Virus record (IMG/VR): IMGVR_UViG_3300030103_004079
DNA length: 64,000 bases
Strand: one strand, 5' to 3'
Source of the DNA: an uncultured virus (IMG/VR IMGVR_UViG_3300030103_004079)
Taxonomy: Duplodnaviria; Heunggongvirae; Uroviricota; Caudoviricetes
Shown: positions 1-64,000 of the stretch, piece after piece
Position numbering within the stretch: position 1 is the stretch's first letter
Layout of the letters: each line of letters opens with the position of its first letter
The notes under the pieces: model-generated
Told to the model about the DNA's origin: nothing
Databases searched by the model: none
The model's input: only the letters and a program-made list of their open reading frames with translations
Translations under genes and position numbers: made by a program

Positions 1-113
1 GTTCAAAATAATCTAAAAATAATCCAAAATAATAACTTGAGTTGGCAAAGTTCATCTAAATCAAAATAGAAATAAAGCCTTCTTTAAATGTAATTTAAAC
101 GGTAGGATAAAAC

Positions 114-584
114 ATGGAAGAAGATAAATGGGAAAATATCAAATTGGATGTAGTTGAATACTTAGAATCGGGAGCAGAACTTTCTGTTGGATTAAGACAA
201 GTGATAGAATTAAACTTGCAGGTTGGAGATAATGATGAGAAGGCTAGAACAGGTGTGCTGAAATCATTGAAAGCGTTGCTAAGTGGTAAGGAAGGAACAC
301 CCTTTCACAAAGGCAACAAGAGTGACCTTCCTGCTAAGGTGAGGGTCAATGTGCAAAAATTGGGTAAGATAATACATGGTGCTTCAATGGCATATATGGA
401 ATATGATGAATTGATGCAACTCATCACCCCTCGACATAAAAAATCCGGTGGTGGTTTTTATAAAACACACAAAGAGTTTGCATTAGCCAACAAAAAGAGA
501 CTGATGACTAGGCTCAAAAAGGAATATCGTTTAGGTCTGTGGGATGGAACAATAGATGGTTTATTGCCTCTTGAAGAAGAGTAA
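114..584 (+). CDS. Hypothetical protein (156 aa)
   Basis: Long ORF on the coding strand, TATA-like ctttaaat upstream; no recognised motif. Confidence 0.7.
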   Translation: MEEDKWENIKLDVVEYLESGAELSVGLRQVIELNLQVGDNDEKARTGVLKSLKALLSGKEGTPFHKGNKSDLPAKVRVNVQKLGKIIHGASMAYMEYDELMQLITPRHKKSGGGFYKTHKEFALANKKRLMTRLKKEYRLGLWDGTIDGLLPLEEE

Positions 585-630
585 TGTCACTATAGGTCAT
601 TTTTAGCAACCTCGCAAGGTTTCCGTCGGC

Positions 631-639
631 CTTTATATA
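631..639 (+). promoter_or_regulatory. Archaeal TATA box candidate (ctttatata)
   Basis: TTTATATA immediately upstream of the structured non-coding region and the helicase operon. Confidence 0.5.
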
Positions 640-644
640 CCCAA

Positions 645-840
645 GCGGGGGGAGGTGGTAGTCGGGTCACTCGGTGACTCACCCCCCAACCGTAACTTGA
701 GTAGTGAATCTACTCGACTTACACTCACGGTTGAATTAGTTTAAAGCAAGGGGCAACAAAGAAGTATATCATTTGATATTACCGTGTTTCGGGGGGAACA
801 TGCGATGCTTAACTAATTCAACCACCTAACACTCCACCCG
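645..840 (+). ncRNA. Candidate structured RNA or structured leader
   Basis: GC-enriched intergenic region with nested inverted repeats, including perfect 13-bp ggttgaattagtt (729-741)/aactaattcaacc (811-823). Confidence 0.4.
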
Positions 841-861
841 AAATAACAATGGTGAATAAAA

Positions 862-2295
862 ATGATAAAAGGAACAATAGAACAAGACGAAATATGGAAC
901 GAAATAGTAAACACAACCAATGATGTAATAGTCAATGCCGGTGCAGGAACAGGTAAGACTTTCACAATCGTAGAAGGTGCTAATAGAGCGAATGAAGTAA
1001 GAAAGGGTTTTCTATGCTTTAACAAATCTATCCAAACCGAACTACAAGAAAGACTACCCGAAGGTGTAGAGGCAAAGACATTTCACGCATTAGGTATGAA
1101 AGCAGTTAGAGATGTAGTTGGCAGAACTAAAGTAAACAACTGGAAAGTAAAGAATATTATTGATGGTATTCTAGGTCGTGACTATCACGCACAGCCACTT
1201 GTTAAACTGATTAGTCTAGTCAAAGGCTCTATGGTTGATTGCACTAACGAAAGTGAAATCTACAAACTAATTGATGAATATAATATTCAATTTCATGATG
1301 ACCGAGAAGAAGCACTAGGCGTTGATGTTGTTTGTCAAATACTTGATGAGTGTAAATCAATTACCCATGAGATTGACTTCGATGATATGATTTGGCTACC
1401 ACTAGTCAATGACTATCCTCTACCACAATTTGATATTCTATTCGTTGATGAAGCACAAGACTTCAATGAGATGCAAAGACAACTAGTTTTGTCATGCACA
1501 GAAAACGGTAGATGTATTATTGTTGGAGACAAGAATCAGGCAATTTATGGCTTTAGAGGAGCAGATAGCGGTAGTATTGCTATCTTCAAGAATCAACTAG
1601 AAGCAAGAGGTAAAACTGTTGTGGAGTTTGGTTTAACTCTAACATGGAGATGTCCTAAGTTAGTAGTTGCAGAAGCAAATAGATATGTCAAAGACTTCAA
1701 TTGTTTAGAAACTGCTGAAACAGGTAATGTTCATGTTAATGCATATCTAAACCCACAGAAGGGTGACATGGTATTATGCAGATATAATGCACCACTAGTT
1801 AGTGCATTCTATGACTTGATTACTCAAGGCAAATCAGCATATATTCTAGGTCGTGACATGCACAAAGGTTTGGTAAACTATGTCAAAAAGATTACCAAGA
1901 ACGAAGGTATGTCATCCGAAGAATTTAACGAATTACTTGATGTAAGTTATAATGCTGAATATGCTAAGTTGGTTAAGGCTGAAAAGACAAACCAAGCAAA
2001 CACACTTAGCGATAAGTATGAATGTATCAAGATATTTGCTGATAAAGCAAACTATGTTGGTGGCATCATCAAAGAAATCGAGAAACTGTTTAACAGTAAA
2101 ACAAGAGGTGATATTAAATTATCAACTGTTCACAAGGCTAAAGGTCTTGAGGCTGATAATGTATTCATCCTAGCAACTGAAAGAATGCCACATCCAAAGG
2201 CATCTAATATGCAAGAAGAAAGAAACATTTGTTATGTTGCTATAACAAGGGCTAAGCAAAACTTATATTATTGTGGGCCAAGACCAAAGAACTGA
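862..2295 (+). CDS. UvrD/Rep-like superfamily 1 helicase
   Basis: AGAGTGKT, VDEAQD, VGDKNQAIYGFRGA, TWRCP, STVHKAKGLE, YVAITRAK motifs. Confidence 0.93.
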   Translation: MIKGTIEQDEIWNEIVNTTNDVIVNAGAGTGKTFTIVEGANRANEVRKGFLCFNKSIQTELQERLPEGVEAKTFHALGMKAVRDVVGRTKVNNWKVKNIIDGILGRDYHAQPLVKLISLVKGSMVDCTNESEIYKLIDEYNIQFHDDREEALGVDVVCQILDECKSITHEIDFDDMIWLPLVNDYPLPQFDILFVDEAQDFNEMQRQLVLSCTENGRCIIVGDKNQAIYGFRGADSGSIAIFKNQLEARGKTVVEFGLTLTWRCPKLVVAEANRYVKDFNCLETAETGNVHVNAYLNPQKGDMVLCRYNAPLVSAFYDLITQGKSAYILGRDMHKGLVNYVKKITKNEGMSSEEFNELLDVSYNAEYAKLVKAEKTNQANTLSDKYECIKIFADKANYVGGIIKEIEKLFNSKTRGDIKLSTVHKAKGLEADNVFILATERMPHPKASNMQEERNICYVAITRAKQNLYYCGPRPKN

Positions 2296-2436
2296 ATGAG
2301 TGATAGATTAAGTCCCGAATTTTACTATATGTTACCTTTTATTAATTTAACATTATTTGTAATCTTCGGCTTAATCGTCACATCAATAATAAAAATATAT
2401 GAATGGAGGAATAAAAATGGAAACAGAAATAATTAG
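2296..2436 (+). CDS. Small single-TM membrane peptide (46 aa), absent from ORF track
   Basis: MSDRLSPEFYYMLPFINLTLFVIFGLIVTSIIKIYEWRNK...; fills the gap between two genes. Confidence 0.55.
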   Translation: MSDRLSPEFYYMLPFINLTLFVIFGLIVTSIIKIYEWRNKNGNRNN

Positions 2437-3727
2437 AGCAAAAAGAAGTTTAGGTGACGGACATTGGGATAAGAAACTTATCGCAAACATGGTAGAATTA
2501 TCTAACGCAGACAACTATGAAGAAGCAAAACTCGAATGGATTGCTACCGGAGATGTTTGGTGGAGTGGTAATTCTAACGAAAGACCATCATGGGTAAATG
2601 AACATGCAGGTAAGTGCCTTTGTGGACATAGAGTTGTCTATCACTTCAAGATATTGAATACTGAAAACGGTAATGAAGAATGTGTCGGTAGTGAACATAT
2701 CGGTTCATATCTTATTCTTAGAGAAATCAAAGAGAGAACCGGACTCAAAGAATCGGAGATTACTGATGAAATGATTCAACAGTGGATTAATGAAAGAACA
2801 CAATCTATGATTCAAACAGCATGGTGGCATACCAATGGTGAACACTTCACTGAAATGTTCGATACTATCAAAGAGGCTGACTTGAGAATCAATGTTAAGT
2901 CTAAACACCAATATTGGTGTTGGACTGATAACAAATACAAAATCAAAAGTCGCATGCTAAAGCGTGGTAGTGGTAAACTCGGTGAAGAAGGTTATCAAAT
3001 GTCATCTATTGTATGGCGTTGGAATCATCCCGAAAATGGAAAGAATCAATCAACAACTAGAGGTTATCCTAACGATAAACTTTGGAATGACTTAGTTTAC
3101 TTTCATGCTATGTATCTTGTTGAACATAAAGCAAGAGTAGAAGCCGAAGATGCTAGACTCGAAGAATCAACTAGAAAGCAACACGAATATCAAGAAAGAC
3201 AGAAACAAGAGCGTGAAGAAAGACAAGAGCGACAGCGACTTAGAGATTTAGAATGGGAAAAACAAAGGGCTGAGAGACTAAAGTTACATAGACAACAGGA
3301 AGTCGAGCGTCAAGAAAGAGAAAAAGTACGCCAAGCCGAACTTAAGATTTCTAATGGTGATAAGTTTTCTCAAGAAAGAGAACTACTAAATGACTTATCT
3401 ATGTTCAATAATGCAGAAGTTAGTGAGTTCACTAATATGTGCGACTACTATGGCCTACCTGTCTTTGACGGTAACTTCCCTATATCAATATGGGAATCTT
3501 CTTTCCTAATAGATATTAGAAGAAGAATGGCTAGCGGTAATGAGTTATCAGTTAATCAACTAAAAACTCTTAAGAATATTTGTAGTGGTGAACCTGCTAC
3601 AACTAAACAAGTCCAATACTTAGAAAACTTAGGCTATGAAGGTAGTTTTGACGGCATAACCAAAAGAAAGGCTAGCATCATGATTACCAACAAGAAACAA
3701 TACGACACTTTTGAGGGAGAGAAATGA
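2417..3727 (+). CDS. Hypothetical protein with N-terminal Zn-binding motif and coiled coil
   Basis: CLCGH...ECVGSEHI; E/R/Q-rich coil; C-terminal ATTKQ..YL..LG..ASIMI hairpin; start reset to GAGGAATAAAAATG. Confidence 0.75.
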   Translation: METEIIRAKRSLGDGHWDKKLIANMVELSNADNYEEAKLEWIATGDVWWSGNSNERPSWVNEHAGKCLCGHRVVYHFKILNTENGNEECVGSEHIGSYLILREIKERTGLKESEITDEMIQQWINERTQSMIQTAWWHTNGEHFTEMFDTIKEADLRINVKSKHQYWCWTDNKYKIKSRMLKRGSGKLGEEGYQMSSIVWRWNHPENGKNQSTTRGYPNDKLWNDLVYFHAMYLVEHKARVEAEDARLEESTRKQHEYQERQKQEREERQERQRLRDLEWEKQRAERLKLHRQQEVERQEREKVRQAELKISNGDKFSQERELLNDLSMFNNAEVSEFTNMCDYYGLPVFDGNFPISIWESSFLIDIRRRMASGNELSVNQLKTLKNICSGEPATTKQVQYLENLGYEGSFDGITKRKASIMITNKKQYDTFEGEK

Positions 3728-3906
3728 CACAAAAGAAGAGTAATAAACGACAAACTCGCTCAAAGCCTAAAGAAGACTTGAATAAAGATGCAGAATATCT
3801 TGTGGGGTTAATCAAGGAATTTGATAAGTTTCTTGATGAACACTCTCACCATCGAGTGAGAAAGGTTATCGAAGCCTACAAGAAATTCTTTAAGGGTCAA
3901 TTGTGA
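3724..3906 (+). CDS. Small hypothetical protein
   Basis: ATGA-coupled ORF. Confidence 0.6.
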   Translation: MTQKKSNKRQTRSKPKEDLNKDAEYLVGLIKEFDKFLDEHSHHRVRKVIEAYKKFFKGQL

Positions 3907-3910
3907 TTAA

Positions 3911-4147
3911 ATGCTCAACTGGCTCAAACAGTTCTTTGTTAAAGAGCGTAAAGAGAAAATTCCTAAGTGCTACAAATGTGGGTTAGTAGCATCAACAATG
4001 GTGTTTATGGAATTTAAAACAATGGAACTAGAAGAAATAGAAGATAATATTCTAGTTCAACTTTGTAGTCATTGTCATACAGAATTATTTGTTTTGTATG
4101 ACAAAGACTACATCCCACCAATAATAAATAAAAATGGAGATGAATAA
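3911..4147 (+). CDS. Small Zn-finger protein
   Basis: CYKC...CSHC. Confidence 0.65.
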   Translation: MLNWLKQFFVKERKEKIPKCYKCGLVASTMVFMEFKTMELEEIEDNILVQLCSHCHTELFVLYDKDYIPPIINKNGDE

Positions 4148-4149
4148 AA

Positions 4150-4788
4150 ATGAATATATTTGCATTATCAAAATGCCCGATTGAATCAGCACAACAAATG
4201 ATAAACAAGCATGTAGTTAAGATGCCGACAGAAACCTGTCAAATGCTACATACTAATGCTTTGTTTAAAGAATACACAGATAGATATGGTCAAGAACCAA
4301 CCTTAGCACAACTAAAACAATATCATGAAGATACAGAATCTATCTTAATGAAACCTGCTATGCTTAACCATCCTAGCACTATATGGGCTAGACAAAACAA
4401 TGACAACACTATGTGGTTGTATGAACATGGTTTGGCTCTTTGTGAAGAGTTTTCGTTAAGATACTACAATAAAAGACATGGCACCTACAAAAGACTACTA
4501 CAAACACCAATAGAATATGATGCAGATAGCAGTTTAGCAACACCTGTATCTATTGCTATGTTTGACAAGTATAGAATACCAAATGAGTATAATGAACATT
4601 GTTGGGAATATGTAATTGATTCTTACCGACATTACTATCTTGAAGGTAAATGGAGATTTGCTCATTGGACAAAAAGAGAAGAACCTAGTTGGTGGCCAAA
4701 TAACCATGCAATACACAAAGGTAATGAGATAATTATAGATTTCAATAAAAGATTTGGTGCTAATCTAAAACTGTTGGTGGTAGAATGA
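4150..4788 (+). CDS. Pyrimidine-dimer DNA glycosylase-like protein
   Basis: MNIFAL..P..SAQ...KHVVKM..E..QML, NHPSTIWAR, YRHYY pattern typical of this phage family. Confidence 0.7.
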   Translation: MNIFALSKCPIESAQQMINKHVVKMPTETCQMLHTNALFKEYTDRYGQEPTLAQLKQYHEDTESILMKPAMLNHPSTIWARQNNDNTMWLYEHGLALCEEFSLRYYNKRHGTYKRLLQTPIEYDADSSLATPVSIAMFDKYRIPNEYNEHCWEYVIDSYRHYYLEGKWRFAHWTKREEPSWWPNNHAIHKGNEIIIDFNKRFGANLKLLVVE

Positions 4789-5006
4789 GAAAGGTAAAAG
4801 TAACAGCAGAAAACTATGATAAGGTTATTTTCATAGAAGATAATTATTACACAATTAATGTGTTTGATATTCCTAATCTTTCTTTGAAAGAATTAGAGAA
4901 AATAGTTTCGTGGTGTTGTGGTAGTCATACTTCCCCATTTGAGGATTTAGTATGGGAAATAGCAGGTAATATTTTTGATGAGAGAGTGAATAAAAATGGA
5001 ATGTGA
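4785..5006 (+). CDS. Small hypothetical protein
   Basis: ATGA-coupled ORF with RBS. Confidence 0.55.
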   Translation: MRKVKVTAENYDKVIFIEDNYYTINVFDIPNLSLKELEKIVSWCCGSHTSPFEDLVWEIAGNIFDERVNKNGM

Positions 5007-5289
5007 AAAATGTAATGGAACAGGATGGATAGATAGTTGGAGTATAGGACACGATGTAATGTTGAAAGAACAATGCTATGATTGCATGGCTCACGAAAGA
5101 GATAAAGTTCAACTTGGTATGGAAATATCTAAACTACTATCCACTCTTAGTAGAGAAAGACTCGCAATAAATTTAGCACAACTACTAGTAGAGTTATCGG
5201 ATAAGCACTACGACTTATCTAAACTTGATGAACTAGTTGCGACTAAAGATAAAGAAGGAATAATGATGGAAATAAAATATATGATGTGA
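4996..5289 (+). CDS. Zn-finger protein
   Basis: CEKCNGTG...CYDC. Confidence 0.65.
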   Translation: MECEKCNGTGWIDSWSIGHDVMLKEQCYDCMAHERDKVQLGMEISKLLSTLSRERLAINLAQLLVELSDKHYDLSKLDELVATKDKEGIMMEIKYMM

Positions 5290-5293
5290 TAAA

Positions 5294-5563
5294 ATGAAAA
5301 CGAATGTAGAATTTAAAATAGTACAAGATGTAGAGTTGCCCCCGTTGGTAATCTCGATGAATGAAAATGATATACCAAAGGTTGTGTTGAACACTCAACA
5401 TAAAATATGGTTGTCTTTAAATAGACGATTAATCTTAGGAATCTTTGAAGCCTTACCGGAAAAACTCGATATGATTTTAGACGGTTATCTTAGGGAACAA
5501 AGAATGTTTGAGATTGATGATAATAATATGCAAAAGCAGATTAACGGTAGAGGTGAAGAATAA
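5294..5563 (+). CDS. Hypothetical protein
   Basis: ORF with RBS in operon. Confidence 0.65.
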   Translation: MKTNVEFKIVQDVELPPLVISMNENDIPKVVLNTQHKIWLSLNRRLILGIFEALPEKLDMILDGYLREQRMFEIDDNNMQKQINGRGEE

Positions 5564-5616
5564 ATTGACTATTGATTTATTTTCACTCACTAGAAGCCGG
5601 ATTAAATTTAGGCTCA

Positions 5617-5625
5617 CTTTAAATA
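5617..5625 (+). promoter_or_regulatory. TATA box candidate (ctttaaata) upstream of Ubl gene
   Basis: TTTAAATA within the palindrome tcactttaaatagtga in a ~100-bp intergenic gap. Confidence 0.45.
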
Positions 5626-5670
5626 GTGATTAGAATAAGAAAAAATAGAACAAAAAAGGAGATGAAAAAT

Positions 5671-5871
5671 ATGGTAAAAGTAAGAATACTGAACGAAACA
5701 GGACATACGGAACTTCAACTAGAAGTTCAAGAGGTTATTGAACAAATTGACACACACCCGACACATTGGGTTTTTGTAGATGGTGAAATGGTTAGCCGTG
5801 AATCTATCAATGAAATCAATTGGGATGCAGTAGACAGCGTTGATTTGACCCCTGCTATCGTAGGCGGCTGA
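5671..5871 (+). CDS. Ubiquitin-like (ThiS/MoaD/SAMP-type beta-grasp) protein, 66 aa
   Basis: Ends in ...VDLTPAIVGG-stop; WVFVDGE strand; GGAG RBS before ATG 5671. Confidence 0.8.
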   Translation: MVKVRILNETGHTELQLEVQEVIEQIDTHPTHWVFVDGEMVSRESINEINWDAVDSVDLTPAIVGG

Positions 5872-5909
5872 ATTAGTATCTACTAATTCTTCTCAATAAC
5901 AATGGAAGA

Positions 5910-5941
5910 GGGGGGAAGGGGTTATTACACTCCTTCTCCCC
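5910..5941 (+). terminator. 13-bp GC-rich hairpin after the Ubl gene (terminator or RNA-stabilising)
   Basis: ggggggaaggggt / actccttctcccc with two G-U pairs. Confidence 0.4.
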
Positions 5942-5950
5942 GTTTATGGT

Positions 5951-6301
5951 GTGAAGATGGAATACCACGACTTTATCGAGTCCTCCTTTACCATAATAAA
6001 TGGATGGGATTATAAAGTTGAATCGTGGATTATAGATAGATTTGAGATGATTGTTTCTAGCAGAAGTCAAAAATCTATGATAAAATTTTCAGTAAATCAA
6101 TTGTTAGATAATATACTATGGGAAATTCCCTTAGCAGTCAATCAAGGTTTTTATGAGTGGAAAACCTCCAACCTTCCCCTTAGATTAGAAGCGATAAATT
6201 TCCATAGAGAAAATTGTAGTGGTCACAACAATTGTAAAATGTGTAAATTAGAAAAACAATGGAGTGAATTTAATGAAAGAACAAGACCCGAACTATGTTA
6301 G
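5951..6301 (+). CDS. Hypothetical protein with Cys/His cluster
   Basis: H..NCSGH..CKMC; likely start ATG 5957. Confidence 0.6.
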   Translation: MKMEYHDFIESSFTIINGWDYKVESWIIDRFEMIVSSRSQKSMIKFSVNQLLDNILWEIPLAVNQGFYEWKTSNLPLRLEAINFHRENCSGHNNCKMCKLEKQWSEFNERTRPELC

Positions 6302-6440
6302 TAGCCATAGAGCGTATAAGAAAAGAATCGCTACTAGATGCCGTGTATGCGGTGGGCAACTATTATTGCCCGAAGAAATAAAAATAGAAAGGCACAAGAA
6401 TTGTGTGCCAAAATCAAATTCAAAAATATATATGATGTGA
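6273..6440 (+). CDS. Small Zn-finger protein (55 aa), absent from ORF track
   Basis: MKEQDP...CRVCGGQLLLPEE...HKNC; GGAGTGA RBS. Confidence 0.65.
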   Translation: MKEQDPNYVSSHRAYKKRIATRCRVCGGQLLLPEEIKIERHKNCVPKSNSKIYMM

Positions 6441-6445
6441 TAATA

Positions 6446-7615
6446 ATGAATAAAATAGAAATTAGTATAAGAAAGCCGGATGATGGAATAGCATATTATA
6501 ATACTTATGTAAAGTCCGACCTGTTACATTACAGTAGAACCAAAACTGTAACTCCCGATAGGTCAGCGAAAGACCCCCTACATAGTGCACTAAAGACTAT
6601 GTTCAAAGGAATATTAAAACAACCTAGAACGAATAGGTGGGGTTACACCAACAAACTAAATTATTTTGGTGAAAATGACTTTAGTGGAGTTATTTGGATA
6701 AAAGAATGTCCAATAGCACTATCAAGGACTAATAGTAAGTTTAGAATAAATGGTAAAGCAGAAAGCATGGAGACTATCGCTAATGCATTCGCTAGAGTTG
6801 CATTCAAGTCTTGCTTTACTGATGACAATTCACAGTTAATGCAAACTTTATTTTCTTCACTAGAACTTAGTGAAGATATTAAGTATGTATTAGAGAATAG
6901 AGTACCTTACCATTACTTTAGAGACTTTGAGAAGCAAGAGGTTAGACTCAATGTTGCTCAAATAGGTGACAAAGAGTTTGCTATTGAAATCGGTGACGGA
7001 GTATGGGGTAATATCTCATTGAAAGACTTACAATCATTTTGTAATTATTATATTCATAATAAGAAAAATAGCAAGTTTAGAAGAATGGGATTAAAGAGAC
7101 TATATGAAGCACTTGTCGGCAAAGAACCACTAGATTCAGACATTAAAGTTATGAGAGAGTTTCTAGCACAAAACAGAACGGAAGACCTTATTGAGAATAG
7201 AGCAAAAGAACTACTAAGAGATATTACACAACAATATCCCGATAGAATTAAACTGATTGAAGATGGAAATAATGAACCGGAAGATATGTATATTGCAGGT
7301 AATGACTACGATTGGAAACTAACTAATAGTAAATACAAGAGTGAAATACAAATGGTATCTACTTTTGTTAGACAAAAGCGAACTGATTATGACGACGAAG
7401 GTAATATTGCTGAAGAAGAATGGTTTTGGAGTGGGCCAATATGTATAGATAATATGGCTAGAGGTTCTTCACTAGGCGACCAATTCGCAACTAGAGCATT
7501 CGCTCTACTTAATGATAATATGACGGTAGCGAGAGTTAATACAATAAAATCGTACCTAAAATACAAACCAAATAAAAATGAAAGAGTGGATATAAATGAA
7601 GTGCATAGAGTGTGA
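6446..7615 (+). CDS. Hypothetical protein with a C-terminal Cys motif (GPICID...RAFALLND)
   Basis: Long ORF, start reset to ATG 6446; C-terminus resembles, from memory, the C-terminal domain of DUF4132-type proteins. Confidence 0.65.
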   Translation: MNKIEISIRKPDDGIAYYNTYVKSDLLHYSRTKTVTPDRSAKDPLHSALKTMFKGILKQPRTNRWGYTNKLNYFGENDFSGVIWIKECPIALSRTNSKFRINGKAESMETIANAFARVAFKSCFTDDNSQLMQTLFSSLELSEDIKYVLENRVPYHYFRDFEKQEVRLNVAQIGDKEFAIEIGDGVWGNISLKDLQSFCNYYIHNKKNSKFRRMGLKRLYEALVGKEPLDSDIKVMREFLAQNRTEDLIENRAKELLRDITQQYPDRIKLIEDGNNEPEDMYIAGNDYDWKLTNSKYKSEIQMVSTFVRQKRTDYDDEGNIAEEEWFWSGPICIDNMARGSSLGDQFATRAFALLNDNMTVARVNTIKSYLKYKPNKNERVDINEVHRV

Positions 7616-8432
7616 TGGAAACAAATTTGAAATGGATGAAAGATTAGGCGAACTATCTTGTATGGATTGTGGCTATATTGCCGTAACAGAACTGTTTGAA
7701 CAAACTGTATTGCCTATCAATAAAAGCGGAGAGTTTATTCATTCTGCTGATAGAACATTAGGTTCAAGAATTAATTCTAAGGGTAGAGTGTGGTTTAGAG
7801 ACTCTAATCATCATTTAGTGAAAGGACTTAGAATGTGCAATATGTTATTGGCTACGCTGATGACTAACCATCCACTAAAAGATAGAGTAGAAGAATGCTA
7901 TATTTCTCTCTACAGAAGAAATATATTGACCACTTTAGGTGTCGAAGAAAAGGCAACTGCTGTTGTATATTATGTTCTAAGAGAAAATAGAACGCCTATA
8001 TCACTCAAAGAGTTAAGACAGGAGTTTTCTTGTAATACTAGAACATTAAATCAAGCAGTAAAAAGAATCAACAAGCATTTCAATAATGTAAATGCTTATA
8101 CTAAGATTGACCCACATTATATGTTAAAAGCAGTCACAAGTAAAATTACTGATGACTTAACCTTTGCATCTAATTGTCAAGATGTATTAGAGTTATTTGA
8201 GCCTTTAACACAGAATGTAGATTGTGTAAAAGGCACAGTATATTATTCTAGTATTTGTTGGATTGCTAAGAACATCTACTTACATCCAATAAAACAGAAA
8301 GAGATTGCAGAAAAGGCCAATGTGTCTTTATCTTCAATCAAACTAACCACGAAGAAACTGTTGGCTTTGATTGGTTATGAAAAATGCTCTCAAGTGAGAG
8401 GTAAACAGATAAATGAATTAAGGAGAAATTAA
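7596..8432 (+). CDS. tfb: Transcription factor B (TFIIB)-like protein
   Basis: N-terminal Zn ribbon CIEC...GELSCMDCG, two cyclin-like repeats, QKEIAEKANVS HTH. Confidence 0.88.
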   Translation: MKCIECDGNKFEMDERLGELSCMDCGYIAVTELFEQTVLPINKSGEFIHSADRTLGSRINSKGRVWFRDSNHHLVKGLRMCNMLLATLMTNHPLKDRVEECYISLYRRNILTTLGVEEKATAVVYYVLRENRTPISLKELRQEFSCNTRTLNQAVKRINKHFNNVNAYTKIDPHYMLKAVTSKITDDLTFASNCQDVLELFEPLTQNVDCVKGTVYYSSICWIAKNIYLHPIKQKEIAEKANVSLSSIKLTTKKLLALIGYEKCSQVRGKQINELRRN

Positions 8433-8433
8433 A

Positions 8434-8631
8434 ATGATAAATGAAGAATGGATTGAATACTATGTGTATTTAGAAGAATTGAGACAAAGTGGAGTGACCA
8501 ATATGTTTGGTGCTACTCCTTATTTGAGAGAACAGTTCGGCTTAGGTCGAAGAGAAGCAATAAAGATTTTAGGTAGTTGGATGGATAACTACCAAGAGTT
8601 GTTAGATAAAGGAATAATTAGGAGAGATTAA
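8434..8631 (+). CDS. Small conserved phage-type protein
   Basis: LEELRQSGVTNMFGATPYL motif. Confidence 0.7.
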   Translation: MINEEWIEYYVYLEELRQSGVTNMFGATPYLREQFGLGRREAIKILGSWMDNYQELLDKGIIRRD

Positions 8632-8632
8632 A

Positions 8633-8752
8633 ATGAAACAATATAGATGCCCAAGATGTGATGGAACAATGTTTGAATGGGAGACAGAAAATTATGAAGG
8701 AGTCCAATGTAAAGATTGTGGCTATAACGAACAAAGTGAAAAATATTATTAG
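8633..8752 (+). CDS. Micro Zn-ribbon protein (39 aa), absent from ORF track
   Basis: CPRC...CKDCG; GGAG RBS. Confidence 0.6.
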   Translation: MKQYRCPRCDGTMFEWETENYEGVQCKDCGYNEQSEKYY

Positions 8753-8763
8753 GAGGAATAAAA

Positions 8764-9324
8764 ATGAAAAGAAAAATATTAGTAATTGGAGCAGGTGGAA
8801 TAGGAAGTTATCTTATTTCATTTTTGAATAACTTAGACTTGTATGAGATACAAGTGAATGACGATGATAAGGTAGAAACAAAGAATCTAACATATCAAAA
8901 CTTTAGTGAAGATGATGTTGGTTTGCATAAAGTTTCCAGTATGAAGGCTAACTTTAATTGCATAAAGTTCGCAAGCCCCTATCCTATCTTAACACCTAAT
9001 CAACTAGAAGGTTTTGACCTAGTAGTTTGTTGTGTAGATAACTTAGGCACTAGAAGAATGCTTTACAACTCAAATGTAAAGTGGTTAGACTTGCGTTCTC
9101 AAGGTAGAAATGCGGCTTATGTTTCTTATCAAGCAGACCCATCAATGTATGATAGTTTGCTAGCAGGTAAGGAAGGTTCGTTTAGTTGTCAAGGAGAATC
9201 ATGGGATGGTTCTCAAGAAGGAATACATTTCATGCACATGGCTATTGCAGGTATGGGCGCACAATGGATTCAAAGATGGTTTAACGGTGAAAGTGTAAAC
9301 TCTTTCGCTGTAGTAAATGTATGA
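8764..9324 (+). CDS. ThiF/E1-like ubiquitin-activating (adenylating) enzyme
   Basis: VIGAGGIG, DDDKVETKNLTYQ, VCCVDN..TR, LDLR, C-terminal FSCQ Cys. Confidence 0.9.
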   Translation: MKRKILVIGAGGIGSYLISFLNNLDLYEIQVNDDDKVETKNLTYQNFSEDDVGLHKVSSMKANFNCIKFASPYPILTPNQLEGFDLVVCCVDNLGTRRMLYNSNVKWLDLRSQGRNAAYVSYQADPSMYDSLLAGKEGSFSCQGESWDGSQEGIHFMHMAIAGMGAQWIQRWFNGESVNSFAVVNV

Positions 9325-9333
9325 GGTGATAAG

Positions 9334-9852
9334 ATGGTAGATATAGAAATAGAAAGTTTAGAAGATGCTAGAGTTAGGGCAGAACAACACATAAGAGAAT
9401 GTTATGGGGCTATGGAAAAATTAACTGGCGAGGCGGATGACGAATTTCCTTACAAAGAGCGAGAGTTCTTCAAGGCTATTTGGCATGCCTCTACAGAAAT
9501 ACTACCTGCCTTAGAAGTGCAAGTAGTTATTGATGGTAAGAACAATTGTTATGTTACAACGGGTTCATCCGGCTATGTTGAGTTTGGAATGAAACCTCCT
9601 GTTGGTATGAGTTTACCGATTAAGTGTTGGATTCATACTCATCCATTTGGTGCGGCCTACTTTAGTGGCGTTGATTGGGGAACAGTAAATGTATGGAAGT
9701 CATTAATGCAAGAAGCCTATGTATTAGGTGGTGTAGAACACTATGGTTATTGGCATAATTCAAAGCCGGACTTATTAATGATTAGATATTTGGATAATAG
9801 TGGATTAGAGACTTTTAGAGGCCAAGTACAGCCGGAGCGTGAAGAAGAATGA
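9334..9852 (+). CDS. JAB/MPN+ metalloprotease (deubiquitinase-like)
   Basis: LEVQ Glu plus WIHTHP...FSGVD (HxH-x7-S-xx-D). Confidence 0.88.
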   Translation: MVDIEIESLEDARVRAEQHIRECYGAMEKLTGEADDEFPYKEREFFKAIWHASTEILPALEVQVVIDGKNNCYVTTGSSGYVEFGMKPPVGMSLPIKCWIHTHPFGAAYFSGVDWGTVNVWKSLMQEAYVLGGVEHYGYWHNSKPDLLMIRYLDNSGLETFRGQVQPEREEE

Positions 9853-10229
9853 CATGGTGTAGAAATATGAATAACGATTATATTAATAACGGTATAAAAA
9901 AGCGAAGAATCTTAGTTCCTAAGATGAAACTTAGAGAGCCAATTGTTGAACCAAAGAAATATAATTTCACAGATGAATACAAGAAATTGATGAAGTCTTT
10001 GAAGGCGCAAGATGAAAAGCAAAAAGCAAAACAAGACGAAGTTGATTACAAGAAATTGTATGAAAAACTTAAGCAAGAACATGAAAATCTAAAACAACAG
10101 TTAGAAGAAACTAATCAACCCGCTACAGGAAATAACAACATACAAATTTCAGCAGGTCAAAATGTAAATATAACAATAAGTGAAGGAGATAGGTTTAGTG
10201 ATTCAGTAAATATGGAGGAGAGAAAATGA
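9849..10229 (+). CDS. Coiled-coil hypothetical protein
   Basis: ATGA-coupled ORF; YKKL-containing heptads. Confidence 0.6.
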   Translation: MTWCRNMNNDYINNGIKKRRILVPKMKLREPIVEPKKYNFTDEYKKLMKSLKAQDEKQKAKQDEVDYKKLYEKLKQEHENLKQQLEETNQPATGNNNIQISAGQNVNITISEGDRFSDSVNMEERK

Positions 10230-10438
10230 AAGCAGTAGGAAAATGGGTAATAGTAGAAAAAGTAAATGAAAAGAGTGGAGCAATTATATCTAAAGTAGAT
10301 AACAAAGGCGTAGTCTATGACTGTCGTTGTGATAAAAACTTGAGAGATAAGATTGTCTACTTCAATGAAAGAAAAGATTATGTCAAGGTGAACGATTTTA
10401 TTGCAGTTCACTATGATGATATACTGGCGGTGGAATAA
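10226..10438 (+). CDS. groES: GroES-like co-chaperonin
   Basis: MKAVGKWVIVEK...GVV...YDDILAVE; just upstream of groEL. Confidence 0.75.
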   Translation: MKAVGKWVIVEKVNEKSGAIISKVDNKGVVYDCRCDKNLRDKIVYFNERKDYVKVNDFIAVHYDDILAVE

Positions 10439-10611
10439 TGGAAATGATAACAGAAAAAGAAATGATGAAATGTATAGATGATATAGGAGAGCGATTGAAT
10501 TTAACTAGAGGAGAAGGACAAATGCCTTTTTTAGATTTTATAACATGGGTAAAAGGCAGTATTGTAGATTGGTATGATAATCATAAAGATTTTGAGAGGG
10601 ATGAAGAATGA
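10438..10611 (+). CDS. Small hypothetical protein (57 aa) between groES and groEL
   Basis: Translationally coupled at both ends. Confidence 0.55.
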   Translation: MEMITEKEMMKCIDDIGERLNLTRGEGQMPFLDFITWVKGSIVDWYDNHKDFERDEE

Positions 10612-12131
10612 TAATACATGGTAGTGAAGTAAAGCAGAAGTTACTACAAGGAATAGATATAGTAGCGAATACAGTAAAGCCCACACTTGGGCCACAAGCA
10701 CGAACAGTAATATTACAAGGTAATCCGCCTGTTGTAATTAACGACGGTGTTACAATTACTAAGTATATTAGTCATGAAGACCCTTATGTTCAAATGGGTA
10801 TTCAGTTAGTGCAGAATCTAGCAAGTAAAGCACAAGAAGGTAGCGGTGATGGAACCACTACCGCTTGTATTCTTGCTCAAGCATTATGTCATAATATGTT
10901 GGAAGCACCGGAGATGAGTGTTCATGAATTTAATACTCTTTTAGAGAGATTGAAGAACGATACGATTGAATGTCTAAATAACGAAGCAGAAGAAGTTGAA
11001 GATATAGATATACTTGGTGTAGCAACAATAGCGGCAAACAACGATAACAAACTAGGTATGTTAATTGCTGATGCAATAAACAAAGTTGGCCGTGATGGTA
11101 TTATTACTGTTGAAGAATCTAAAACTCATAATACTGACATCGTTGTTAGAGAAGGATTAGAGATTGATGAAGGCTATATGAGTCATCTTATGGCTAATAG
11201 TGAAGATGGCAAATGCATATTTAACAATCCACTAATCTTCTTATCTAATTTAGCGATTAGAAACTTTAGTGAGATATTGCCTATGATGGAACATGCGGCA
11301 AATAATAAACAGCCTCTAGTTATATTCTGTAAAGGAATGGATGGTAATGCTATGAATAATGTAGTTATGAATCTATTACAAAAGACAATAGAAATTGCAG
11401 TAGTTACCGCACCTAACTTTGGTGATGCTCAATTAGATGAGTTAGCCGATATTGCAGGTGTTGTTGGCGGAACTCTTTACACAGATGAAAGTAAAGACGA
11501 CCCTAAAGTATTACACTCAACGACCTTTGGAACTTGTGATAGCATTACTATCACTAAGGATAAGACAATTTTTGTTGGAGGTAATAGACCACTAACAGAA
11601 AATAGAATAGCGACATTGAAGGGAACTTATGAAGATAGTCAAGATGAATACGACAAACTTAGACTCAAGAAAAGAATAGCAAGACTTAGTGGTGGCGTTG
11701 CTACCATTAGAGTCGGTGCTTCTTCTTCTATTGAAATGAGAGAAAAGAAAGAAAGATTAGACGATGCTCTTAATGCTACAAAGGCCGCACTGGAAGAAGG
11801 TATTATTGTTGGTGGTGGATTAACTCTAGCAAAGGTAGCCAAAAAGGTGTCCCTTCTAGGTAATAAAAAATGGAACAGAAAGGAGTGGTTTCTTAATGCC
11901 ATGCAAGAACCAATTAGGGTATTACAAAGAAATAGTGGTATAAGCACACCAAGCGTTTCTTTTGGTAAAAAACATATAGGTTTTAATGCGCTAACAGGTG
12001 AAACTCAAAACTTGAAAGCGGCAGGTATTTTCGACCCTGTTAAAGTTACCAAAAATAGTTTCTTAGCGGCTATGTCTATCGCACAACTTTTCTACTCTAC
12101 TGATGTAGCAGTATTATTACCGGAGGAATAA
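10608..12131 (+). CDS. groEL: Group I chaperonin GroEL
   Basis: TLGP, NDGVTI, GDGTTTA, APNFGD, DALNATKAA, GIFDPVKV. Confidence 0.96.
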   Translation: MIIHGSEVKQKLLQGIDIVANTVKPTLGPQARTVILQGNPPVVINDGVTITKYISHEDPYVQMGIQLVQNLASKAQEGSGDGTTTACILAQALCHNMLEAPEMSVHEFNTLLERLKNDTIECLNNEAEEVEDIDILGVATIAANNDNKLGMLIADAINKVGRDGIITVEESKTHNTDIVVREGLEIDEGYMSHLMANSEDGKCIFNNPLIFLSNLAIRNFSEILPMMEHAANNKQPLVIFCKGMDGNAMNNVVMNLLQKTIEIAVVTAPNFGDAQLDELADIAGVVGGTLYTDESKDDPKVLHSTTFGTCDSITITKDKTIFVGGNRPLTENRIATLKGTYEDSQDEYDKLRLKKRIARLSGGVATIRVGASSSIEMREKKERLDDALNATKAALEEGIIVGGGLTLAKVAKKVSLLGNKKWNRKEWFLNAMQEPIRVLQRNSGISTPSVSFGKKHIGFNALTGETQNLKAAGIFDPVKVTKNSFLAAMSIAQLFYSTDVAVLLPEE

Positions 12132-12133
12132 GA

Positions 12134-12226
12134 TTGGAATGTCCTAACTGTGGGAGAGATATGTCTAAGTATTATGCTAGAAGATACAACCAATGTAAGG
12201 TATGTTTAGAAGGTGAAAGTAAATGA
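12134..12226 (+). CDS. Micro Zn-finger protein (30 aa, TTG start)
   Basis: CPNCG...CKVC; GGAGG RBS. Confidence 0.5.
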   Translation: MECPNCGRDMSKYYARRYNQCKVCLEGESK

Positions 12227-12621
12227 AGAAGAGAGCAGTAACCGTAACATTACCTGCACCTCATAAGGCACAGATTAAATGCCCTATTTGTAAAGGTAAC
12301 AAATGCGTAGTTTGTAAAATGACAGGCAGTTTAGCAATAGATGTTGCACCCAAGATACCAATACAAAGAGCGCATATTATCAAATATGTTATGGAGAACA
12401 TGCAAGATGTTTCTCAAGAACTAACTAGAATGTATGGTTTAGTACCGGAGATAGGAACTAAAGAAGTAGTTGTTGTCAATGAGGGTCAGTATGAGATAGT
12501 ACAAGTATCATCTTTAGGCGGTGCTTGTTGGATAGTAAATAGACTGGATGAATTAGAAACACCACGATACTTCACCGCTTTGAAAGACTTAAAGAAATTC
12601 AAAGAGGGGTGGATGAGTTGA
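12223..12621 (+). CDS. Zn-finger protein (DnaJ-like CxxCxG motif)
   Basis: CPICKGNKCVVCKMTG. Confidence 0.65.
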   Translation: MKKRAVTVTLPAPHKAQIKCPICKGNKCVVCKMTGSLAIDVAPKIPIQRAHIIKYVMENMQDVSQELTRMYGLVPEIGTKEVVVVNEGQYEIVQVSSLGGACWIVNRLDELETPRYFTALKDLKKFKEGWMS

Positions 12622-12815
12622 GTGATTTAGAAACAAAGGGAACAATAGCCCGAAACGCTACAGAAGAGATTTTAGTTAAGCGTGGAAACTATTGGAACAT
12701 TGAAGTCTTTGATGTTCGATGGTATGTTAATGACAAACCATCAAGAAAAGGCATTCGGTTGAATGTTGAAGAGGCTAAATTATTATTAAAAATATTGGAG
12801 AGAGAATTAGAATGA
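12609..12815 (+). CDS. PC4/YdbC-like ssDNA-binding protein
   Basis: FDVRWY...PSRKGIRLN motif; start may be TTG 12618. Confidence 0.75.
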   Translation: MDELSDLETKGTIARNATEEILVKRGNYWNIEVFDVRWYVNDKPSRKGIRLNVEEAKLLLKILERELE

Positions 12816-13075
12816 CGAAAATAATAAGCGATGTGCAAATAAAGAAATTAATGAGAGCGTATAATCCTAAAAGAGAATGGTCGGAAGGTTGTATAGAACA
12901 ACTTAGACAAAACTCTTGGCAGTTAATCAATTTCATGTTAAGTGAGATTGAAACCAACATGGAAGGAAATAAAAGAGTTCAATCACAAGATATAGTGAAT
13001 GCTTACAATTTTATTGCTAATGCAATAATGTTAGCGAAGCAACCTGTATTGAGACATTTTATGGAGGAAGAATAA
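12812..13075 (+). CDS. Histone-fold-like protein
   Basis: IKKLMR...WSEGCIEQL...KRVQSQDIVNA matches the archaeal histone helix pattern. Confidence 0.55.
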   Translation: MTKIISDVQIKKLMRAYNPKREWSEGCIEQLRQNSWQLINFMLSEIETNMEGNKRVQSQDIVNAYNFIANAIMLAKQPVLRHFMEEE

Positions 13076-13431
13076 TGTTCAAGTATATTAGAATTTGGCA
13101 GAATGATAAAAAGTTAGACGAATGGGCTAAGAAGATTAGAAAAGAAATTAAGAACGAAAGATTACTAGAAGCCTTTGAAATAGATTTTAGTCAAATCAAA
13201 AGGACTAATGAATTTACAAGAGCATCATTTGTTATGTATTGGGAAATACAAACTAATAGCCAACTGGCTACACTTGCACCGCCTTTGGTTCAAGCCACTT
13301 TAGTATCTATGACTAATAGGTTAGTAGAGATGGAAAGAATGGATGAAGCGCAAGTAGTGAATGCTATGATGATTAACTTTACTAGAGTATTAGGTATAAT
13401 CAATAGTGGTGTTAATAATGAAGAAGAGTGA
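13075..13431 (+). CDS. Hypothetical protein
   Basis: Coupled ORF with GGAGG RBS. Confidence 0.7.
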   Translation: MFKYIRIWQNDKKLDEWAKKIRKEIKNERLLEAFEIDFSQIKRTNEFTRASFVMYWEIQTNSQLATLAPPLVQATLVSMTNRLVEMERMDEAQVVNAMMINFTRVLGIINSGVNNEEE

Positions 13432-13642
13432 ATGGATTTACTTAGCGAATGCTATGTGGGCATACTCGGACAAACATGAAGGTGAAATATCACGCCTTCT
13501 AAAAGAAGTGGTAATTAAAGTTAATAAAAATATGGAGATGATTATAGATGATAGATTGGAAAATGATGAGCCGGTTGTTAGAATCCACGAAGGGAAAGAC
13601 ACCAACACAACAAGTAAAATTAATAGCAACAGAACTAGATAA
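13418..13642 (+). CDS. Small hypothetical protein
   Basis: MKKSEWIYLANAMW...; 3' part overlaps the ligase start. Confidence 0.5.
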   Translation: MKKSEWIYLANAMWAYSDKHEGEISRLLKEVVIKVNKNMEMIIDDRLENDEPVVRIHEGKDTNTTSKINSNRTR

Positions 13643-15083
13643 GTTCGATACACATAAGAGCGCAGTAATACAATTGCTTGCTAGAGAATATCCTAACAAC
13701 AATATTGGTTTGGCTAAGGCTAAGTCTTGGCTTGCTAAAATGTTTGATTGTTTCGATGATGAAATAGAAACCCTGTTTGCCATTGATGATGAATTGGGAG
13801 AGGCTATCTATATGTTAGATACAAGTGCAGAAACAGAACGAAACATAGGTATTGGTTCTGTTATTAGAGTTTTAGAAACCAATTGCGGTGCTGTAGATGA
13901 TTCGTCTTATCTTTTAGTTAAAGATATATTAGCAAATATGTCAGCGTTAGAAAGAAAGTGGTTTGTTAGGTATTGGATTCGTTCTCCCACTAATGGAATA
14001 GATGAAGGAGTCGTGAAGAAAGTATTAGCAAAACACTACGATAAGAAACTGAGTGAGGTTAAGAAACATGCTAACTTTAATGCCTTGTATAATATTACTA
14101 TGCATTATGAAATGAAAGAAGACCCGCCATGTAATTTATCGCATGGTTCTTTTGTAAAACCAATGTTAGCAAAAGAAGTTCCTATGAATAAGTGGCCGGA
14201 GAATAAGATTGTAGATTACAAGTATGATGGTAACAGATACCAAATACACAAAGAAGGAGATAATGTAATTATCTTTAATCGTAAGGGTTCTATTGTTACA
14301 CCACAGTTTGAAGATGTTGTAGAACGAGTTAGAGAGTATGAAGTAGTAGATTGTATTATGGATGGTGAGATATATCCAATTAAGGATGATGGTTCACCTG
14401 CTGAACATAAACTAATGGGAACAAGAGTTCATTCTAAAGACCATGCAGAAGCAAGAGAAAGGGTAAAGGTCAAATGGGTTATATTTGACTGTTTGAAGTT
14501 CGACGGCATTACTGTCATGGATTTTCCTTATTGGCGTAGATTAGAAGTTATCAAAGACTTACCCGACCAAGCACATAGAATGAAAGAGGGCGGTGATGTT
14601 CTAGCATTCTATAATAGAGCGATTAACGATGGCTTTGAGGGCATCATTGTTAAAGATACTACCTTACCCTATGAGGCAGGTAAAAGAAGCGCAGGATGGG
14701 CTAAATACAAGCCTCCTCGCATAGAATTAGATGTGGCTATTACTACTGCTAAGTATGGCGAAGGCTCAAGAGCAAATGTATTCGGAACTTTTGGTATATC
14801 AGTAAAGAGTGATAGTGGTTTCAAATCAGTAGGTTCTATTGGAACAGGCTTTAGTGATGCTGACTTAGTTTGGCTAACTAACGAACTTAGAAAGAATGTA
14901 GAGATTTATAATAATGGCACATATAATTTATTGCCAAGAGTTGTCTTAGAAGTATCAGCAGACTTAGTTACTCAAGATGCAAAGGGCAACTACGGATTAA
15001 GATTTCCACGATGTAAGAGAATACGACATGATAAGTTTGTTGCTGATATAAATACAATAGAAGATGTGGAGAAGTTAGTATGA
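13548..15083 (+). CDS. lig: ATP-dependent DNA ligase (replicative)
   Basis: PMLA, YKYDGNRYQIH, DGEI, FDCL, EGIIVK, WAKYKP, LRFPR motifs. Confidence 0.95.
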   Translation: MIDWKMMSRLLESTKGKTPTQQVKLIATELDKFDTHKSAVIQLLAREYPNNNIGLAKAKSWLAKMFDCFDDEIETLFAIDDELGEAIYMLDTSAETERNIGIGSVIRVLETNCGAVDDSSYLLVKDILANMSALERKWFVRYWIRSPTNGIDEGVVKKVLAKHYDKKLSEVKKHANFNALYNITMHYEMKEDPPCNLSHGSFVKPMLAKEVPMNKWPENKIVDYKYDGNRYQIHKEGDNVIIFNRKGSIVTPQFEDVVERVREYEVVDCIMDGEIYPIKDDGSPAEHKLMGTRVHSKDHAEARERVKVKWVIFDCLKFDGITVMDFPYWRRLEVIKDLPDQAHRMKEGGDVLAFYNRAINDGFEGIIVKDTTLPYEAGKRSAGWAKYKPPRIELDVAITTAKYGEGSRANVFGTFGISVKSDSGFKSVGSIGTGFSDADLVWLTNELRKNVEIYNNGTYNLLPRVVLEVSADLVTQDAKGNYGLRFPRCKRIRHDKFVADINTIEDVEKLV

Positions 15084-15457
15084 ATAGACCCGAAGAAGTA
15101 GAAATGTTAGTTGATAAATATGGAATAGCCTCTATATTCACCTTTGCCACATACTCCGATATTAGTGAAGAAGAGTTGTTTATCTTAACCAAAGGACTCT
15201 TTGTTGCTTTAAAAGTAAATTCGGAAGTGAAGTTAGTTAACGATTTTGAAAAGAACATGGTTATCATAGAAAGCGAAGAATCAGAAGATATTGCTAGAAT
15301 ATTTAATAGAAGAGAAAATATTAATTTGAATATAGTCTTAGGTGGTTCTTTCAAGAAACATGAAAACTTCATTAGATATTTATTAGATGAGGGTTTAGAA
15401 TATATGAAAGTAGATAGTGAATATATCGGATTTTGTGAGGTAGAATCCGATGTTTAG
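15080..15457 (+). CDS. Hypothetical protein
   Basis: Coupled ORF. Confidence 0.65.
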   Translation: MNRPEEVEMLVDKYGIASIFTFATYSDISEEELFILTKGLFVALKVNSEVKLVNDFEKNMVIIESEESEDIARIFNRRENINLNIVLGGSFKKHENFIRYLLDEGLEYMKVDSEYIGFCEVESDV

Positions 15458-15848
15458 TAGAGATATTTTAACAGGGATTTTCTTATCTATCGCTAATACA
15501 GAAATAATAGTAGAAAGAAATAACTCATTACAGATAGGATATAGAGTTAAATTAAAAATAAGCATTAGGGGGACAGAAGAGTTCCTAAGTGCTTTACAAA
15601 GAAGTCTTCTTCAGCATGAAATAAAGAGTAAACTATTTCTCGAAGAGAGCAAGAAAAGACCTAGACCTATATTAAAAATAGGCGGCATCAAAAACATAGT
15701 GTATATTTTACAGAACTTCTGTAAGACATTACCCGATGCGAAAGGAGAAATAGATTCCTTTAGAAAGGCAACTAGAATAGTTGCAGAAGGCAGACATTTA
15801 CAATTAGAAGGATTAGAAGAATTATTCAAATTAAAGGAGTTGATGTAG
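15450..15848 (+). CDS. Single-domain LAGLIDADG-fold protein, probably catalytically degenerate
   Basis: ILTGIFLSIA helix, GYRVKLKISI, EEFL..L, GRHLQLEGLEEL; lacks the acidic residue of the LAGLIDADG helix. Confidence 0.6.
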   Translation: MFSRDILTGIFLSIANTEIIVERNNSLQIGYRVKLKISIRGTEEFLSALQRSLLQHEIKSKLFLEESKKRPRPILKIGGIKNIVYILQNFCKTLPDAKGEIDSFRKATRIVAEGRHLQLEGLEELFKLKELM

Positions 15849-16693
15849 TGGGGCTAACCACAATGAATAAAAATAGACCAATAATAATTACAGGAAAGAC
15901 AGGAACAGGAAAGACGACTAAAGCAAAAGAGATGCTTCCAGATGCTACGATGCTATTTGCGAATGATATTGAAATAGACGCAAATTCACTTAATGTTGAA
16001 AATGGACTTATTATAGAAGATATACATTATAATGCACAGAAAGATGCTATATTGAATATAATTAGACGATATAGAGGAGAGTTGATTATGACTTCCCTCA
16101 ATGAAAAGAACATTCCAAAAGAAATCAAGGCTTTATGTAAAATAAAAAGAGCAGGTTCAACTAAACACCTGTACGATTCAATACTAGATATTGCACCAAG
16201 AAGCGAAGAACCCTTCTCATTACAGAAAGATACCTTTAGCCTTGTAAGTTATTTCTTAAAGGAGACTGATAGAGATTTAGTTTGTAAAGTATTGAAAGTG
16301 AACAAGCCTTCCGATACTCAACTAATGAATTGGCTGTGTGTAAACTCAAACCCCAACAAGTTATTATTTATTGATGGTAGAGTTAGAAGAAGATGGTCAC
16401 AGGATTACTTTTATGAAATGCTTGCTTATGTATATGATGGTAGATTCTATGGAAGAATGAATATGCCGGTTAGAAAACAGTATTCTAAAGTTCCTTCGCT
16501 GTTAAGAAGACTAGGAATAAAGAATGCTGATAAGAGGATTTTCAAACAATTAACTAAAGATGAAGAGTTTGTGAAGTTTGCCAAAAGTAAACTAAATAAT
16601 AGTGAGTGTCGCCTTTTAGGTTTAGGCGAGAAGCGGGTTCGTAAATCTAAACCCGTAACTAAAGTTAAACAAACTACATTGGGTGATTTTTAA
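15848..16693 (+). CDS. Clamp-loader (RFC) large-subunit-like AAA+ protein
   Basis: GKTGTGKT, IIEDI, C-terminal PIP box QTTLGDF. Confidence 0.75.
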   Translation: MGLTTMNKNRPIIITGKTGTGKTTKAKEMLPDATMLFANDIEIDANSLNVENGLIIEDIHYNAQKDAILNIIRRYRGELIMTSLNEKNIPKEIKALCKIKRAGSTKHLYDSILDIAPRSEEPFSLQKDTFSLVSYFLKETDRDLVCKVLKVNKPSDTQLMNWLCVNSNPNKLLFIDGRVRRRWSQDYFYEMLAYVYDGRFYGRMNMPVRKQYSKVPSLLRRLGIKNADKRIFKQLTKDEEFVKFAKSKLNNSECRLLGLGEKRVRKSKPVTKVKQTTLGDF

Positions 16694-16965
16694 TGAAGAT
16701 TCGTGCAGGTAAAAAAAGAGCAATCAACAAACTGATAAGAATAGTAGCAGACGACGAACTAACTACTAAACAAATTTATGATAGGATGTTACAACAATCC
16801 TCTCAAAGAACTGATTTAACCTTTAGACAATTAACTAACATATTAAGTAGTTATTTTGAAGAGGTTGGTTATGATAATAAAACAAGTTGTATAATATGGA
16901 GAAATAAAAATGCCAAAGAAAATGATGAAACAAAGAGTAGAGAAAGTTATGGAGAAAAATCCTAA
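16693..16965 (+). CDS. Small winged-helix-like protein
   Basis: ELTTKQIYDRM...QLTNIL...IW. Confidence 0.6.
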   Translation: MKIRAGKKRAINKLIRIVADDELTTKQIYDRMLQQSSQRTDLTFRQLTNILSSYFEEVGYDNKTSCIIWRNKNAKENDETKSRESYGEKS

Positions 16966-17137
16966 CTTAAGCAATAAAGAAATATATGCAGTAGTTCATG
17001 GACACCCTGTAAATAGTGATTGGCTAAAAGAAGTCAATTTAGAGGGGCTTGCGTTTAAGCGAGTTAAGTATGAAATGACAAATACCGAGTTCGGTATGTT
17101 GCTTAGAACATGGAGGAGACAGAATGAGCAAAAATAA
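16910..17137 (+). CDS. Small putative HTH protein
   Basis: LSNKEIYAVV...EFGMLL. Confidence 0.55.
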   Translation: MPKKMMKQRVEKVMEKNPNLSNKEIYAVVHGHPVNSDWLKEVNLEGLAFKRVKYEMTNTEFGMLLRTWRRQNEQK

Positions 17138-17351
17138 ATTAGTTAAAACAAGAATAACAAAAATGCTAAACGAAAAGGAAATGACAACCGGAGAAATCAA
17201 AGATAAGTTGTATAGTGCAAAAACAAACAAAGGTAGACCCTCAAAGAAAGGTATGCCTACAACTCATCAATTACAAATGATACTTAGAATACATTATGCT
17301 AAGGTTGGGTTCTGTAATCAAGCAAAACAAACAATATGGAGGAATAGATAA
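17124..17351 (+). CDS. Small winged-helix-like protein
   Basis: EMTTGEIKDKL...QLQMIL...VG...IWRN; similar to 16693..16965. Confidence 0.6.
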   Translation: MSKNKLVKTRITKMLNEKEMTTGEIKDKLYSAKTNKGRPSKKGMPTTHQLQMILRIHYAKVGFCNQAKQTIWRNR

Positions 17352-17566
17352 TGGTAAGTTTTAGTACAAGATATACGCCCGAACAACAAGCAAGAATAAA
17401 TGCTGAATCAAGGGACAGATACAGGAGAGAAAATCGTGACCTTGAAAGGAAGGTTGCTAAACTAGAGAAAGAACTTGACATACTAAAAAATGCTAACCAA
17501 GAGGTAGCCTATTGGAAAGACTTAGCAGAATGGCTACAAGAATATATAGATATAATAGAGGAATAA
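17351..17566 (+). CDS. Coiled-coil hypothetical protein
   Basis: ORF with GGAGG RBS. Confidence 0.6.
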   Translation: MVSFSTRYTPEQQARINAESRDRYRRENRDLERKVAKLEKELDILKNANQEVAYWKDLAEWLQEYIDIIEE

Positions 17567-17568
17567 AA

Positions 17569-17793
17569 ATGAAAAGTGAAGAATTAGAAAGAAAAAGTGA
17601 AGAACTAAAATCGAAAGCATACGAAGCCGAGCAACTTGAACAACTACTTGAATGGGCTGAAAGAGCAGAAGGCTATATTACTGATGTTTTGGGTGGTATA
17701 GGAGAGGTTGATATTCAAGAACCTCATGGTTGGTTAAGTGAAATTATGTATAATTTAGTTAGAGAAATAGAATCCAAGTTGGAGGCTTTGTAA
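17569..17793 (+). CDS. Hypothetical protein
   Basis: Start reset to GAGGAATAAAAATG. Confidence 0.6.
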   Translation: MKSEELERKSEELKSKAYEAEQLEQLLEWAERAEGYITDVLGGIGEVDIQEPHGWLSEIMYNLVREIESKLEAL

Positions 17794-18704
17794 TGTTATG
17801 GACAGAAAAATACAGACCAAGTAAATTAAGTGATATTGCAGGACAGGAGCATTTTGTATTAGATGCAGAACAATGGGTTTTAGAAAATAATATGCCTAAT
17901 GTTCTTGCTTACGGTGTTGCCGGAACAGGTAAAACAGGTGCGGCAATAGCACTTGCTAAGTCTATACTAGGAGATACTTTCAAAGATAACTTCTTTGAAG
18001 TAAATGCTAGTGATGATAGAAGATTAGAGACTGTTAGAACTACAATAAAACAAGTAGCACAAAGCGGAACATTAGGTGATGCACCATTTAGAATAATGCT
18101 ATTAGACGAAATGGATGGTATGACCAGTGATGCTCAAAATGCTTTGAAAAGAATTATGGAAAGATACGCCAGTAATATTAGATTCATCATTACTTGTAAT
18201 GATAAGTCTAGGATTATCTTCCCGCTTCAAAGCAGATGTGCTAATTACAGATTCAACCCACTAAAGAACGAGATAGTTCTTGAAGTGATTAAAAACATAC
18301 TAGATAAAGAGCAAGTTGAAGGCTTCGCAGATGAAGATTTGGCTCGCTTTATATATGATTTAGATGGTGATTTACGCAGGGCGATTACCGAAATTCAAGC
18401 GGCCAAAGCCTCAAACTTTACACTAAGAAAACAAGTACAGGATTCATTAAAAGAGTTCGATGCAATACTAAATTTAATACTTAATAAAAAACCAAATGAA
18501 ACATTGGATAAATTACATGACATATTGTACGGAGGAAGAAGTGTGAAGGAAATATGTCTAGCGTTACACAATTCTGTCTTAGCGGCAGAAGGATTAGAGT
18601 CCAAAGAGAAGTTTAAACTTCTTAGGATAATAGGGGAAACAGAACACCGTTCTACTACCATGACCCCTAAAGTGATAATATCATGGATGGTAGGACAAAT
18701 ATAA
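17793..18704 (+). CDS. rfcS: Replication factor C small subunit
   Basis: WTEKYRP, GTGKT, EVNASD, LDEMD, AQNALKR, LQSRC, GDLRRAI. Confidence 0.95.
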   Translation: MLWTEKYRPSKLSDIAGQEHFVLDAEQWVLENNMPNVLAYGVAGTGKTGAAIALAKSILGDTFKDNFFEVNASDDRRLETVRTTIKQVAQSGTLGDAPFRIMLLDEMDGMTSDAQNALKRIMERYASNIRFIITCNDKSRIIFPLQSRCANYRFNPLKNEIVLEVIKNILDKEQVEGFADEDLARFIYDLDGDLRRAITEIQAAKASNFTLRKQVQDSLKEFDAILNLILNKKPNETLDKLHDILYGGRSVKEICLALHNSVLAAEGLESKEKFKLLRIIGETEHRSTTMTPKVIISWMVGQI

Positions 18705-18719
18705 ACAGGAGTGAAAAAA

Positions 18720-19937
18720 ATGAATATAGACGATGATAAAATAAGAAAAGAAATAGAAGATGGTGCGAAACATATGGATGTTTCAGTCGAGGTATTGACT
18801 GACAAATATGTTTCAATATGCAAGGAGAACAATTTGGATGTTAATAATCCGATTGGTCTTGGTATGCTTAGGAACTATGTGCGTGGTAACATGAGAATGA
18901 AGAAGAACAATAATAGCGGCTCTAACAGTTTAGTTAAGAGTGCCTTTGGTTTGTTTATCTCATTAGATGCACCAAGAGACATGATGGCATGGAACAGAAA
19001 TAGAGCAAAGGAAGAATACATCCGTGATAACGATAAAGCGTTAGAAGATGGTCTTGTTGCAGTTGCCACAGAAAACGAGGATGGTACTTTCACAGTTGCT
19101 AGACACTACAAAGGTGACTATCAAGAAGCAGTAATGAAAGCCTTAAACGAGGGTGCAGAAGTATTAGATGACGGTAGTATTATTATTCCGTTAGATAGTT
19201 TGGCGAATTACCCAAGTGGTGCAGAAAACAGAAGATATGGTAAGCCTCTTCCGGTAAATGAATTTAGAAGAAGCGGTATTTTCTTTGGTAGTGTAGAAGG
19301 TGGAGAAATGAAATCTTATTATTTCTCTTACAAGAATCAAGGCGGGGTAGAATTTAGCCCGAATACCTTTGATTGGGTTCATTTCAAGGCAATCCTTAGT
19401 GATGACGGGACTAACCTATATGGTATGACTATGGCAACTAAAGAGAGTTTAGTTAGAAATGAAGACATTAATCCCGAAGATGATTCTTATAGAAACATGG
19501 AAGGGTTTGACTTCGAGAAACTACTAATGGAGTCTTACAAAAATAACATTAGTGACTTGATTGATATTGATAGAGCGCATGTAAACCAACAGGCATTAGC
19601 AACCAAAGATAGATTTGTCGTGACTATGGGAACTGTATGTAATATGAATATGACACCAACGGCTAATGGTAATAGAATTCTAAACATAACAGACTTGGAT
19701 GCTGACTTTGATTATGATAGTGAGTCTAACATGACTACTTGTTGGATTCCCGAACATATCAACATAGACTTCGGTATTGGTTCGGAGGTTATTGTTATTG
19801 GTAGAACTTCACAAAGAATAGTAGAGGGAGAAGCCGAACCCGTCACTATCAATACTAGTGGTCTTTTGGCAACTAGTGTTGTGGGCTCACCAGTAGAAGT
19901 TGAAGAACAAGTTGAGGAAGACTTTGATTGGTTTTGA
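18720..19937 (+). CDS. ssDNA-binding protein (RPA/OB-fold-like)
   Basis: C-terminal OB-like segment (GSEVIVIGRT), acidic-aromatic tail EEDFDWF, position in replication operon. Confidence 0.6.
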   Translation: MNIDDDKIRKEIEDGAKHMDVSVEVLTDKYVSICKENNLDVNNPIGLGMLRNYVRGNMRMKKNNNSGSNSLVKSAFGLFISLDAPRDMMAWNRNRAKEEYIRDNDKALEDGLVAVATENEDGTFTVARHYKGDYQEAVMKALNEGAEVLDDGSIIIPLDSLANYPSGAENRRYGKPLPVNEFRRSGIFFGSVEGGEMKSYYFSYKNQGGVEFSPNTFDWVHFKAILSDDGTNLYGMTMATKESLVRNEDINPEDDSYRNMEGFDFEKLLMESYKNNISDLIDIDRAHVNQQALATKDRFVVTMGTVCNMNMTPTANGNRILNITDLDADFDYDSESNMTTCWIPEHINIDFGIGSEVIVIGRTSQRIVEGEAEPVTINTSGLLATSVVGSPVEVEEQVEEDFDWF

Positions 19938-20053
19938 TTAATTTCCAAAGGGGGGTTGTTGTTGTTCCCCTCTTCATAAGCAAGTGTAAGTGTGAACTTG
20001 TGGAATAAGATTGACATTCGACTAGGTGCGAAGCCTATTCATGAGGAATAAAA

Positions 20054-20323
20054 ATGATAAGAAAAGGATTAATAGAAAATAGATTCTTGTTAAAGAACGG
20101 TAGTTTCATCATTGATTTAGATGAAGTAGAGTTCTTAACATGGAATAAGAATATGAATTATGCTGATAGTTATTGGGTTAAATTGCATGTTGGTGGTAAG
20201 GACACAAGATATGTTTGTGATACTAGAAACGAACTATGTGATATAATTAATGCTTGGGGTAAAATAAAAGGAAAAGAAATAAAAATAGATAGAGAAGAAA
20301 TAGGTGAGTTAGATGAGTTTTAA
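20054..20323 (+). CDS. Hypothetical protein
   Basis: ORF with strong RBS. Confidence 0.65.
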   Translation: MIRKGLIENRFLLKNGSFIIDLDEVEFLTWNKNMNYADSYWVKLHVGGKDTRYVCDTRNELCDIINAWGKIKGKEIKIDREEIGELDEF

Positions 20324-21074
20324 GAAAGAAAAATTAAATTTTAAACAGATGATGTTAGAAAAGAGAAAGAACAGAAAGGCTAGAATGGTATTAGGAATTT
20401 GGGGTGAACCTAAGACAGGTAAAACTGGCTTAGCGTTAGATTTCCCCGAAAGAAAGATATTCGTTCTTGATTGGGATAGAGGAGTAGAATCAACATGGTA
20501 TCAACACCATGATGCTACTGAAAGAATAGAAGTATTCTGTCCTATTGTAATGAACAAAGATAACATTATTGATATTAATGATAGTGAGTCTAGGTCATTA
20601 GAATTTGTAGACCACGCAAAAGAATCAATAACAAAAGGCGAGAAGCCTATCTTTGTCATTGACGGTGTAGATACTTGGCTAGATGCTTGTATGCTGAAAG
20701 TCAATCCTAACCCTAGAGTCGTAACAAAGATTATGCCATTCCAGTATGGTAATAGGAACAAAGCGTTCTACTATTTATTAGACACTATCTATAACTTAGA
20801 ATGTGATGTAGTATTTATTACCCACGAAACTGAAAAGTACATGGATAATGTTCCTATTGGTATGCAACCAATGTGGAAAGAATGGGGAGGTAAACTCGAA
20901 CAAGAGATTTACTGTTCTAAGAAAATGATTAAAGGAGAGTTACACTTCTTTGCTGAGTTACTAGGTAGTAGAACCAATGGCAAACTCGTCGGTTCTAAGT
21001 GGACAGTAAGACAAGGTACTCCTCCTAACATTACATGGAATGGAGTTAAAGAATTAAGAGAGGGAACAATATGA
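20313..21074 (+). CDS. RecA/RadA-fold ATPase (Sak4/AAA_24-like recombinase)
   Basis: WGEPKTGKT, LDWDRG, VIDGVD, FITHE. Confidence 0.8.
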   Translation: MSFKKEKLNFKQMMLEKRKNRKARMVLGIWGEPKTGKTGLALDFPERKIFVLDWDRGVESTWYQHHDATERIEVFCPIVMNKDNIIDINDSESRSLEFVDHAKESITKGEKPIFVIDGVDTWLDACMLKVNPNPRVVTKIMPFQYGNRNKAFYYLLDTIYNLECDVVFITHETEKYMDNVPIGMQPMWKEWGGKLEQEIYCSKKMIKGELHFFAELLGSRTNGKLVGSKWTVRQGTPPNITWNGVKELREGTI

Positions 21075-21844
21075 AATTTACAGTAGATGCAAAAGAGTTT
21101 GTCAAGTCTTTGACAGATATACAATTGAAAGGAAAATATGTGAGAGGTGCTAGCATTACGAATGGTAGTTTAGTGGAGTATTTCTATGCTAAACTATTCA
21201 ATAATACATTGAGTTTGTGGAACGCTGATGCTATCAATTCACTAATTGTTAAAGTTAATTTAACAGTTGATGGTGAAGAAGATGGTGTCTTTGTTGCAGA
21301 AACAGAAACACTACTAAAATATCTAAAGAAGTTTAGTGGTGATGTAGAGATAAACAGCAATGATATTATTACTATGACAAATGGTAGTAGTAAAGTTACA
21401 CAGCCTATTGTTGTTAATCATCCAAACATGGATGCTATTAATCGCATGGGTCAGTATGTATTAGACACACACTTTGAAGAAAACTTAGAAACTCTATTTG
21501 AGTTTAACAAATCAAAGTTTGAAGGTGCGTTTCAATTAGACTCTAACACATTTAGTGAGACTATGAAACTATGTGAGTTAATCGGTAGTGGTGTATATCA
21601 CCTTAACTATGAACATGATAAAAATAAATTATCTATGTCTAGTGCTACTAACAACACAAACAAGTTTGAAACTTCTATTGAGTTAGAAGGTAACATTGGA
21701 GAATCAGCAACGCTAGATTTCTCTAGTCCACTTCATGTATTGTTTGACAATGAGATGTTAAACTTCTATGTCAAAGATGATTTCCCGATGTTAATTATGT
21801 CGGAAAACAAATTGATAATTAAAGCACCACACTTAGCAAATTGA
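21071..21844 (+). CDS. DNA sliding clamp (PCNA-like)
   Basis: 257 aa two-domain beta-rich pattern ending FPMLI...IIKAP; adjacent to polB; PIP boxes in PolB and RFC-L. Confidence 0.75.
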   Translation: MKFTVDAKEFVKSLTDIQLKGKYVRGASITNGSLVEYFYAKLFNNTLSLWNADAINSLIVKVNLTVDGEEDGVFVAETETLLKYLKKFSGDVEINSNDIITMTNGSSKVTQPIVVNHPNMDAINRMGQYVLDTHFEENLETLFEFNKSKFEGAFQLDSNTFSETMKLCELIGSGVYHLNYEHDKNKLSMSSATNNTNKFETSIELEGNIGESATLDFSSPLHVLFDNEMLNFYVKDDFPMLIMSENKLIIKAPHLAN

Positions 21845-21853
21845 GGAATATAA

Positions 21854-23500
21854 ATGATAATTAGTAATAAAAATGGAAATGTAATATATAAATCTTGGAG
21901 AGAAAACGGAGTTAAGAAAAGCGAAGAGGTAGAGTTTAGACCATACTTCTATGTTTCAGTAGAAGAACCCGAAGTACCTCATTATCCTGTTAGCAAGTAT
22001 GCTAGAGGAGAGTTCGAGTATGAAGAAGGAGACTGGGTTAGTTTAGATGGCTACAAGTTAAAGCGTGTATATGTGCAGAAGTCTTTTGATATTCATAAGG
22101 CTAGACAGCACTTTAGTAAAACATACGAGGCTGATGTGCCATATACATTTAGATACGCTGTTGATGAAGTAGATGAAATGCCCGAATACAATATGCGTAA
22201 GTGGTATTGGGATATGGAATGGCAACAAGGTGGAGAACATGATAATTGCATCACTACTATTGTAGCGTATGATAACTATGATGAAGCCTATTATCAATGG
22301 GTTTGGTTTCCCGAAGAACAATTTATTGAAAATACAACATATCAATCGTTTCATCACTTTGTGTTTGACAATGAAACAAGTATGATTGAACACTTTATGA
22401 GAACAATGGCCGAGAAAGACCCCGATATGTTAATTGCGTGGTTTGGTCTTAAGTTCGATTTACCTAAGTTATTAGATAGAGCCTGTGCTTTAGGTTTGAA
22501 TCCTTTGGTTATGTCTCCTTATGAAAAGATAGACGGAGTTAAACAACTTAAGGATAGTTGTAGTTTCAAAAGACAAGATGGTTATTCACCAATTGAACAA
22601 CCTATTGGTGGTAGATTAACTCTTAACTTAGACTTAGCATTTGAAAGACAATGGAATGATTCACAAAGAGGAACTCTACCATCATTAAGTCTTGATTATG
22701 TTTCTAAGTTATTGTTTGATGAAGGTAAAGAAATGAACACTAAGTTTGAAGACCCTAACGAGTTCTATCGTAGAGCGTGGCTAGAAGATACAGAAGCATA
22801 CTTACATTATGCTTTAGTAGATGTAAAACTATTAGTCAAGATAGATGAAACTAATTACTGTAGTGAAGCAATATTATCTTTACAACGACTACTAAAAGCA
22901 CCTTTCAAGGCTTGCTTCTATGCTTCACACATGGGTTCTATTTATTTTATGAGAAATGCTTGGTGGAAAGCACCAACAGGTATCAAGAGTGCTGATAGAA
23001 AAGAGTATGAAGGTGCTATGATTTATGACCCACTTAGTGAGAATACTAACGGCTTACATCTTAATGTAGCGGCATTTGATTTTGCAGGTCTATATCCTTC
23101 AATGATGGTTGCTAGAAACATATCTTGGGAGACTAAGAGCGAAACTCCTACTGAATTTGGGGTTAATATCTTAACGCCAAGAGATTTCAGCGAACCGGAG
23201 GGCGACAGAATGTATTATTACAAAACCGATGAGTTGGGTTTGTTACCTAAAGCAGTTCTTGAATTGAAGGAGTTGAGGAACGACTACAAGAAAAGAATGA
23301 AGAACGCTAAAGATAATGGTGAATATGTTAAGTGGCATAACAATCAAATGGCCGTCAAGAGATTGATGGCTTCTTTCTATGGTGTACTGGCCTATCAAGG
23401 CTTTGGTTGGGCTGATGTAGACTTAGCCGCTAGTATTACTGCTAGTGCTAGAGAAGCGATTAGACTAGCCGCATTCAAGGCTAAGGAGTTGGAAGTTTGA
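21854..23500 (+). CDS. polB: Family B DNA polymerase, N-terminal part (exonuclease, motifs A and B)
   Basis: WDME, KFDLP, YALVD, FDFAGLYPS, KRLMASFYG; stops just before motif C. Confidence 0.93.
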   Translation: MIISNKNGNVIYKSWRENGVKKSEEVEFRPYFYVSVEEPEVPHYPVSKYARGEFEYEEGDWVSLDGYKLKRVYVQKSFDIHKARQHFSKTYEADVPYTFRYAVDEVDEMPEYNMRKWYWDMEWQQGGEHDNCITTIVAYDNYDEAYYQWVWFPEEQFIENTTYQSFHHFVFDNETSMIEHFMRTMAEKDPDMLIAWFGLKFDLPKLLDRACALGLNPLVMSPYEKIDGVKQLKDSCSFKRQDGYSPIEQPIGGRLTLNLDLAFERQWNDSQRGTLPSLSLDYVSKLLFDEGKEMNTKFEDPNEFYRRAWLEDTEAYLHYALVDVKLLVKIDETNYCSEAILSLQRLLKAPFKACFYASHMGSIYFMRNAWWKAPTGIKSADRKEYEGAMIYDPLSENTNGLHLNVAAFDFAGLYPSMMVARNISWETKSETPTEFGVNILTPRDFSEPEGDRMYYYKTDELGLLPKAVLELKELRNDYKKRMKNAKDNGEYVKWHNNQMAVKRLMASFYGVLAYQGFGWADVDLAASITASAREAIRLAAFKAKELEV

Positions 23501-23638
23501 AATGTATAGTATGCAATAAAAACGAATCCGAGTTATGTTATGTTGGCCGTTTATTGTGTTGGGAATGCTATGATAAAGGCAGATATGGGTCATTAAAACT
23601 ACAACAAAAAAGAATGGCTAAGGAGTTGGAAGTTTGAA
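23479..23638 (+). repeat. 23-bp direct repeat ggctaaggagttggaagtttgaa at 23479-23501 and 23616-23638
   Basis: Exact match read from sequence. Confidence 0.9.
23497..23637 (+). CDS. Micro Zn-finger protein (46 aa, TTG start) ending in AKELEV like PolB-N
   Basis: CIVC...CWEC; bounded by the direct repeat. Confidence 0.6.
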   Translation: MKCIVCNKNESELCYVGRLLCWECYDKGRYGSLKLQQKRMAKELEV

Positions 23639-23759
23639 TAGAATAAAATGTATGAAACCATTGGCACATAATCCTCAATTCGAGGGTAAGTTTCATTGTA
23701 AAAGATGTGCAGAAGAAATAAAAATGAGGAATAAAAATGAGTATAACAGCAGTATGTAG
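23634..23759 (+). CDS. Micro Cys/His protein (41 aa, TTG start)
   Basis: C...H...HCKRC; RBS supplied by the repeat. Confidence 0.45.
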   Translation: MNRIKCMKPLAHNPQFEGKFHCKRCAEEIKMRNKNEYNSSM

Positions 23760-24186
23760 AGATTGTAGAGAAACCTTTAGAAAGTTCTCTATGAAATCAA
23801 GAGAAACAGTATGTCCCGATTGTAAGGGAAAGAAAGGAATGAATAGATATAGAGTTATGTCTAATAAAACACAAGATGCTATAACAACAATAGCAAATAT
23901 GGATAAAGAAATTGAGAATCTAAAGACTTCAATTGATGTATTACATAACACTATTGAAGTTGAAGTGCAACATCAATTAACAAAAGGCATAGAACCTATT
24001 ATCGAAAAAGTCCTTGATGAAAAGATTAGTGAATTAAAAGACATTGTAATATCTTCAATGACTAAAACACGGAAAACACAAAAAGAAGTTAAGGAATTAA
24101 GTAAATTAGTTAAAGGCTACAAAAGTTCTAACACAAGAATGAAGAATAAAATAAAAAAGTTTGAGGAGATGTTGGGATATGAATAA
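23737..24186 (+). CDS. Zn-ribbon plus coiled-coil protein
   Basis: CRDC...CPDC then heptads. Confidence 0.7.
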   Translation: MSITAVCRDCRETFRKFSMKSRETVCPDCKGKKGMNRYRVMSNKTQDAITTIANMDKEIENLKTSIDVLHNTIEVEVQHQLTKGIEPIIEKVLDEKISELKDIVISSMTKTRKTQKEVKELSKLVKGYKSSNTRMKNKIKKFEEMLGYE

Positions 24187-24388
24187 ATTTTTTGAGAAGT
24201 GGATAATAGAAGCAGTAAGTGAACTAGAAGGTGAGTTTACTGTAGCGAATGTATTAGATACTATAATACGACGGAGGGGAACTAGCATGTATATTGGTAA
24301 TACGCAAGCCATAGGTTCTCTTCTATGTAAAAGAGAAGACCTAGTAACTAGATTAGGTGATGGCTACTATAGGAGGAATGAAAAATGA
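24179..24388 (+). CDS. Small winged-helix-like protein
   Basis: FTVANVLD...QAIGSLL...GYY. Confidence 0.55.
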   Translation: MNKFFEKWIIEAVSELEGEFTVANVLDTIIRRRGTSMYIGNTQAIGSLLCKREDLVTRLGDGYYRRNEK

Positions 24389-24561
24389 AATATACTAAAT
24401 ATGTAACAACTAAAGTAGAATACGATAGCGAAGAAACATGGGAAGAAACAGAAAAAGACATTAACGATATAATAGAAATGCTAACCAACTTAAAGCGTAG
24501 AGCAACTATTATTGAAATAAAACAAGGAGCAGATAGTCATGTCAATGATGGACAAGACTAA
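24385..24561 (+). CDS. Small hypothetical protein (58 aa), absent from ORF track
   Basis: GGAGG RBS, ATGA-coupled. Confidence 0.55.
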   Translation: MKYTKYVTTKVEYDSEETWEETEKDINDIIEMLTNLKRRATIIEIKQGADSHVNDGQD

Positions 24562-24673
24562 TGAACTGCTAGAAGACTTACTTGCTATGATAGCAAGAAG
24601 CAATAAGATATTGATGATGGTAAATATCGTGAACATCATAACCATCATAACCATAGTAACGGTGATAATATGA
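24539..24673 (+). CDS. Tail-anchored membrane peptide (44 aa)
   Basis: C-terminal ILMMVNIVNIITIITIVTVII. Confidence 0.55.
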   Translation: MSMMDKTNELLEDLLAMIARSNKILMMVNIVNIITIITIVTVII

Positions 24674-24879
24674 ATAATGAAGAAATGAAAAAGAGAATAG
24701 AAAAATTAGAAATGAAGATTAAGGGATTGGAGAATGACTTGGATTATTTGGAAGAGCAACTAAAAGAGGCTGATAAAATAACAAAGGCAATTGTAGAAAT
24801 CGAAGAACATTTGGATAAGCAACAAAAAGGTTTTGAAAGTCACTTCTTTCCTACGCTAAGATATTCCTTAAAGAAGTGA
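24670..24879 (+). CDS. Coiled-coil small protein
   Basis: Heptad pattern; coupled ORF. Confidence 0.6.
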   Translation: MNNEEMKKRIEKLEMKIKGLENDLDYLEEQLKEADKITKAIVEIEEHLDKQQKGFESHFFPTLRYSLKK

Positions 24880-24883
24880 TAAC

Positions 24884-25765
24884 ATGAAGGTAGTTTACGG
24901 ACATACAGATTCAATCTATGTGCAAATAGATTCTGTTGAAAAAGCAGAAGAAGCAATTAAAGAGATTGAGTCTAGTGTAAGAAAGCATTTTCCTAATGTC
25001 ATGGGATTGAAACAACACCCTGTTGTATTAGAGTTTGAGAAATACTATTCAGCATTAGGTGTTGGTACAACTAAGAATAGAAATGCAGGTATGATTACAT
25101 GGAAAGACGGTGAGTGGTTAGACGAGCCGGAATTTGTAATGACAGGCTTTACTGCTAAGAGAGTTAGTGAAACCAAACTTGCTAAGGGAGTTCAAACAGA
25201 TGTATTGACTATGTGGGTAAACGAAAAACCTATGACAGAAATCAACAATTATCTACATGATAAATACAATGCTGTGATAAACGGGAATATTCCTATTGAT
25301 AATATTATCAAAAGAAGTAGGCTTAGAGAAGATAGATTTACTGTAAAGTGTAGAGGTTGCGGTAAGAAGCACGATTTACACGGTTGTCTTTCTATAAGAT
25401 GGTGTTTAAAATGTGGAGAAGATACTGCTAAGTTTACTACATTAGAAGGTAGAAGACCCTCGATAGGTTCGGGTATTGCAGGAGTTGTTTATGCTAAACA
25501 GAATGGCATTAACTTCGATGATTCTTACCTGTATCTAAAAGTAAGGTCTAATGAAACATACACTAACCCACTTACTAAGGAAGTAAGAACTGTAGAGTAT
25601 GTCTCAGGTTCACGCTATGTTGATTTTGATAAGTATAAACCCGACTATCAACACTATGCAGACCAAGTAATAAAGAAGGCAGAACCAATTTATAAGGCTA
25701 TGAATTGGGATTTGTCCAACATTAAAACGGGTAAAATACAAACTAAATTGGAGGAATGGTTTTGA
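24884..25765 (+). CDS. polB: Family B DNA polymerase, C-terminal part (motif C, thumb)
   Basis: YGHTDSIYV, LEFEK, KNRNAG, Zn-finger insert, PIP box QTKLEEWF. Confidence 0.92.
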   Translation: MKVVYGHTDSIYVQIDSVEKAEEAIKEIESSVRKHFPNVMGLKQHPVVLEFEKYYSALGVGTTKNRNAGMITWKDGEWLDEPEFVMTGFTAKRVSETKLAKGVQTDVLTMWVNEKPMTEINNYLHDKYNAVINGNIPIDNIIKRSRLREDRFTVKCRGCGKKHDLHGCLSIRWCLKCGEDTAKFTTLEGRRPSIGSGIAGVVYAKQNGINFDDSYLYLKVRSNETYTNPLTKEVRTVEYVSGSRYVDFDKYKPDYQHYADQVIKKAEPIYKAMNWDLSNIKTGKIQTKLEEWF

Positions 25766-26019
25766 AATTTGACAGATACGAATGGTTTGACAATCCTAAC
25801 AAGGATAAAATACAAAAAAGAGTTAAAAAAAGGCAAGAGAAAGCCTATCGTAGAAAAAAGAATCATTTGGACTCAATGAATTGGGAACTTTCCGATTTTT
25901 ATGTAGATGTTCTTGCCGGTGATAGATTATCAAAAACAAAACGAAAAAAGATAATAAATCTAAAACAAAACATAGATGATGTAAAAGAAAAAATACTATC
26001 ATTGAGAGGTGGAAAATAA
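25756..26019 (+). CDS. Basic hypothetical protein
   Basis: ORF between polB-C and nuclease. Confidence 0.55.
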   Translation: MVLKFDRYEWFDNPNKDKIQKRVKKRQEKAYRRKKNHLDSMNWELSDFYVDVLAGDRLSKTKRKKIINLKQNIDDVKEKILSLRGGK

Positions 26020-26924
26020 TGAATAACGATGAAAAATATGATATAATAATAAAAAGCATGAGTGAATATACTTACAAATGGCAACCGGATAATTACGATG
26101 ACCCTACACAACCTATATTGAAGATTACTAAATCTTCTTTAGGTTCGTTTGATTGGTGTCCTAAGAAATATAACTTTAGTTATGTTCAACGACTACCACA
26201 AGACCAAACAGAAGCCATGCGTAAAGGAACTATATTGCATGTTCATAGAGAAAACTTCTTTGATGATTTTGATATTAAGAAAGCAGAACAAATGTCAGCA
26301 GATGAAGTACATGACTATTGTGCTAGTCTAACACCTATTGATGAATATTTTGATATATCTATGACAGTTGCCGCATTTGAGGCAGAACGCTTCTTAGAAG
26401 CAAAGGCTGAAGATAAAGTAGATGAGTATTTGCCTGTATGTAATGAAGGTTTATTTGATGCTGAGATAACAATAGAAGCAAACATCAATCCTAAGTTTCC
26501 CTTGCGTAGAGATTACAAGATACACATTCAAGGTATCATAGATAGAATCTTTATGGAGAACGGCGGCTATGTTCCTTTTGAATATAAAACAGGAGCATGG
26601 AAAGACTACAAAGCAACTATGATGAGAAAGGAAATGGCTTTCTATCAATTACTTATTGAGAATGCAGAAGATGAAGTCCTAATTAAAAATGGACTAGAGC
26701 CTAATGTTCCTGTAACACATTGGGGTTGGTATTACCCTGCTTCTAATTATGTATTTGCTGAAGAAGTGAAGGCTAGGAATCTAAAGTCAGTTTATAAGAA
26801 CATAGCCAAGTTAATTTGGCACTATGAGAATGAAACATATCCAACTAAGTTTTTCTTTAAGACCTGTTCTCATTGTAGTTACTTTAGTTTGTGTGATGCG
26901 GCTGAAGAGGATTCGTGGGTGTGA
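26019..26924 (+). CDS. Cas4/AddB-like PD-(D/E)XK exonuclease with Fe-S cysteines
   Basis: WCPKK, GIIDRI..FEYKTG, C-terminal CSHC...C. Confidence 0.85.
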   Translation: MNNDEKYDIIIKSMSEYTYKWQPDNYDDPTQPILKITKSSLGSFDWCPKKYNFSYVQRLPQDQTEAMRKGTILHVHRENFFDDFDIKKAEQMSADEVHDYCASLTPIDEYFDISMTVAAFEAERFLEAKAEDKVDEYLPVCNEGLFDAEITIEANINPKFPLRRDYKIHIQGIIDRIFMENGGYVPFEYKTGAWKDYKATMMRKEMAFYQLLIENAEDEVLIKNGLEPNVPVTHWGWYYPASNYVFAEEVKARNLKSVYKNIAKLIWHYENETYPTKFFFKTCSHCSYFSLCDAAEEDSWV

Positions 26925-26928
26925 TATT

Positions 26929-27168
26929 ATGAATTATAAATTTAATAATGGAGATATAGAAGTAAAGTTTGCTAGGTCGCCTAATGGCCAAAGGTATGCT
27001 AGAATAGATTTGAATGCTAAAGATGTAACTAAAACTACACCTTTATTCGATGAAGTTAGTGATTGGGTTAAAACTCAAAGAATAGAAGGTAAGGAATGCG
27101 AACACACTATTCTACTTAACAAAAACTACGCTCCTTACATTATAGTTTTTAAGAAGGTGAAGATATGA
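26929..27168 (+). CDS. Hypothetical protein
   Basis: Likely start MNYKFNN after GGTGTGA RBS. Confidence 0.55.
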   Translation: MNYKFNNGDIEVKFARSPNGQRYARIDLNAKDVTKTTPLFDEVSDWVKTQRIEGKECEHTILLNKNYAPYIIVFKKVKI

Positions 27169-27548
27169 AAACAGTAGATTATATTTCTGAAATAATATAC
27201 CGAAAGGTATTACAGAAAGATTGGACATTTAATGAAATATCTAATCTAAAAGAAACAATAGAAAATCTCTCTAGTGATATTTATGAAGAGATTAAACTAA
27301 TAGAAAGATTCGATTTAATTAGAGAAATTAGAATCAAAGAAACCTTTGTTGGTCATGTCTTTGAAGATGCTATTAGAGAAACTGTGATGACTTCTCTAAG
27401 AGCAGAAATAGCAGACACAATGAGAAATATGTTAAATAACGCAACAGTTAATTTTGGTGGTAATAAAAATGAAGTTTCCGAGAGAAGTGTGGTCGGGGAG
27501 TCAAATGAAGAACGCTCCTCCACTACCGAGAAGAATAGTAAGAAGTAA
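27165..27548 (+). CDS. Hypothetical protein
   Basis: Coupled ORF. Confidence 0.6.
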   Translation: MKTVDYISEIIYRKVLQKDWTFNEISNLKETIENLSSDIYEEIKLIERFDLIREIRIKETFVGHVFEDAIRETVMTSLRAEIADTMRNMLNNATVNFGGNKNEVSERSVVGESNEERSSTTEKNSKK

Positions 27549-28518
27549 AGAAGAATACTTGAGTTATGTCAAGGCACAGAATAATAGGACTAATGTTTAC
27601 ACTAGTGTTTATGACTTTGCCGAGTTTGCAGAAAAGGCCAAGATAGATTCATCAGTTATACTTGATAGAATCTTTCTTGACTTTGATGCTCATGGTGAAA
27701 GTATCGAGAAAGCATGGAGAGATGTCAATGTTGTTATGACTTATGTTATTGAGAATGATTATCAATATACTCTTTTCTTTTCCGGTAGGGGCTTTCACTT
27801 GTTTGTTTTTGGTGAGGTTACAGACACAATTAGAAACATACAGGTTTTCTTTAGAGAGATTAAGACATACTTAGTAAATAGAGTTGGTAGTGATATAACC
27901 CTTGATGATAGGGTCGGTCAAGCAACAAGACTTAGAAGAATACCTAATACAGTAAACATGAGTTCTAGGGATGAGAATGGTAATCCATACTTTTGCATAC
28001 CTTTACTTCAAACTGATTTAGATAAACCAATTGATGAGATACTTAAGTTAGCCAAGAAACCTCGAAGCATACCATTTAGAAAAAGCGGGAATGTAAAAGT
28101 AGTGTTTCCCGAAGCACCACCTATGCAAGCAGTAAGCGGTGAAATTTCTGTTCCTAAAACAACAGGAACTTTGCCAATGCTACCATGTTTACACAATGCT
28201 ATCATGACCGAGAATCCTTCTCACATGGCTAGGGCATACTTAGTCTCATGGTATAGGGATTTATTATCCGGCTGTGCTAATGTAGAAAGTGACGCTGATA
28301 AACAGAAAATACTTGAGGCTATCATAGATGAAATAAGAACCTTAGTTGAAACAAACGAAGAGATATGGTTAGATTGGGATGAAAGAGAGACTAGAAAACA
28401 CGCAAAGTTTACTGTTTATGGAAACTACAGTAGTCCACATTGTACGACTGTATTAATTCCTAACGGGTATTGTGTTGGTAAGTGTTGGAGATACCCCGAA
28501 CATGCGGAGGAAGCATAA
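27469..28518 (+). CDS. Archaeo-eukaryotic primase, PriS catalytic domain fused to a PriL-like Fe-S domain
   Basis: FLDFD, FSGRGFH, LRRIPNT; C-terminal LPCL...PHC...C...C. Confidence 0.85.
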   Translation: MKFPREVWSGSQMKNAPPLPRRIVRSKEEYLSYVKAQNNRTNVYTSVYDFAEFAEKAKIDSSVILDRIFLDFDAHGESIEKAWRDVNVVMTYVIENDYQYTLFFSGRGFHLFVFGEVTDTIRNIQVFFREIKTYLVNRVGSDITLDDRVGQATRLRRIPNTVNMSSRDENGNPYFCIPLLQTDLDKPIDEILKLAKKPRSIPFRKSGNVKVVFPEAPPMQAVSGEISVPKTTGTLPMLPCLHNAIMTENPSHMARAYLVSWYRDLLSGCANVESDADKQKILEAIIDEIRTLVETNEEIWLDWDERETRKHAKFTVYGNYSSPHCTTVLIPNGYCVGKCWRYPEHAEEA

Positions 28519-29228
28519 TGTTAGTAATAGATAGTAGAGAAAAGAAAGGTTCTAAATTAGTAGAACTAGTAGAGAGTGAAGCATTAAAGATGAAGATACC
28601 TTATGAAAAGAAGTGGATAGAGATAGGTGATTATGTTTACGATGATGTATGTTTTGAGGCTAAATCAGCACATGATTTTCTTAGTTCAGTAATGAGCAAA
28701 AGAATGTGGACTCAATTAGATAACATGGATAGACACTACCAAACTAATGTTGTTATTATTTATGGCAGTATAGATGAAGGCGTAAACCAATATAAAAAAT
28801 ATATTAGAACTGATAAAACATTTACTAATGCACAACACGCTAATTGGTCTAATAAACTTAGAAATAAATTTCTTGGGGCTATTGGTAGAATAACACTAGA
28901 TACGGATGCTAAGGCATTTTGGGTAACTAGTGAAAAAGAAGCGGCTTTGATAATTGCTTCTATATGCAAAATGAAACCCATTAAGCGAGAAGTTATCAAG
29001 CCGGAGATATTTAAAAGAATATCAACAGATGATTTGAGGATAGACACCCTCATAACTATAAAGGGCTTATCAGTAGACAAGGCGAATGCGCTGATAAAGC
29101 ACTATGGTTCGATTATGGAAATAGGCGAACAAACAGAAAAAGAACTTCAAGAGATGGATGGTATAGGAAAAACCCTAGCCCGAAGAATCTTGAATGTATT
29201 GCATTCCGAAGAAAAGGTGAAAATATGA
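28518..29228 (+). CDS. ERCC4/XPF-type nuclease with HhH motifs
   Basis: VIDSRE, IGDY, FEAKS..DF, DGIGKTLARRI. Confidence 0.88.
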   Translation: MLVIDSREKKGSKLVELVESEALKMKIPYEKKWIEIGDYVYDDVCFEAKSAHDFLSSVMSKRMWTQLDNMDRHYQTNVVIIYGSIDEGVNQYKKYIRTDKTFTNAQHANWSNKLRNKFLGAIGRITLDTDAKAFWVTSEKEAALIIASICKMKPIKREVIKPEIFKRISTDDLRIDTLITIKGLSVDKANALIKHYGSIMEIGEQTEKELQEMDGIGKTLARRILNVLHSEEKVKI

Positions 29229-30787
29229 ATGAAGATAATGATAATTATGAGACAGAACAGCAAAGAGAATATGCGGAGATAATAGAAGAAGCATCAGTAA
29301 ACATGACTAGCGAATTGCCTAGATTAGTTGCTGAATTTCAAAAAGATGCTATCGCAGTTTCTTTCAAGAATGACATACCTGCGGCACTAAGTTGCTTTGT
29401 AATATTAGGACAGATTTGTAAAGACTTTATACAAATACCAAACGGTAGAAGCACAGAAGATAGCAGGGTACATTTTTGCCAAATACAAACTTCCGGTTCG
29501 GGTAAATCAACTCTATGGAATTTCGTAGAACCAGTTTCCGAAAAATTGTTTACTATGATAAACGAAAGTGGGCTTCATGTAAATAACAAATTTATAAACT
29601 CCAAAGGAGAAGAAGTTACTGGCGAAGATGGAGAGTTTCTTTCCAAAAAGAAATTTGATATTATGTCAGCCACAGAATACACTGATGCGGCACTTGTTGG
29701 TGGCTTTGAAGAGAAACTAATAGAAAAGCCCGTATTAGATAATGAAAATAATCCGGTACAAGATGATAACGGTCATCAAAGAATGAAGAAAGAACTAAGC
29801 ATGGTAAGACAAGCAGGTTTGTTAGAAGGAAGCGGATTAGCACATTGGGATGAGTTTGAATATTCCGGTGTGTTTAAACAAAGCCAAAACAAAGAACAGG
29901 CCATCGTCTATCTAAATACCTTAATGAATACACTAGCAGGTTCTTCTTGGGTAATTAAGAAAAAACTAAAACAAGGAGATATGATGAAATGTTATTGCGA
30001 AAGGTCAATATTAGCCATGACATATCCACCGGAAAAGTTAGCAAAGGTTATCGCTAACAAAGGTGTCTTACAAAGAATGATTCTATTTATTTGGGATGTT
30101 CCCGAACATACTCTACACCAAATGAGAAAGGAGCAAATAAACCAAGCAGGTAAAATTGATGATGCTAAACAACCAGTTGATGTTCACGCAGAAAGACTGT
30201 TTAAGGTCTATCAAGCAGTTAAAGATAGATTCCATGAAGTTGATAAAAACCCATTGAACACTATGGTCTACACTCCGGACTTCAATGATAGGCTTAGTTA
30301 CGAATACGAGGTCATGCGTAAATTCATTAGCGACACACATCCCGAAGTTAGGAAGATTGTATCTACCTTTCAAACTAGATTGCTCAAGATACTAATTAAA
30401 ATGGCCGTCTTGTGTTCTGTTTCCGAAGCCCTTAGTATTAAGGATAAATCTAAAAGGTTTAGGGTTACGAGCAAGAATGTTGAAGCGGCAGGTGTTATCG
30501 TGCAACAATGTTATAAAACATTGGTAGCATGGTTAGAGCAAAGCCTAAAGCGCACTAGGAGGAAAAAGGTCACGGAAAAGGATTCAGTATTCTTCAAAGC
30601 GGTCAAAGAAGTAAAGAAAGACGAAGATGGATTCTTTGCTAAAAATGACTTAATGAAGAAACTAGAAGAAGCCGGTGTCACTTATTCCACTAGATATAGA
30701 ATGTTTGCAGACTATGAAGACGATAAATTCAACAAAAGAAAAACAGGAAGAACCGTTTACTTGAAATTAAAGGAGGAAAAGAAATGA
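29225..30787 (+). CDS. MCM-like AAA+ replicative helicase (divergent)
   Basis: SGSGKS Walker A, TDAALVG, WDEFE Walker B, LQRM arginine finger, C-terminal wHTH-like region. Confidence 0.7.
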   Translation: MNEDNDNYETEQQREYAEIIEEASVNMTSELPRLVAEFQKDAIAVSFKNDIPAALSCFVILGQICKDFIQIPNGRSTEDSRVHFCQIQTSGSGKSTLWNFVEPVSEKLFTMINESGLHVNNKFINSKGEEVTGEDGEFLSKKKFDIMSATEYTDAALVGGFEEKLIEKPVLDNENNPVQDDNGHQRMKKELSMVRQAGLLEGSGLAHWDEFEYSGVFKQSQNKEQAIVYLNTLMNTLAGSSWVIKKKLKQGDMMKCYCERSILAMTYPPEKLAKVIANKGVLQRMILFIWDVPEHTLHQMRKEQINQAGKIDDAKQPVDVHAERLFKVYQAVKDRFHEVDKNPLNTMVYTPDFNDRLSYEYEVMRKFISDTHPEVRKIVSTFQTRLLKILIKMAVLCSVSEALSIKDKSKRFRVTSKNVEAAGVIVQQCYKTLVAWLEQSLKRTRRKKVTEKDSVFFKAVKEVKKDEDGFFAKNDLMKKLEEAGVTYSTRYRMFADYEDDKFNKRKTGRTVYLKLKEEKK

Positions 30788-31005
30788 AATACGAAAATAC
30801 ATATGTTGTTTTTGATGTGACAAAGGGGCCAAAAGTAATAATAGAAACATTAGATACTTATGGTGATGAAGGTTGGGAATGTTGTTCCATGCTAAGTATT
30901 GCAGGAACTAACATCGTTGCTTTCTTGAAAAGAAGAATTGGCGCAGACGAACCAACAGTAGATGAAGAAAGTGAGAAGATTAGCAAACTTTGGTCTAGTG
31001 ATTAA
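30784..31005 (+). CDS. DUF4177-like small protein
   Basis: LDTYGDEGWE...FLKR. Confidence 0.65.
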   Translation: MKYENTYVVFDVTKGPKVIIETLDTYGDEGWECCSMLSIAGTNIVAFLKRRIGADEPTVDEESEKISKLWSSD

Positions 31006-31007
31006 GC

Positions 31008-31601
31008 ATGTCAGTTTTAGCGTTAGATATTGAAACAAAAAATATGTCGCATGAAATAGGCGGCTTTGGTAATACCCATATGTTTCAAGTTTCTACCGTC
31101 GCTACTTGGGATGGAAATACAGGAACAGTTTATGTTGACGAACCTGTAGATTCATTTGCTAAGTCCGGTCATGTTGTTAAAAGTCTAGGCGAATTGAAGT
31201 ATGATTTAGACGACCACCTATCTAAGGGTGGAAAGGTTTTAGGCCACAATATAGCGGTCTTTGACCTTCCCATCCTTAGAGACTCTATGGATATATATTG
31301 TATTCATAAGTACATAGGTGATAAGAATTATATTGATACTAGTAAGATATTGTTGAAAGAACACGGAGAAAGATTCCAACTTAAGAATCTTGTAAAGTGT
31401 ACTATGGATGACTCTAAACTTATGGATAGTGCAGATGCACCGAAGTTATGGAAGATGGGTCAATATGATGAAGTAGTTGAGTATTGTATGAAAGATACCC
31501 AATTAGTTTATGACCTTTGGCAGTATGGGAAAGAACATGGGATTGTGAAAGCCTTCTCAATAGAGAAAGAAGAATTTGTAGATTTGGAGGTGAATTGGTA
31601 A
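31008..31601 (+). CDS. DEDD 3'-5' exonuclease
   Basis: LDIET, GHNIAVFD, YCMKD. Confidence 0.85.
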   Translation: MSVLALDIETKNMSHEIGGFGNTHMFQVSTVATWDGNTGTVYVDEPVDSFAKSGHVVKSLGELKYDLDDHLSKGGKVLGHNIAVFDLPILRDSMDIYCIHKYIGDKNYIDTSKILLKEHGERFQLKNLVKCTMDDSKLMDSADAPKLWKMGQYDEVVEYCMKDTQLVYDLWQYGKEHGIVKAFSIEKEEFVDLEVNW

Positions 31602-31750
31602 TGAGTACAGCAGAATGGTTTGGTCTGTTTATCTTTATGGTCATTCTAACACTATTGTTTTTTGCCGCATTCGGTGGCACTAATATAACAGAACAAAGTG
31701 TGGATGATTATATTAAAAGATTGATGGGTCAAACGGAAGAAAAGAAATGA
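31601..31750 (+). CDS. Small membrane protein
   Basis: WFGLFIFMVILTLLFFAAF; GGAGGTGA RBS. Confidence 0.65.
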   Translation: MSTAEWFGLFIFMVILTLLFFAAFGGTNITEQSVDDYIKRLMGQTEEKK

Positions 31751-31893
31751 GTTTAAAGCAGATTTGTCAATACTGTGGCGAGAAAACTATTGCTAAAAGA
31801 ATCTTAGGATTCTATGTTGGTTCTAGTGAACAAGTTAAGTTATGGGAATGCCGTGAATGTCATAGCATTTGGTCAAATAAAACGAAAAAATGA
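31747..31893 (+). CDS. Micro Zn-ribbon protein (48 aa), absent from ORF track
   Basis: CQYCG...WECRECH. Confidence 0.6.
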   Translation: MSLKQICQYCGEKTIAKRILGFYVGSSEQVKLWECRECHSIWSNKTKK

Positions 31894-31945
31894 AAGAGGA
31901 GGTGGCTTCGGCCATCTCTTCTTATTTTTTTTTCAATTTTTTTTT
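31894..31945 (+). terminator. Intrinsic terminator at the junction of the convergent arms
   Basis: 13-bp stem with cTTCGg loop followed by two long T tracts. Confidence 0.8.
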
Positions 31946-32103
31946 CAAAAGTTTTCTAAAAAATCTCGAAAACTTTCTGAATAGGCGAAAGTTATTCGTC
32001 GTTTGAATTTAAAATAATAAAACCTAATGGTTTATCTTGAACGAATAAGGCACTAACGGTTAAATAACCAATAGCGAAACTAAGCAAGAAGTACGCCAAA
32101 TAC

Positions 32104-32586
32104 TCAATCAATGTCATACCAAAATCCTATGTTGTCGCAGTAACTTCCATACTTGTGCATCATAGCCGCTTTATAGCCATCATATGATAGTGGGTTATCT
32201 CCTATCCAAGAATCAAACCAACCAATATCCCAATGTGAACCTGTGGGTATATTCCAAGTTTCTATGTCTTCTTTAATTAAAGTAAATCTACTATCCTTAG
32301 CACAATAAGGCCAAACCATATCTATTACTTCTTGTGAGTTTTCTATAATAGTAACAGAATTAAAAGTGTGGTTATCAATCAATTCTTTATTTAGAAAACC
32401 TATTCCCAAACCCGCTACTAATATATCTCCTGTTGCATTCTCCCAAAGCCACTTATGGGTATGATATTCCGAATAGTTATCTTTCATAATAGAACCTACG
32501 CTTTTCTTAATTAGCGAAAGTTCTCCATTATCCATTTCTAACTTCCAGTTAGTTGTTTCATCTTCGGGTATATTTATTCCTAACAT
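32104..32586 (-). CDS. Class I SAM-dependent methyltransferase-like protein
   Basis: ILVAGLGIG, VTIIEN, DIGWFDSW. Confidence 0.75.
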   Translation of the reverse strand: MLGINIPEDETTNWKLEMDNGELSLIKKSVGSIMKDNYSEYHTHKWLWENATGDILVAGLGIGFLNKELIDNHTFNSVTIIENSQEVIDMVWPYCAKDSRFTLIKEDIETWNIPTGSHWDIGWFDSWIGDNPLSYDGYKAAMMHKYGSYCDNIGFWYDID

Positions 32587-32594
32587 TTAATCAC

Positions 32595-33473
32595 CTAAGT
32601 TAATATTAACTCATAAAGGAAATGAGTTGTTTCTGCGGCTTGTCCTGTATCGCCTCTTATTCTAAATTCAATATTCAAACTTTGTCCGGCAGTAGCATTA
32701 GGGGTTCCCGTACCGCCTCTACCTGCAAAGTTTCTTAATGAACAAATACAATGAGTATCGCCACTGACAAGGACAGTAGTATTTCCGGTAGTTACAACAC
32801 CATTTGAACCAAGATGAGAGTTACTAGTAACCGGCCCTGCAAAAAAGTTAAGGGCTTCAGCCGCATTAGTAAAACTTGTTGAATCTACAAGAGGATAAAT
32901 TTGCCCGACTTGGGAACGGTGAGTTTTAGCGGCAAGACCCATACTACTAAAGTTTGCAGATGCTCCAAGTATGTCTATATCTCCTTGTGGGATTGAAACA
33001 ACTCCGGTGTTAGGAGATTCTAAAAACCATCCGAATAAAAAGAAAGTTTCATCAATGTGTACCGCCGAACCACCACCACCAGTAAAGCCTGTTCCAATTA
33101 AACTATTAAAACTAGAAGCGGGCATACTGTGTGATAATTTTATAGTGTAATCTCCGCCATTAAGTGAAGGACTTGTTAAATCCGTAAGAGCCATACTTGC
33201 ATTAGTAATTGAATTACCATTAAATGGCGATATTATTTGTGGGCCTATATTATTTTGGAACATTTCATTAAAATTCATTCCTATTGTATGTACTGTAAAT
33301 CCAACTGGCCCACCATTAGAAATAGCAGTATATATTTGGCTAGGTGGGTTTAATCCCACAGGAGGGCCACCGCCACCACCTCCACCACCGCCGCCTCCGG
33401 CATTAGCCTTATCTTCAGCACAAGCCCCTGCAACAGCAAGATAAATAATAATCACACTCCTAAAGCAATCCAA
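32595..33473 (-). CDS. Putative tail-fibre tip or receptor-binding protein
   Basis: Poly-Gly linker then G/S/T/N-rich beta domain at the end of the tail operon; start uncertain. Confidence 0.5.
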   Translation of the reverse strand: MDCFRSVIIIYLAVAGACAEDKANAGGGGGGGGGGGPPVGLNPPSQIYTAISNGGPVGFTVHTIGMNFNEMFQNNIGPQIISPFNGNSITNASMALTDLTSPSLNGGDYTIKLSHSMPASSFNSLIGTGFTGGGGSAVHIDETFFLFGWFLESPNTGVVSIPQGDIDILGASANFSSMGLAAKTHRSQVGQIYPLVDSTSFTNAAEALNFFAGPVTSNSHLGSNGVVTTGNTTVLVSGDTHCICSLRNFAGRGGTGTPNATAGQSLNIEFRIRGDTGQAAETTHFLYELILT

Positions 33474-34789
33474 TCATTATTACCGATAGCAATACAAGTT
33501 ACCCCATTAAAAGTAGCAACCGTAGCATCGGAAGCCGCATTATTAATATTATTACCATTTCTTCCAACAGTGATATTACCACCTGTTGTGTTTAGAATAG
33601 TAAAATGTACTCCTATAGCAGAAGTAGTAGGTAAAGTTACATTTCCATTACAAATTAAATATTTTCCTGCGTGGGTTGCTTCCGTTAAAGTAGTGCTTGC
33701 ACTTACAGAAACAGTTGCTAATCTACGACTTGCGAATGTTTCACAACCGAGCGAATGACCACTATCAACTATAACACTCCCTGTAAATGTTCCACCCGCT
33801 AGTGGCATAGCGGCAATATCAGTTAGTGTTTGAGCCGCAGTTCTGCCTTCTATCTGTGTTCCATCTACTCTTAAGAAATCATCATCTGCCAAGTTACCAT
33901 TAGCCTGTAATATGTTATTATTTGCTATGCCGAGTGTTCCTGTTAATGCTCCTATGTCCGACGCTACTTCTGTTCCTGTTCTAAATTTAATAACGCCACT
34001 ATCACTAACTAAGAATTTATCAGTATCACTACCACAAGCCGCTATTGAACTTAGAGTTGTAGCCCCTGCAATTGTAGTGGCTCCTGTTCCAAGAACAGTT
34101 AATTTAGCGGCATCCGAGTTATTTCTAACTTCAAAAGCAGTAGCAGAAGTATCGGTTCCTAACCTTGCTACGATTTTCTTATCTGCATCTGTATTATCAA
34201 TAATAAAATCTCCACCGGCAGTAGGTACTTCTACTGTAGTTCCACCACTAGCGGCAGTTATTTTACACATTTCAGTATATCCCGAACTATCATAACCAAT
34301 GCTTAGAGCATTAGATGTCTTATCGGTTGTTAAATATTGAACAGTCATATTACCGAATCCCGAAGTATAAGTTATTACTGCAATTATTACATCATTACCA
34401 TCTGCATAATCCGGTATTCTGTTTGCTGTATTAGCACCATGAGGAATAATCTTCAATCTATCTGCTTGCGCTTCTCCAACATCAGCGACTAATAAATGAC
34501 TAACATTAGCAGGGCTAGTAGTAAAAAGAGAAGAATCAAAATTTTTAGCGTCACATGGAACAAGATTCCCGTTAGCAAATACAAATCCGCTAGTTACTTG
34601 AATTACATTTCCACTACCTGCTTGAGTTATGTTAAATCCATTAGTAGTTTTTACTGCATAATTTCCACGCATTCCTAACGATAACGACTTAATCAAGCCA
34701 GTGTGAGGAAAGTCTACTGCATCTGTAATGTGACCTAATGTTCCACTTGTTCCGGCTGTGCTAAATCTATTTGGGTTTGTTAATGTCAT
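33452..34789 (-). CDS. Tail fibre-like protein
   Basis: G/T/A-rich, LAGGTFTG fibre motif, C-terminal TLP...ILN.TGG.ITV..DWI domain. Confidence 0.65.
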   Translation of the reverse strand: MTLTNPNRFSTAGTSGTLGHITDAVDFPHTGLIKSLSLGMRGNYAVKTTNGFNITQAGSGNVIQVTSGFVFANGNLVPCDAKNFDSSLFTTSPANVSHLLVADVGEAQADRLKIIPHGANTANRIPDYADGNDVIIAVITYTSGFGNMTVQYLTTDKTSNALSIGYDSSGYTEMCKITAASGGTTVEVPTAGGDFIIDNTDADKKIVARLGTDTSATAFEVRNNSDAAKLTVLGTGATTIAGATTLSSIAACGSDTDKFLVSDSGVIKFRTGTEVASDIGALTGTLGIANNNILQANGNLADDDFLRVDGTQIEGRTAAQTLTDIAAMPLAGGTFTGSVIVDSGHSLGCETFASRRLATVSVSASTTLTEATHAGKYLICNGNVTLPTTSAIGVHFTILNTTGGNITVGRNGNNINNAASDATVATFNGVTCIAIGNNDWIALGV

Positions 34790-34790
34790 T

Positions 34791-35141
34791 CTATTCTACC
34801 TCCAAAGTTATGAAAAATTCTACTGTATCGCTTGAAGAAAATGGGCCAATTCCATCAAAGTTTTCTCTAAATAACATGTTAGAGTTAGTATCGAAGACTC
34901 CAACTTCTCTAAGAACTTGTCCTGTCATGGCCGCATTTGCTCCACTAACTGTTAATTTTATTTGGACAACATTAGCATCGGATTGTGTAGCATTAGAACT
35001 AGCAGTTGCCACAAGAACAACATCTAAATCATTCTGTGAAGCAAATGTAGAGTTTCCCCCCAATCCAACTTTACCGCTACCTGCATCTACTAGGCTTTTA
35101 AGTTCAGCCGCTAATAAATTTTTCAATTTGTCAGTTATCAA
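34791..35141 (-). CDS. Small tail/baseplate protein
   Basis: LREVGVFD motif typical of fibre-attachment proteins. Confidence 0.55.
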   Translation of the reverse strand: MITDKLKNLLAAELKSLVDAGSGKVGLGGNSTFASQNDLDVVLVATASSNATQSDANVVQIKLTVSGANAAMTGQVLREVGVFDTNSNMLFRENFDGIGPFSSSDTVEFFITLEVE

Positions 35142-38100
35142 AATTCTTCCTCCAATAATGTAGTGAAAGTGGTCACTCCTATATTCAATGCATTGGTGTT
35201 TGTATTTAGCGTTTCCGAGTCAGTTGAGTTAGTTCCCAATGTAAATGCCCCTACAGGGGTTGATTTTTTGACCACTTTAAATTCAATAGGTTTTACTTTA
35301 ACTAAATCTAAGAAGTTGAAGGCAACATCACTATCGTCAATATCATCCTCTCTAACTTTATTATTGACTCCTCTATTCTCTATTGCTAATTCTGTAAACC
35401 TGTCCTCTAAACCTTTAGTGTAACTTCCCAATTCTAAATCTAAAGTTCCTGTAAGGTTATGTTTTATTTCTAATACTATGAACCGACTTCTAGCAATATT
35501 CTCTTCCGGTATTTCAACAGTTACAACATCGCCAACTCTCAAATGTGATATTCCCTTGTGGCCGACGCTAATACTTAATCCAAAGGAATTATTATTGTGT
35601 AATTTTAACAATTCTCTTGCTCTTTTATTTACATCACTTTGCGTAACTAATTCATTTTCAAAGACCTGTAAAGTTTTTCTTCCTTTGAGCATTATGCTTC
35701 TAATATCTCTAACAACTGACTTTTTATTTTTGCCATTAACTATTATTTCATTAAATAAATCGAACTCGCTTTTTTCTTTGCTATAAGTAAATATTCGTGT
35801 ATCGGTGTTTTTAGTTGTAAAAAATATACTTGTTTTAAATATAGAACTATCATTTTCATCAATAGTAAATACACCATTATCCTCAATGAGTTTTTTATTC
35901 TTTTTACTCATCAAGAATTTAATTGCTGAAAATAAATCTACTCCTCTAAAATTAGGAGCAACATAATACGGGTATGCACTTTCTTCTAAATTAAAATCTA
36001 AATCATTTATTTCCATAAGTTCGTTGATGAGTTTATCCGAGTCTTGGCAAACAGAAACAACAGAACCTATTAATGCTCTTTCTCCTATATCCCCTGCTTG
36101 GCCATCTACCAAAATATCAATAGTTTCGGATAGTGAAACTACTCCTAACATTTCTTCTTGTTTTTCTATTGTAATGTCAAATCTAATATTATCTCCGCTA
36201 TCTTCAAAAGTAACACTAGTTAATTTACTATTACTACCATCACTTATATTCATCTCAACTGTTCCGCTAGCCATAATGTTATCTCTAAGATTTACAGGAT
36301 TCTCTACAACTAAATTCCCGTCTGCGCTTTGTCCATCGGGGTCTACAACTACATACATTGACAATACTGCTTCATTATTGCCTTCTTGCGTTCTATCACT
36401 GAATTCTTCTCCCCATAAATAATTAGGTATTTTTGCGGGGTATGTTGCATCTTCACTTGGCATTTTTGTATATTTAGATGAAAGTTCATTTATTCTAATT
36501 TTGTTTGGACTAAAACTATGGAAGCAAGTGTGGTTTGGTTGCATAATTCTAAAATTCTTGAATCTTTGATTATTAGAATTATTTGTTACAGCGTCGGGGA
36601 AAGTGCCGCTTAGAGTTAATATGTGATTTCTTTCCTGCCTAGTTGTATCAATTTCATGCGAGATAACATATAACATATATTTTGGACTTGTATTATTTAT
36701 TGAATATCTCATCATGTTTTGTCCCGACCCTATTCCATGAGAACCCCCTATCCCCCCTCCTGCTGTAGCATAATCTTCTACAATTTCGGCTTGTGGGTTA
36801 TAGGCTTCAACTTCTTCACTTACTAAATAACAACCAGTTAAGTCCATATAACTTAACCAGTGTAGATTATTAGGGAAAAGAAGGTTAGGTGCGCTTGCCC
36901 TACTTGTTTCTCCTCTCAATACTGATTTATCATGAATTGATATAACATGGACTTCTGTTCCATTAGTTGCTTCCTCTTTGGTTACATAATGCTGACTAAC
37001 CCTAACATTGATATCTGTTCCTGCTGAAGTAGCATTCGATGTCATGAATAATTTGTTAGGGTTGGAAACCATATCTACTTCATATACTCTAGTAAACTTA
37101 GGTATTTTTCCTTCGGGGCTGTGCAAGTAAGAGTAGTTTAGAGTGGTTGACCCGAACTGACCTAATGAAGAAGACTCTACCCTATCCAAATCATCTACAC
37201 ACCTTGCTGAACCTAGAGTAAATGTGCAAGGAGCAATATAACCTGTATCTATTTTTAACAGTGGTTTTAATCCTGCAAATACTCCATCTGCATCATTATT
37301 ATAAGTTACAAAATCAGCATCAGCATTCGTTACACCTGCCGTTATATCGGTAGAATTAGTCTTAACCTTTCTACTACGAAAACCCGCATGTGCCGGCACA
37401 TAACTTGCATTAATGGTTTTGCTTTGTATTCCGAATCTTACTTCTTTTTTATTTGCGGAAGTTGCATCAAAATCAATCTGTCTACAACTCACCAATCTTG
37501 GTGCTGTCATACCTATGGAAACCTTTGCACCAGTTCCACCTGCTATTTTGTATCTATCTAAAAACACGGGTAAGTGATTCATATATGCTTTTGATTCGTG
37601 GTTTGTAATATTAGCAGTAGTGCTACCGCCAAAACTATGAGCATTAACAGCATCAAACCCTACACTTCCTAAACCATCTTCTGGTGAAAAAGTTAATTCT
37701 GTTAAAGGTGCAAAAATTTCGCTTCTTCTTTTGCTATAATAATTAGAGTAGTTGCGAGTGACCATTTCAGCGATAGTGTGATTCCCTGCCAGTTGGCTAA
37801 ATATAGAGTCACCTGCAAAAGTAATAGGGAGTATTAGAGTAGAATCTTCTCCTACCCCTTGCACTGAAGTTTGTGCTGTGGCAGGGTTGCTACCTGTATT
37901 TTCGGGGTGTCTATCTAATGCAAACTTAGTTCCTAATCCACCATAACCCGATTCTTTATCTGTTCTAACAGTATCAACATATCCATTGATTGCGGAGGCC
38001 AATCCTCTCATTGTCGCCATTTGTAATGGATTAATCAAACCAACTGTTGAGAAATCATTATCGCCATTATATCCTTTTATGTTTGCCGCCCCTACGGTGT

Positions 38101-41100
38101 TTGATGCGTCTGCTAATTGGTTTCTAGCCACATCAAAATGAAAGAGTCTCATAAACTGACCGTTGGGCGAACTTCCATCTCTATGATTATATCTAGGCAC
38201 ATAAAAATCAGCCGCAGAATTAGCATCTAAATCTGTTTTATGTGCATTGGCTTTTAGATTTATTACTCCGGTGCTAATAGAATCAACAACACCTATGTAT
38301 CTTCCATTTTTATCACATACTATATCTCCTGCAACTAAACTACTTACAGTTGTTGCCGAGCCAGTATGAGGGTCTACTGTATTTATTACTTTACCACTTA
38401 TAGAACTAGCAGAAGCCCCTGTATTAATTATTGATAGTTGAGGGTAGCGGTTTATTATACCAATATTTTTGTCTTGCTTAGGTATGTTTTCGGGGTCAAA
38501 TTGATTATAGAAAATATCAAATGTAACTTCTGTTAATCTCATTAAACTAAATCTTCTTAATTCGCCTATTTTTTTATTGCTTATCACTGACCTAATATTA
38601 AATGTATTATAGGAATCGTCTAAGAATTCTAAACTGTTAGTCTTGCCCAACACAGCCTCTTTTGTTTCCGAGAAATCATTTTTTCTTGGTGAATTTATAG
38701 TGAGCATTGAATATTCACTTAAACTTCTATCTAATTTTTTATTTAAAAGACTATCCTTTCTAGTGGAAGAATAAGGTAATAAATCACTGTTACTAAACAA
38801 AAACATTCTAGCAATCTTAGGGTCTATTTGTTCTATTTGGTCTTTAAATTGATGAAGAGATATTAACTTATTGCCTGTTCCTAACATAGTATCATTGCCA
38901 AATGTTTTCACAAACGGAAATGGGTTATACAAAACTCTAGGAGAACCTCCCAATTCTACTTGGTCATGACCTATAAAGTGTGAATTTGAAAATTTTTCAA
39001 GTGTTTTAGTTTCATAAAATTTATCACCAACACAAGGTATATATCCTCTTGATTCTATTATTTTCTTATTATCGAAAGCATGGAATTCCGAACTAGCAGT
39101 AGAGTTAGCAGTAGCGTTTACAGCATTTCCATCTTTATCTCGCATTATAAATTCACCATCTTGGGATGTAGAAGTGTTGTGCTTCCCCACGATATTTCCT
39201 ACAAATGTATTTTCGGGTATTGCAGGAGTCGAATCAAGATGTGTGATGCTTTGCCCTAGTCTAAAAACATCAAAACTAAAACTATTTGCGCCTCCGCTAA
39301 TATAAATTTCAAATAGAAATTTTACATATGGGCTACCGGAAAATGTTTGCATCCTACCGTGATTTATAAAATTTAAACCACAAATATCAGTGCCAATTAT
39401 ATTGTTTTTAAGAAAACCGTCAGTATAATACCCTGCATTATATCTATACCCACTACCGTAAAAACCTATTTTACTAGGCTTGTCAACATAAAAATGAAAA
39501 TCTTTATCTCTAAAGAATAAATGTTTTGTTTTGTTATAGTTTCCTTGTTCTATATTGTTTAGTCTATAATTAGATGCTCCGAAACTAGATTGATAAGAGC
39601 CTAGAAAATTATTTCTTATGACACTTCCTAAGACAGTTCTTGCAGTATTACCTGCATTACCACCACTAGTATTTTGTCTTCTGTGAAAAACTTGCTCACC
39701 ATTCATTCTATAATTTAATACACTTGTAATATTGAAAGCATTAGCATTATTTACTTTAGGATGAATCAAAGATATGTTTTTAGCACCATGCAAATGACCC
39801 CCATTTAAGAAATTTAATTCATGTGTAAGTTTAGAACTCTCTCTAGTAATATCATCATTATTATGTCCATGTAATTTATCAACCACTGTTCCGCTAAGTA
39901 GAGTAAAAGTTAAACTAGATTCTAAAGAAATTGTGGCCGCATTACTAATTGTAATAGATTTTACTCCTACAGAAGTTACAGTAGTAGAAGCCGGTATTCC
40001 TGTTCCTGTTACCCCCATACCAACAAATATGTCTTCTATTGTTGGTATATTCGTTACAGTAAGATTAGAATTTAACTTACAGGATAATTCGGTTTTACCA
40101 ACTTCTCTATCTAAATATATTCTAGCCAATGTAGAAGGTAAAGAGAATTCTACATCTGCTGTTGTCCCTGCTCCTGCTGTGCCAGTTATTGTCAATGTGT
40201 TGCCATCTATTGAAGTTATAGTATTTCCACTAAAGGCACCATTTCCACTTAATACCATTCCTTCGGAAAGCCCATGACTTGCTGATGCTGTAACTTCAAC
40301 AGTATTTCCTCCTGTAGACCAAGTAGAAGAATAAATCAATTCTGCACTTTTCTCTACCGAAACAACATTTGCTAAAAATTTTCCATTTATGTAAATTGGT
40401 TTACCATGTAAATTTCTTTGACCTCTAAGATGATTAACTGCTGAAAGGGCTTCATCACTATTTACATCTATGAAACTTCTTGCATAGGAAAAATCATGTA
40501 GAGTCTTACCTAAATCTTTTTTAGAAAACGAAGTATCTTGGGTACTAGCATAATTAATATCTACTCTTCCTAAAGTCAATGGATTGTAAGGTGCTATTTT
40601 AACAACAGTTCCTTTATTCTGTCCTGCTGATTTTTTAGATACTATTTCAAAATCTATTAGAGTATTTATTGTATCAAAGGATTCTGCATTGTCTCCTTCA
40701 TCTTCTAATATGGCTTGGAAGTGAGCGTCACTCAACATATTAGAAACATCACTTATTTCATAACCTATTGCATTTTCATTGTCACTACCACTAGTCCCTA
40801 CTAGTCTATCTCCTTCTGCTCCGGTAGGAGTTATTTTAACACCGGAGTTAAAGAATAGTCCCTTATTAGAAGCCCCACTCAAACTAGTAGTGGAATCTAT
40901 AAACGGATTAGTTGCTAATGCTTTATTTAGGACATAGTTTTTATTCGATTCTTTGAATAAAGTGGCACTATCGGAACCACCGGAAGTAAGCGTTCCAGAT
41001 GGTAAAACTCTAGTTTCTGCTCTTGAGAAGTCTTCTAATATTATAACCGGCCTCTCTAATTTTTCAATAGAAGTAATGTTAGAAGTAACATCTTTACTTA

Positions 41101-43630
41101 GTGTTATTTGATTTGAACTAACATTTATTCCAATTACAAAAGTGTCATCGGGAATAACTGAAGAACCTGTTGTTACAGGAACATGCACTATCCTATCACC
41201 TATTTCATAATTAGCCACAGTAACATTAGTGACAGTAGCACCCGAAAAAACAAAAGAAGCCTGTTCCGAACTTGCGACTTTAGAAGCAACTTTACCAACA
41301 TACGACATTGTTCCCGTATGGTGTTTTATGTGTAGTTTATCCCCTACTAGTGCCGCATCATGCACAGCCTTAACAGCAATAACTTCGTTATTACTAAAAT
41401 TACACGAAGCCGAGCCACCTAAACTAGTTAATTTATTATAAGGACTTTGTGTAGAATAAATAATATCTTGAGAAAACAATGTATTCTTTGTTAATATTGG
41501 AGAAATTAATTTCCTAATATTACTTCGACCTGCTAATTTTATTTGAGTTAATCCATTTTCTTTGAAGTTGTCTATTCTTTCTACTTCTCCATTTAACTTT
41601 TCTATTACAATAGCATATTGACCCGACATATAATCTAGCATAGTTCCTTGAGAATGGTAGGCCGCTTCATTACTTGTGCTTCCATCCGAGTCAAAATATG
41701 CTTTATCCGAGAAAGATAATGTTAGTAGTTTTTTATTTACATCTAATGCAGTTACAGTAGCATATAAGAAGCCAAACTCCCTAGATAAAAACTTAACAAG
41801 AACAGTATTTTGTCTGTTCACTACTAGGGGAAAATCTGTAAATAAAGTTTTATCTTTTTTATTATATGCTCTCCTTTCAAGAACACTATCGTTTGCTAAG
41901 GTGTAAGAACCCGTAGTAAATATTGATTCTGTTTCTAATCTATTTTCGCTTCTAAAGGTAATGTTTTGAGTTTTACCACTAATAGATGCTATGCTTTGAA
42001 CAATAACTATTCTTGTGCCAACTCTAACTTCATCGCCAACATTTAGATAACTACCTAAATCGTGGTCTGTTGTTGTTGCGTAAGTGTTACCACTAGGGTT
42101 TGCAGTTATTTTAGCACCTATTGTTTTAAATTCGTTAAAGTCGCCACTAAACAACTGATGTCTAATTCTAAGTGGTTCTCCACTATCTATTTTTTCAGTT
42201 AATATTCTAAATGGGTCTGCTAAAGTGACTTCGGCCAAAGTTCCCTTTGCTCCCATTGATTCAAGCAATTGGTGGTCTAAAACATTGTATGCTAGGTTTG
42301 CTTTATCTTTAGAAAAACTATACGACAAATATCTATATGGGCCGGTATAATCTTGGTCGCCTGTTCCTGTTATAGAATCATTAGCGTCTCTTCTAGCATT
42401 AGTAAAACAAGCATCTCTTGTAAAGGGAGTGTAAGTTAATATTGTTTCTCCTTCATTACTAGTATGCGTAGCGGGACTATCTTGATTTTTTAGATTATCA
42501 ACAAGTCTTGTTTTCAAAGAATGCCTACCGTAGTCTATAATATCTGTTCCAAAATCAGGAGTGGTTGTAAAGAAACTAGTAGTGGCTAAATCATCTGTTG
42601 CTCCACTAATAAAATCTAATTCACTATAAATTAAATTATATTTTTTATTGTGGTCTAATTCGTTTTTCTTATCTAAGTTTTCATTGAAGAAAAAGAACAA
42701 CGGTCTTGATACTGTCGCTTTATGTCCTATACTGCTTTTTATTCCTAAACCCACCGCTACTTCTGTAATGTTATTAGATATAGGTGTAGAGAATAATTTA
42801 AACTTAACATTTTTTGCTATTTCATCTCCCAACTTTGGCCTAAACTCAAATGAATCTCCGGCAACATCATCCTCAAATCTTTCCGAAACTTTAGCAAAAT
42901 GATGCTTGCTTGAGTCATCGGAATGAATCATAACAAAAACATGATGTGTTGATAATATATCGGGGAGAATAGCCCCTGTTTGTGTTAAGTCATCAAAACA
43001 TTTTATTCTATTACCTTCTGTTACTGCTAAATTCCTATGCTCTAATCCCAAAACATATGTCGCATTGCTAGCGTTAGCACTTGCTTTTTCAGTTAAGGCA
43101 AATTCAGTTGAAGAAATTATCCTTTCTATTCTTGCTTGAGTTCCCGTAAATCCTGTTCCATTTACACTTTGTCCAACATACAAAGAGTTAGTATTGCCGC
43201 TTGATAGTGTTACCACATTGCTATCTTGTGTAACATTACAGTTAGCCAATGTGCTTCTGCCAATTGAAGTTAAAGTAACAGAACCCGAACCGTCTTCTGT
43301 AATAACTACACCAAAAGAGTCTACTGATGTAGAGGTAGCACTAACGCAAAGTTGTGGATTAGTTGGAGTATCATGTGCTGTTTTAGTAAATGTAACAGTT
43401 CCGGTTGCTCCCGAATCAGTAGCCGCTTTGCTCATGGTTATATTTGCATTAGTAGATATTGCTGTCACTATGGCACTAGTAGATAAATTAGTTCCGCTAA
43501 CTTTCATGCCGATAAGAATGTTGCTTGTATCACTTATTGGTAAAGTCACACTACCGGATGTAGCGGTTGTTGTGGATTTAGTTACTGTTGTAGTCGGCCT
43601 ACTTAATGCTACTACTGTAGAAGTTGTCAT
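35138..43630 (-). CDS. Giant tail/baseplate (adhesin-hub) protein, 2830 aa
   Basis: Repeated GMxVxGxxIP-type beta modules; C-terminal hub-like LRVGDVVTV..FIVLEI segment; position after tape measure. Confidence 0.7.
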   Translation of the reverse strand: MTTSTVVALSRPTTTVTKSTTTATSGSVTLPISDTSNILIGMKVSGTNLSTSAIVTAISTNANITMSKAATDSGATGTVTFTKTAHDTPTNPQLCVSATSTSVDSFGVVITEDGSGSVTLTSIGRSTLANCNVTQDSNVVTLSSGNTNSLYVGQSVNGTGFTGTQARIERIISSTEFALTEKASANASNATYVLGLEHRNLAVTEGNRIKCFDDLTQTGAILPDILSTHHVFVMIHSDDSSKHHFAKVSERFEDDVAGDSFEFRPKLGDEIAKNVKFKLFSTPISNNITEVAVGLGIKSSIGHKATVSRPLFFFFNENLDKKNELDHNKKYNLIYSELDFISGATDDLATTSFFTTTPDFGTDIIDYGRHSLKTRLVDNLKNQDSPATHTSNEGETILTYTPFTRDACFTNARRDANDSITGTGDQDYTGPYRYLSYSFSKDKANLAYNVLDHQLLESMGAKGTLAEVTLADPFRILTEKIDSGEPLRIRHQLFSGDFNEFKTIGAKITANPSGNTYATTTDHDLGSYLNVGDEVRVGTRIVIVQSIASISGKTQNITFRSENRLETESIFTTGSYTLANDSVLERRAYNKKDKTLFTDFPLVVNRQNTVLVKFLSREFGFLYATVTALDVNKKLLTLSFSDKAYFDSDGSTSNEAAYHSQGTMLDYMSGQYAIVIEKLNGEVERIDNFKENGLTQIKLAGRSNIRKLISPILTKNTLFSQDIIYSTQSPYNKLTSLGGSASCNFSNNEVIAVKAVHDAALVGDKLHIKHHTGTMSYVGKVASKVASSEQASFVFSGATVTNVTVANYEIGDRIVHVPVTTGSSVIPDDTFVIGINVSSNQITLSKDVTSNITSIEKLERPVIILEDFSRAETRVLPSGTLTSGGSDSATLFKESNKNYVLNKALATNPFIDSTTSLSGASNKGLFFNSGVKITPTGAEGDRLVGTSGSDNENAIGYEISDVSNMLSDAHFQAILEDEGDNAESFDTINTLIDFEIVSKKSAGQNKGTVVKIAPYNPLTLGRVDINYASTQDTSFSKKDLGKTLHDFSYARSFIDVNSDEALSAVNHLRGQRNLHGKPIYINGKFLANVVSVEKSAELIYSSTWSTGGNTVEVTASASHGLSEGMVLSGNGAFSGNTITSIDGNTLTITGTAGAGTTADVEFSLPSTLARIYLDREVGKTELSCKLNSNLTVTNIPTIEDIFVGMGVTGTGIPASTTVTSVGVKSITISNAATISLESSLTFTLLSGTVVDKLHGHNNDDITRESSKLTHELNFLNGGHLHGAKNISLIHPKVNNANAFNITSVLNYRMNGEQVFHRRQNTSGGNAGNTARTVLGSVIRNNFLGSYQSSFGASNYRLNNIEQGNYNKTKHLFFRDKDFHFYVDKPSKIGFYGSGYRYNAGYYTDGFLKNNIIGTDICGLNFINHGRMQTFSGSPYVKFLFEIYISGGANSFSFDVFRLGQSITHLDSTPAIPENTFVGNIVGKHNTSTSQDGEFIMRDKDGNAVNATANSTASSEFHAFDNKKIIESRGYIPCVGDKFYETKTLEKFSNSHFIGHDQVELGGSPRVLYNPFPFVKTFGNDTMLGTGNKLISLHQFKDQIEQIDPKIARMFLFSNSDLLPYSSTRKDSLLNKKLDRSLSEYSMLTINSPRKNDFSETKEAVLGKTNSLEFLDDSYNTFNIRSVISNKKIGELRRFSLMRLTEVTFDIFYNQFDPENIPKQDKNIGIINRYPQLSIINTGASASSISGKVINTVDPHTGSATTVSSLVAGDIVCDKNGRYIGVVDSISTGVINLKANAHKTDLDANSAADFYVPRYNHRDGSSPNGQFMRLFHFDVARNQLADASNTVGAANIKGYNGDNDFSTVGLINPLQMATMRGLASAINGYVDTVRTDKESGYGGLGTKFALDRHPENTGSNPATAQTSVQGVGEDSTLILPITFAGDSIFSQLAGNHTIAEMVTRNYSNYYSKRRSEIFAPLTELTFSPEDGLGSVGFDAVNAHSFGGSTTANITNHESKAYMNHLPVFLDRYKIAGGTGAKVSIGMTAPRLVSCRQIDFDATSANKKEVRFGIQSKTINASYVPAHAGFRSRKVKTNSTDITAGVTNADADFVTYNNDADGVFAGLKPLLKIDTGYIAPCTFTLGSARCVDDLDRVESSSLGQFGSTTLNYSYLHSPEGKIPKFTRVYEVDMVSNPNKLFMTSNATSAGTDINVRVSQHYVTKEEATNGTEVHVISIHDKSVLRGETSRASAPNLLFPNNLHWLSYMDLTGCYLVSEEVEAYNPQAEIVEDYATAGGGIGGSHGIGSGQNMMRYSINNTSPKYMLYVISHEIDTTRQERNHILTLSGTFPDAVTNNSNNQRFKNFRIMQPNHTCFHSFSPNKIRINELSSKYTKMPSEDATYPAKIPNYLWGEEFSDRTQEGNNEAVLSMYVVVDPDGQSADGNLVVENPVNLRDNIMASGTVEMNISDGSNSKLTSVTFEDSGDNIRFDITIEKQEEMLGVVSLSETIDILVDGQAGDIGERALIGSVVSVCQDSDKLINELMEINDLDFNLEESAYPYYVAPNFRGVDLFSAIKFLMSKKNKKLIEDNGVFTIDENDSSIFKTSIFFTTKNTDTRIFTYSKEKSEFDLFNEIIVNGKNKKSVVRDIRSIMLKGRKTLQVFENELVTQSDVNKRARELLKLHNNNSFGLSISVGHKGISHLRVGDVVTVEIPEENIARSRFIVLEIKHNLTGTLDLELGSYTKGLEDRFTELAIENRGVNNKVREDDIDDSDVAFNFLDLVKVKPIEFKVVKKSTPVGAFTLGTNSTDSETLNTNTNALNIGVTTFTTLLEEEF

Positions 43631-44727
43631 TCATCCACCTCCTCAAACCTAAAATAAAATAATGTGTCACTAAAGTTAGGCAATAGATTATTTATGAAAA
43701 ATTGCTTTTTGATTGTTCTAATCATAGACATTTCATGTAACTCTCCCATAAATTGTTTGTTAGCAATAGCACTTTCTGTTCCTGTTCCATTATTACTAGA
43801 AGCCCCAATAAAGTAATCTTCTTGAGCCATAGAAAATGTATTAGATGTAGATATGGTCTGTTTCTTAACTAATATGCCATCTAAGAATATTCTAATTTCT
43901 TTACTTGCTTCATTGTAAACACAAGCAATATGAAATTGATTATTGATATAACTAGCGTCTTTGAAGGCGGGAATAAAAATATTAGTGCTACTACTAATAC
44001 TACTAGATGGAGCAGTATTCAACACAATACTAACACCGGAGTTAATTGAAGCAATAGTTCCTAGTGAAGTAAAATTAAAACCGCTTCTTGTAAAGACTTC
44101 TTGCCCTACATGAAATTTAGCAGTTGAAGCCACCGGAACCGTTGTTGTGCTATTCGACCCATCAGTAACCCCTCCAACAACATGAGTTATCCTACCATTT
44201 TTATCAAAGCCTTCTAAAGTATCGGCAGTATAAAACCAACCAAAACCCGATGTAGCAGTAATTACAGCCCTATCGGTTGTTACTGTTTGGTCGCTTCCTA
44301 ATTTTATTGTGACTTTTATTTTATATTCAGCAGGTTGATTTTCATTATGTAATGTAGAATTAACTAATGATATTGTAAAATTAGTGCTAGAAAAAATATT
44401 CATTTCATGCACTAGCCTATCAGCAATTGGCATATACTCATTACTTTGAAAATCAGCACTACCCGCATCACTAAATATTGCACTAGGCATCACTTTTGTT
44501 GTAGCGGTAACAGTAGGTCTTGCTGTTGCTGAATATTGACCAAAACCATTTATGTCATATGGAGTAAGTATTGCTTCAAAAGTAAAATCTCCCGTGTGTT
44601 CATATATACCATACGCTTCATTATCCGAAGTGATAGGAACATTGTCGCTATAATCTATTCTAACATGACCATTACACATTACAGGGAATACCAAACCACG
44701 CTGTTTTCCTATAAGTGTATCATACAT
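43627..44727 (-). CDS. LamG/concanavalin-like tail protein
   Basis: FTFEA, FHIACVY, IFLDG, YFIG, FMGELHE. Confidence 0.75.
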   Translation of the reverse strand: MYDTLIGKQRGLVFPVMCNGHVRIDYSDNVPITSDNEAYGIYEHTGDFTFEAILTPYDINGFGQYSATARPTVTATTKVMPSAIFSDAGSADFQSNEYMPIADRLVHEMNIFSSTNFTISLVNSTLHNENQPAEYKIKVTIKLGSDQTVTTDRAVITATSGFGWFYTADTLEGFDKNGRITHVVGGVTDGSNSTTTVPVASTAKFHVGQEVFTRSGFNFTSLGTIASINSGVSIVLNTAPSSSISSSTNIFIPAFKDASYINNQFHIACVYNEASKEIRIFLDGILVKKQTISTSNTFSMAQEDYFIGASSNNGTGTESAIANKQFMGELHEMSMIRTIKKQFFINNLLPNFSDTLFYFRFEEVDE

Positions 44728-44735
44728 ATTATCAC

Positions 44736-45437
44736 CTACGATGGAACTAATAAAGCAATTTCAAAATCTAAACTAAAACTTAACTCGAAAGTTTCAGCAC
44801 TCATTTCACAACTAAACTGTCGAATAAAACCAGTCAAGCCTGTATCTGTATCAGCATCGGGAAAAGAAGATATTTTTGCAGGAACACCTACATTGTCTAA
44901 AGCATTATTATCTCCTCTCGATGCAAAATTAAACGGAACATTTTGTCCTGCACTTCTTTCACTATTAGCATTAACAGTTTGTGTCCATGTTCCACCTGCG
45001 GCTTCACAATCGGTTTTATTTTTATGGTCAGTAATACTGCATGTTCCTCTAAAATTATAATCACTAGCAACAAATGAGGGCATCAAAACTATCAATTCAT
45101 TAAACGCTTGATTTGTAGCGAACCCTGTTGAATCAACGCCCGATGCAATCATTTGAGCAATTTCGTGTGCTGTAAATTTAATAGCATCACCCACTTCACT
45201 TTTTGTTACGGTTTGGTCTAATATTACTCCACTAACTGATATTGTTTTTTGTGCCATGCCTAAATCTAATGCCGCAGTTATTGACTCACCAGTAGCAACA
45301 CCGGATAACGGAACTTCAAAAGAAGGAATTGTTTTACTAACACTTATGCTAACTGATGTGGCTTTTAATTCTATTACATTCGTGGTCAGGCCATTAGACG
45401 GCTTATGTGCTTGTAACTTAAGATAGACACTACTCAT
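44736..45437 (-). CDS. Distal-tail/hub-like protein
   Basis: Directly after tape measure; LDLG..KTISVSG. Confidence 0.55.
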   Translation of the reverse strand: MSSVYLKLQAHKPSNGLTTNVIELKATSVSISVSKTIPSFEVPLSGVATGESITAALDLGMAQKTISVSGVILDQTVTKSEVGDAIKFTAHEIAQMIASGVDSTGFATNQAFNELIVLMPSFVASDYNFRGTCSITDHKNKTDCEAAGGTWTQTVNANSERSAGQNVPFNFASRGDNNALDNVGVPAKISSFPDADTDTGLTGFIRQFSCEMSAETFELSFSLDFEIALLVPS

Positions 45438-45441
45438 TTAA

Positions 45442-47166
45442 TCACCTCACAAACCCACTAGAAGATACACTTCGTTGTATTTTATTTGTTATCATATTAC
45501 CCAATTTATCGGCTATTCTTCTTAGTTCAGCATCCGATGTATCTTTGGCATTTATTGTAACATTAACAGTATTGTTGAAAACACTACTATTGTTAGTTTG
45601 AGAACCTGCTAACATTTTCTTACTGTCAGCATTACTATGCACTCTTGAGCCTTTTGGTAGATTGACTATTTCTGCGCCCTTTTCTCCCACTACTGTTAAT
45701 CCACCATCGGAAACTCCTCCATCTGCCATGAAAGGAAGTTTAAAACTATCTTTTACTTTAGCAATTATGGCGAATATTGCCGCAACAAAGAGAGTAATGA
45801 AAGCAAGAGGCAATGCAATGGTAGCCAATGTATTAAGAGCAAAGGCCGCTAATAATTTTACTAGTATTGCACCAACAATAAACTTACCAACTGTAAATAA
45901 TATATCATTAAAGTCTCCGTTCATTAGTCCTTCAAATAAATCAATTGCAGTATAAAATAAACTGACTAGTAGAGAAAATCCTAATTTTAATAAAACTTTA
46001 GCCGCCAATTTTGCCATATCAAAGAGAATCATCCCCATCTCACTTACTTTTTCTAATGCTGTGTTAATGTCACCGCTAAATAGGGCTACCCCTGTTTCAT
46101 ACAACACTTGAGCCAAATCCATTACCATAAGTCCTATGTCTATTATGTCTTCTATTGCCCCCATTCCTTCAAAAAATTGATATGCATTGTGTAGCATTTT
46201 TGCCAAAACTAGGAACGCTAAGATACCCATAGTTACAAATATTAATGTTCTAAACAAATAATTCAAGACTCCTTTGGCTAACTTGGTAAAGTTTCTCATA
46301 AAGTTATGAAACTTTAATACTCCTGCCCCGATTTTAGAAATAACATCAATTCTTTTCCCTATTCTTGTTATCAACGGAGGCATTTCAGCGACTCCTTCTC
46401 TTTTTCTATCTCCTTGTGTTCCTAAAAAGAAATCTCCGAATTTTTTTGAATCTTCTACAAATGTTTCATTGAAACTTCTACTCATTGATTTTCCTATTCC
46501 TTTTTTCAACCCCTTCATTCTTTCCATGAAAGTTTTATTTTCAAGATTAACACTTTCTTGGATTATAGCATCAGTTTTTGCGTCTTTAAACACTTTTTCG
46601 GTTGCTTTTGCTTTATCAGCCAACTCTTCTAATCCTTTAGCATACGCCTTTATTGGACTACTGCCAGTTAATACCGCTTTACTATAAGCCAAAGTGCCTT
46701 TTATTGCCTCTTTTTGCTCATCGGTATGCGCTTTTTGTATTTTTGTTAATTCATTAACTCTTTCTCTTTGTGTCATTAGCCCTTCGCTAACTTTTTTATT
46801 CATTTCAGCCACAAGTTCATTTTCGTTTTTAATTCTTCTAAACTCCTTTCTCATCTTCTCATTAGATTTGACGAGATTAATTACCTGTTCATCAGCCTCT
46901 CTTTGTGCTTTACTATTTTTCTTAGAAGCCTGTTCTATCAAAGCCAATGAATCTACAAATGCTCTAACTTTGTTTTGTAGTTTCCATATAGGACTACCCG
47001 ATACTATTCTTGAAAAGATAGTCCATTTTTTGCCCGAACCCGATATATTATCGGACATTTTGATAAGTCGTTTAGTAAGACCTTGAAATTCTAAACCTGC
47101 TTTGAAAGTTACTGTATTTAAGTCACCTAGATTATTAATCATTTTGGAGACTTCATCTTCGGCCAT
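45442..47166 (-). CDS. Tail tape measure protein
   Basis: Helical, hydrophobic mid-region, C-terminal ADGG..VVGEKGAEIV; follows tail chaperones. Confidence 0.8.
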   Translation of the reverse strand: MAEDEVSKMINNLGDLNTVTFKAGLEFQGLTKRLIKMSDNISGSGKKWTIFSRIVSGSPIWKLQNKVRAFVDSLALIEQASKKNSKAQREADEQVINLVKSNEKMRKEFRRIKNENELVAEMNKKVSEGLMTQRERVNELTKIQKAHTDEQKEAIKGTLAYSKAVLTGSSPIKAYAKGLEELADKAKATEKVFKDAKTDAIIQESVNLENKTFMERMKGLKKGIGKSMSRSFNETFVEDSKKFGDFFLGTQGDRKREGVAEMPPLITRIGKRIDVISKIGAGVLKFHNFMRNFTKLAKGVLNYLFRTLIFVTMGILAFLVLAKMLHNAYQFFEGMGAIEDIIDIGLMVMDLAQVLYETGVALFSGDINTALEKVSEMGMILFDMAKLAAKVLLKLGFSLLVSLFYTAIDLFEGLMNGDFNDILFTVGKFIVGAILVKLLAAFALNTLATIALPLAFITLFVAAIFAIIAKVKDSFKLPFMADGGVSDGGLTVVGEKGAEIVNLPKGSRVHSNADSKKMLAGSQTNNSSVFNNTVNVTINAKDTSDAELRRIADKLGNMITNKIQRSVSSSGFVR

Positions 47167-47167
47167 A

Positions 47168-47380
47168 CTAATTACCTGCTTGTCTTTTTACTTTCTCTAA
47201 TTCTTCATGTTTAATCTTTTCCATGTTATAATGAACTAATAATAATTCCATCACTAAACTAGATGGCATTTTATAAACTTCTAACGGACTTATAGATAAA
47301 GCCGAAGCCAAAGTATAAGTCATAATTAAAAATGCTATTCTTGGTTCTGTTTTTTTACCTCGAATAGCATTTTCAATCAT
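47168..47380 (-). CDS. Tail assembly chaperone, frameshift extension (gpT-like)
   Basis: In the -1 frame relative to the upstream ORF; LSISPLEVYKMP motif. Confidence 0.7.
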   Translation of the reverse strand: MIENAIRGKKTEPRIAFLIMTYTLASALSISPLEVYKMPSSLVMELLLVHYNMEKIKHEELEKVKRQAGN

Positions 47381-47742
47381 TCGTTTTTTTCTTCATCCTC
47401 CTGTAAAACATTCATAGGATTTGGTAAGATTTCTTTTAATTGATTGCCAACATAAGGACTTAGCCTTAGCATATCAAGTGTTGAGAGTGATGGTTCTGTT
47501 TTTGAAATAAAATTCTCGACCATATAACGATACATAGAGTTAATATCAATATCTACATTTTGTGTCCTAGCATCTAATTTCATTATACTATTCATCGCTT
47601 TTTCGGATTCTAGCCATGTGGGTTCTTTTACCCACACTTTTAGGTATTCGTCTTGGTCGGGTGCTACTTTAACATAGTGTAGCGTAGGCTCTTGTAGCGC
47701 AAATAGCGCATCTTTATTCTTTATTACTTTCTTTTCAGTCAT
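47377..47742 (-). CDS. Tail assembly chaperone (gpG-like)
   Basis: Between tail tube and tape measure; start reset to ATG 47742 after AAGGTGG. Confidence 0.7.
   Translation of the reverse strand: MTEKKVIKNKDALFALQEPTLHYVKVAPDQDEYLKVWVKEPTWLESEKAMNSIMKLDARTQNVDIDINSMYRYMVENFISKTEPSLSTLDMLRLSPYVGNQLKEILPNPMNVLQEDEEKNE
47383..47389 (-). promoter_or_regulatory. -1 ribosomal frameshift slippery heptamer A AAA AAC
   Basis: GAA AAA AAC GAA TGA; a -1 shift reads K-R-M-I-E-N into the next ORF. Confidence 0.75.
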
Positions 47743-47796
47743 ATTATCCACCTTCAAAACCAACAAACAAACAAACGGTGTTGGTGGAATTTATAA

Positions 47797-47925
47797 TTAC
47801 TCGGCCTTTGGAGTTTCTTTTTTCTCCTCCTTAGCCTTTTTAGCGGCTTTACGGGCTTCTGCCTTTTTAGCCGCTTCTAATTTTTTAGCCATTTTAGCGT
47901 TAAATTTTTCGTGATATGAAACCAT
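47797..47925 (-). CDS. Lys/Ala-rich basic peptide (42 aa), absent from ORF track
   Basis: MVSYHEKFNAKMAKKLEAAKKAEARKAAKKAKEEKKETPKAE. Confidence 0.55.
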   Translation of the reverse strand: MVSYHEKFNAKMAKKLEAAKKAEARKAAKKAKEEKKETPKAE

Positions 47926-47930
47926 TTAAA

Positions 47931-49529
47931 TCATCCCTGTAAAATCCAATGAGTTGTAGTTGTGCAATTGGTTAAGGTTCTTGGCATCAATGTAGCCTCA
48001 ACTGTAATTGCGCCCTTATCATCGGGAACAGTCCATGTGTTAGCACTTGTAAAGTAGTCATCGAAAGCAAGAGTAAATGATTCTCCACTATCTTTAGTAA
48101 ATACTAAATCAATAGATTCGGAAACATTATTATTTTCATCTTGGTTCAATAATTCTGTAAACAATTTATCATCAGTAACCATAGCAGTAATAGCAATTTC
48201 ATAAGTTCTTTGTGCAGGAAGGGCATCCTTTACTCTCTTATTACCTGCACCCAAAAATCTTTTATCTTGTAGATTGTTATTGATGGTTAATGTAAAGTTT
48301 GTGATTTTCAAGAACTGTTGTCCATATACACTCATAGTTCCATCGGAAAAGAAAAACGGTTCTAAATGAGTAGCCTCGTCAGTAAAATTAAACAAACTTC
48401 TGTTGGTAGATTGTCCACCTCTTGACTCATATCCTGTGCTTGGTGAAGCCAATGATTGCGGGATTTCATTTACTGCTCTAGTGTTTAAATCCAAAGTCAT
48501 TTTAACTTCTTCATTTTCATTAGCAGTTAATGTCAAAGTATTAACTCTATTTCCTCTAGCGATTCTAACAAAGTTAATGTCTTCTGCATCATTATCTTGG
48601 TCGGATTGAAAGTTATTTGCGACATCTTTCGTTAATGAATATTCAAGACCAAAGGAAGGTAGATGCTCACCATTAGTTTCTTCAAACTTGTATGTGATAA
48701 AGCCCCCTGTCGCCGGAACAGGAAAAGTAATGTCATCTAAATCTGATTCTGTATTATCAACAGTAAATAACAAAGGAGGAACAATATGAGTTGTTCCGCT
48801 TACAGTATTTGCTCGATAGATAAATGGCCCTTCGTCTACATGAGATGTTGCGCTCGTTCCGTGAAAATATAATCTATTATCTGTAGTTCCCGATTTAGAA
48901 GAACCCGTATGATAAGAAGCGGGATGATTACTTGAAGAAGTAGAAGCAGGAGTTAATTCGGTACACTTTCCTAAAGCATAATAAAGCCATGTTACTTGAT
49001 TACAAACTATTCCTAAATTACCACCACTAGCAGTTTCTATTCCTTTATACTGATGTGTAAAGTTTCTTGTGCCACCTAAAGATAAGTTGAGTTGTTTCAT
49101 TTCAATTTCTGTATTTGGAAATGTTGCACTTTCTAAAAGTCCAAGCCAGTTATCGGCATGTAGTCTTGTTTTACCTGTTCCATCATTATCGGAGTCGGGA
49201 GCAGGACATGGTGCGCCATATGCTTTTAACACAAACTCATCACCTGCCGCTACTGCTTCGGAAATTGCGGGAGATATAGTAAAAGTATCATGGTCATTTC
49301 CAGTCACAATATGAGAAGAAGTATACTTACCACTATCGGAGGCATTGTAAAAATCAATTCTACAACCAATATACAAATTAGGAACTAATTGGAAGTGCGC
49401 TAAATCCGCTTGAACAAGTTGAATTTCTGTCGTGCTTGACCCTTCTGCTTTAAAATAAAAATCTAATTCGGGAACTAAAGTCATAGTTGCCCCGCTACCT
49501 AAAAATATGCTACTGTTTTCTACTGCCAT
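47931..49529 (-). CDS. Major tail (tube) protein with inserted domains
   Basis: G..VNTLTL, FFFSDG, NFTLTINNNL tail-tube pattern; position before chaperones. Confidence 0.75.
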   Translation of the reverse strand: MAVENSSIFLGSGATMTLVPELDFYFKAEGSSTTEIQLVQADLAHFQLVPNLYIGCRIDFYNASDSGKYTSSHIVTGNDHDTFTISPAISEAVAAGDEFVLKAYGAPCPAPDSDNDGTGKTRLHADNWLGLLESATFPNTEIEMKQLNLSLGGTRNFTHQYKGIETASGGNLGIVCNQVTWLYYALGKCTELTPASTSSSNHPASYHTGSSKSGTTDNRLYFHGTSATSHVDEGPFIYRANTVSGTTHIVPPLLFTVDNTESDLDDITFPVPATGGFITYKFEETNGEHLPSFGLEYSLTKDVANNFQSDQDNDAEDINFVRIARGNRVNTLTLTANENEEVKMTLDLNTRAVNEIPQSLASPSTGYESRGGQSTNRSLFNFTDEATHLEPFFFSDGTMSVYGQQFLKITNFTLTINNNLQDKRFLGAGNKRVKDALPAQRTYEIAITAMVTDDKLFTELLNQDENNNVSESIDLVFTKDSGESFTLAFDDYFTSANTWTVPDDKGAITVEATLMPRTLTNCTTTTHWILQG

Positions 49530-49561
49530 GCTTTCATCTCTCCTTTCCTTTTACTTACTTA

Positions 49562-50071
49562 CTAAGGGAGTGCTAATGCGAATCGTTTTGTCTCTACTGT
49601 CAATTTATAACCGAATAACCTCTTTGACCTATCGTTACTTTCGCTTCTTGAACCTACAAATACTTGATGAAACTTAGAACCATCACTTGCAGTATACCCA
49701 GTACGACCTCGCTCAAGTGCATGACGGGCTATCAAGTATAAAGCCTTTAGCCTGTCTTTTCCAAAGGCGGCATCCGTACCTGCTCTTTCATCATGTATGG
49801 TTCTTATATGCATTGTAAATGAATAAGTTTCATTTCTCACATCAAAAGTAGTGGTGGGATATTCTATGTTTTGGGAGTCTTCAAAGAATATAATTACATC
49901 TTTAGCAGTTAAATCATATCTAGCCCCTCTATTCTTATCTAATGTTCTAACATCAACAAAGTTAGGAGTTCCTGCATGGTCGGCAGTTATTTTTCCTTCG
50001 CTAATTAATGTTGTAACAGAAGAACTCCATTTACTTGAAACTAAATCAATAAGTAAACTTACTTCATCCAT
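49562..50071 (-). CDS. Tail terminator/neck protein
   Basis: Size, position and beta pattern. Confidence 0.5.
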   Translation of the reverse strand: MDEVSLLIDLVSSKWSSSVTTLISEGKITADHAGTPNFVDVRTLDKNRGARYDLTAKDVIIFFEDSQNIEYPTTTFDVRNETYSFTMHIRTIHDERAGTDAAFGKDRLKALYLIARHALERGRTGYTASDGSKFHQVFVGSRSESNDRSKRLFGYKLTVETKRFALALP

Positions 50072-50072
50072 T

Positions 50073-50270
50073 TTATCGCCTCAATGCTTTTTTAAAATCA
50101 TCACTTATTTTTTGAGATATTGCCCTGCTAAAGTTTTCTTGTGCATTTTTAATCATTTCATCTTTACTAAAACTAATATCAATACCTAATATTTCGGATA
50201 ATTCTTGCATGGCTTTTTGTCTTTCCATTTCTATTTGTAAAAATTTCTTGAACAATTGTATCTCTTGCAT
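50073..50270 (-). CDS. Small neck-region protein
   Basis: Coupled ORF. Confidence 0.5.
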   Translation of the reverse strand: MQEIQLFKKFLQIEMERQKAMQELSEILGIDISFSKDEMIKNAQENFSRAISQKISDDFKKALRR

Positions 50271-50275
50271 AGAAA

Positions 50276-51394
50276 TCACTCAAGTAAGTAAACCAAATCA
50301 CCCTTTCCTTTCAGTATGTCCATTGCCTCTTTAGTTAGAATATCATACTTTTCTTTAGTAGATATATTACCACCAGTTTCAGCAATCATAATCGTTTGGT
50401 CATCATGTCGTAATAATTCAGCCGCTACTAGCATTGTTGTGGCTTTATGTATAGCCGATGGGACACGACTTGAACCCGCAACATATGTAATAATAATAGA
50501 GTTTTGAGTATGATATGGATAATCTCTTAAGAAAAAGATTCTACCGTCATCCTTGATACTCCAAAAACTACCCAATCTTTTCATGTCTTGCTTATCAGTG
50601 AATATCTCCGAAGAGGATTGTGAATTCTGTCCTGCTTTATCTGTAACTGTTATTGTGCATCCCGAACCATCTTCTCCTGCTAAAAGACTTGAAATGTTAA
50701 TTTTATATCCATCATCGGGGTCAATAGAAGCATAAAAGAAATCACTTATGCTTAAATTATTAGGTGAAGATGTCCTCTCTTTTTCTCTATTTGCTCCTGT
50801 AAACTGTGCTGTATTTGCAGGAAACTCTTCATTAATCAAATGACAAATATCCCTCGCTGTTGTTTTTGCGCCAAATCTACTGTCGAATGTATTATGTGCC
50901 GACATAGTTCCTTCTCCTTGAAAAAACAACTCAAAGGTATCACCGTTATTTGGTAATTGTAAAGTTATTTTTCTAAGGTGTTGGAAATTGTCGGGGTCTA
51001 GTGTAACGCTTGCTTGGGCTGATGCTAACTCAAGATAACTATTACCTTGCCAAACCTTCAAAGATATTACTTTTTTTAGTTTCATTGTGGCTAATTGTAT
51101 AAACCCAACATAGCCACCATAGTATGCTTGCATTGGATGTCTAACAAACTCAAAGTCATGAAATTCATCTTTGTGTATAATGGGTCTATATGAACGCTTT
51201 ACTTTATCATCAACTATGCCTTCTATGTTCTTGATTATCTTACCTACTTGGGCTTGACTAGGAAAAGTAGAAGATGTAAATGCAGGTATTTGTAACATAT
51301 CCGATACTGCGTCTTTATCAGTATAGAATCCTTTACCTGTTGAATAATCTACATCAATAGATGTATAGTCACTTGGGGATGATGCTATTGCCAT
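50276..51394 (-). CDS. Head-tail adaptor-like protein with insertion
   Basis: N-terminal YTD..AV..ML and C-terminal ITYVAG..VPSAIHKAT.MLVA adaptor motifs. Confidence 0.65.
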   Translation of the reverse strand: MAIASSPSDYTSIDVDYSTGKGFYTDKDAVSDMLQIPAFTSSTFPSQAQVGKIIKNIEGIVDDKVKRSYRPIIHKDEFHDFEFVRHPMQAYYGGYVGFIQLATMKLKKVISLKVWQGNSYLELASAQASVTLDPDNFQHLRKITLQLPNNGDTFELFFQGEGTMSAHNTFDSRFGAKTTARDICHLINEEFPANTAQFTGANREKERTSSPNNLSISDFFYASIDPDDGYKINISSLLAGEDGSGCTITVTDKAGQNSQSSSEIFTDKQDMKRLGSFWSIKDDGRIFFLRDYPYHTQNSIIITYVAGSSRVPSAIHKATTMLVAAELLRHDDQTIMIAETGGNISTKEKYDILTKEAMDILKGKGDLVYLLE

Positions 51395-51398
51395 TGTA

Positions 51399-53345
51399 TC
51401 AAACCTCTCTTTCTAATATATTTAGTTCTTCTTTAATGTCAAATATAAAATCTCTCGCTGTTCTTGTTGATTTTAAATCGGGCTGTGACTCCTTTTTATA
51501 TGCTGTCTGTAACTTTCTTAAGTTTACATTTTTATATTTTATAGTGCTAGGTTGTCTATTAAATTTACCTAAAGAATATGTATAACTAGTTGTAGTTTCT
51601 CCATCGGAATCTTTTGCAGTAAAAGCGAACCTATCAATAACTAATCTAAAGTCCATAACCTTAGTAACATCTCCTATGGTTTCACCAAAGTATTGTTTGT
51701 CCAATACTTTATTCGGGTCATTGTATAATACTTCTAACATTTCACTGGTTTCAACATCCTTTTTTTCTCTAGCAGGTAAACCTTTATCGCTTTCTTTTAT
51801 TCTTTTATCAATAAATCTTCTTTTATTAGTTAAATAAGTTTCAAATATCGGTTTCAAAAAGTTATCACCGTCTTTACCTATTTTACCTAACTCGATTTCA
51901 TATCTACTTTTGTCAAAATCGGGCAACAATAATAGATGCTTTGCTTTTAATGGGTTATTCTTTGGATTATTATATCCTATAACTCTTATTTGACTTAACA
52001 TATCTCTATTCGTTGTAACAGTGTCGGCCACATTACCAAAACTTTTGCCGCCTATTGTTACTTCACTAAGAACTCTTTTTAAGTCGTCTAATATGTCCTG
52101 CTCAACAGGTTCATCAATCTCTTTTTCTAGGAATTCTTTAAACAAACCTTTTGTTTTTTCTCTTTCTTTTTCAGTAGTTTCATCTATTATTTGTTCTTCT
52201 TTTGCTCTAAAGTCCTTCTCTTCTTCGGCACTCTCAAGCCTATCAAACATTTCATCTACTTGTTCTTCAGCCGCATCTTTAATATATCTTTCAATATCTT
52301 GTAAAGCAGGACTCTTAATGGAAAGTTGTTCTCTTAAACTATCAATAAAATTATCGAATACAGGTCTAAGTTTATCTGCTTGTTTTTTAAGTTTAGAATA
52401 TTCTTGTACCGCTTTCTCTCCTTCTTCTGTGTCTTCATATTGTTTTCCAAATATTATTTCTAAACTATCTGCCGCAGTTTTCTGTTCTCTACCAGTCGTT
52501 GTGGCTATAGGTATAACTTGTTCTCTATAAAGAGGACTATTTTCTAAAGATAACTTTTCATCATCTCCGCCCCCAATAGTCATTTTAGTTTCTTGTTGGA
52601 TTTTTTTACTTGTTATAATATTAGGAAGTAATATATTCCTTAAGTCTGTTTCTTTTCTAATAAAACCTGCATCGAATAATGCCTCCGCTTTGGGGTAGGC
52701 ACTTTCTTCGGTGTTAAGATTGTCTATATAGGCATCGTTGCTTAATTCAGTAAATGTAATAATTTTAGTTTTTTTGTTTTTGTTTCTATGAGATTTTTCT
52801 TCAACATTAAAAATATTATTACCATCGTCATCTTTTAATTCTTTAAGTCGGTCTAACTCACTTTTAGTTAAGCCCTGTCTAATCCTAGATTGACTTGCTT
52901 TTGTTGCCTTTGTATCTCTAAAAACGCTTGCTAATTTTTGACTTGTTAAATCTTTTAATTTTATTTGTGCGAGTTCTTTTCCGATTTCATTAGTTTTTAA
53001 AAAACTTTCAATATCACTTTTTAGACGCAATTGAAACCTGTCGTCATCTATTATACCTTTTGAAACTATATTTCCCTTGTCGTTTAATTGACTTAGAAGT
53101 GATTTATTCTTTAATGCTGACAATGCTTTTTTATAAACAGTTATGAATTTATTTTCATCATATGTTTCAGAACCGAAGTTCTTTTCCTTTACATCATCGG
53201 GGTCTACTCTTTCAGCGTAATCTTCTGTTCCTTTTCCGGTAGAACCTTCCGCTAAATAATCAAACAAAATAAACTCGGCAAATCTTTGAGTTGCTATAGG
53301 TTGAGTCCAAGATAGAGGACTACCTTTAGCATCTTTTATTCTCAA
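51399..53345 (-). CDS. Large charged helical protein (648 aa)
   Basis: K/E/D-rich coils; TTG start after AGGTGA. Confidence 0.7.
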   Translation of the reverse strand: MRIKDAKGSPLSWTQPIATQRFAEFILFDYLAEGSTGKGTEDYAERVDPDDVKEKNFGSETYDENKFITVYKKALSALKNKSLLSQLNDKGNIVSKGIIDDDRFQLRLKSDIESFLKTNEIGKELAQIKLKDLTSQKLASVFRDTKATKASQSRIRQGLTKSELDRLKELKDDDGNNIFNVEEKSHRNKNKKTKIITFTELSNDAYIDNLNTEESAYPKAEALFDAGFIRKETDLRNILLPNIITSKKIQQETKMTIGGGDDEKLSLENSPLYREQVIPIATTTGREQKTAADSLEIIFGKQYEDTEEGEKAVQEYSKLKKQADKLRPVFDNFIDSLREQLSIKSPALQDIERYIKDAAEEQVDEMFDRLESAEEEKDFRAKEEQIIDETTEKEREKTKGLFKEFLEKEIDEPVEQDILDDLKRVLSEVTIGGKSFGNVADTVTTNRDMLSQIRVIGYNNPKNNPLKAKHLLLLPDFDKSRYEIELGKIGKDGDNFLKPIFETYLTNKRRFIDKRIKESDKGLPAREKKDVETSEMLEVLYNDPNKVLDKQYFGETIGDVTKVMDFRLVIDRFAFTAKDSDGETTTSYTYSLGKFNRQPSTIKYKNVNLRKLQTAYKKESQPDLKSTRTARDFIFDIKEELNILEREV

Positions 53346-53357
53346 AAAGAATCACCT

Positions 53358-54026
53358 TCACATTAACCATTTAGCCCAAGCCGCACCTTTTTGTATAGCA
53401 CTACCTAAACCTAATCCGCTTTGTGGAGGTTCGTAACTCATTTGTCCTTGAGCATCTATCCAATATGGTCTTCCATAGTTATCTGTGCCTGTTGGTGGTA
53501 TAGGATAGCCACTACCATTATTCATAGCACCTTGCATCTGTTGATATTGTTGAGTTTGTCCTGTTAGTCCTGCTATTGCCATACCTGCTGTCGGTTGTGC
53601 CATTTGTTGCATGCCACCACCACCGCTAAATCCTTGAGATTCTAGGTATTGCTGTTTTGCTAACTTTCTTTGATTAACAACTTCTGTATTGATTGCCGCA
53701 TCTAATATCTTTTGAATGTCTAATTCAATATTTTCTTGAGTTATCTTTTCAAATTCTCTCATAGCATCATTGTGTATTCTTAACATTCCTGTTGTAGAAT
53801 CTGTTGTAAATTGTAACTTAGCCAACATCTTACTAACTACTCTTTCCACAACATCTTCCATAAGTTTCTCTATTTGTGTTAAAAACATTTGACCGTGATA
53901 TTGAAAGAACTCCTCAACATGATTGTCTTGTAAAGAAAGTAAATTATTTACATTCTTGAATTGTTGGTCGCTTTGTGCTTGTACTGATGCCAAGACTGTT
54001 CCGTTACTTGTTCCTAAAATTCCCAT
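53358..54026 (-). CDS. Helical protein with Q/G/M-rich low-complexity region and amphipathic C-terminus
   Basis: ...GLGLGSAIQKGAAWAKWLM. Confidence 0.7.
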   Translation of the reverse strand: MGILGTSNGTVLASVQAQSDQQFKNVNNLLSLQDNHVEEFFQYHGQMFLTQIEKLMEDVVERVVSKMLAKLQFTTDSTTGMLRIHNDAMREFEKITQENIELDIQKILDAAINTEVVNQRKLAKQQYLESQGFSGGGGMQQMAQPTAGMAIAGLTGQTQQYQQMQGAMNNGSGYPIPPTGTDNYGRPYWIDAQGQMSYEPPQSGLGLGSAIQKGAAWAKWLM

Positions 54027-54027
54027 A

Positions 54028-54660
54028 TCATTCACCCTGTTCTCCTTTAATTAGATAATTAACTCTTTCTGTATTTAGTTGTATTTCCGCCATCAATCTA
54101 ACTATTTCTGCCATTTGTGTTTCTGCATCGGTAGCCGGTGTTGGTGGCGTTATAGTCCATCCCATGCTAGTCAACCTCATAACATCTTCTTTCGTTAAGT
54201 TGTTTAATTGTTGTCTTTTCAACATAGAAGGCATTTTGGCTTTAGGAATAAACGCTTTAAAATCTAATCCGTGTTCATCTGCCAATATTTGTTGTTGTAG
54301 CATTTCCATTTGTTTATGGATAGCCGCATGTCTAGGGCAGTAAGTTCCTCTAAGCGGTCTTCCTTTCTCTACTTTATCTAGCGGTATTGGTGGCCTTAAG
54401 TAATCTCCTGCTTCCCAAATTTGATGAGTTCCACAAACTACACATCTATCTTTAAAGTTAAACTTGTGACCATATCTTATGAAGAGAACCTTTTTCTTTT
54501 CCGGTAACAATACTTTTCTTATTTCTTTCATTTGCTTCTTTGGTTTTAGCGCATCAAACTTATAATCTTCAATTGGCCCAACTGCTCTATATTGTTGCAG
54601 TTTAGGTAAAAAAGCGTTCTTTGCTTGTTGCGTGTTTATCAAATTCGGTTGCTGATACAT
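54028..54660 (-). CDS. Zn-binding hypothetical protein
   Basis: CVVCG...YCPRH. Confidence 0.7.
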   Translation of the reverse strand: MYQQPNLINTQQAKNAFLPKLQQYRAVGPIEDYKFDALKPKKQMKEIRKVLLPEKKKVLFIRYGHKFNFKDRCVVCGTHQIWEAGDYLRPPIPLDKVEKGRPLRGTYCPRHAAIHKQMEMLQQQILADEHGLDFKAFIPKAKMPSMLKRQQLNNLTKEDVMRLTSMGWTITPPTPATDAETQMAEIVRLMAEIQLNTERVNYLIKGEQGE

Positions 54661-54670
54661 CTTTCATTCC

Positions 54671-55333
54671 TCAATAATCCTTTATCATAGTGGTTATTCC
54701 TTTATACACCATCTCAGGGTCGGACTTAGCCGATACTATATATTTGAAACAAGGTATACCCTTGTCATTTAACTGCCTCATTCCATACTTAAAAGGTTCA
54801 AATATTTCATGTTTGTCTATAGGATTGTCACTTTTATACTTCTCTCCCCACATATCATATTTATTTCCCCATATACCAACTGCCATAGGATAATCCGCCT
54901 CTTTTTTCTTTCTACCCGAAGGCCATCTATCTGCTACAATAGTATCTACTAAAAATTTCCATGCTAGTTGATGGTCTAAATTAGAAGGAGAATCTAAATG
55001 CCTGTGGTCTATCATAAAAATAATATATCTTACTTTACGCTTTTGCATATCTTTGACCCATTCTTTCCAATAGATTGCTTCCCCTCCCAAGTCAGCACTC
55101 TTAATTGTGTGAGAACTACCATCAATCTTAACATTCTTTCTAGTGGCTCTATGTAAACCAACGGTTCTATCTTTTATTGTGGGAACTTCTCCCCTTGTTC
55201 TAAGTTGGTGGCTTAGGGTTGTTTTACCAACCATTGTAGAACCATAAACTCCAAAATTAATTGCATGAACTTTTTTGTAAAAGCCTATTATTGCTTCACC
55301 CACAAGAATAGCAAAGCCAGTCATTATGGACAT
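54671..55333 (-). CDS. Small Ras-superfamily (Arf-like) GTPase
   Basis: G1 GSTMVGKTT, G2 RTVG, G3 DLGG, G4 NKYD, G5 SAK; hydrophobic N-terminal helix. Confidence 0.88.
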   Translation of the reverse strand: MSIMTGFAILVGEAIIGFYKKVHAINFGVYGSTMVGKTTLSHQLRTRGEVPTIKDRTVGLHRATRKNVKIDGSSHTIKSADLGGEAIYWKEWVKDMQKRKVRYIIFMIDHRHLDSPSNLDHQLAWKFLVDTIVADRWPSGRKKKEADYPMAVGIWGNKYDMWGEKYKSDNPIDKHEIFEPFKYGMRQLNDKGIPCFKYIVSAKSDPEMVYKGITTMIKDY

Positions 55334-55552
55334 TTAATGCCCCCAAATATCCTTAGCCCTCTCTATAATCCAACCCATTATATTAATGTCAAAGACTCCC
55401 ATAATATTACCTATCAAAAATGCTGATAATCCAACACAACTTCCCCAAAAATACATCTTCATTTTTATGAAGAACATATCTGCCGAATGCGCTCGACTTT
55501 GATTATATACATAGTCGGACTCACTAAAGCCCATTATGTCGCCAAAGACCAA
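55334..55552 (-). CDS. Small membrane protein
   Basis: Hydrophobic YFWGSCVGLSAFLIGNIMGVF segment. Confidence 0.7.
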   Translation of the reverse strand: MVFGDIMGFSESDYVYNQSRAHSADMFFIKMKMYFWGSCVGLSAFLIGNIMGVFDINIMGWIIERAKDIWGH

Positions 55553-55563
55553 TCAACCACAAC

Positions 55564-55974
55564 CTACTGTTGTATAGTTGCTAAAAATTCATTTCCTATT
55601 GTGTTGTCATCGTAATCTTCAGTGGTAGCCATAACTCCGTTTCGCCAGTTTTCACGCCTTACTGTGCCGAACTGCTTCATGCTATCTTGTAGTTTAGATT
55701 TGATTTGTTCTTCTCTTTGTAGTCTTTGGAAATGATTTTCTATCTGTCTGTCTAGTAATCGTATCTCAATCTTATCGTTTAGTGATAGGTCAAACAATGC
55801 TTTCATAACCATTATTCCACCCACCGTAATAAGCCCAAACAGAACAGAATGTGCTAATGCTCCGTAAGGGAAATTTAATCCATAAGCAGAATAAAAATAT
55901 ACATTCGCTCCGCTAACTGTTCCGACAAATAAAATTGTCATAACTAATCTTGTGTCTTGACTTAGTGCCGCCAT
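55564..55974 (-). CDS. Two-TM membrane protein with C-terminal coiled coil
   Basis: Two hydrophobic segments followed by heptads. Confidence 0.75.
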   Translation of the reverse strand: MAALSQDTRLVMTILFVGTVSGANVYFYSAYGLNFPYGALAHSVLFGLITVGGIMVMKALFDLSLNDKIEIRLLDRQIENHFQRLQREEQIKSKLQDSMKQFGTVRRENWRNGVMATTEDYDDNTIGNEFLATIQQ

Positions 55975-55983
55975 AATAAAACC

Positions 55984-56289
55984 TCAATTGAACTCGACAG
56001 AAACATTGGCCGTAGAACTTCCTGCTTCTGTTACTTCCAAGAATATTCCACTCCTACATAGAACTCCATGCATATCGTATTCAAGATTATAATGTCCTGT
56101 AACGCTATGATGTATTCTCGCTACTTCTGTTCCGGTATTATCCGTTCCATTAAAAACTTTAATTGTAACTGCCGCATTAGAAGCAATTGTAATTGCCGCA
56201 TGAATGCTAACTAACTTAGCGTTTTCACTACTTACAATTGCACTTGCCCCTAATACGCCGCTACTTCTACAACCGCCTATGCCCGCCAT
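55984..56289 (-). CDS. Small beta-rich putative virion protein
   Basis: G/S/T/V-rich; AGGTGA RBS. Confidence 0.6.
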   Translation of the reverse strand: MAGIGGCRSSGVLGASAIVSSENAKLVSIHAAITIASNAAVTIKVFNGTDNTGTEVARIHHSVTGHYNLEYDMHGVLCRSGIFLEVTEAGSSTANVSVEFN

Positions 56290-56341
56290 ACTATCACCTG
56301 TTCAATCTATGGAGAAAGACTCCACCTATTTAATGTAGCGA

Positions 56342-56698
56342 TTACTCTTTCTTTGTTTTAGAAGGAGTTTTTGCTTTAGGTTTAGGCTTTGGCTTAGGTT
56401 TAGGAGTTGGTTTCTTACGAATAACTTCTTTCTTAGGAAGTAGTTCGTCTGCTAATTCTTTAACAGTTGAAATATCTTTTCCTGTTTCCTTACAACCCAT
56501 TAGAACTAGTTTTTCATTAAGTCCTAATAACTCTTCACGGTCTTCTTCACTAAAACTAAAGAAATAATTTGGGTCGGAAAGACGAAGGACAGCCCATTTT
56601 ACTGAAACTGTCGCTTCTTCTTTCCTTGTTATTTCTTGTTTTGGTGTAATGTTAAGCCTACCGATTTTTGAGTTATCAGTTAATCTAACTGTTACCAA
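56342..56698 (-). CDS. Small protein with Lys/Pro-rich tail
   Basis: KPTPKPKPKPKAK. Confidence 0.65.
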   Translation of the reverse strand: MVTVRLTDNSKIGRLNITPKQEITRKEEATVSVKWAVLRLSDPNYFFSFSEEDREELLGLNEKLVLMGCKETGKDISTVKELADELLPKKEVIRKKPTPKPKPKPKPKAKTPSKTKKE

Positions 56699-56708
56699 TC
56701 AAGCCACC

Positions 56709-57053
56709 TCAAAGGTTTCCATAAACTCTTACTCTAACCGAGCCAAAGTCCACTGAACCGCCTTCTTCGTTAGCACCGCTTGTTCCGATTATCACATTAA
56801 GTTTGAATGAGGTAGTTCCTGCATACAAACCTGTTGCTGATACTTCGGGAACAACTAATCCAACTACTGAATCTTGTCCTGTAACTATAACTTGAGTAAC
56901 TGTTGATAGACCAAGTGCTGAAGCCAATACTTCTAAACCGCCGGAAGCGTAAGTGTCCATATCTATTAGTGCATCAACCACATATTCATCACCACTAACT
57001 TTTGGTCGGGTAACTCCTTTATGGTCTGCTAATAATGTTACTGTTAGTGCCAT
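56709..57053 (-). CDS. Putative capsid decoration protein
   Basis: Downstream of MCP; YASGG...LGLS motif. Confidence 0.55.
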   Translation of the reverse strand: MALTVTLLADHKGVTRPKVSGDEYVVDALIDMDTYASGGLEVLASALGLSTVTQVIVTGQDSVVGLVVPEVSATGLYAGTTSFKLNVIIGTSGANEEGGSVDFGSVRVRVYGNL

Positions 57054-57064
57054 TATTAATCACC

Positions 57065-57331
57065 TTACTGTCCAATTGCTATGAAAGTTCCAGTATCACC
57101 GCTTGTTGTTACAATTGTTACTGAACCACTAGCCAAAGGTAGTGTTTCATTGACAACTGCCGCCGCCGCTTCTACTGCTGAACCTGTATGTCCTAGAACA
57201 CACACATCAACTCGACTTAATCCAGTAACGATGTCGCCACCTGTTACCGAGTCTGCGTTCCATGTTCCATAGACAATCTTCATGTTTCCTTCTAATATTT
57301 GCTCGTTTTCTATTGTATAACTAAATGCCAT
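57065..57331 (-). CDS. Putative capsid decoration protein
   Basis: Immediately after MCP; TGGDIVTGLS resembles neighbouring gene. Confidence 0.55.
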   Translation of the reverse strand: MAFSYTIENEQILEGNMKIVYGTWNADSVTGGDIVTGLSRVDVCVLGHTGSAVEAAAAVVNETLPLASGSVTIVTTSGDTGTFIAIGQ

Positions 57332-57342
57332 ATTTCTTCACC

Positions 57343-58680
57343 TCATTGTATGTTTGTTATTTTTCCTTGTCCTCTAAAAAATGAACATCCTACTTCACCA
57401 ATTGTTCTGTATAATGCCCTGTTACCTAGAGTTCCAACACCGAATGGATTTCCGTTAGCAATACCATCTTCAAAGTATTGAGTTGGCTTCATAACGGATA
57501 GCCATAGGTGGTCTGTATCAAGGAATAATAAATCGCTTAGTTTTGTTGAAGCACTACCTGTTTGGCACATATCCTTTACAGGAATAAGTGGCAAATCATA
57601 ATAAGTAGCAACTCTAAATCCAACTTCTTGACCCTTTGTTCCTCTAACACCGTTTACGGTTGGTACGATTTCTTTTCTGTCCATGAATCTTTCTTGACTT
57701 TGTAACAAGTCAGCGATTGCTTGAATAGTATCATATCCAGTTAGAATAACCTTTGGAGAACCACCGGCTAGTCTTAGGTTTCTAATCATATCGTTAAGTC
57801 TTGTTAGAGTTAGTGAACGAACATCACCACTAGCATATCCACTACCAAAGTCTACTTCTGCATCAAGGAAAGAAGCGGCAGTAAATCTCTCTCTACCGTA
57901 AATTTTTCCTAGTGCGTTAGAAGCGGAAGCGGTATCAGTTGCGATAACTCCGCCATCAATTGCTAGTAGTTCTGCTCTTGAAGTAATAACCTTGTTTAGA
58001 GAAGTATAGTTGTTACCGATATTTGGCATAGCGGATGATTCACCATAATGCTCTAGTGGCATAACCAACATTTTGTTTTGAACTTCTGCATGGTGCTTAC
58101 CCATATCTTCACGCATTTGCGCTCTAATATCGCCAATACCATCATCAATTTGTGCCATTTCCATAGCAAGTTCACTGAAATCAAATTGGTGTGCAACTAC
58201 TTTAGGACTCATGTTAAGTTGTGCATAAGTTGGTGCAATTGGGCCAAGTCCATCAGCCGCAGTTGAAAGTCCTGCGTTTTCAGGAACACCACCGATAAGG
58301 TCTGCTCTTGGGCTATCCGAACCTAATTCTCCTAGTGTTGCATTACCTGTTGCATCAACAGTAAACAAGTTACCGCTTCCACCGGCAGGTCGTGATTGTA
58401 GAACTCTCCATCCGCTAGAACTGTAAGGTCTTTTTGAAATCATTGAAAGAGCATTAACTTCTCTATTCAACATAGACCATACTTTCTGTCCGTAAACAAT
58501 GTTGTAAAGTGCTGATACATCACTGACAGCACTACCGGAGAATGCCGGAGAACCATCATGTCCTGTGTGTATTCCACCAATAGCACCGGCTTGCTTCAAA
58601 AGAGCGTTACCGGCAGGTAGATTGTTTATTCCATATGTGCTTGCTTCTAAATCTGCGATTGTATTAATATAACCTGTCAT
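57343..58680 (-). CDS. Major capsid protein (HK97 fold)
   Basis: Follows protease/scaffold; PKVVAHQFDFSELA spine-helix pattern; C-terminal QGKITNI. Confidence 0.85.
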   Translation of the reverse strand: MTGYINTIADLEASTYGINNLPAGNALLKQAGAIGGIHTGHDGSPAFSGSAVSDVSALYNIVYGQKVWSMLNREVNALSMISKRPYSSSGWRVLQSRPAGGSGNLFTVDATGNATLGELGSDSPRADLIGGVPENAGLSTAADGLGPIAPTYAQLNMSPKVVAHQFDFSELAMEMAQIDDGIGDIRAQMREDMGKHHAEVQNKMLVMPLEHYGESSAMPNIGNNYTSLNKVITSRAELLAIDGGVIATDTASASNALGKIYGRERFTAASFLDAEVDFGSGYASGDVRSLTLTRLNDMIRNLRLAGGSPKVILTGYDTIQAIADLLQSQERFMDRKEIVPTVNGVRGTKGQEVGFRVATYYDLPLIPVKDMCQTGSASTKLSDLLFLDTDHLWLSVMKPTQYFEDGIANGNPFGVGTLGNRALYRTIGEVGCSFFRGQGKITNIQ

Positions 58681-58681
58681 C

Positions 58682-59374
58682 TTAAATTCCTCCTACCATT
58701 TTGTGAATGTCCGACCAATCCATGTTAGCCATCTCATCCATACTTGGGAGTTTAATTGCGGATTCTTCTTGTGCCTTTAGGATAGTTTCCTTTTCTGCTG
58801 TCAAAGATTTCCTTAGTTGTGTAAATTCATCCTTAAGAGAAGCAATCTCGCTTTGTGCATCATAGTTTGCTTTTGCGATTGTGTTTTCTCTTTGTGAAAC
58901 TTCTCTTGAGAATCTTGCTTCAAAAGACTTCTTTAGGTTGTCATAAGCAAGTGTTTCAAGTTGTTCTTGTCGGAAAGCCTCATATGCTTTCTCAATGTTT
59001 CCAACTGACAAATCTAGTGTGTCAAATTCACCGTTACCAAAAGCCTTTACGACTGGCATATCGGAGGAAGTTGGTTTACCATTGTTAATTACAATACGGT
59101 CAGCAGGTTCTCCAATTTGGTTTCCTGCACCATCAAGAGTTCTTAAGTAAGCCTTTGCTTCTTCATCTTGATATTCGCCCATTTCTGTTTCATCAGACTC
59201 TTCCATGTCTTCATCAGCCATTTCGTAGTCTCCTCTTTCCATGTCATCATCAGCCATTTCTGTTTCTTTCATGCCTTTCTCATCGTCTAGCAACTCTTCT
59301 TCTTTACGAAGCGTATTTACTTCTTCTAGCAAAGTATCTAACTCCGCTAATGCTTTTTCTAGTTTTTCACTCAT
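58682..59374 (-). CDS. Nested in-frame scaffolding protein (internal start)
   Basis: AGGAGA RBS then ATG (MSEKLEK) at the protease/coil boundary. Confidence 0.6.
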   Translation of the reverse strand: MSEKLEKALAELDTLLEEVNTLRKEEELLDDEKGMKETEMADDDMERGDYEMADEDMEESDETEMGEYQDEEAKAYLRTLDGAGNQIGEPADRIVINNGKPTSSDMPVVKAFGNGEFDTLDLSVGNIEKAYEAFRQEQLETLAYDNLKKSFEARFSREVSQRENTIAKANYDAQSEIASLKDEFTQLRKSLTAEKETILKAQEESAIKLPSMDEMANMDWSDIHKMVGGI

Positions 59375-59908
59375 GTTTATTTCTCCTTTATCTTGTTTCA
59401 AAATATCGAATCTCGCTTCGGGGTTAATTCCTTTTTCGCATATAGTAATTTCATGCAACTCTAACTTGCTGATTTCGTTATACTCACCCAAGTTTTCACT
59501 ACTTTTTTTTACTTTTTGGAGGGCTTGTCCTCCTATGCTAAAAGACCTCAATGACCCTTTGCGAATGTTTCTGCCAACTTCTTTGGCTTTTTCTATATCG
59601 TCTCGTAGTTTAATTACTACAAAGAAACCAACATCATCTACTTCAGATTTCCAAAGCCTTCCTGTGCTGTCTCTATAAGAATCTACAACTTCTCCAACTT
59701 GAACATTGGAATGATTTGTCATAACATTTCTAAATTTAGAGTCTCCCATAAATTTAGTAACTGCTTCATTAAGTGCCTTTAGTGTGATTAAGTCGTTTTG
59801 CTTATCAACTATTTCTATGCTAGCATATCCGCCAATCATTAAATCATCAGTGCTAGCCTTGAGGATGGAGAACCCATCATTTCTCGTTGCTAATACTGCC
59901 GATGACAT
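58682..59908 (-). CDS. Prohead protease fused to scaffold
   Basis: GGYAS..VDKQND, MTNH, SFSIGG, LHEITIC..GINPEA; acidic coiled-coil C-terminal half; start reset to ATG 59908. Confidence 0.88.
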   Translation of the reverse strand: MSSAVLATRNDGFSILKASTDDLMIGGYASIEIVDKQNDLITLKALNEAVTKFMGDSKFRNVMTNHSNVQVGEVVDSYRDSTGRLWKSEVDDVGFFVVIKLRDDIEKAKEVGRNIRKGSLRSFSIGGQALQKVKKSSENLGEYNEISKLELHEITICEKGINPEARFDILKQDKGEINMSEKLEKALAELDTLLEEVNTLRKEEELLDDEKGMKETEMADDDMERGDYEMADEDMEESDETEMGEYQDEEAKAYLRTLDGAGNQIGEPADRIVINNGKPTSSDMPVVKAFGNGEFDTLDLSVGNIEKAYEAFRQEQLETLAYDNLKKSFEARFSREVSQRENTIAKANYDAQSEIASLKDEFTQLRKSLTAEKETILKAQEESAIKLPSMDEMANMDWSDIHKMVGGI

Positions 59909-59937
59909 TTCGCTCAAAAGGAAAAAATTTTCTTTTG

Positions 59938-59945
59938 ATATATAA
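59938..59945 (-). promoter_or_regulatory. TATA box candidate for the capsid operon (near-leaderless transcript)
   Basis: TTATATAT about 30 nt upstream of ATG 59908, which has no SD. Confidence 0.5.
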
Positions 59946-59967
59946 TACACACGGTTATTTTAAACGA

Positions 59968-62526
59968 TTAATCCTCTTTTGGAGGTAATTTGAGAACGCT
60001 ATATTTATCTTCGTAAATATTCCATAGCCCTTTATCTGCATCAGCATCAGCAGGTTTCTGTTCATAGCCTGTCCATGCTAACCACATTTCTTTTCCTTTA
60101 ACCTCAAGCATTCTAACATGAAGTTTGGTTTCAAATTTATTTCCATCTAAGAAATATTCATGGTAGCCCTCCTTTTGAACACCTAATTTGACATCGCCAC
60201 TATCAATTAATTTACGCTTAGAAATATTCTTAGCAACAATAGCAGGGAACTTACCTGCCTTTCCAAACAATTCAAACACATCGTCTTGTGAATCTAATCT
60301 AACCATCCAGTTGATGTTTTCATCACCTAATTTCATTACTATGTTTAAGTTATCATCATCTCTAAGATATATCTTGAATTCACCACTTCTGTATTTTTCG
60401 GGAGTTTTATATTCTTTTTTGATAGTGTCCATCAATATTTTGTCATTGTCTGCAAATAACTTCTTTGTTTTAGCATCAAAAGATATTCCATCTCTATTTT
60501 CAAACCAATCTTTAACTCGACTCTCTTTACTATCTAAAATAGTTTGATAGTCATTTTTGTGGTTCACAGTTAAAAAATTATGAATTTTTTTAGCGGTTTT
60601 TGCACCCTTTTCTTTTAAGAAATTAAATATAGCAACAGTAAGTTTAGATTGTTTTGTTTTCATTATTTCTTCTGCTTGTTCTTTCCACAGGTCTAAATCC
60701 ATTAGTGCATTCTTAGCCATTAAGTTATCTTCTTCAAACCCATAGATAGTAAAGCCATCCATATCTCCTTTAATTATAATATTGGCTTCGCCGTGAATAT
60801 GGTCAGAAACTACAATACCTTTCTCTACTTCTTCTACATTATATTTCAAAGACTTATCCGTATCATTAATTAGCATTTGTAGAGTAACTAACTTATCCGG
60901 TGTTTTACTTTCAGCGATTTCATTTATCTTTGCTGAATAAACAACTGGCTTACCCTTAACTTCTTTTACTTTATCAATAGAAACTCTAACAACTTCTCCG
61001 ACATCTGCTGAAACTTTAGTATTAGTAGCACTACCTACATTAAGATAGTTTACGCCTTCTATTTTTTCACCGCCTTCTTCAACTGGCCCTGCTCCTAACT
61101 TGTAAGAAAAGTTAGAACCACTCTTTTTCTTATCAAGCACAATTAAATCTAATTCAACAAAGGGCTTCCATCTAATCCACTTAGGATTTTTCTTAGTTCC
61201 CAAGAAGTATGTAGAAGTCGCATCTTTAATCATAGCCCCTTCTGCTGTCGGCATTTCCATAATTTTCTTAGCATATTCTTCAACATCTTTTAGATTGTCT
61301 GCGACTCTAGTGTCTTTTTTAGATGGGAATGTTAAGTCTTCACTAGAATGTATAGAGTAGTTGTTAAACATTATCTGCATTCTGTTTTGTAGTGTATCTT
61401 CCATAAGGTTTTCTTCATTGTGTCTCATAATGTCAAATACATGAATTCTTGGTTTGCCCTCTCTTTTTCCTTCTAGGTATTCTACTACCTCTTTTCTTTT
61501 TAACGAATCTTCACCATCAAATAAAACTAAAGAAGCATCTAAGATGCAATCGCCAAAATGTTTTTTCTTTAGTTCTTCAATTGCCTCTTTACACTTTGAT
61601 GTAATATCTTTACCTGTATAATCATAGGCTTTTATATTTTTATCTATTTTATGCAATTGAATTCTAAATCCATCATACTTTTCTTGAACATAAAACTCAC
61701 CACTAAATCCTTTTAGTTCATTCATGTCTTCTATTGTAAATATTCTATACATTGGTTTGTTAGGGACTATGAAATCACTTTGGGCTTTTTCTTCATCGGA
61801 TTTCTTTTCTTTTAGAATAATCTTACTATCTTCTTTTTTATCATCCTTTTCGTCTTTAGCCTTAGCCTCGTCTAAATCTGTATCTATATCTTCTAGTTCA
61901 GCCCATTCTTCTTTAGTATTCTTAGATAAGAATATTAATTCTAACATATTCATAGCGGCCTTTACTTTAGACTCCACCTTTTTAGAATCTTTATCGTCGC
62001 CATAATGTTCTATGATGTAAAGTGCCACATCATCAACTTCTAAGTCTAGCCCAGTTAAACCCTCAGTAATGTCATCGGGCTTCATATCTTTAATTGAATA
62101 TGCTTCTTTAGGTAGGGCTTTATCATCTTCTCTAATAGCATAGTGAACAAACTTAATCATAAGTTCGGGTGATTCCAATAATGCTTCTAATACATTACCT
62201 TTGAATTTTTTAGCAAAAGGGTCACTGACTTCTTCCGAAGAATATCTTAGTGCTTTAATTCCTTGATATAATTTTTCGGCATTGTTTGTTATTGGGTCGG
62301 AAACATCATTTGATTCTAATAAGTCCTCATCAATATAATCCTTGAGTTCATTTGAAAGAGCATCTGTCATTTCATATGCTTCTTTAATTTTATTAACCGC
62401 ATTTCTCCATTTAGAACCGTATTCCTTTGGGTCGGTTCTTGCTGAAAGATAAGCAACTCTTGTTCTTTCAAAGAGTCTTAGAATATCTGTGGATATTGAC
62501 TTATCCTTCTCAATAAGAAGTGGCAT
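59968..62526 (-). CDS. Second ATP-dependent ligase-like protein in the head module
   Basis: QEKYDGFRIQLH, ILDAS, FDIM, EGAMIK, WIRWKP; long N-terminal extension; C-terminal LigD-phosphoesterase-like fold. Confidence 0.85.
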   Translation of the reverse strand: MPLLIEKDKSISTDILRLFERTRVAYLSARTDPKEYGSKWRNAVNKIKEAYEMTDALSNELKDYIDEDLLESNDVSDPITNNAEKLYQGIKALRYSSEEVSDPFAKKFKGNVLEALLESPELMIKFVHYAIREDDKALPKEAYSIKDMKPDDITEGLTGLDLEVDDVALYIIEHYGDDKDSKKVESKVKAAMNMLELIFLSKNTKEEWAELEDIDTDLDEAKAKDEKDDKKEDSKIILKEKKSDEEKAQSDFIVPNKPMYRIFTIEDMNELKGFSGEFYVQEKYDGFRIQLHKIDKNIKAYDYTGKDITSKCKEAIEELKKKHFGDCILDASLVLFDGEDSLKRKEVVEYLEGKREGKPRIHVFDIMRHNEENLMEDTLQNRMQIMFNNYSIHSSEDLTFPSKKDTRVADNLKDVEEYAKKIMEMPTAEGAMIKDATSTYFLGTKKNPKWIRWKPFVELDLIVLDKKKSGSNFSYKLGAGPVEEGGEKIEGVNYLNVGSATNTKVSADVGEVVRVSIDKVKEVKGKPVVYSAKINEIAESKTPDKLVTLQMLINDTDKSLKYNVEEVEKGIVVSDHIHGEANIIIKGDMDGFTIYGFEEDNLMAKNALMDLDLWKEQAEEIMKTKQSKLTVAIFNFLKEKGAKTAKKIHNFLTVNHKNDYQTILDSKESRVKDWFENRDGISFDAKTKKLFADNDKILMDTIKKEYKTPEKYRSGEFKIYLRDDDNLNIVMKLGDENINWMVRLDSQDDVFELFGKAGKFPAIVAKNISKRKLIDSGDVKLGVQKEGYHEYFLDGNKFETKLHVRMLEVKGKEMWLAWTGYEQKPADADADKGLWNIYEDKYSVLKLPPKED

Positions 62527-62532
62527 GAAACA

Positions 62533-63003
62533 TCACTTTTTCATAAACTTTATTTCTTTGATAGTATAGTCTTCCGAATCTCCTCTAGTAGATTCAGCAT
62601 AAACAATTAAATCTATGGGGATAATAAAAGCAGGTCTGTATGATGAACTAGAAGAACTTTTTACTTTACCAAATTCTTTTTCAATCATATCCTGTAGTTC
62701 CTCAACTGCTCCTGTTTTACCAACAAATTTTTCTATATTTAATTTTCTTGAACTAGATTGTTTCTTTAAACTCTCACCGGCTAAACCATACCCTTCTTTC
62801 TTTTGAGTTTGATTAGTAATCTTAGAAGCATCTTGTACCTTTGGCCTCTTAATCTTCTCAACTTCGGGGTCAGTATCTATTTCCAATACTTGAGTAGGTT
62901 CTATATTCATTCTCTTTTTTGCGCTTAATTCTTCCTTAGCCTTTCTTGCTTTTTCAATAGCGAGGCTAATTATTTTTTCTTGTCTTGTAACTTTTTCCGG
63001 CAT
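62533..63003 (-). CDS. Hypothetical head-module protein
   Basis: ORF in late operon. Confidence 0.65.
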   Translation of the reverse strand: MPEKVTRQEKIISLAIEKARKAKEELSAKKRMNIEPTQVLEIDTDPEVEKIKRPKVQDASKITNQTQKKEGYGLAGESLKKQSSSRKLNIEKFVGKTGAVEELQDMIEKEFGKVKSSSSSSYRPAFIIPIDLIVYAESTRGDSEDYTIKEIKFMKK

Positions 63004-63007
63004 AATA

Positions 63008-63301
63008 TCATCTCAGTGTAAAAAATAAGTTTTTGTTGTTAGAATGAATTTTAAGATAGCCCATGTCAGCATATAATTTATTTGCTATTTCTTCCGCTTT
63101 TTCTGGACTCATTTCTAATGCGTCAAGAGGAACAATAGCCATAGTCATATTCGGTGATTTCGCATCTCTTTCTATTTCGGGGTCTGCAATTTCTTCAAAC
63201 AATTTTTCATATTCTTTCATAGAAAGATTATCATTTTTTGGCACTTTATCTGCTCTTGGATTCTTAATCGGTGGCATTTTTAACACATCTTCCCAACTCA
63301 T
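63008..63301 (-). CDS. Hypothetical head-module protein
   Basis: Begins MSWEDVLK. Confidence 0.65.
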   Translation of the reverse strand: MSWEDVLKMPPIKNPRADKVPKNDNLSMKEYEKLFEEIADPEIERDAKSPNMTMAIVPLDALEMSPEKAEEIANKLYADMGYLKIHSNNKNLFFTLR

Positions 63302-63302
63302 T

Positions 63303-63551
63303 TTATTGACCCCCTACCTTTTCTACCATCTTATGAATGTCTTTCCATTCCATGTTGCCTACATCTTTCAATGGAGAACCACCAATAGTTCCGTTGTTCA
63401 TTCTTGGAGTTGGACTGTCTACAACAACATAACCCGACTTCATTAGTAGGTTATCGTCATTGTAAACTGCTTTCTCTAAACTCTCTATCTTAGCACTAAG
63501 GGCTTTGATAATCTCAAGTAGTTCTTCATTAATTGTATTTTCTTCACTCAT
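63303..63551 (-). CDS. Mini-scaffold-like protein
   Basis: C-terminal NMEWKDIHKMV matches scaffold NMDWSDIHKMV. Confidence 0.7.
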   Translation of the reverse strand: MSEENTINEELLEIIKALSAKIESLEKAVYNDDNLLMKSGYVVVDSPTPRMNNGTIGGSPLKDVGNMEWKDIHKMVEKVGGQ

Positions 63552-63910
63552 CTCTTTTCCTCCTTTGATGGATATACTAAATCTCGTAGTTGTCTGTAAA
63601 GCAATTCATAGTCCTTACGAAGTTCCGTAGCCGAAGCGACTATATCTACATTCCGTTCATCCATAGACTTCATTTTCTTTGTAAGTTTTTTATCGGACTT
63701 AACTAATTTAACATCTTTTAATGCTCTAATTAATTCACCTAATTTAGTAAAGTCTTGACCAAAAAATTCTGTTGGTTGTGCGGCTTGTAGTGTTTTCTTT
63801 AGACGCTTAGTTTGTTTCTTATCTAGTGTGTCTAATATATTCTTCTTTACTTTTTCTTCTTTCTTTATGGTAAATTCTTTACCTTCTTCATAATAATCCC
63901 ATGTCATCAA
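63548..63910 (-). CDS. Hypothetical head-module protein
   Basis: Coupled ORF, Lys-rich. Confidence 0.65.
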   Translation of the reverse strand: MMTWDYYEEGKEFTIKKEEKVKKNILDTLDKKQTKRLKKTLQAAQPTEFFGQDFTKLGELIRALKDVKLVKSDKKLTKKMKSMDERNVDIVASATELRKDYELLYRQLRDLVYPSKEEKR

Positions 63911-64000
63911 TCTTCCTCCTCAAATAATTCCGGTGATTCTTCTTTCAATCTTTTGAGTCTTTCTTTTTCTTTTTGGTCTGCTTCTTCTTTTTTCTCTTCT
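63907..64000 (-). CDS. 3' end of an ORF truncated by the window edge
   Basis: Open frame ...KERLKRLKEESPELFEEED-stop. Confidence 0.5.
   Translation of the reverse strand, partial: EEKKEEADQKEKERLKRLKEESPELFEEED

Follow-up and report, generated by a model that had tools for sequence, protein, structure and literature searches.

A probable virus-encoded ubiquitin-like protein-conjugation set in a magrovirus-type archaeal virus

We analyzed a window of 64,000 nucleotides, the whole stretch of DNA at hand, which comes from a magrovirus-type tailed archaeal virus; magroviruses are abundant ocean viruses of archaea. Within it lie genes for a ubiquitin-like protein (Ubl), a minimal E1, a JAMM (JAB) protease and a probable E2, next to a viral TFB gene. 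The best reading, which we hold to be fairly probable, is that they form a virus-encoded, self-contained and reversible cascade for conjugating the Ubl to proteins, with a chemistry that we infer. If this is true, the virus tags proteins by itself, with its own small ubiquitin-like tag, activating enzyme, trimming protease and probable carrier enzyme. A first-pass annotation of the stretch had likewise proposed a Ubl/E1/JAB conjugation set beside a viral TFB, and had favored tagging over sulfur relay; the predicted fold, the GG end, the co-occurrence of the genes and the lack of sulfur enzymes in the window and the relatives searched all support it. The Ubl, E1 and JAB reading frames that it had listed were confirmed codon by codon. 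The features of the locus are the following.

5618..5625, plus strand: TATA-like box (TTTAAATA), 46 nt upstream of the Ubl start codon
5671..5871, plus strand: Ubl, 66-aa ThiS/MoaD-like beta-grasp protein ending in AIVGG-stop
5870..5945, plus strand: pair of hairpins immediately 3' of the Ubl stop; the second has a G/C-rich stem of 13 bp, with GUUUAU after it
6264..6440, plus strand: protein of 58 aa with Cys and His motifs (CxxC ... HxxC), encoded shortly before the E2-like gene
6446..7615, plus strand: 389-aa protein with a C-terminal E2/UBC-like domain, from predicted structure
7596..8432, plus strand: viral TFB/TFIIB with Zn ribbon and cyclin-like repeats, from Pfam and PDB profile
8764..9324, plus strand: minimal E1, a ThiF-type adenylation domain of 186 aa, from Pfam ThiF
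9334..9852, plus strand: JAMM/MPN+ metalloprotease of 172 aa with a complete E/HxH/S/D motif

The Ubl is encoded by 5671-5868, followed by TGA, with an SD-like GGAG 9 nt upstream of the ORF. Sequence searches of Pfam, PHROG, NCBIfam and PDB gave no match to it. The AF2 model (pLDDT 89) has the element order b-b-a-b-b-(h)-b, and nearly all of its top 50 Foldseek matches were ubiquitin, NEDD8, ISG15 or SUMO (best E 2.9e-3, prob 1.00). The VIA structural matches were led by MoaD (Z 5.5, 24% identity), followed by Fubi, ISG15, a bacterial Ubl, CysO, SAMP1, TtuB and ThiS; the highest sequence identities there (20-24%) belonged to the sulfur carriers MoaD, CysO and SAMP1 and a MoaD-related protein. 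The C-terminal A-[IVL]-V-G-G was invariant in 45/45 and 80/80 loci. The first-pass annotation had made its proposal depend on a beta-grasp Ubl with a conserved GG end, and the former is predicted and the latter was found. As judged from the reading frame, the Ubl of the present virus should be produced already mature, with no residues after GG.

The Ubl gene is flanked by elements of its own. TTTAWATA is not common in the window, as it matches 8 times against 25.7 expected. Among 86 unique upstream regions from relatives, 33 have a strict TATA-like match between -43 and -54, a count that leaves aside one-mismatch variants seen by eye at the same site. The hairpins on the 3' side have an MFE of -31.8 kcal/mol (z -5.0), and none of 200 shuffles folded equally well. 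In relatives, the 90-nt regions downstream of the Ubl gave z < -2 in 72 of 89 unique cases and z < -3 in 62, at 40 mononucleotide shuffles per region. With a TATA-like box at a conserved position and strong 3' hairpins, the Ubl gene appears to be a unit by itself. Of the single early operon proposed before, the common strand and the module therefore stand, but the Ubl gene appears to be separate from it.

The E1 matched Pfam ThiF with 62.8 bits against a cut-off of 28.1 (E 3.5e-17), although it is without the N-terminal ~20 and the C-terminal ~34 positions of that model. It shows the motifs GAGGIG and CVDN and a single Cys in SFSCQ; the invariant positions are GxGGxG, D33, K40-N41, D92-N93 and the one Cys, and Tyr Y44 is invariant where the canonical E1 NxxRQ motif has Arg. 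This Cys142 (codon 9187-9189) lies in S[FY]SCQ in 111 of 111 unique homologues, and CxxC was absent from all 152 homologous E1 matches. It has neither a rhodanese nor a UFD domain, and no NCBIfam model reached its cut-off, the best being ThiF, UbaA, PRTRC-ThiF and MoeB. Matches to the PADLOC E1-E2 (Cap2-type) models were limited to the first ~65 residues, and PDB profile matches (UBA5, MccB, Cap2, MoeB, Uba4) to the N-terminal ~100 positions. With hhalign, MoeB/UbaA-like archaeal E1s were aligned at 99% (E 6e-18). Since this alignment places Cys142 opposite the second Cys of their first CxxC pair, and not opposite the downstream SCQEAGV cysteine, where it ends, Cys142 is only a putative catalytic cysteine.

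The JAB ORF had no Pfam match of its own, and its homologue profile matched the solved JAMM enzymes AMSH-LP (E 2e-5) and an archaeal Rpn11-like protein (E 2e-3). Residues E61, H101-x-H103-x7-S111-xx-D114 (codons 9514, 9634, 9640, 9664 and 9673) are invariant in 55 aligned homologues, and HxHx7SxxD appears in 110 of 111 unique homologues; the remaining one is cut short by the end of its locus. Of 80 unique Ubl sequences, 15 stop at GG and 65 carry 1-2 further residues, like precursors that need trimming by a peptidase; for most relatives, the JAMM enzyme is therefore probably a maturase. In all 27 loci with a tail-less Ubl, JAB was nevertheless intact, which points to a role in deconjugation too. 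Across the family it is thus probably both maturase and deconjugase. The first-pass annotation had argued from the exposed GG that JAB is a deconjugase rather than a maturase, which holds for the present virus but not for the family.

The genes keep a constant order. When the E1 served as seed, a scan returned 75 viral loci, 74 of them with a JAB gene. With the Ubl as seed, 214 stretches were confirmed and 80 retained, 75 of which have at least 8 kb downstream. In 74 of these 75, the 389-aa gene, E1 and JAB follow one another as in the present virus, and the exception, L100, ends before the expected JAB position. Spacing varied by kilobases despite the constant order. With 74/75 loci in both scans, the linkage is far beyond chance, and the co-occurrence in relatives to which the first-pass annotation had looked was borne out. 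Of the 80 Ubl-seeded loci, 79 have the 389-aa gene along with the Ubl. The 58-aa protein, for which a Pfam search gave no match, likewise had a tblastn match in 79 of these 80, always adjoining the 389-aa gene. The TFB gave weak Pfam matches (Zn_Ribbon_TF and TFIIB), and a profile of 31 homologues matched TFIIB in the PDB (E 1.3e-19, positions 14-267). The E2-like gene shares its last 20 nt with the start of the TFB gene; the two overlap or lie at most 3 nt apart in 121 of 135 loci, with TFB starts estimated from BLAST offsets and some contigs present in both locus sets. The set is possibly transcribed in seawater: contigs from 4 of 4 seawater RNA libraries (2 studies) contained pieces 90-99% like the Ubl, E2-like, TFB, E1 and JAB genes, though DNA carry-over is possible.

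The 389-aa protein is probably an E2, and as such a fourth part added to the set. Its start at 6446 had been assigned correctly, with stop codons upstream in four close relatives. No Pfam, PDB-sequence or Atlas match was found, and similarity of the E2-like domain to any E2 was undetectable in PDB-sequence and protein-database searches. The AF2 model (pLDDT 86.6) consists of an N-terminal part of ~240 aa without assigned fold and a predicted E2/UBC-like domain at about residues 245-385. Most of its 50 VIA rows were E2, UEV or RWD, all on the latter residues, and the wide search gave Ubc9 (Z 5.7), FANCL (5.7), E2S (5.3), RWD (5.0) and Ube2K (5.0); Z values of 4-5.7 for E2 matches lie below ~8, the tool's level for standing clear of common arrangements. 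Foldseek returned many E2 rows, with prob 0.3-0.63 and E-values of 0.07-0.25. Cys333 (codon 7442-7444) lies within GPICIDN. Every one of 109 unique relatives retains this Cys, its context GP[IF]CID being conserved, and no HPN-like triad before it is conserved. Among 1.84 billion proteins there were 153 representatives; the full-length ones have the E2-like domain at the C-terminus and the remainder are mostly fragments. One representative was a spurious match to a Cna_B repeat protein.

When the E2-like domain was modeled together with the Ubl, the predicted complex scored 0.71 (runs 0.74, 0.68 and 0.71), with the best of 3 controls at 0.01, at least 98% of contacts in agreement between runs and a partner pLDDT of at least 86. 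On the Ubl side the predicted interface consists of residues 60-66, 7-12, 33-40 and 58, and on the domain side of residues 96-105 and the following helix 108-130; in it the Ubl tail 60-66 rests on residues 96-105, where domain Cys96 is Cys333. Solved complexes pass the mark in 116 of 157 cases and mismatched pairs in 2 of 215, counts only roughly valid here because analysis-specific alignments were used, and the pass may reflect resemblance to the many solved E2~ubiquitin structures.

These results bear on an E2-independent form of tagging, as in archaeal SAMPylation, where E1 alone would activate the Ubl with no carrier enzyme and the 389-aa protein would be, for example, a target, an adaptor or a TFB partner. 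The ThiS/MoaD/SAMP-like Ubl and MoeB/UbaA-like E1 would suit it, the E2 call is structural with a modest Z, and the close junction with the TFB gene could mean a transcription-related role. We consider it unlikely, given the full retention of Cys333 in its context, the predicted placement of the Ubl tail at that residue with clean controls, and the co-conservation of the 389-aa gene with the Ubl.

Rather unlikely, too, is a sulfur carrier, in which the adenylated Ubl becomes a thiocarboxylate feeding a host sulfur-insertion enzyme and the JAMM protease is confined to tail trimming or adduct release, as in QbsE/QbsD/QbsC and CysO/Mec+; a double function like that of SAMP or Urm1 is possible. 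It could draw on the best identities of the Ubl model, on the best NCBIfam rows of the E1 and on the JAMM removal of a two-residue tail after GG, as in QbsE/QbsD, and the host could provide the sulfur enzymes. The RaFAH paper (PMC8276007) also counts MoeB/ThiF among the auxiliary metabolic genes most prevalent in archaeal viruses. Against it, sulfur-transfer families, including MoaE, ThiG, ATP_bind_3 and rhodanese, had no match among 84 protein queries from the window, in line with the first-pass annotation. MoaE was found in 0/5 complete relatives, and ThiG, PP-loop ATP_bind_3 and rhodanese in 0/5 records (four complete and one fragment), in searches with controls positive in 11-14 of 14 genomes. 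The E1 is also without a rhodanese domain, JAB is retained where there is no tail to trim, and the set sits beside TFB and chaperonin genes, not cofactor genes (window annotation). Finally, the candidate E2 at 6446-7615 adds weight to tagging as against sulfur relay, since it is a co-conserved Cys protein with a predicted contact to the Ubl tail.

That the set instead interferes with the host as counter-defence, the JAMM protease stripping host Ubl conjugates or Ubl and E1 serving as decoys that titrate host enzymes, is very unlikely: bacterial Ubl/E1/E2/JAB sets are described as anti-phage systems (PMC10557695, PMC11601596, accessible text), and in a Methanoperedens genome SNF2/methylase-like, UvrD-like and OLD-type ATPase-like genes (names given by eye from translations) flank a full-length relative of the minimal E1, but four co-conserved parts with intact catalytic motifs would be superfluous for a decoy.

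For the conjugation cascade that we prefer, we infer the chemical steps, the order of transfer and proteins as acceptors as follows. A promoter of its own would probably drive the Ubl gene and yield a separate transcript. Most relatives would first need the JAMM protease to trim the 1-2 residues after GG, a step that the present virus can do without. The minimal E1 would adenylate the Ubl at Gly66, possibly with a thioester on Cys142, and the Ubl would pass to Cys333 and be joined to amino groups of target proteins; their choice may fall to the N-terminal ~240 residues of the 389-aa protein. The JAMM protease would take the tag off again. As to the targets, the suggestions of the first-pass annotation (proteasome, TFB control or counter-defence) are speculative.

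We found no published description of the whole viral set, only of the ThiF gene alone. MoeB/ThiF "AMGs" were reported in archaeal viruses (PMC8276007), and Nidhogg Asgard viruses carry three E1-like genes (bioRxiv 10.1101/2021.07.29.454249). The accessible text of both reports ties ThiF/E1 in archaeal viruses to ubiquitination, as we do, but presents E1 alone, with a proposed hijack of the host Ubl system, and describes there no viral Ubl, JAMM or E2-like partner.

The viral set shares a carrier, a JAMM protease and a MoeB-like E1 with the QbsE/QbsD/QbsC and CysO/Mec+/MoeZ systems, and CysO is among the structural matches of its Ubl. In those systems JAMM-trimmed ThiS-like carriers have residues after GG, the MoeB-like E1 bears a rhodanese, sulfur-acceptor or biosynthetic enzymes are neighbors and, to our knowledge, there is no E2-like partner. 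By contrast, neither sulfur-acceptor neighbors nor rhodanese were found for the viral set in the window and the relatives searched. We also know of no E2 in SAMPylation, and UbaA serves sulfur transfer as well. Likeness to the SAMP system of Haloferax volcanii (SAMP1-3, UbaA, HvJAMM1; PMC4443979, PMC4895103, accessible text) lies in the archaeal setting, the ThiS/MoaD-like GG Ubl, among whose structural matches is SAMP1, the MoeB-type E1 and the JAMM deconjugase. In contrast, the viral E1 scores 42 bits on the NCBIfam UbaA model, with a cut-off of 450, and has none of the Zn-binding CxxC pairs of MoeB/UbaA-like E1s.

A full E1/E2/JAMM cascade outside eukaryotes is described for the ubiquitin operon of Caldiarchaeum subterraneum (Ub, E1, E2, small RING, Rpn11-like; PMC5654768, PMC3082918), whose Rpn11-like protein and ubiquitin are among the matches of the viral JAB and Ubl. 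Its proteins, RING E3 included, are eukaryote-like in sequence as far as the accessible text goes, whereas in the viral set E1 alone is recognizable by sequence and no RING was seen.

In the bacterial BilABCD operons (Type I/II), as given in the accessible text of PMC10557695, BilA is the Ubl, BilB the E2, BilC the JAB and BilD the E1, the last with inactive and active adenylation domains and a helical Cys insertion. Bil, encoded by a compact operon, defends cells against phages, whereas the viral set is spread over a conserved block with the TFB gene inside, its E1 is a single 186-aa domain, and its E2-like domain has no detectable sequence similarity to E2s and a ~240-aa N-terminal extension. 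The same four roles are nonetheless present in both, with Ubl residues beyond the conserved Gly and no dedicated E3, and one JAMM peptidase, BilC, both pre-processes the Ubl and cleaves conjugates (PMC10557695), the double role that we propose for the viral enzyme.

The window carries a real, strongly conserved, virus-encoded set of genes for a ubiquitin-like protein (Ubl), a ThiF-type E1, an E2-like protein and a JAMM protease (JAB). Its genes lie on the plus strand up to ~32 kb and on the minus strand beyond, and the related IMG/VR contigs reach 99 kb. Both gene content and relatives fit the magroviruses with GroEL that Philosof et al. (PMC5434244) reported for Marine Group II archaea. The features concerned are as follows.

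5671-5871, plus strand: Ubl, 66 aa
6264-6440, plus strand: 58-aa Cys-rich protein with CxxC...HxxC, upstream of the E2-like gene, in 79 of 80 loci, without a Pfam match
6446-7615, plus strand: E2-like protein, 389 aa
7596-8432, plus strand: viral TFIIB-like gene (TFB)
8633-8752, plus strand: 39-aa zinc ribbon with CxxC...CxxC, between a 65-aa ORF and the E1 gene, just 5' of the AGGAGG of E1
8764-9324, plus strand: E1, 186 aa
9334-9852, plus strand: JAB, 172 aa
10608-12131, plus strand: GroEL-type chaperonin (Pfam)
12223-12621, plus strand: 132-aa Cys-rich protein bearing CPICKGNKCVVC, after GroEL, in 70 of 75 loci, without a Pfam match
In the window, by Pfam: UvrD-type helicase, ATP-dependent DNA ligase and RFC-like AAA protein
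In the window, by Pfam: family B DNA polymerase, split in two pieces
In the window, by Pfam: PD-(D/E)XK nuclease and ERCC4 nuclease
In the window, by Pfam: tail tube protein, HK97-type capsid protein and prohead protease

An E1-seeded scan recovered 75 viral loci, with JAB in 74, the E2-like gene in 66, TFB in 62 and Ubl in 45. The one locus without JAB ends 71 nt past E1, and most Ubl misses stem from the limited flanks. Two loci with no Ubl within 6 kb (L106 and L117) have it 6.3 kb upstream of E1 when seeded from Ubl. A Ubl-seeded scan of IMG/VR gave 214 confirmed stretches, and the best 80 of these 214 were kept for analysis. Downstream sequence of 8 kb or more was available for 75 of the kept loci, and 74 of these had the E2-like gene, E1 and JAB; the contig of the sole exception (L100) stops ~1.8 kb past its E1. 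Gene order does not vary: Ubl, the 58-aa Cys/His protein, the E2-like gene, TFB, E1 and JAB, usually followed by a GroES-like gene, GroEL and the 132-aa protein. Hence Ubl, E1 and JAB, read as one system by the first-pass annotation, do occur together in relatives. All four roles known from the bacterial Bil operons (Ubl, E2-like, E1 and JAB) fall in this one co-conserved block, which is not a compact operon: in different clades, kilobases' worth of other genes are inserted between its members. Linkage that outlasts such insertions argues for a common function of the block genes. The stop codon of the E2-like gene overlaps or abuts the TFB start in 121/135 loci (20-nt overlap in the window), a count in which TFB starts are estimated and some contigs are present in both locus sets. 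A profile of 31 TFB homologues matched TFIIB over nearly its full length (E = 1.3e-19), so a viral TFB does stand beside the putative conjugation genes, as had been noticed.

The Ubl ORF (5671-5868 plus TGA) encodes 66 residues with the C-terminus AIVGG. An SD-like GGAG stands 9 nt before its ATG and the TATA-like TTTAAATA lies at 5618-5625, in keeping with the initial description of an ORF ending in GG-stop with its own TATA-like box. Single-sequence searches of Pfam, PHROGs, NCBIfam and PADLOC returned no match for Ubl, and PDB profile searches with Ubl and with the 389-aa protein returned no useful match. The AlphaFold2 model (34 homologues, pLDDT 89) has the strand order strand-strand-helix-strand-strand-(short helix)-strand. 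In Foldseek against the PDB nearly all of the first 50 rows were ubiquitin, NEDD8, ISG15 or SUMO (best E 2.9e-3, probability 0.9-1.0 with a best of 1.00, TM 0.4-0.5). The exhaustive VIA search gave MoaD at Z 5.5 (rmsd 3.1, 63 aligned, 24% identity) and Fubi at Z 5.5, followed by ISG15, a bacterial Bil-type Ubl, MOCS2A, CysO, SAMP1, TtuB and ThiS; a bacterial E1-E2-Ubl complex (8tyz_B) was matched at Z 5.3. Modest Z values are expected, because the protein has only 66 residues. On these models we regard the beta-grasp fold, supposed at the outset, as settled. The highest identities fall on the ThiS/MoaD side, and the fold is compatible with either a sulfur carrier or a modifier.

The GG end is conserved, as the reading of Ubl as a conjugated protein had presumed: A-[IVL]-V-G-G was invariant in 45/45 and 80/80 loci. 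Among 80 unique sequences, nothing follows the GG in 15, one residue in 14 and two in 51 (SL, NY, NQ, NL, Y, Q, C and others). Judged from sequence, such tails of one or two residues are the pattern of precursors needing peptidase trimming. His12, His29 and His32 are invariant or nearly so (G-H-T, H-P-T-H-W), as are W33 and W51, a set of residues uncommon among ubiquitin-like proteins.

The Ubl gene looks like a transcription unit of its own. TTTAWATA occurs 8 times in the window against 25.7 expected, and in 33/86 unique relatives the Ubl start codon is preceded by a strict TATA-like match at a distance of 43-54 nt. Directly 3' of the stop codon there are two hairpins (MFE -31.8 kcal/mol, z -5.0, 0/200 shuffles as good), and a strong fold is found there in 72/89 unique relatives (z < -2, mononucleotide shuffles). 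A separate unit would let Ubl be made in excess over the enzymes. All four seawater RNA libraries searched, from two studies, held contigs with pieces 90-99% like the Ubl, E2-like, TFB, E1 and JAB genes. We take these contigs as a weak hint of expression at most, since DNA carry-over is possible, they cannot rank genes or show transcript ends, and their uncovered parts are uninformative.

The assignment of E1 as ThiF-type was upheld by Pfam ThiF (PF00899), at 62.8 bits against a cut-off of 28.1, with residues 3-175 on positions 21-204 of the 238 in the model. In NCBIfam the ThiF, UbaA, PRTRC-ThiF and MoeB rows all scored 38-47 bits against cut-offs of 145-450, and E1 fell below the MoeB/UbaA-type cut-offs (UbaA, NF047750, 42.1 vs 450 bits; MoeB, 38.7 vs 266). 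PADLOC (2023) gave Cap2-type E1-E2 rows over the first ~65 residues of E1 only, and nothing for Ubl, the E2-like protein or JAB. E1 is an adenylation domain without any extra domain. Only two residues precede the strand next to GxGGxG, and the first ~20 and last ~34 Pfam model positions are lacking. The nucleotide-binding GxGxxG is kept: G9, G11, G12 and G14, together with D92-N93, which holds the Mg/ATP Asp of the (D/C)xDN strand, are invariant in 43 sequences and align with the same columns of MoeB/UbaA-like E1s. Other invariant residues are D33, K40-N41, R111, R115, Cys142 and the C-terminal WIQRWF. In E1s the Arg of NxxRQ has a role in ATP binding. This Arg is absent here: an invariant Tyr44 stands opposite it in alignments with PDB E1s and archaeal MoeB-like E1s (NLQRQ), and the invariant Lys40 is four residues ahead of Tyr44. 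The CxxC zinc pairs of MoeB/UbaA, initially reported as lacking, are found in none of the 152 homologous E1 hits. The candidate for the catalytic Cys of the crossover loop is Cys142, the single invariant Cys, in the context S[FY]SCQ in 111/111 unique homologues. Hhalign of E1 with archaeal MoeB/UbaA-like E1s from genomes (99%, E 6e-18) pairs Cys142 with the second Cys of the first CxxC, not with the downstream SCQEAGV Cys, and the alignment ends there; the local S-C-Q context is the same as in SCQEAGV. E1 is a stripped-down, atypical ThiF-type protein.

The E1 homologue search gave 684 clusters at 90% identity and was saturated by viral sequences, so it is uninformative on cellular relatives. 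Three close copies turned up in a scan of genome contigs, on MAG contigs with the labels Maricaulis and Altibacter; these are probably mis-binned viral contigs. The only full-length cellular relative found was in Methanoperedens sp. BLZ2 (L159, 5833-9143; hhalign 99.7%); of the 6 hits in 301 genomes of its phylum it ranked first and was alone in being full-length. It is flanked upstream by a 712-aa protein and downstream by a 166-aa protein ending GG-stop, and by eye its neighbours include SNF2/methylase-, UvrD- and OLD-ATPase-like genes. A related system may reside here within a mobile or defence island. As candidate relatives of the viral partners its two flanking proteins were not significant: the 712-aa protein matched the viral E2-like domain at E 0.17, its last 40 residues weakly echoing the viral Cys motif, and the 166-aa protein matched Ubl at E 0.52.

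JAB as a single sequence had no Pfam, PHROG, NCBIfam or PADLOC match. Its motif is intact, as had been seen by eye: E61, H101, H103, S111 and D114 are invariant in 55 aligned homologues with the spacing HxH-x7-S-xx-D, and the JAMM motif is present in 110/111 unique homologues. A profile of the 55 homologues matched AMSH-LP at 2e-5, over only ~34 positions around the motif, and further matches were STAMBP, Sst2 and an archaeal Rpn11-like protein. The suggestion that JAB is a deconjugase rather than a maturase, made because the Gly-Gly is already exposed, would hold only for the clade of the window, where Ubl ends in GG, and not for the relatives with tails, which make up 65/80 unique Ubl sequences. 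JAB with an intact motif is kept in 27/27 loci with a tail-less Ubl, and no other observation speaks as strongly for a role of JAB beyond trimming. BilC, the JAB of Bil systems, both trims the Ubl precursor and cleaves conjugates (PMC10557695).

The 389-aa protein between Ubl and TFB is the candidate E2. Stop codons upstream of 6446 in four close relatives place the start of its ORF there. It had no match in Pfam, PHROGs, NCBIfam, PADLOC (as a single protein) or PDB sequences, and no usable match in the ESM Atlas; the BFVD matches were three unnamed full-length homologues, and no annotated protein was among them. Its AlphaFold2 model (38 homologues) has a pLDDT of 86.6. In an exhaustive VIA search its residues ~245-385 matched Ubc9 (Z 5.7, rmsd 3.2, 90 aligned), FANCL (5.7), E2S (5.3), an RWD domain (5.0) and Ube2K (5.0), all Z values being under the tool's caution level of ~8. 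The ~240 residues N-terminal to this domain drew no fold assignment. Most of the 50 rows were E2, UEV or RWD proteins, and Foldseek with the 389-aa protein returned many E2s at a probability of 0.3-0.63. One family filling the VIA list over one whole domain points, at modest scores, to a candidate E2/UBC fold in the model. The motif GPICIDN directly follows the last strand, and its Cys333 (codon 7442-7444) is kept in 109/109 unique sequences; its surroundings hardly vary, and a conserved GDQ and a helix come after it. Canonical E2 active sites read G-x-[IV]-C-[LI]-D-I-L, a likeness that we find suggestive. No conserved His-Pro-Asn triad stands upstream of Cys333 in 38 aligned sequences. No E2 family of Pfam, such as UQ_con or Prok-E2, was matched in the 38 members of the 389-aa family, even at E 10, and none in 10 of the 150 listed representatives, chosen for odd length or partial match. 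A profile of the E2-like domain against 1.84 billion representatives found 153 members at E <= 0.001, all of its own family, and no bridge to known E2 families. The full-length members share one architecture and the rest are mostly fragments, with one spurious match to a Cna_B repeat protein. Within the window there is no second copy of the domain (best other ORF, E 0.33). In four loci (L016, L022, L023 and L031) the BLAST match of the 389-aa gene crosses one in-frame stop (TAA or TGA) near residue 388-408, which may reflect sequencing errors, a shorter C-terminus or alignment run-on; their rows were left out of the 389-aa alignment.

A complex of the E2-like domain (38-row alignment) with Ubl (34 rows) was predicted at a score of 0.71 (runs 0.74, 0.68 and 0.71), against 0.01 for the best of three controls. 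The mark for this score is reached by 116/157 solved complexes and 2/215 mismatched pairs, counts that apply only approximately, since the alignments were our own. Between runs the contacts agree to at least 98%, and partner pLDDT is at least 86. On the Ubl side the predicted interface comprises the tail 60-66, the b1-b2 loop 7-12, the b3-b4 face 33-40 and residue 58, with residues 7-12, 31 and 33 lying within it; on the E2-like side it comprises domain residues 96-105, of which 96 is Cys333, and the helix 108-130. The placement is that of ubiquitin on an E2 in the closed thioester state, so the pass may partly be memory of such structures. With that reservation, the model, which displays a likeness rather than binding itself, supports an association of Ubl with the E2-like domain.

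Smaller genes accompany the block. Both Cys-rich proteins (58 aa and 132 aa) are co-conserved with it. The 39-aa zinc ribbon has a weak match to the Pfam TFIIB Zn-ribbon (23 bits vs a cut-off of 29); close homologues lie upstream of E1 in 3/75 loci, plus a fourth, cut copy at a locus edge, and any CxxC...CxxC mini-ORF lies there in 8/75. As the missing zinc site or a conserved partner of E1 it was rejected, and because close homologues occur in only 3/75 loci we regard it as an accessory gene. A 70-aa ORF (10226-10438, plus strand) directly upstream of the chaperonin is kept in 31/75 E1-seeded and 58/80 Ubl-seeded loci, has only a weak PHROG match and could be a very short co-chaperonin. Magrovirus chaperonins have been suggested, by analogy with phage chaperonins, to be likely GroES-independent (Philosof et al., PMC5434244). 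E-rich C-termini are common in the plus-strand proteins, JAB ending EEE and others EE or EEE. At such junctions (for example 9838-9852, 10215-10229 and 13061-13078, plus strand) the last codons (GAAGAGGAA, GGAGGAAGAA and similar) double as a purine-rich SD-like sequence for the next, often overlapping, start codon. The acidic ends therefore seem to be a side effect of how densely the genes are packed.

Protein tagging is the best-supported mechanism for the viral Ubl/E1/E2-like/JAMM set, and we hold it to be rather probable. Sulfur relay, in which Ubl would be a sulfur carrier, is not supported: no sulfur-insertion enzyme is seen in the window, as the first-pass annotation had noted, and 84 protein queries, which took in every ORF of 55 aa or more (80 in all), matched no sulfur-transfer family. 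MoaE is absent from 5/5 complete relatives, while four complete relatives plus one fragment lack ATP_bind_3 (TtuA/NcsA type), rhodanese and ThiG; the same searches were positive in 11-14 of 14 control genomes. On the other side, sulfur-insertion enzymes could come from the host, and Ubl may have two roles, like SAMP or Urm1. As to what tagging might serve, one reading is that the viral cascade takes over host transcription: the E2-like protein, whose gene overlaps TFB in most relatives, would tag host basal factors (TFB, TBP) or other early targets for removal, and the viral TFB would then replace the removed factors. As a precedent, Haloferax TBP2 bears ubiquitin-like isopeptide bonds and is degraded by proteasomes (PMC4895103). 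We consider this takeover a long shot; if true, this would be the first prokaryotic virus known with a complete E1-E2-Ubl-deconjugase system of its own.

The E1 gene of archaeal viruses is already in print. According to the RaFAH paper (PMC8276007), MoeB/ThiF is among the most prevalent auxiliary genes that archaeal viruses carry, and one passage connects it with ubiquitination. Rambo et al. (bioRxiv 10.1101/2021.07.29.454249) describe Nidhogg Asgard viruses with three E1-like genes and suggest that the ubiquitin systems of the host are hijacked. Our searches found no publication linking magroviruses to ubiquitin or ThiF. The main text and two supplementary files of Philosof et al. (2017, PMC5434244) mention no ThiF, JAB, ubiquitin, MoeB, Mov34, MPN or TFB; the main texts of the later magrovirus papers PMC10160649 and PMC11706807 mention no ThiF, JAB, ubiquitin or MoeB, and that of PMC11706807 no JAMM. 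For the Ubl, JAMM or E2-like partners, or for the whole set, we found no description in these texts, which agrees with the initial impression that the system had not been described in these viruses.

Magroviruses are ranked among the most abundant marine viruses (Philosof et al., PMC5434244). An apparently complete Ubl cascade set is carried here by a virus and kept across a widespread marine archaeal virus group: E1 forms 684 clusters at 90% identity, and IMG/VR yielded 214 stretches encoding Ubl. If proteins are tagged, ubiquitin-type modification would be used on both sides of the prokaryotic virus-host conflict. The set would also offer very small parts for mechanistic work, namely Ubl with 66 aa, E1 with 186 aa and the E2-like domain; the host is uncultured, but the parts can be tested in vitro. 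To our knowledge, Ubl/E1/E2/JAMM cascades outside eukaryotes have so far been cellular: the archaeal SAMP system, the Caldiarchaeum operon and the bacterial Bil/Bub/CBASS anti-phage systems. In logic the Bil operons are closest to the viral set, and in parts the archaeal SAMP system (SAMP1-3, UbaA, JAMM), but the viral set is carried by a virus and has a minimal E1 and an E2-like domain that sequence searches tie to no known E2 family.

Follow-up and report, generated by a model that had tools for sequence, protein, structure and literature searches.

In haloarchaea, the small GTPase ArvA acts with a Zn-ribbon protein to bring about the formation of vesicles (PMC10927574). For tailed viruses of archaea, a 2024 review (PMC10791045) calls the players in egress "still completely uncharacterized", and among the generic features of holins it lists small size, hydrophobic segments and a highly charged C-terminal tail. 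Because Marine Group II and its viruses are very abundant in surface oceans, the mechanism of their release bears on carbon turnover. The five-gene block (A to E) described here is a self-contained late-gene module of magroviruses, which probably acts at the host cytoplasmic membrane and is controlled by a GTP switch.

A five-gene block and its setting

The window, which is the whole stretch of 64,000 nucleotides that was analysed, is magrovirus DNA and represents part of a genome, related contigs extending to about 91-96 kb. The host group of the virus is Marine Group II, abundant archaea of the ocean. The first-pass annotation had reported five tightly packed genes at 53358-55974, and all five open reading frames are found there on the - strand (Table 1), with spacing that ranges from an 8-nt overlap to an 11-nt gap and with the co-orientation of late genes; its anatomy of the cassette and its Arf-type call for the GTPase both stand. 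The block appears to be undescribed: no mention of it was found in the magrovirus papers that were searched, whose supplementary tables may list the GTPase under an automatic name.

Table 1. The block and the neighbouring features of the window.
Feature	Coordinates	Strand	Length	Description
Prohead protease	58682-59950			Upstream side of block
HK97-type capsid protein	57343-58680			Upstream side of block
Four small ORFs				Upstream side of block
A	55564..55974	-	136 aa	Predicted membrane protein, two hydrophobic segments, charged helical C-terminal tail
B	55334..55552	-	72 aa	One hydrophobic stretch (33-63); abuts GTPase start
C	54671..55333	-	220 aa	Small GTPase, predicted Arf-like fold, hydrophobic N-terminal helix (residues 2-22)
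D	54028..54660	-	210 aa	Cys/His-motif protein (C73, C76, C108, H111)
E	53358..54035	-	225 aa	Helical core (about 40-130), Gln/Gly/Met-rich region, Gly-rich C-terminal tail
p648			648 aa	Downstream side of block
phrog_17057 protein				Downstream side of block

Four deeply diverged lineages carry the block; their GTPases are about 30-33% identical to one another, and the A-E gene order is fixed in hundreds of contigs. The first of the outcomes that the first-pass annotation had named as fatal to its proposal, that the genes are not conserved together, was not observed. The complete A-B-C-D-E series is present in 58 of the 80 lineage-1 loci, the other 22 being cut by locus ends and three of these 22 carrying an insert of roughly 0.5 kb before D; A precedes B-C in 76/80, and the missing cases are locus ends. 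All but one of the 80 lineage-2 loci are complete (79/80), these being the same loci from which the profiles were built, and lineages 3 and 4 have the same block order. The locus scan used a 4-sequence alignment, a 12-sequence alignment being too diverse. Throughout the four lineages, one or two small hydrophobic proteins are encoded upstream of C and D and E downstream, and C, D and E are detectably homologous, with profile-profile links of 99.9% for C, 96.4% for D and 49% for E (hhalign E 1.7e-4 against lineage 2 and 4e-7 against lineage 3), all off-diagonal profile pairs having E values of at least 0.005. The link between A and its lineage-2 counterpart is weak (hhalign E 0.016), and the profile of that counterpart matches lineages 3 and 4 at 2.7e-18 and 5.8e-19; profile comparison detected no homology between B and the lineage-2 protein B', which keeps the same position.

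C has 359 relatives, D has 340 and E has 978, none of those of E being named, and these numbers imply that the genes are real. In three studies, RNA libraries yielded contigs that overlap A, C, D and E in part, including one of 599 nt that spans the D/C junction; they are no proof of transcription and, with much of the stretch uncovered, cannot rank the expression of the genes. No tblastn match was obtained in the "phages" collection, from which records near the window may be absent. The loci of P0147, P0133 and P0169 were found in no viral contig, and the P0133 locus is present in metagenome contigs. A search of the PDB found no relative for an extra ORF of about 250 aa in lineage 4 (lowest E 0.007).

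The GTPase and its partners

Its motifs and predicted fold identify C as a bona fide small GTPase, with the Arf family as its nearest kin. In the window its motifs are G1 GSTMVGKT, G3 DLGG, G4 NKYD and G5 SAK; among 119 sequences from three lineages, the P-loop GxxxxGK[ST] of G1 and NKxD are present in all 119, and DxGG followed by Trp at +11 is present in 115, a combination that marks the Arf/Sar/G-alpha group. Switch II aligns to DLGGQ...W of 8oun and to DIGGQ...W of Arl3. The residue after DxGG is Glu in all 56 lineage-1 sequences instead of the catalytic Gln of Arf, Gln in 41 of the 61 lineage-2 sequences and His in lineage 3; in lineage 1, hydrolysis may therefore be slow or follow another mechanism. 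The G5 motif reads SAK in lineage 1 but MAT in lineage 2, and of the two lineage-3 sequences one has SAT and the other no G5 that could be found. The AlphaFold2 model of C (pLDDT 87) contains the small G-domain fold, with about 25 extra residues inserted around 133-150. Its closest solved structures are Arf-family members, the comparators being Arf1, Arf6, Arl1, Arl3, Arl6, Arl8 and the Asgard ArfR (PDB 8OUN/8OUM/8OUK), at 15-22% identity to solved Arf-family chains; the margin of Arf over Rab and Ras is modest, and Foldseek alone puts Rab33 first.

The Pfam Arf family (PF00025) gave no match to the C of the window at E <= 0.1 and none to the lineage-2 and lineage-3 proteins at E <= 0.01. The closest cluster representative to C (P0121) scores 16.8 bits against the Arf cut-off of 22.3, which is passed only by the distant relatives P0168, P0183 and P0169 (57.2, 36.5 and 27.2 bits). 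Since the relatives of C form just 64 clusters and only the most distant pass this cut-off, recent capture from a host is unlikely. The 64-cluster result also argues against close kinship of C with any large cellular family. When 16 cassette proteins from three lineages were compared with NCBIfam and PADLOC, the only result besides chance-level rows was small_GTP, below its cut-off.

The N-terminal 18-mer of C is hydrophobic in the window (KD 1.82), and AlphaFold2 predicts a helix at residues 2-22 with pLDDT 57-62. Only in lineage 1 is this helix transmembrane-like (KD 1.78); that of lineage 2 is less hydrophobic (KD 0.91) and that of lineage 3 is amphipathic, so "amphipathic" as a term for it suits lineage 3 better than the present lineage, where the helix resembles a transmembrane anchor. 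The hydrophobic segments of A span about 10-28 and 38-62, with 19-mer Kyte-Doolittle values of 1.53 at residue 10 and up to 1.98 at 38-45, and its tail of 77 residues has 25 charged residues (11 K/R and 14 D/E). Membrane association is a prediction from sequence for A, for B and, in this lineage, for C. With its small size, at least one predicted transmembrane domain (two hydrophobic segments) and charged hydrophilic C-terminus, A resembles the holin class in features, not by homology. No endolysin is adjacent to it, and the earlier statement that no holin or endolysin is recognisable was borne out: the 62 ORFs scanned include no lytic enzyme, known holin family or other lysis-category family of Pfam or PHROGs, the window being part of a genome.

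D had been called a zinc-binding protein, and the C73/C76/C108/H111 motif is present in the window, but the second Cys is not kept in the other lineages: of the four positions, C73 and C108 alone never vary and H111 hardly does, which leaves zinc binding plausible. D matches no known fold, and no GAP- or GEF-like fold was recognised in it, so a GAP or GEF role is unsupported. Neither D nor E has a Pfam match at E <= 0.1 or an ESM Atlas match reaching 0.9. The helical core of E is accompanied by the Gln/Gly/Met-rich half and a weakly amphipathic tail (muH 0.33-0.35); a possible alternative start is the ATG at residue 4. A weak and probably compositional match links the lineage-2 protein E' with a type III translocon family, at 19.4 bits (E 5.8e-4) and thus below the cut-off of 37.

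Position, constraint and possible roles

The first-pass annotation had placed the block inside the virion operon, which is correct for this lineage but not for lineage 2 (G002, G003), where some 20 kb separate it from the capsid gene and it precedes the genes for an HTH protein, the large terminase subunit and the portal, and where the genes from the protease to the phrog_17057 protein keep the order of the window without it. The intact head-to-neck order of lineage 2 implies that the block is outside the collinear structural series, and the block relocates as a unit. Between p648 and an 856-aa ORF of lineage 2 the likeness is one of position only (BLASTP E 0.017). In lineage 3, neither G004 (a record 79% complete) nor G005 (33%) contains a match to the capsid protein of the window. 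Across a set of 50 diverged lineage-1 loci, the median identity is 84.5% for C, 78.5% for E and 75% for B, compared to 72% for the protease and 65.9% for the capsid protein. No other late protein of lineage 1 is as conserved as the GTPase, which is under stronger constraint than the capsid protein.

A role in egress is the best guess for the module, with a probability of roughly 0.35. A and B would sit in the membrane; GTP-bound C would engage it by the N-terminal helix in the fashion of the Arf family and would recruit or release the soluble partners D and E, of which E may also touch the membrane via its Gly-rich tail; and the module would time or execute the opening of the host membrane through which virions leave, with the holin-like features of A in its favour and with the GTPase as the gate. 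Slightly less probable is the proposal that the Arf-like switch C acts with D and E on the small membrane proteins A and B and so sets the time at which the archaeal membrane opens. Several observations count against egress: a place among head and neck genes also suits virion or assembly proteins; no lytic enzyme or known holin family was found in the ORFs scanned, D has no recognisable fold and its second Cys is unconserved; and C has Glu after DxGG and an N-terminal helix that is transmembrane-like in lineage 1 only.

The same location and constraint can be read in another way, namely that the block is a membrane-anchored platform for assembly or packaging, which would tether procapsid assembly, DNA packaging or a replication/assembly zone to the membrane with the GTPase as a checkpoint. 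The block is always co-oriented with morphogenesis genes, its neighbours in lineage 1 being head genes and those in lineage 2 being genes for terminase and portal, and a GTPase more conserved than the capsid protein is what would be expected of a hub with several partners. Such a platform is nonetheless unlikely, as the structural genes of lineage 2 keep their order without the block and no tailed virus is known to us to depend on a GTPase-bearing platform at the membrane.

Manipulation of the host without lysis, through ArvA-like vesicle formation, superinfection exclusion by surface remodelling or an effect on late membrane physiology, would fit the parallel with arvA-arvB-arvC, in which a GTPase with an N-terminal helix is likewise followed by a Cys-motif protein, and the loss of vesicles upon knockout of that GTPase (PMC10927574). 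It is a rather improbable explanation because the profiles of OapC (PF09845) and OapB (PF09846) matched 0/3 and 0/4 viral records, respectively, at E <= 1, with positive controls in Haloferax volcanii, because D and E are without Pfam counterparts at E <= 0.1 and because the cluster analysis of C speaks against a gene taken recently from a host.

Phage ejection proteins commonly have hydrophobic segments and low-complexity Gln/Gly regions. The least probable of the alternatives, which casts A, B, D and E as virion-internal or ejection (pilot) proteins, loaded or regulated by C during assembly and leaving the capsid at infection to form a channel through the host envelope, could draw on the place of the block between capsid and neck genes in this lineage and on the translocon match of E', but that match is probably compositional, the block of lineage 2 has relocated and heads the operon, it is not obvious what a GTP switch would do inside a particle, and PHROGs yielded no homology to known ejection proteins.

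If release of virions is indeed what the module accomplishes, it would be the first system of egress to be recognised in tailed viruses of archaea. The block is in any case a concrete target of five to six genes, found in four lineages, portable and more tightly constrained than the capsid gene. What is new here is that the block moves as a unit, that its GTPase ranks first in conservation among the late proteins of lineage 1 and that the character of the N-terminal helix depends on the lineage; also new are the failure of D to match a known fold and that of the OapB/OapC (ArvB/ArvC) profiles to find a match.

Comparison with known systems

C adds a very divergent viral branch beside the Arf family, from which it differs by Glu in place of the catalytic Gln, by SAK as G5, by the insert of about 25 residues and, in this lineage, by a helix that is transmembrane-like rather than amphipathic. 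A hydrophobic N-terminal anchor ahead of an Arf-like G domain is also the arrangement of SRP receptor beta, to which C has a weak Pfam match (SRPRB, E 0.011, 15.5 bits against a cut-off of 25), but C has no SR-alpha-like partner and its context is viral.

With phage holins, A shares small size, two hydrophobic segments and a charged C-terminal tail. The block differs from phage lysis cassettes in having neither homology to a holin family nor an endolysin beside it, and to our knowledge a GTPase in a lysis cassette is without precedent; it resembles them in its lineage-2 position just upstream of terminase genes, which is where the lysis genes of lambdoid phages lie.

The likeness to ArvA-ArvB-ArvC (OapA/B/C; PMC10927574) extends to a small GTPase with a hydrophobic N-terminal helix and Arf-like affinities, to a Cys-motif (Zn-ribbon) protein and a third partner encoded in one operon, and to an archaeal membrane as the site of action; the block differs in having partners for which the Pfam and OapB/OapC profile searches detected no sequence relation, in adding predicted integral membrane proteins and in being viral and, by position, late. 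C is relevant to the prokaryotic history of membrane-acting small GTPases, beside Asgard ArfR and euryarchaeal ArvA, and the module, if it does serve egress, would represent in a virus of prokaryotes the counterpart to membrane remodelling of the Arf and ArvA types.

The GTPase block and its setting in the window

The five-gene block A-B-C-D-E is a real, undescribed and portable module centred on its small GTPase, C. The five packed genes proposed by the first-pass annotation were all recovered as minus-strand ORFs, spaced from an 8-nt overlap to an 11-nt gap; the prohead protease, the capsid protein (SU10_MCP, phrog_24667) and four small ORFs lie upstream, and a 648-aa ORF, a phrog_17057 protein and then a tail-tube-like protein lie downstream. 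The reported lack of a recognisable holin or endolysin also holds, with none of the 62 ORFs scanned in the window, which is part of a genome, matching a lysis-category family.

Block genes in the window, and median identity of late proteins over the 50 more diverged lineage-1 loci
Protein	Position	Strand	Length (aa)	Features	Median identity (%)
A	55564-55974	-	136	two hydrophobic segments; 25 charges in last 77 residues	57.8
B	55334-55552	-	72	single hydrophobic stretch, 33-63	75
C (GTPase)	54671-55333	-	220	GSTMVGKT, DLGG, NKYD, SAK; N-terminus hydrophobic	84.5
D	54028-54660	-	210	C73, C76, C108, H111	57.7
E	53358-54035	-	225	helical core, Gln/Gly/Met-rich region, Gly-rich tail	78.5
Prohead protease					72
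Capsid protein					65.9

C shares 76% identity with gp088 of Poseidoniales virus YSH_150918, and its relatives lie on contigs of about 90-96 kb; on this basis the window is a magrovirus, one of the tailed viruses that infect Marine Group II archaea. Its replication module (+ strand, 1-31.6 kb) encodes helicase, ligase, clamp loader, family B polymerase, primase, nucleases and chaperonin, and the morphogenesis module (- strand) starts at about 32 kb. The early module holds a group II chaperonin-like protein (Cpn60_TCP1, 2.7e-47; 10608-12131, +) and a ThiF-family protein (8764-9324, +), and its polymerase is split between ORFs at 21854-23500 (+) and 24884-25765 (+), about 1.4 kb apart, which match Pfam DNA_pol_B positions 38-193 and 222-365, respectively, with a 149-aa ORF between them. 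A 2830-aa tail-region ORF (35138-43630, -) has no Pfam match and one C-terminal PHROG of unknown function. Immediately upstream of the prohead protease, an 852-aa ORF (59968-62526, -) carries an ATP-dependent DNA ligase adenylation domain (PF01068, E-value 1.6e-22), a conserved ligase-like domain amid head genes, with an ordinary ligase encoded separately at 13548-15083 (+).

Conservation of the block in four virus lineages

Among 80 loci kept from 234 viral-contig loci of lineage 1, which includes the window and in which C is at least 82% identical to the window protein, the complete order was found in 58 and the remaining 22 are truncated by locus ends, three truncated loci having an insert of about 0.5 kb ahead of D. 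The C-D junction tolerates insertions: locus L135 has 143- and 79-aa ORFs there, and about 0.5 kb is present at this point in L042, L056 and L063. In lineage 2 (C about 33% identical to that of the window; 267 loci, 80 kept) the order is a membrane protein of about 180 aa, a protein of about 80 aa, the GTPase (about 240 aa), a Cys protein of about 300-340 aa, a Gln/Gly-rich protein of about 210 aa and a two-segment membrane protein of about 80 aa, complete in 79 of the 80 loci, a count that is partly circular because the profiles were built from those very loci. Gene order is unchanged in the four loci of lineage 3 (GTPase like cluster representative P0137) and in the 11 metagenome loci of lineage 4 (P0133-like), the latter with an extra ORF of about 250 aa between B and the GTPase (L171:7229-7999, L180:7217-7999, L176:6435-7181; all +), in which no hydrophobic segment and no PDB relative was found. 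Block order is thus held in lineages 1-4, and the genes are not split in the way that would count against a cassette.

Profile-profile comparison of lineages 1 and 2 matched C with a probability of 99.9%, D with 96.4% (E-value 1.3e-9), E with 49% (E-value 1.7e-4) and A with an E-value of 0.016, with no match for B and all off-diagonal pairs at E-values of at least 0.005. Lineage 3 is matched by the lineage-1 profiles of D (5e-7) and E (4e-7) and the lineage-2 profile of A (2.7e-18), and on these matches bridges the other lineages.

The GTPase and its partner proteins

Among 1.84 billion cluster representatives searched, C matched 64 clusters at E-values up to 0.001 and just eight up to 1e-30; the family is small and isolated. 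Pfam gave only sub-cut-off matches to C (MMR_HSR1 at 17.5 bits, SRPRB, Ras, Roc); a 16-member profile best matched, among solved chains, the Asgard Arf-like protein 8oun_A (5e-9), followed by Arl3 (1.9e-8) and KRas (3e-7). With an AlphaFold2 model (43 sequences; pLDDT 87, pTM 0.84), Foldseek ranked Rab33 first by E-value and Arf6 by TM-score. DxGG with Trp at +11, present in 115/119 C sequences, aligns with the equivalent residues of 8oun and Arl3; at the position following DxGG, lineage 1 has Glu in 56/56 sequences, lineage 2 usually has Gln and lineage 3 has His. The predicted fold and switch II signature are Arf-like, as first proposed, but the viral proteins do not reach the Pfam Arf cut-off; the only ones to pass it are the remotest relatives, P0168, P0183 and P0169, which come from unassigned short contigs. 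Of the 120 C homologues among the matches listed, five were automatically named "GTPase SAR1 family protein" by JGI.

The hydrophobic N-terminal helix attributed to C (residues 2-22; pLDDT 57-62 in the model) is borne out in lineage 1, where the N-terminal 18-mer is transmembrane-like (KD 1.78, mean hydrophobicity 0.72, moment 0.19, one buried Glu), but the 18-mer is only moderately hydrophobic in lineage 2 (KD 0.91) and amphipathic in lineage 3 (moment 0.44-0.56). The block is probably membrane-associated. D, whose core is conserved, remains a candidate Zn-binding protein with a Cys/His motif, but just C73 and C108 are invariant across lineages; the structure predicted for it, at a low pLDDT of 63.6, matched no solved fold. 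In each of the three lineages inspected, E has a central ITQENI-like motif and ends in a Gly-rich tail. Searches of the Atlas, NCBIfam and PADLOC yielded no useful match for the partner proteins. The sole family hint for E is a match of its lineage-2 counterpart (L143:7709-8356, +) to the type III secretion translocon subunit SctB (NF038055, E-value 5.8e-4), a match that scores 19.4 bits, below the cut-off of 37, and is probably compositional.

Position of the block and its possible role

Placement within the virion operon between capsid and adaptor genes describes the window but not lineage 2, in which the block stands at the operon head and, in two genomes (CheckV completeness estimates 98% and 100%), is separated from the capsid gene by about 20 kb. 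Transcription in the lineage-2 genome G002 (- strand) runs through the block, an HTH protein, three unknown ORFs, the large terminase subunit (apparently split by an HNH ORF), portal, a 1895-aa ligase-like protein, protease, capsid protein, four small ORFs, an 856-aa ORF and a phrog_17057 protein, which is the window order with the block shifted to the operon head; the block is portable. Part of the 1895-aa ORF is homologous to the equivalently placed 852-aa ORF of the window (BLASTP 3e-29). A 439-aa ORF of G002 with an HNH endonuclease match (L169:17519-18838, -; phrog_5046, 2.1e-10) sits between the nuclease domain of the large terminase subunit and the portal, suggesting that the lineage-2 terminase gene is interrupted by it.

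C is the most conserved late protein in the 50 diverged lineage-1 loci. RNA-library contigs from three studies partly cover four block genes (A, C, D and E), together with those for the capsid protein and the protease, and the D/C junction is spanned by a contig of 599 nt; being assembled contigs, they show presence in RNA libraries, are not proof of transcription and do not rank the genes. "GTPase" has no occurrence in the main texts of the magrovirus papers PMC5434244, PMC10160649 and PMC11706807; no account of the block was found among the papers listed on archaeal-virus small GTPases (including PMC10791045) and on Marine Group II viruses with a GTPase, and no paper came up on virus-encoded small GTPases in Caudoviricetes.

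Of the functions proposed for the block, egress has the best support, as a putative role with a probability of about 0.35. Less probable, in this order, are that it serves as an assembly platform, that it manipulates the host and that its products are ejection proteins. The profiles of OapB and OapC, which define ArvB and ArvC of ArvA-ArvB-ArvC, the haloarchaeal vesicle-forming GTPase operon, are unmatched in the viral records searched.
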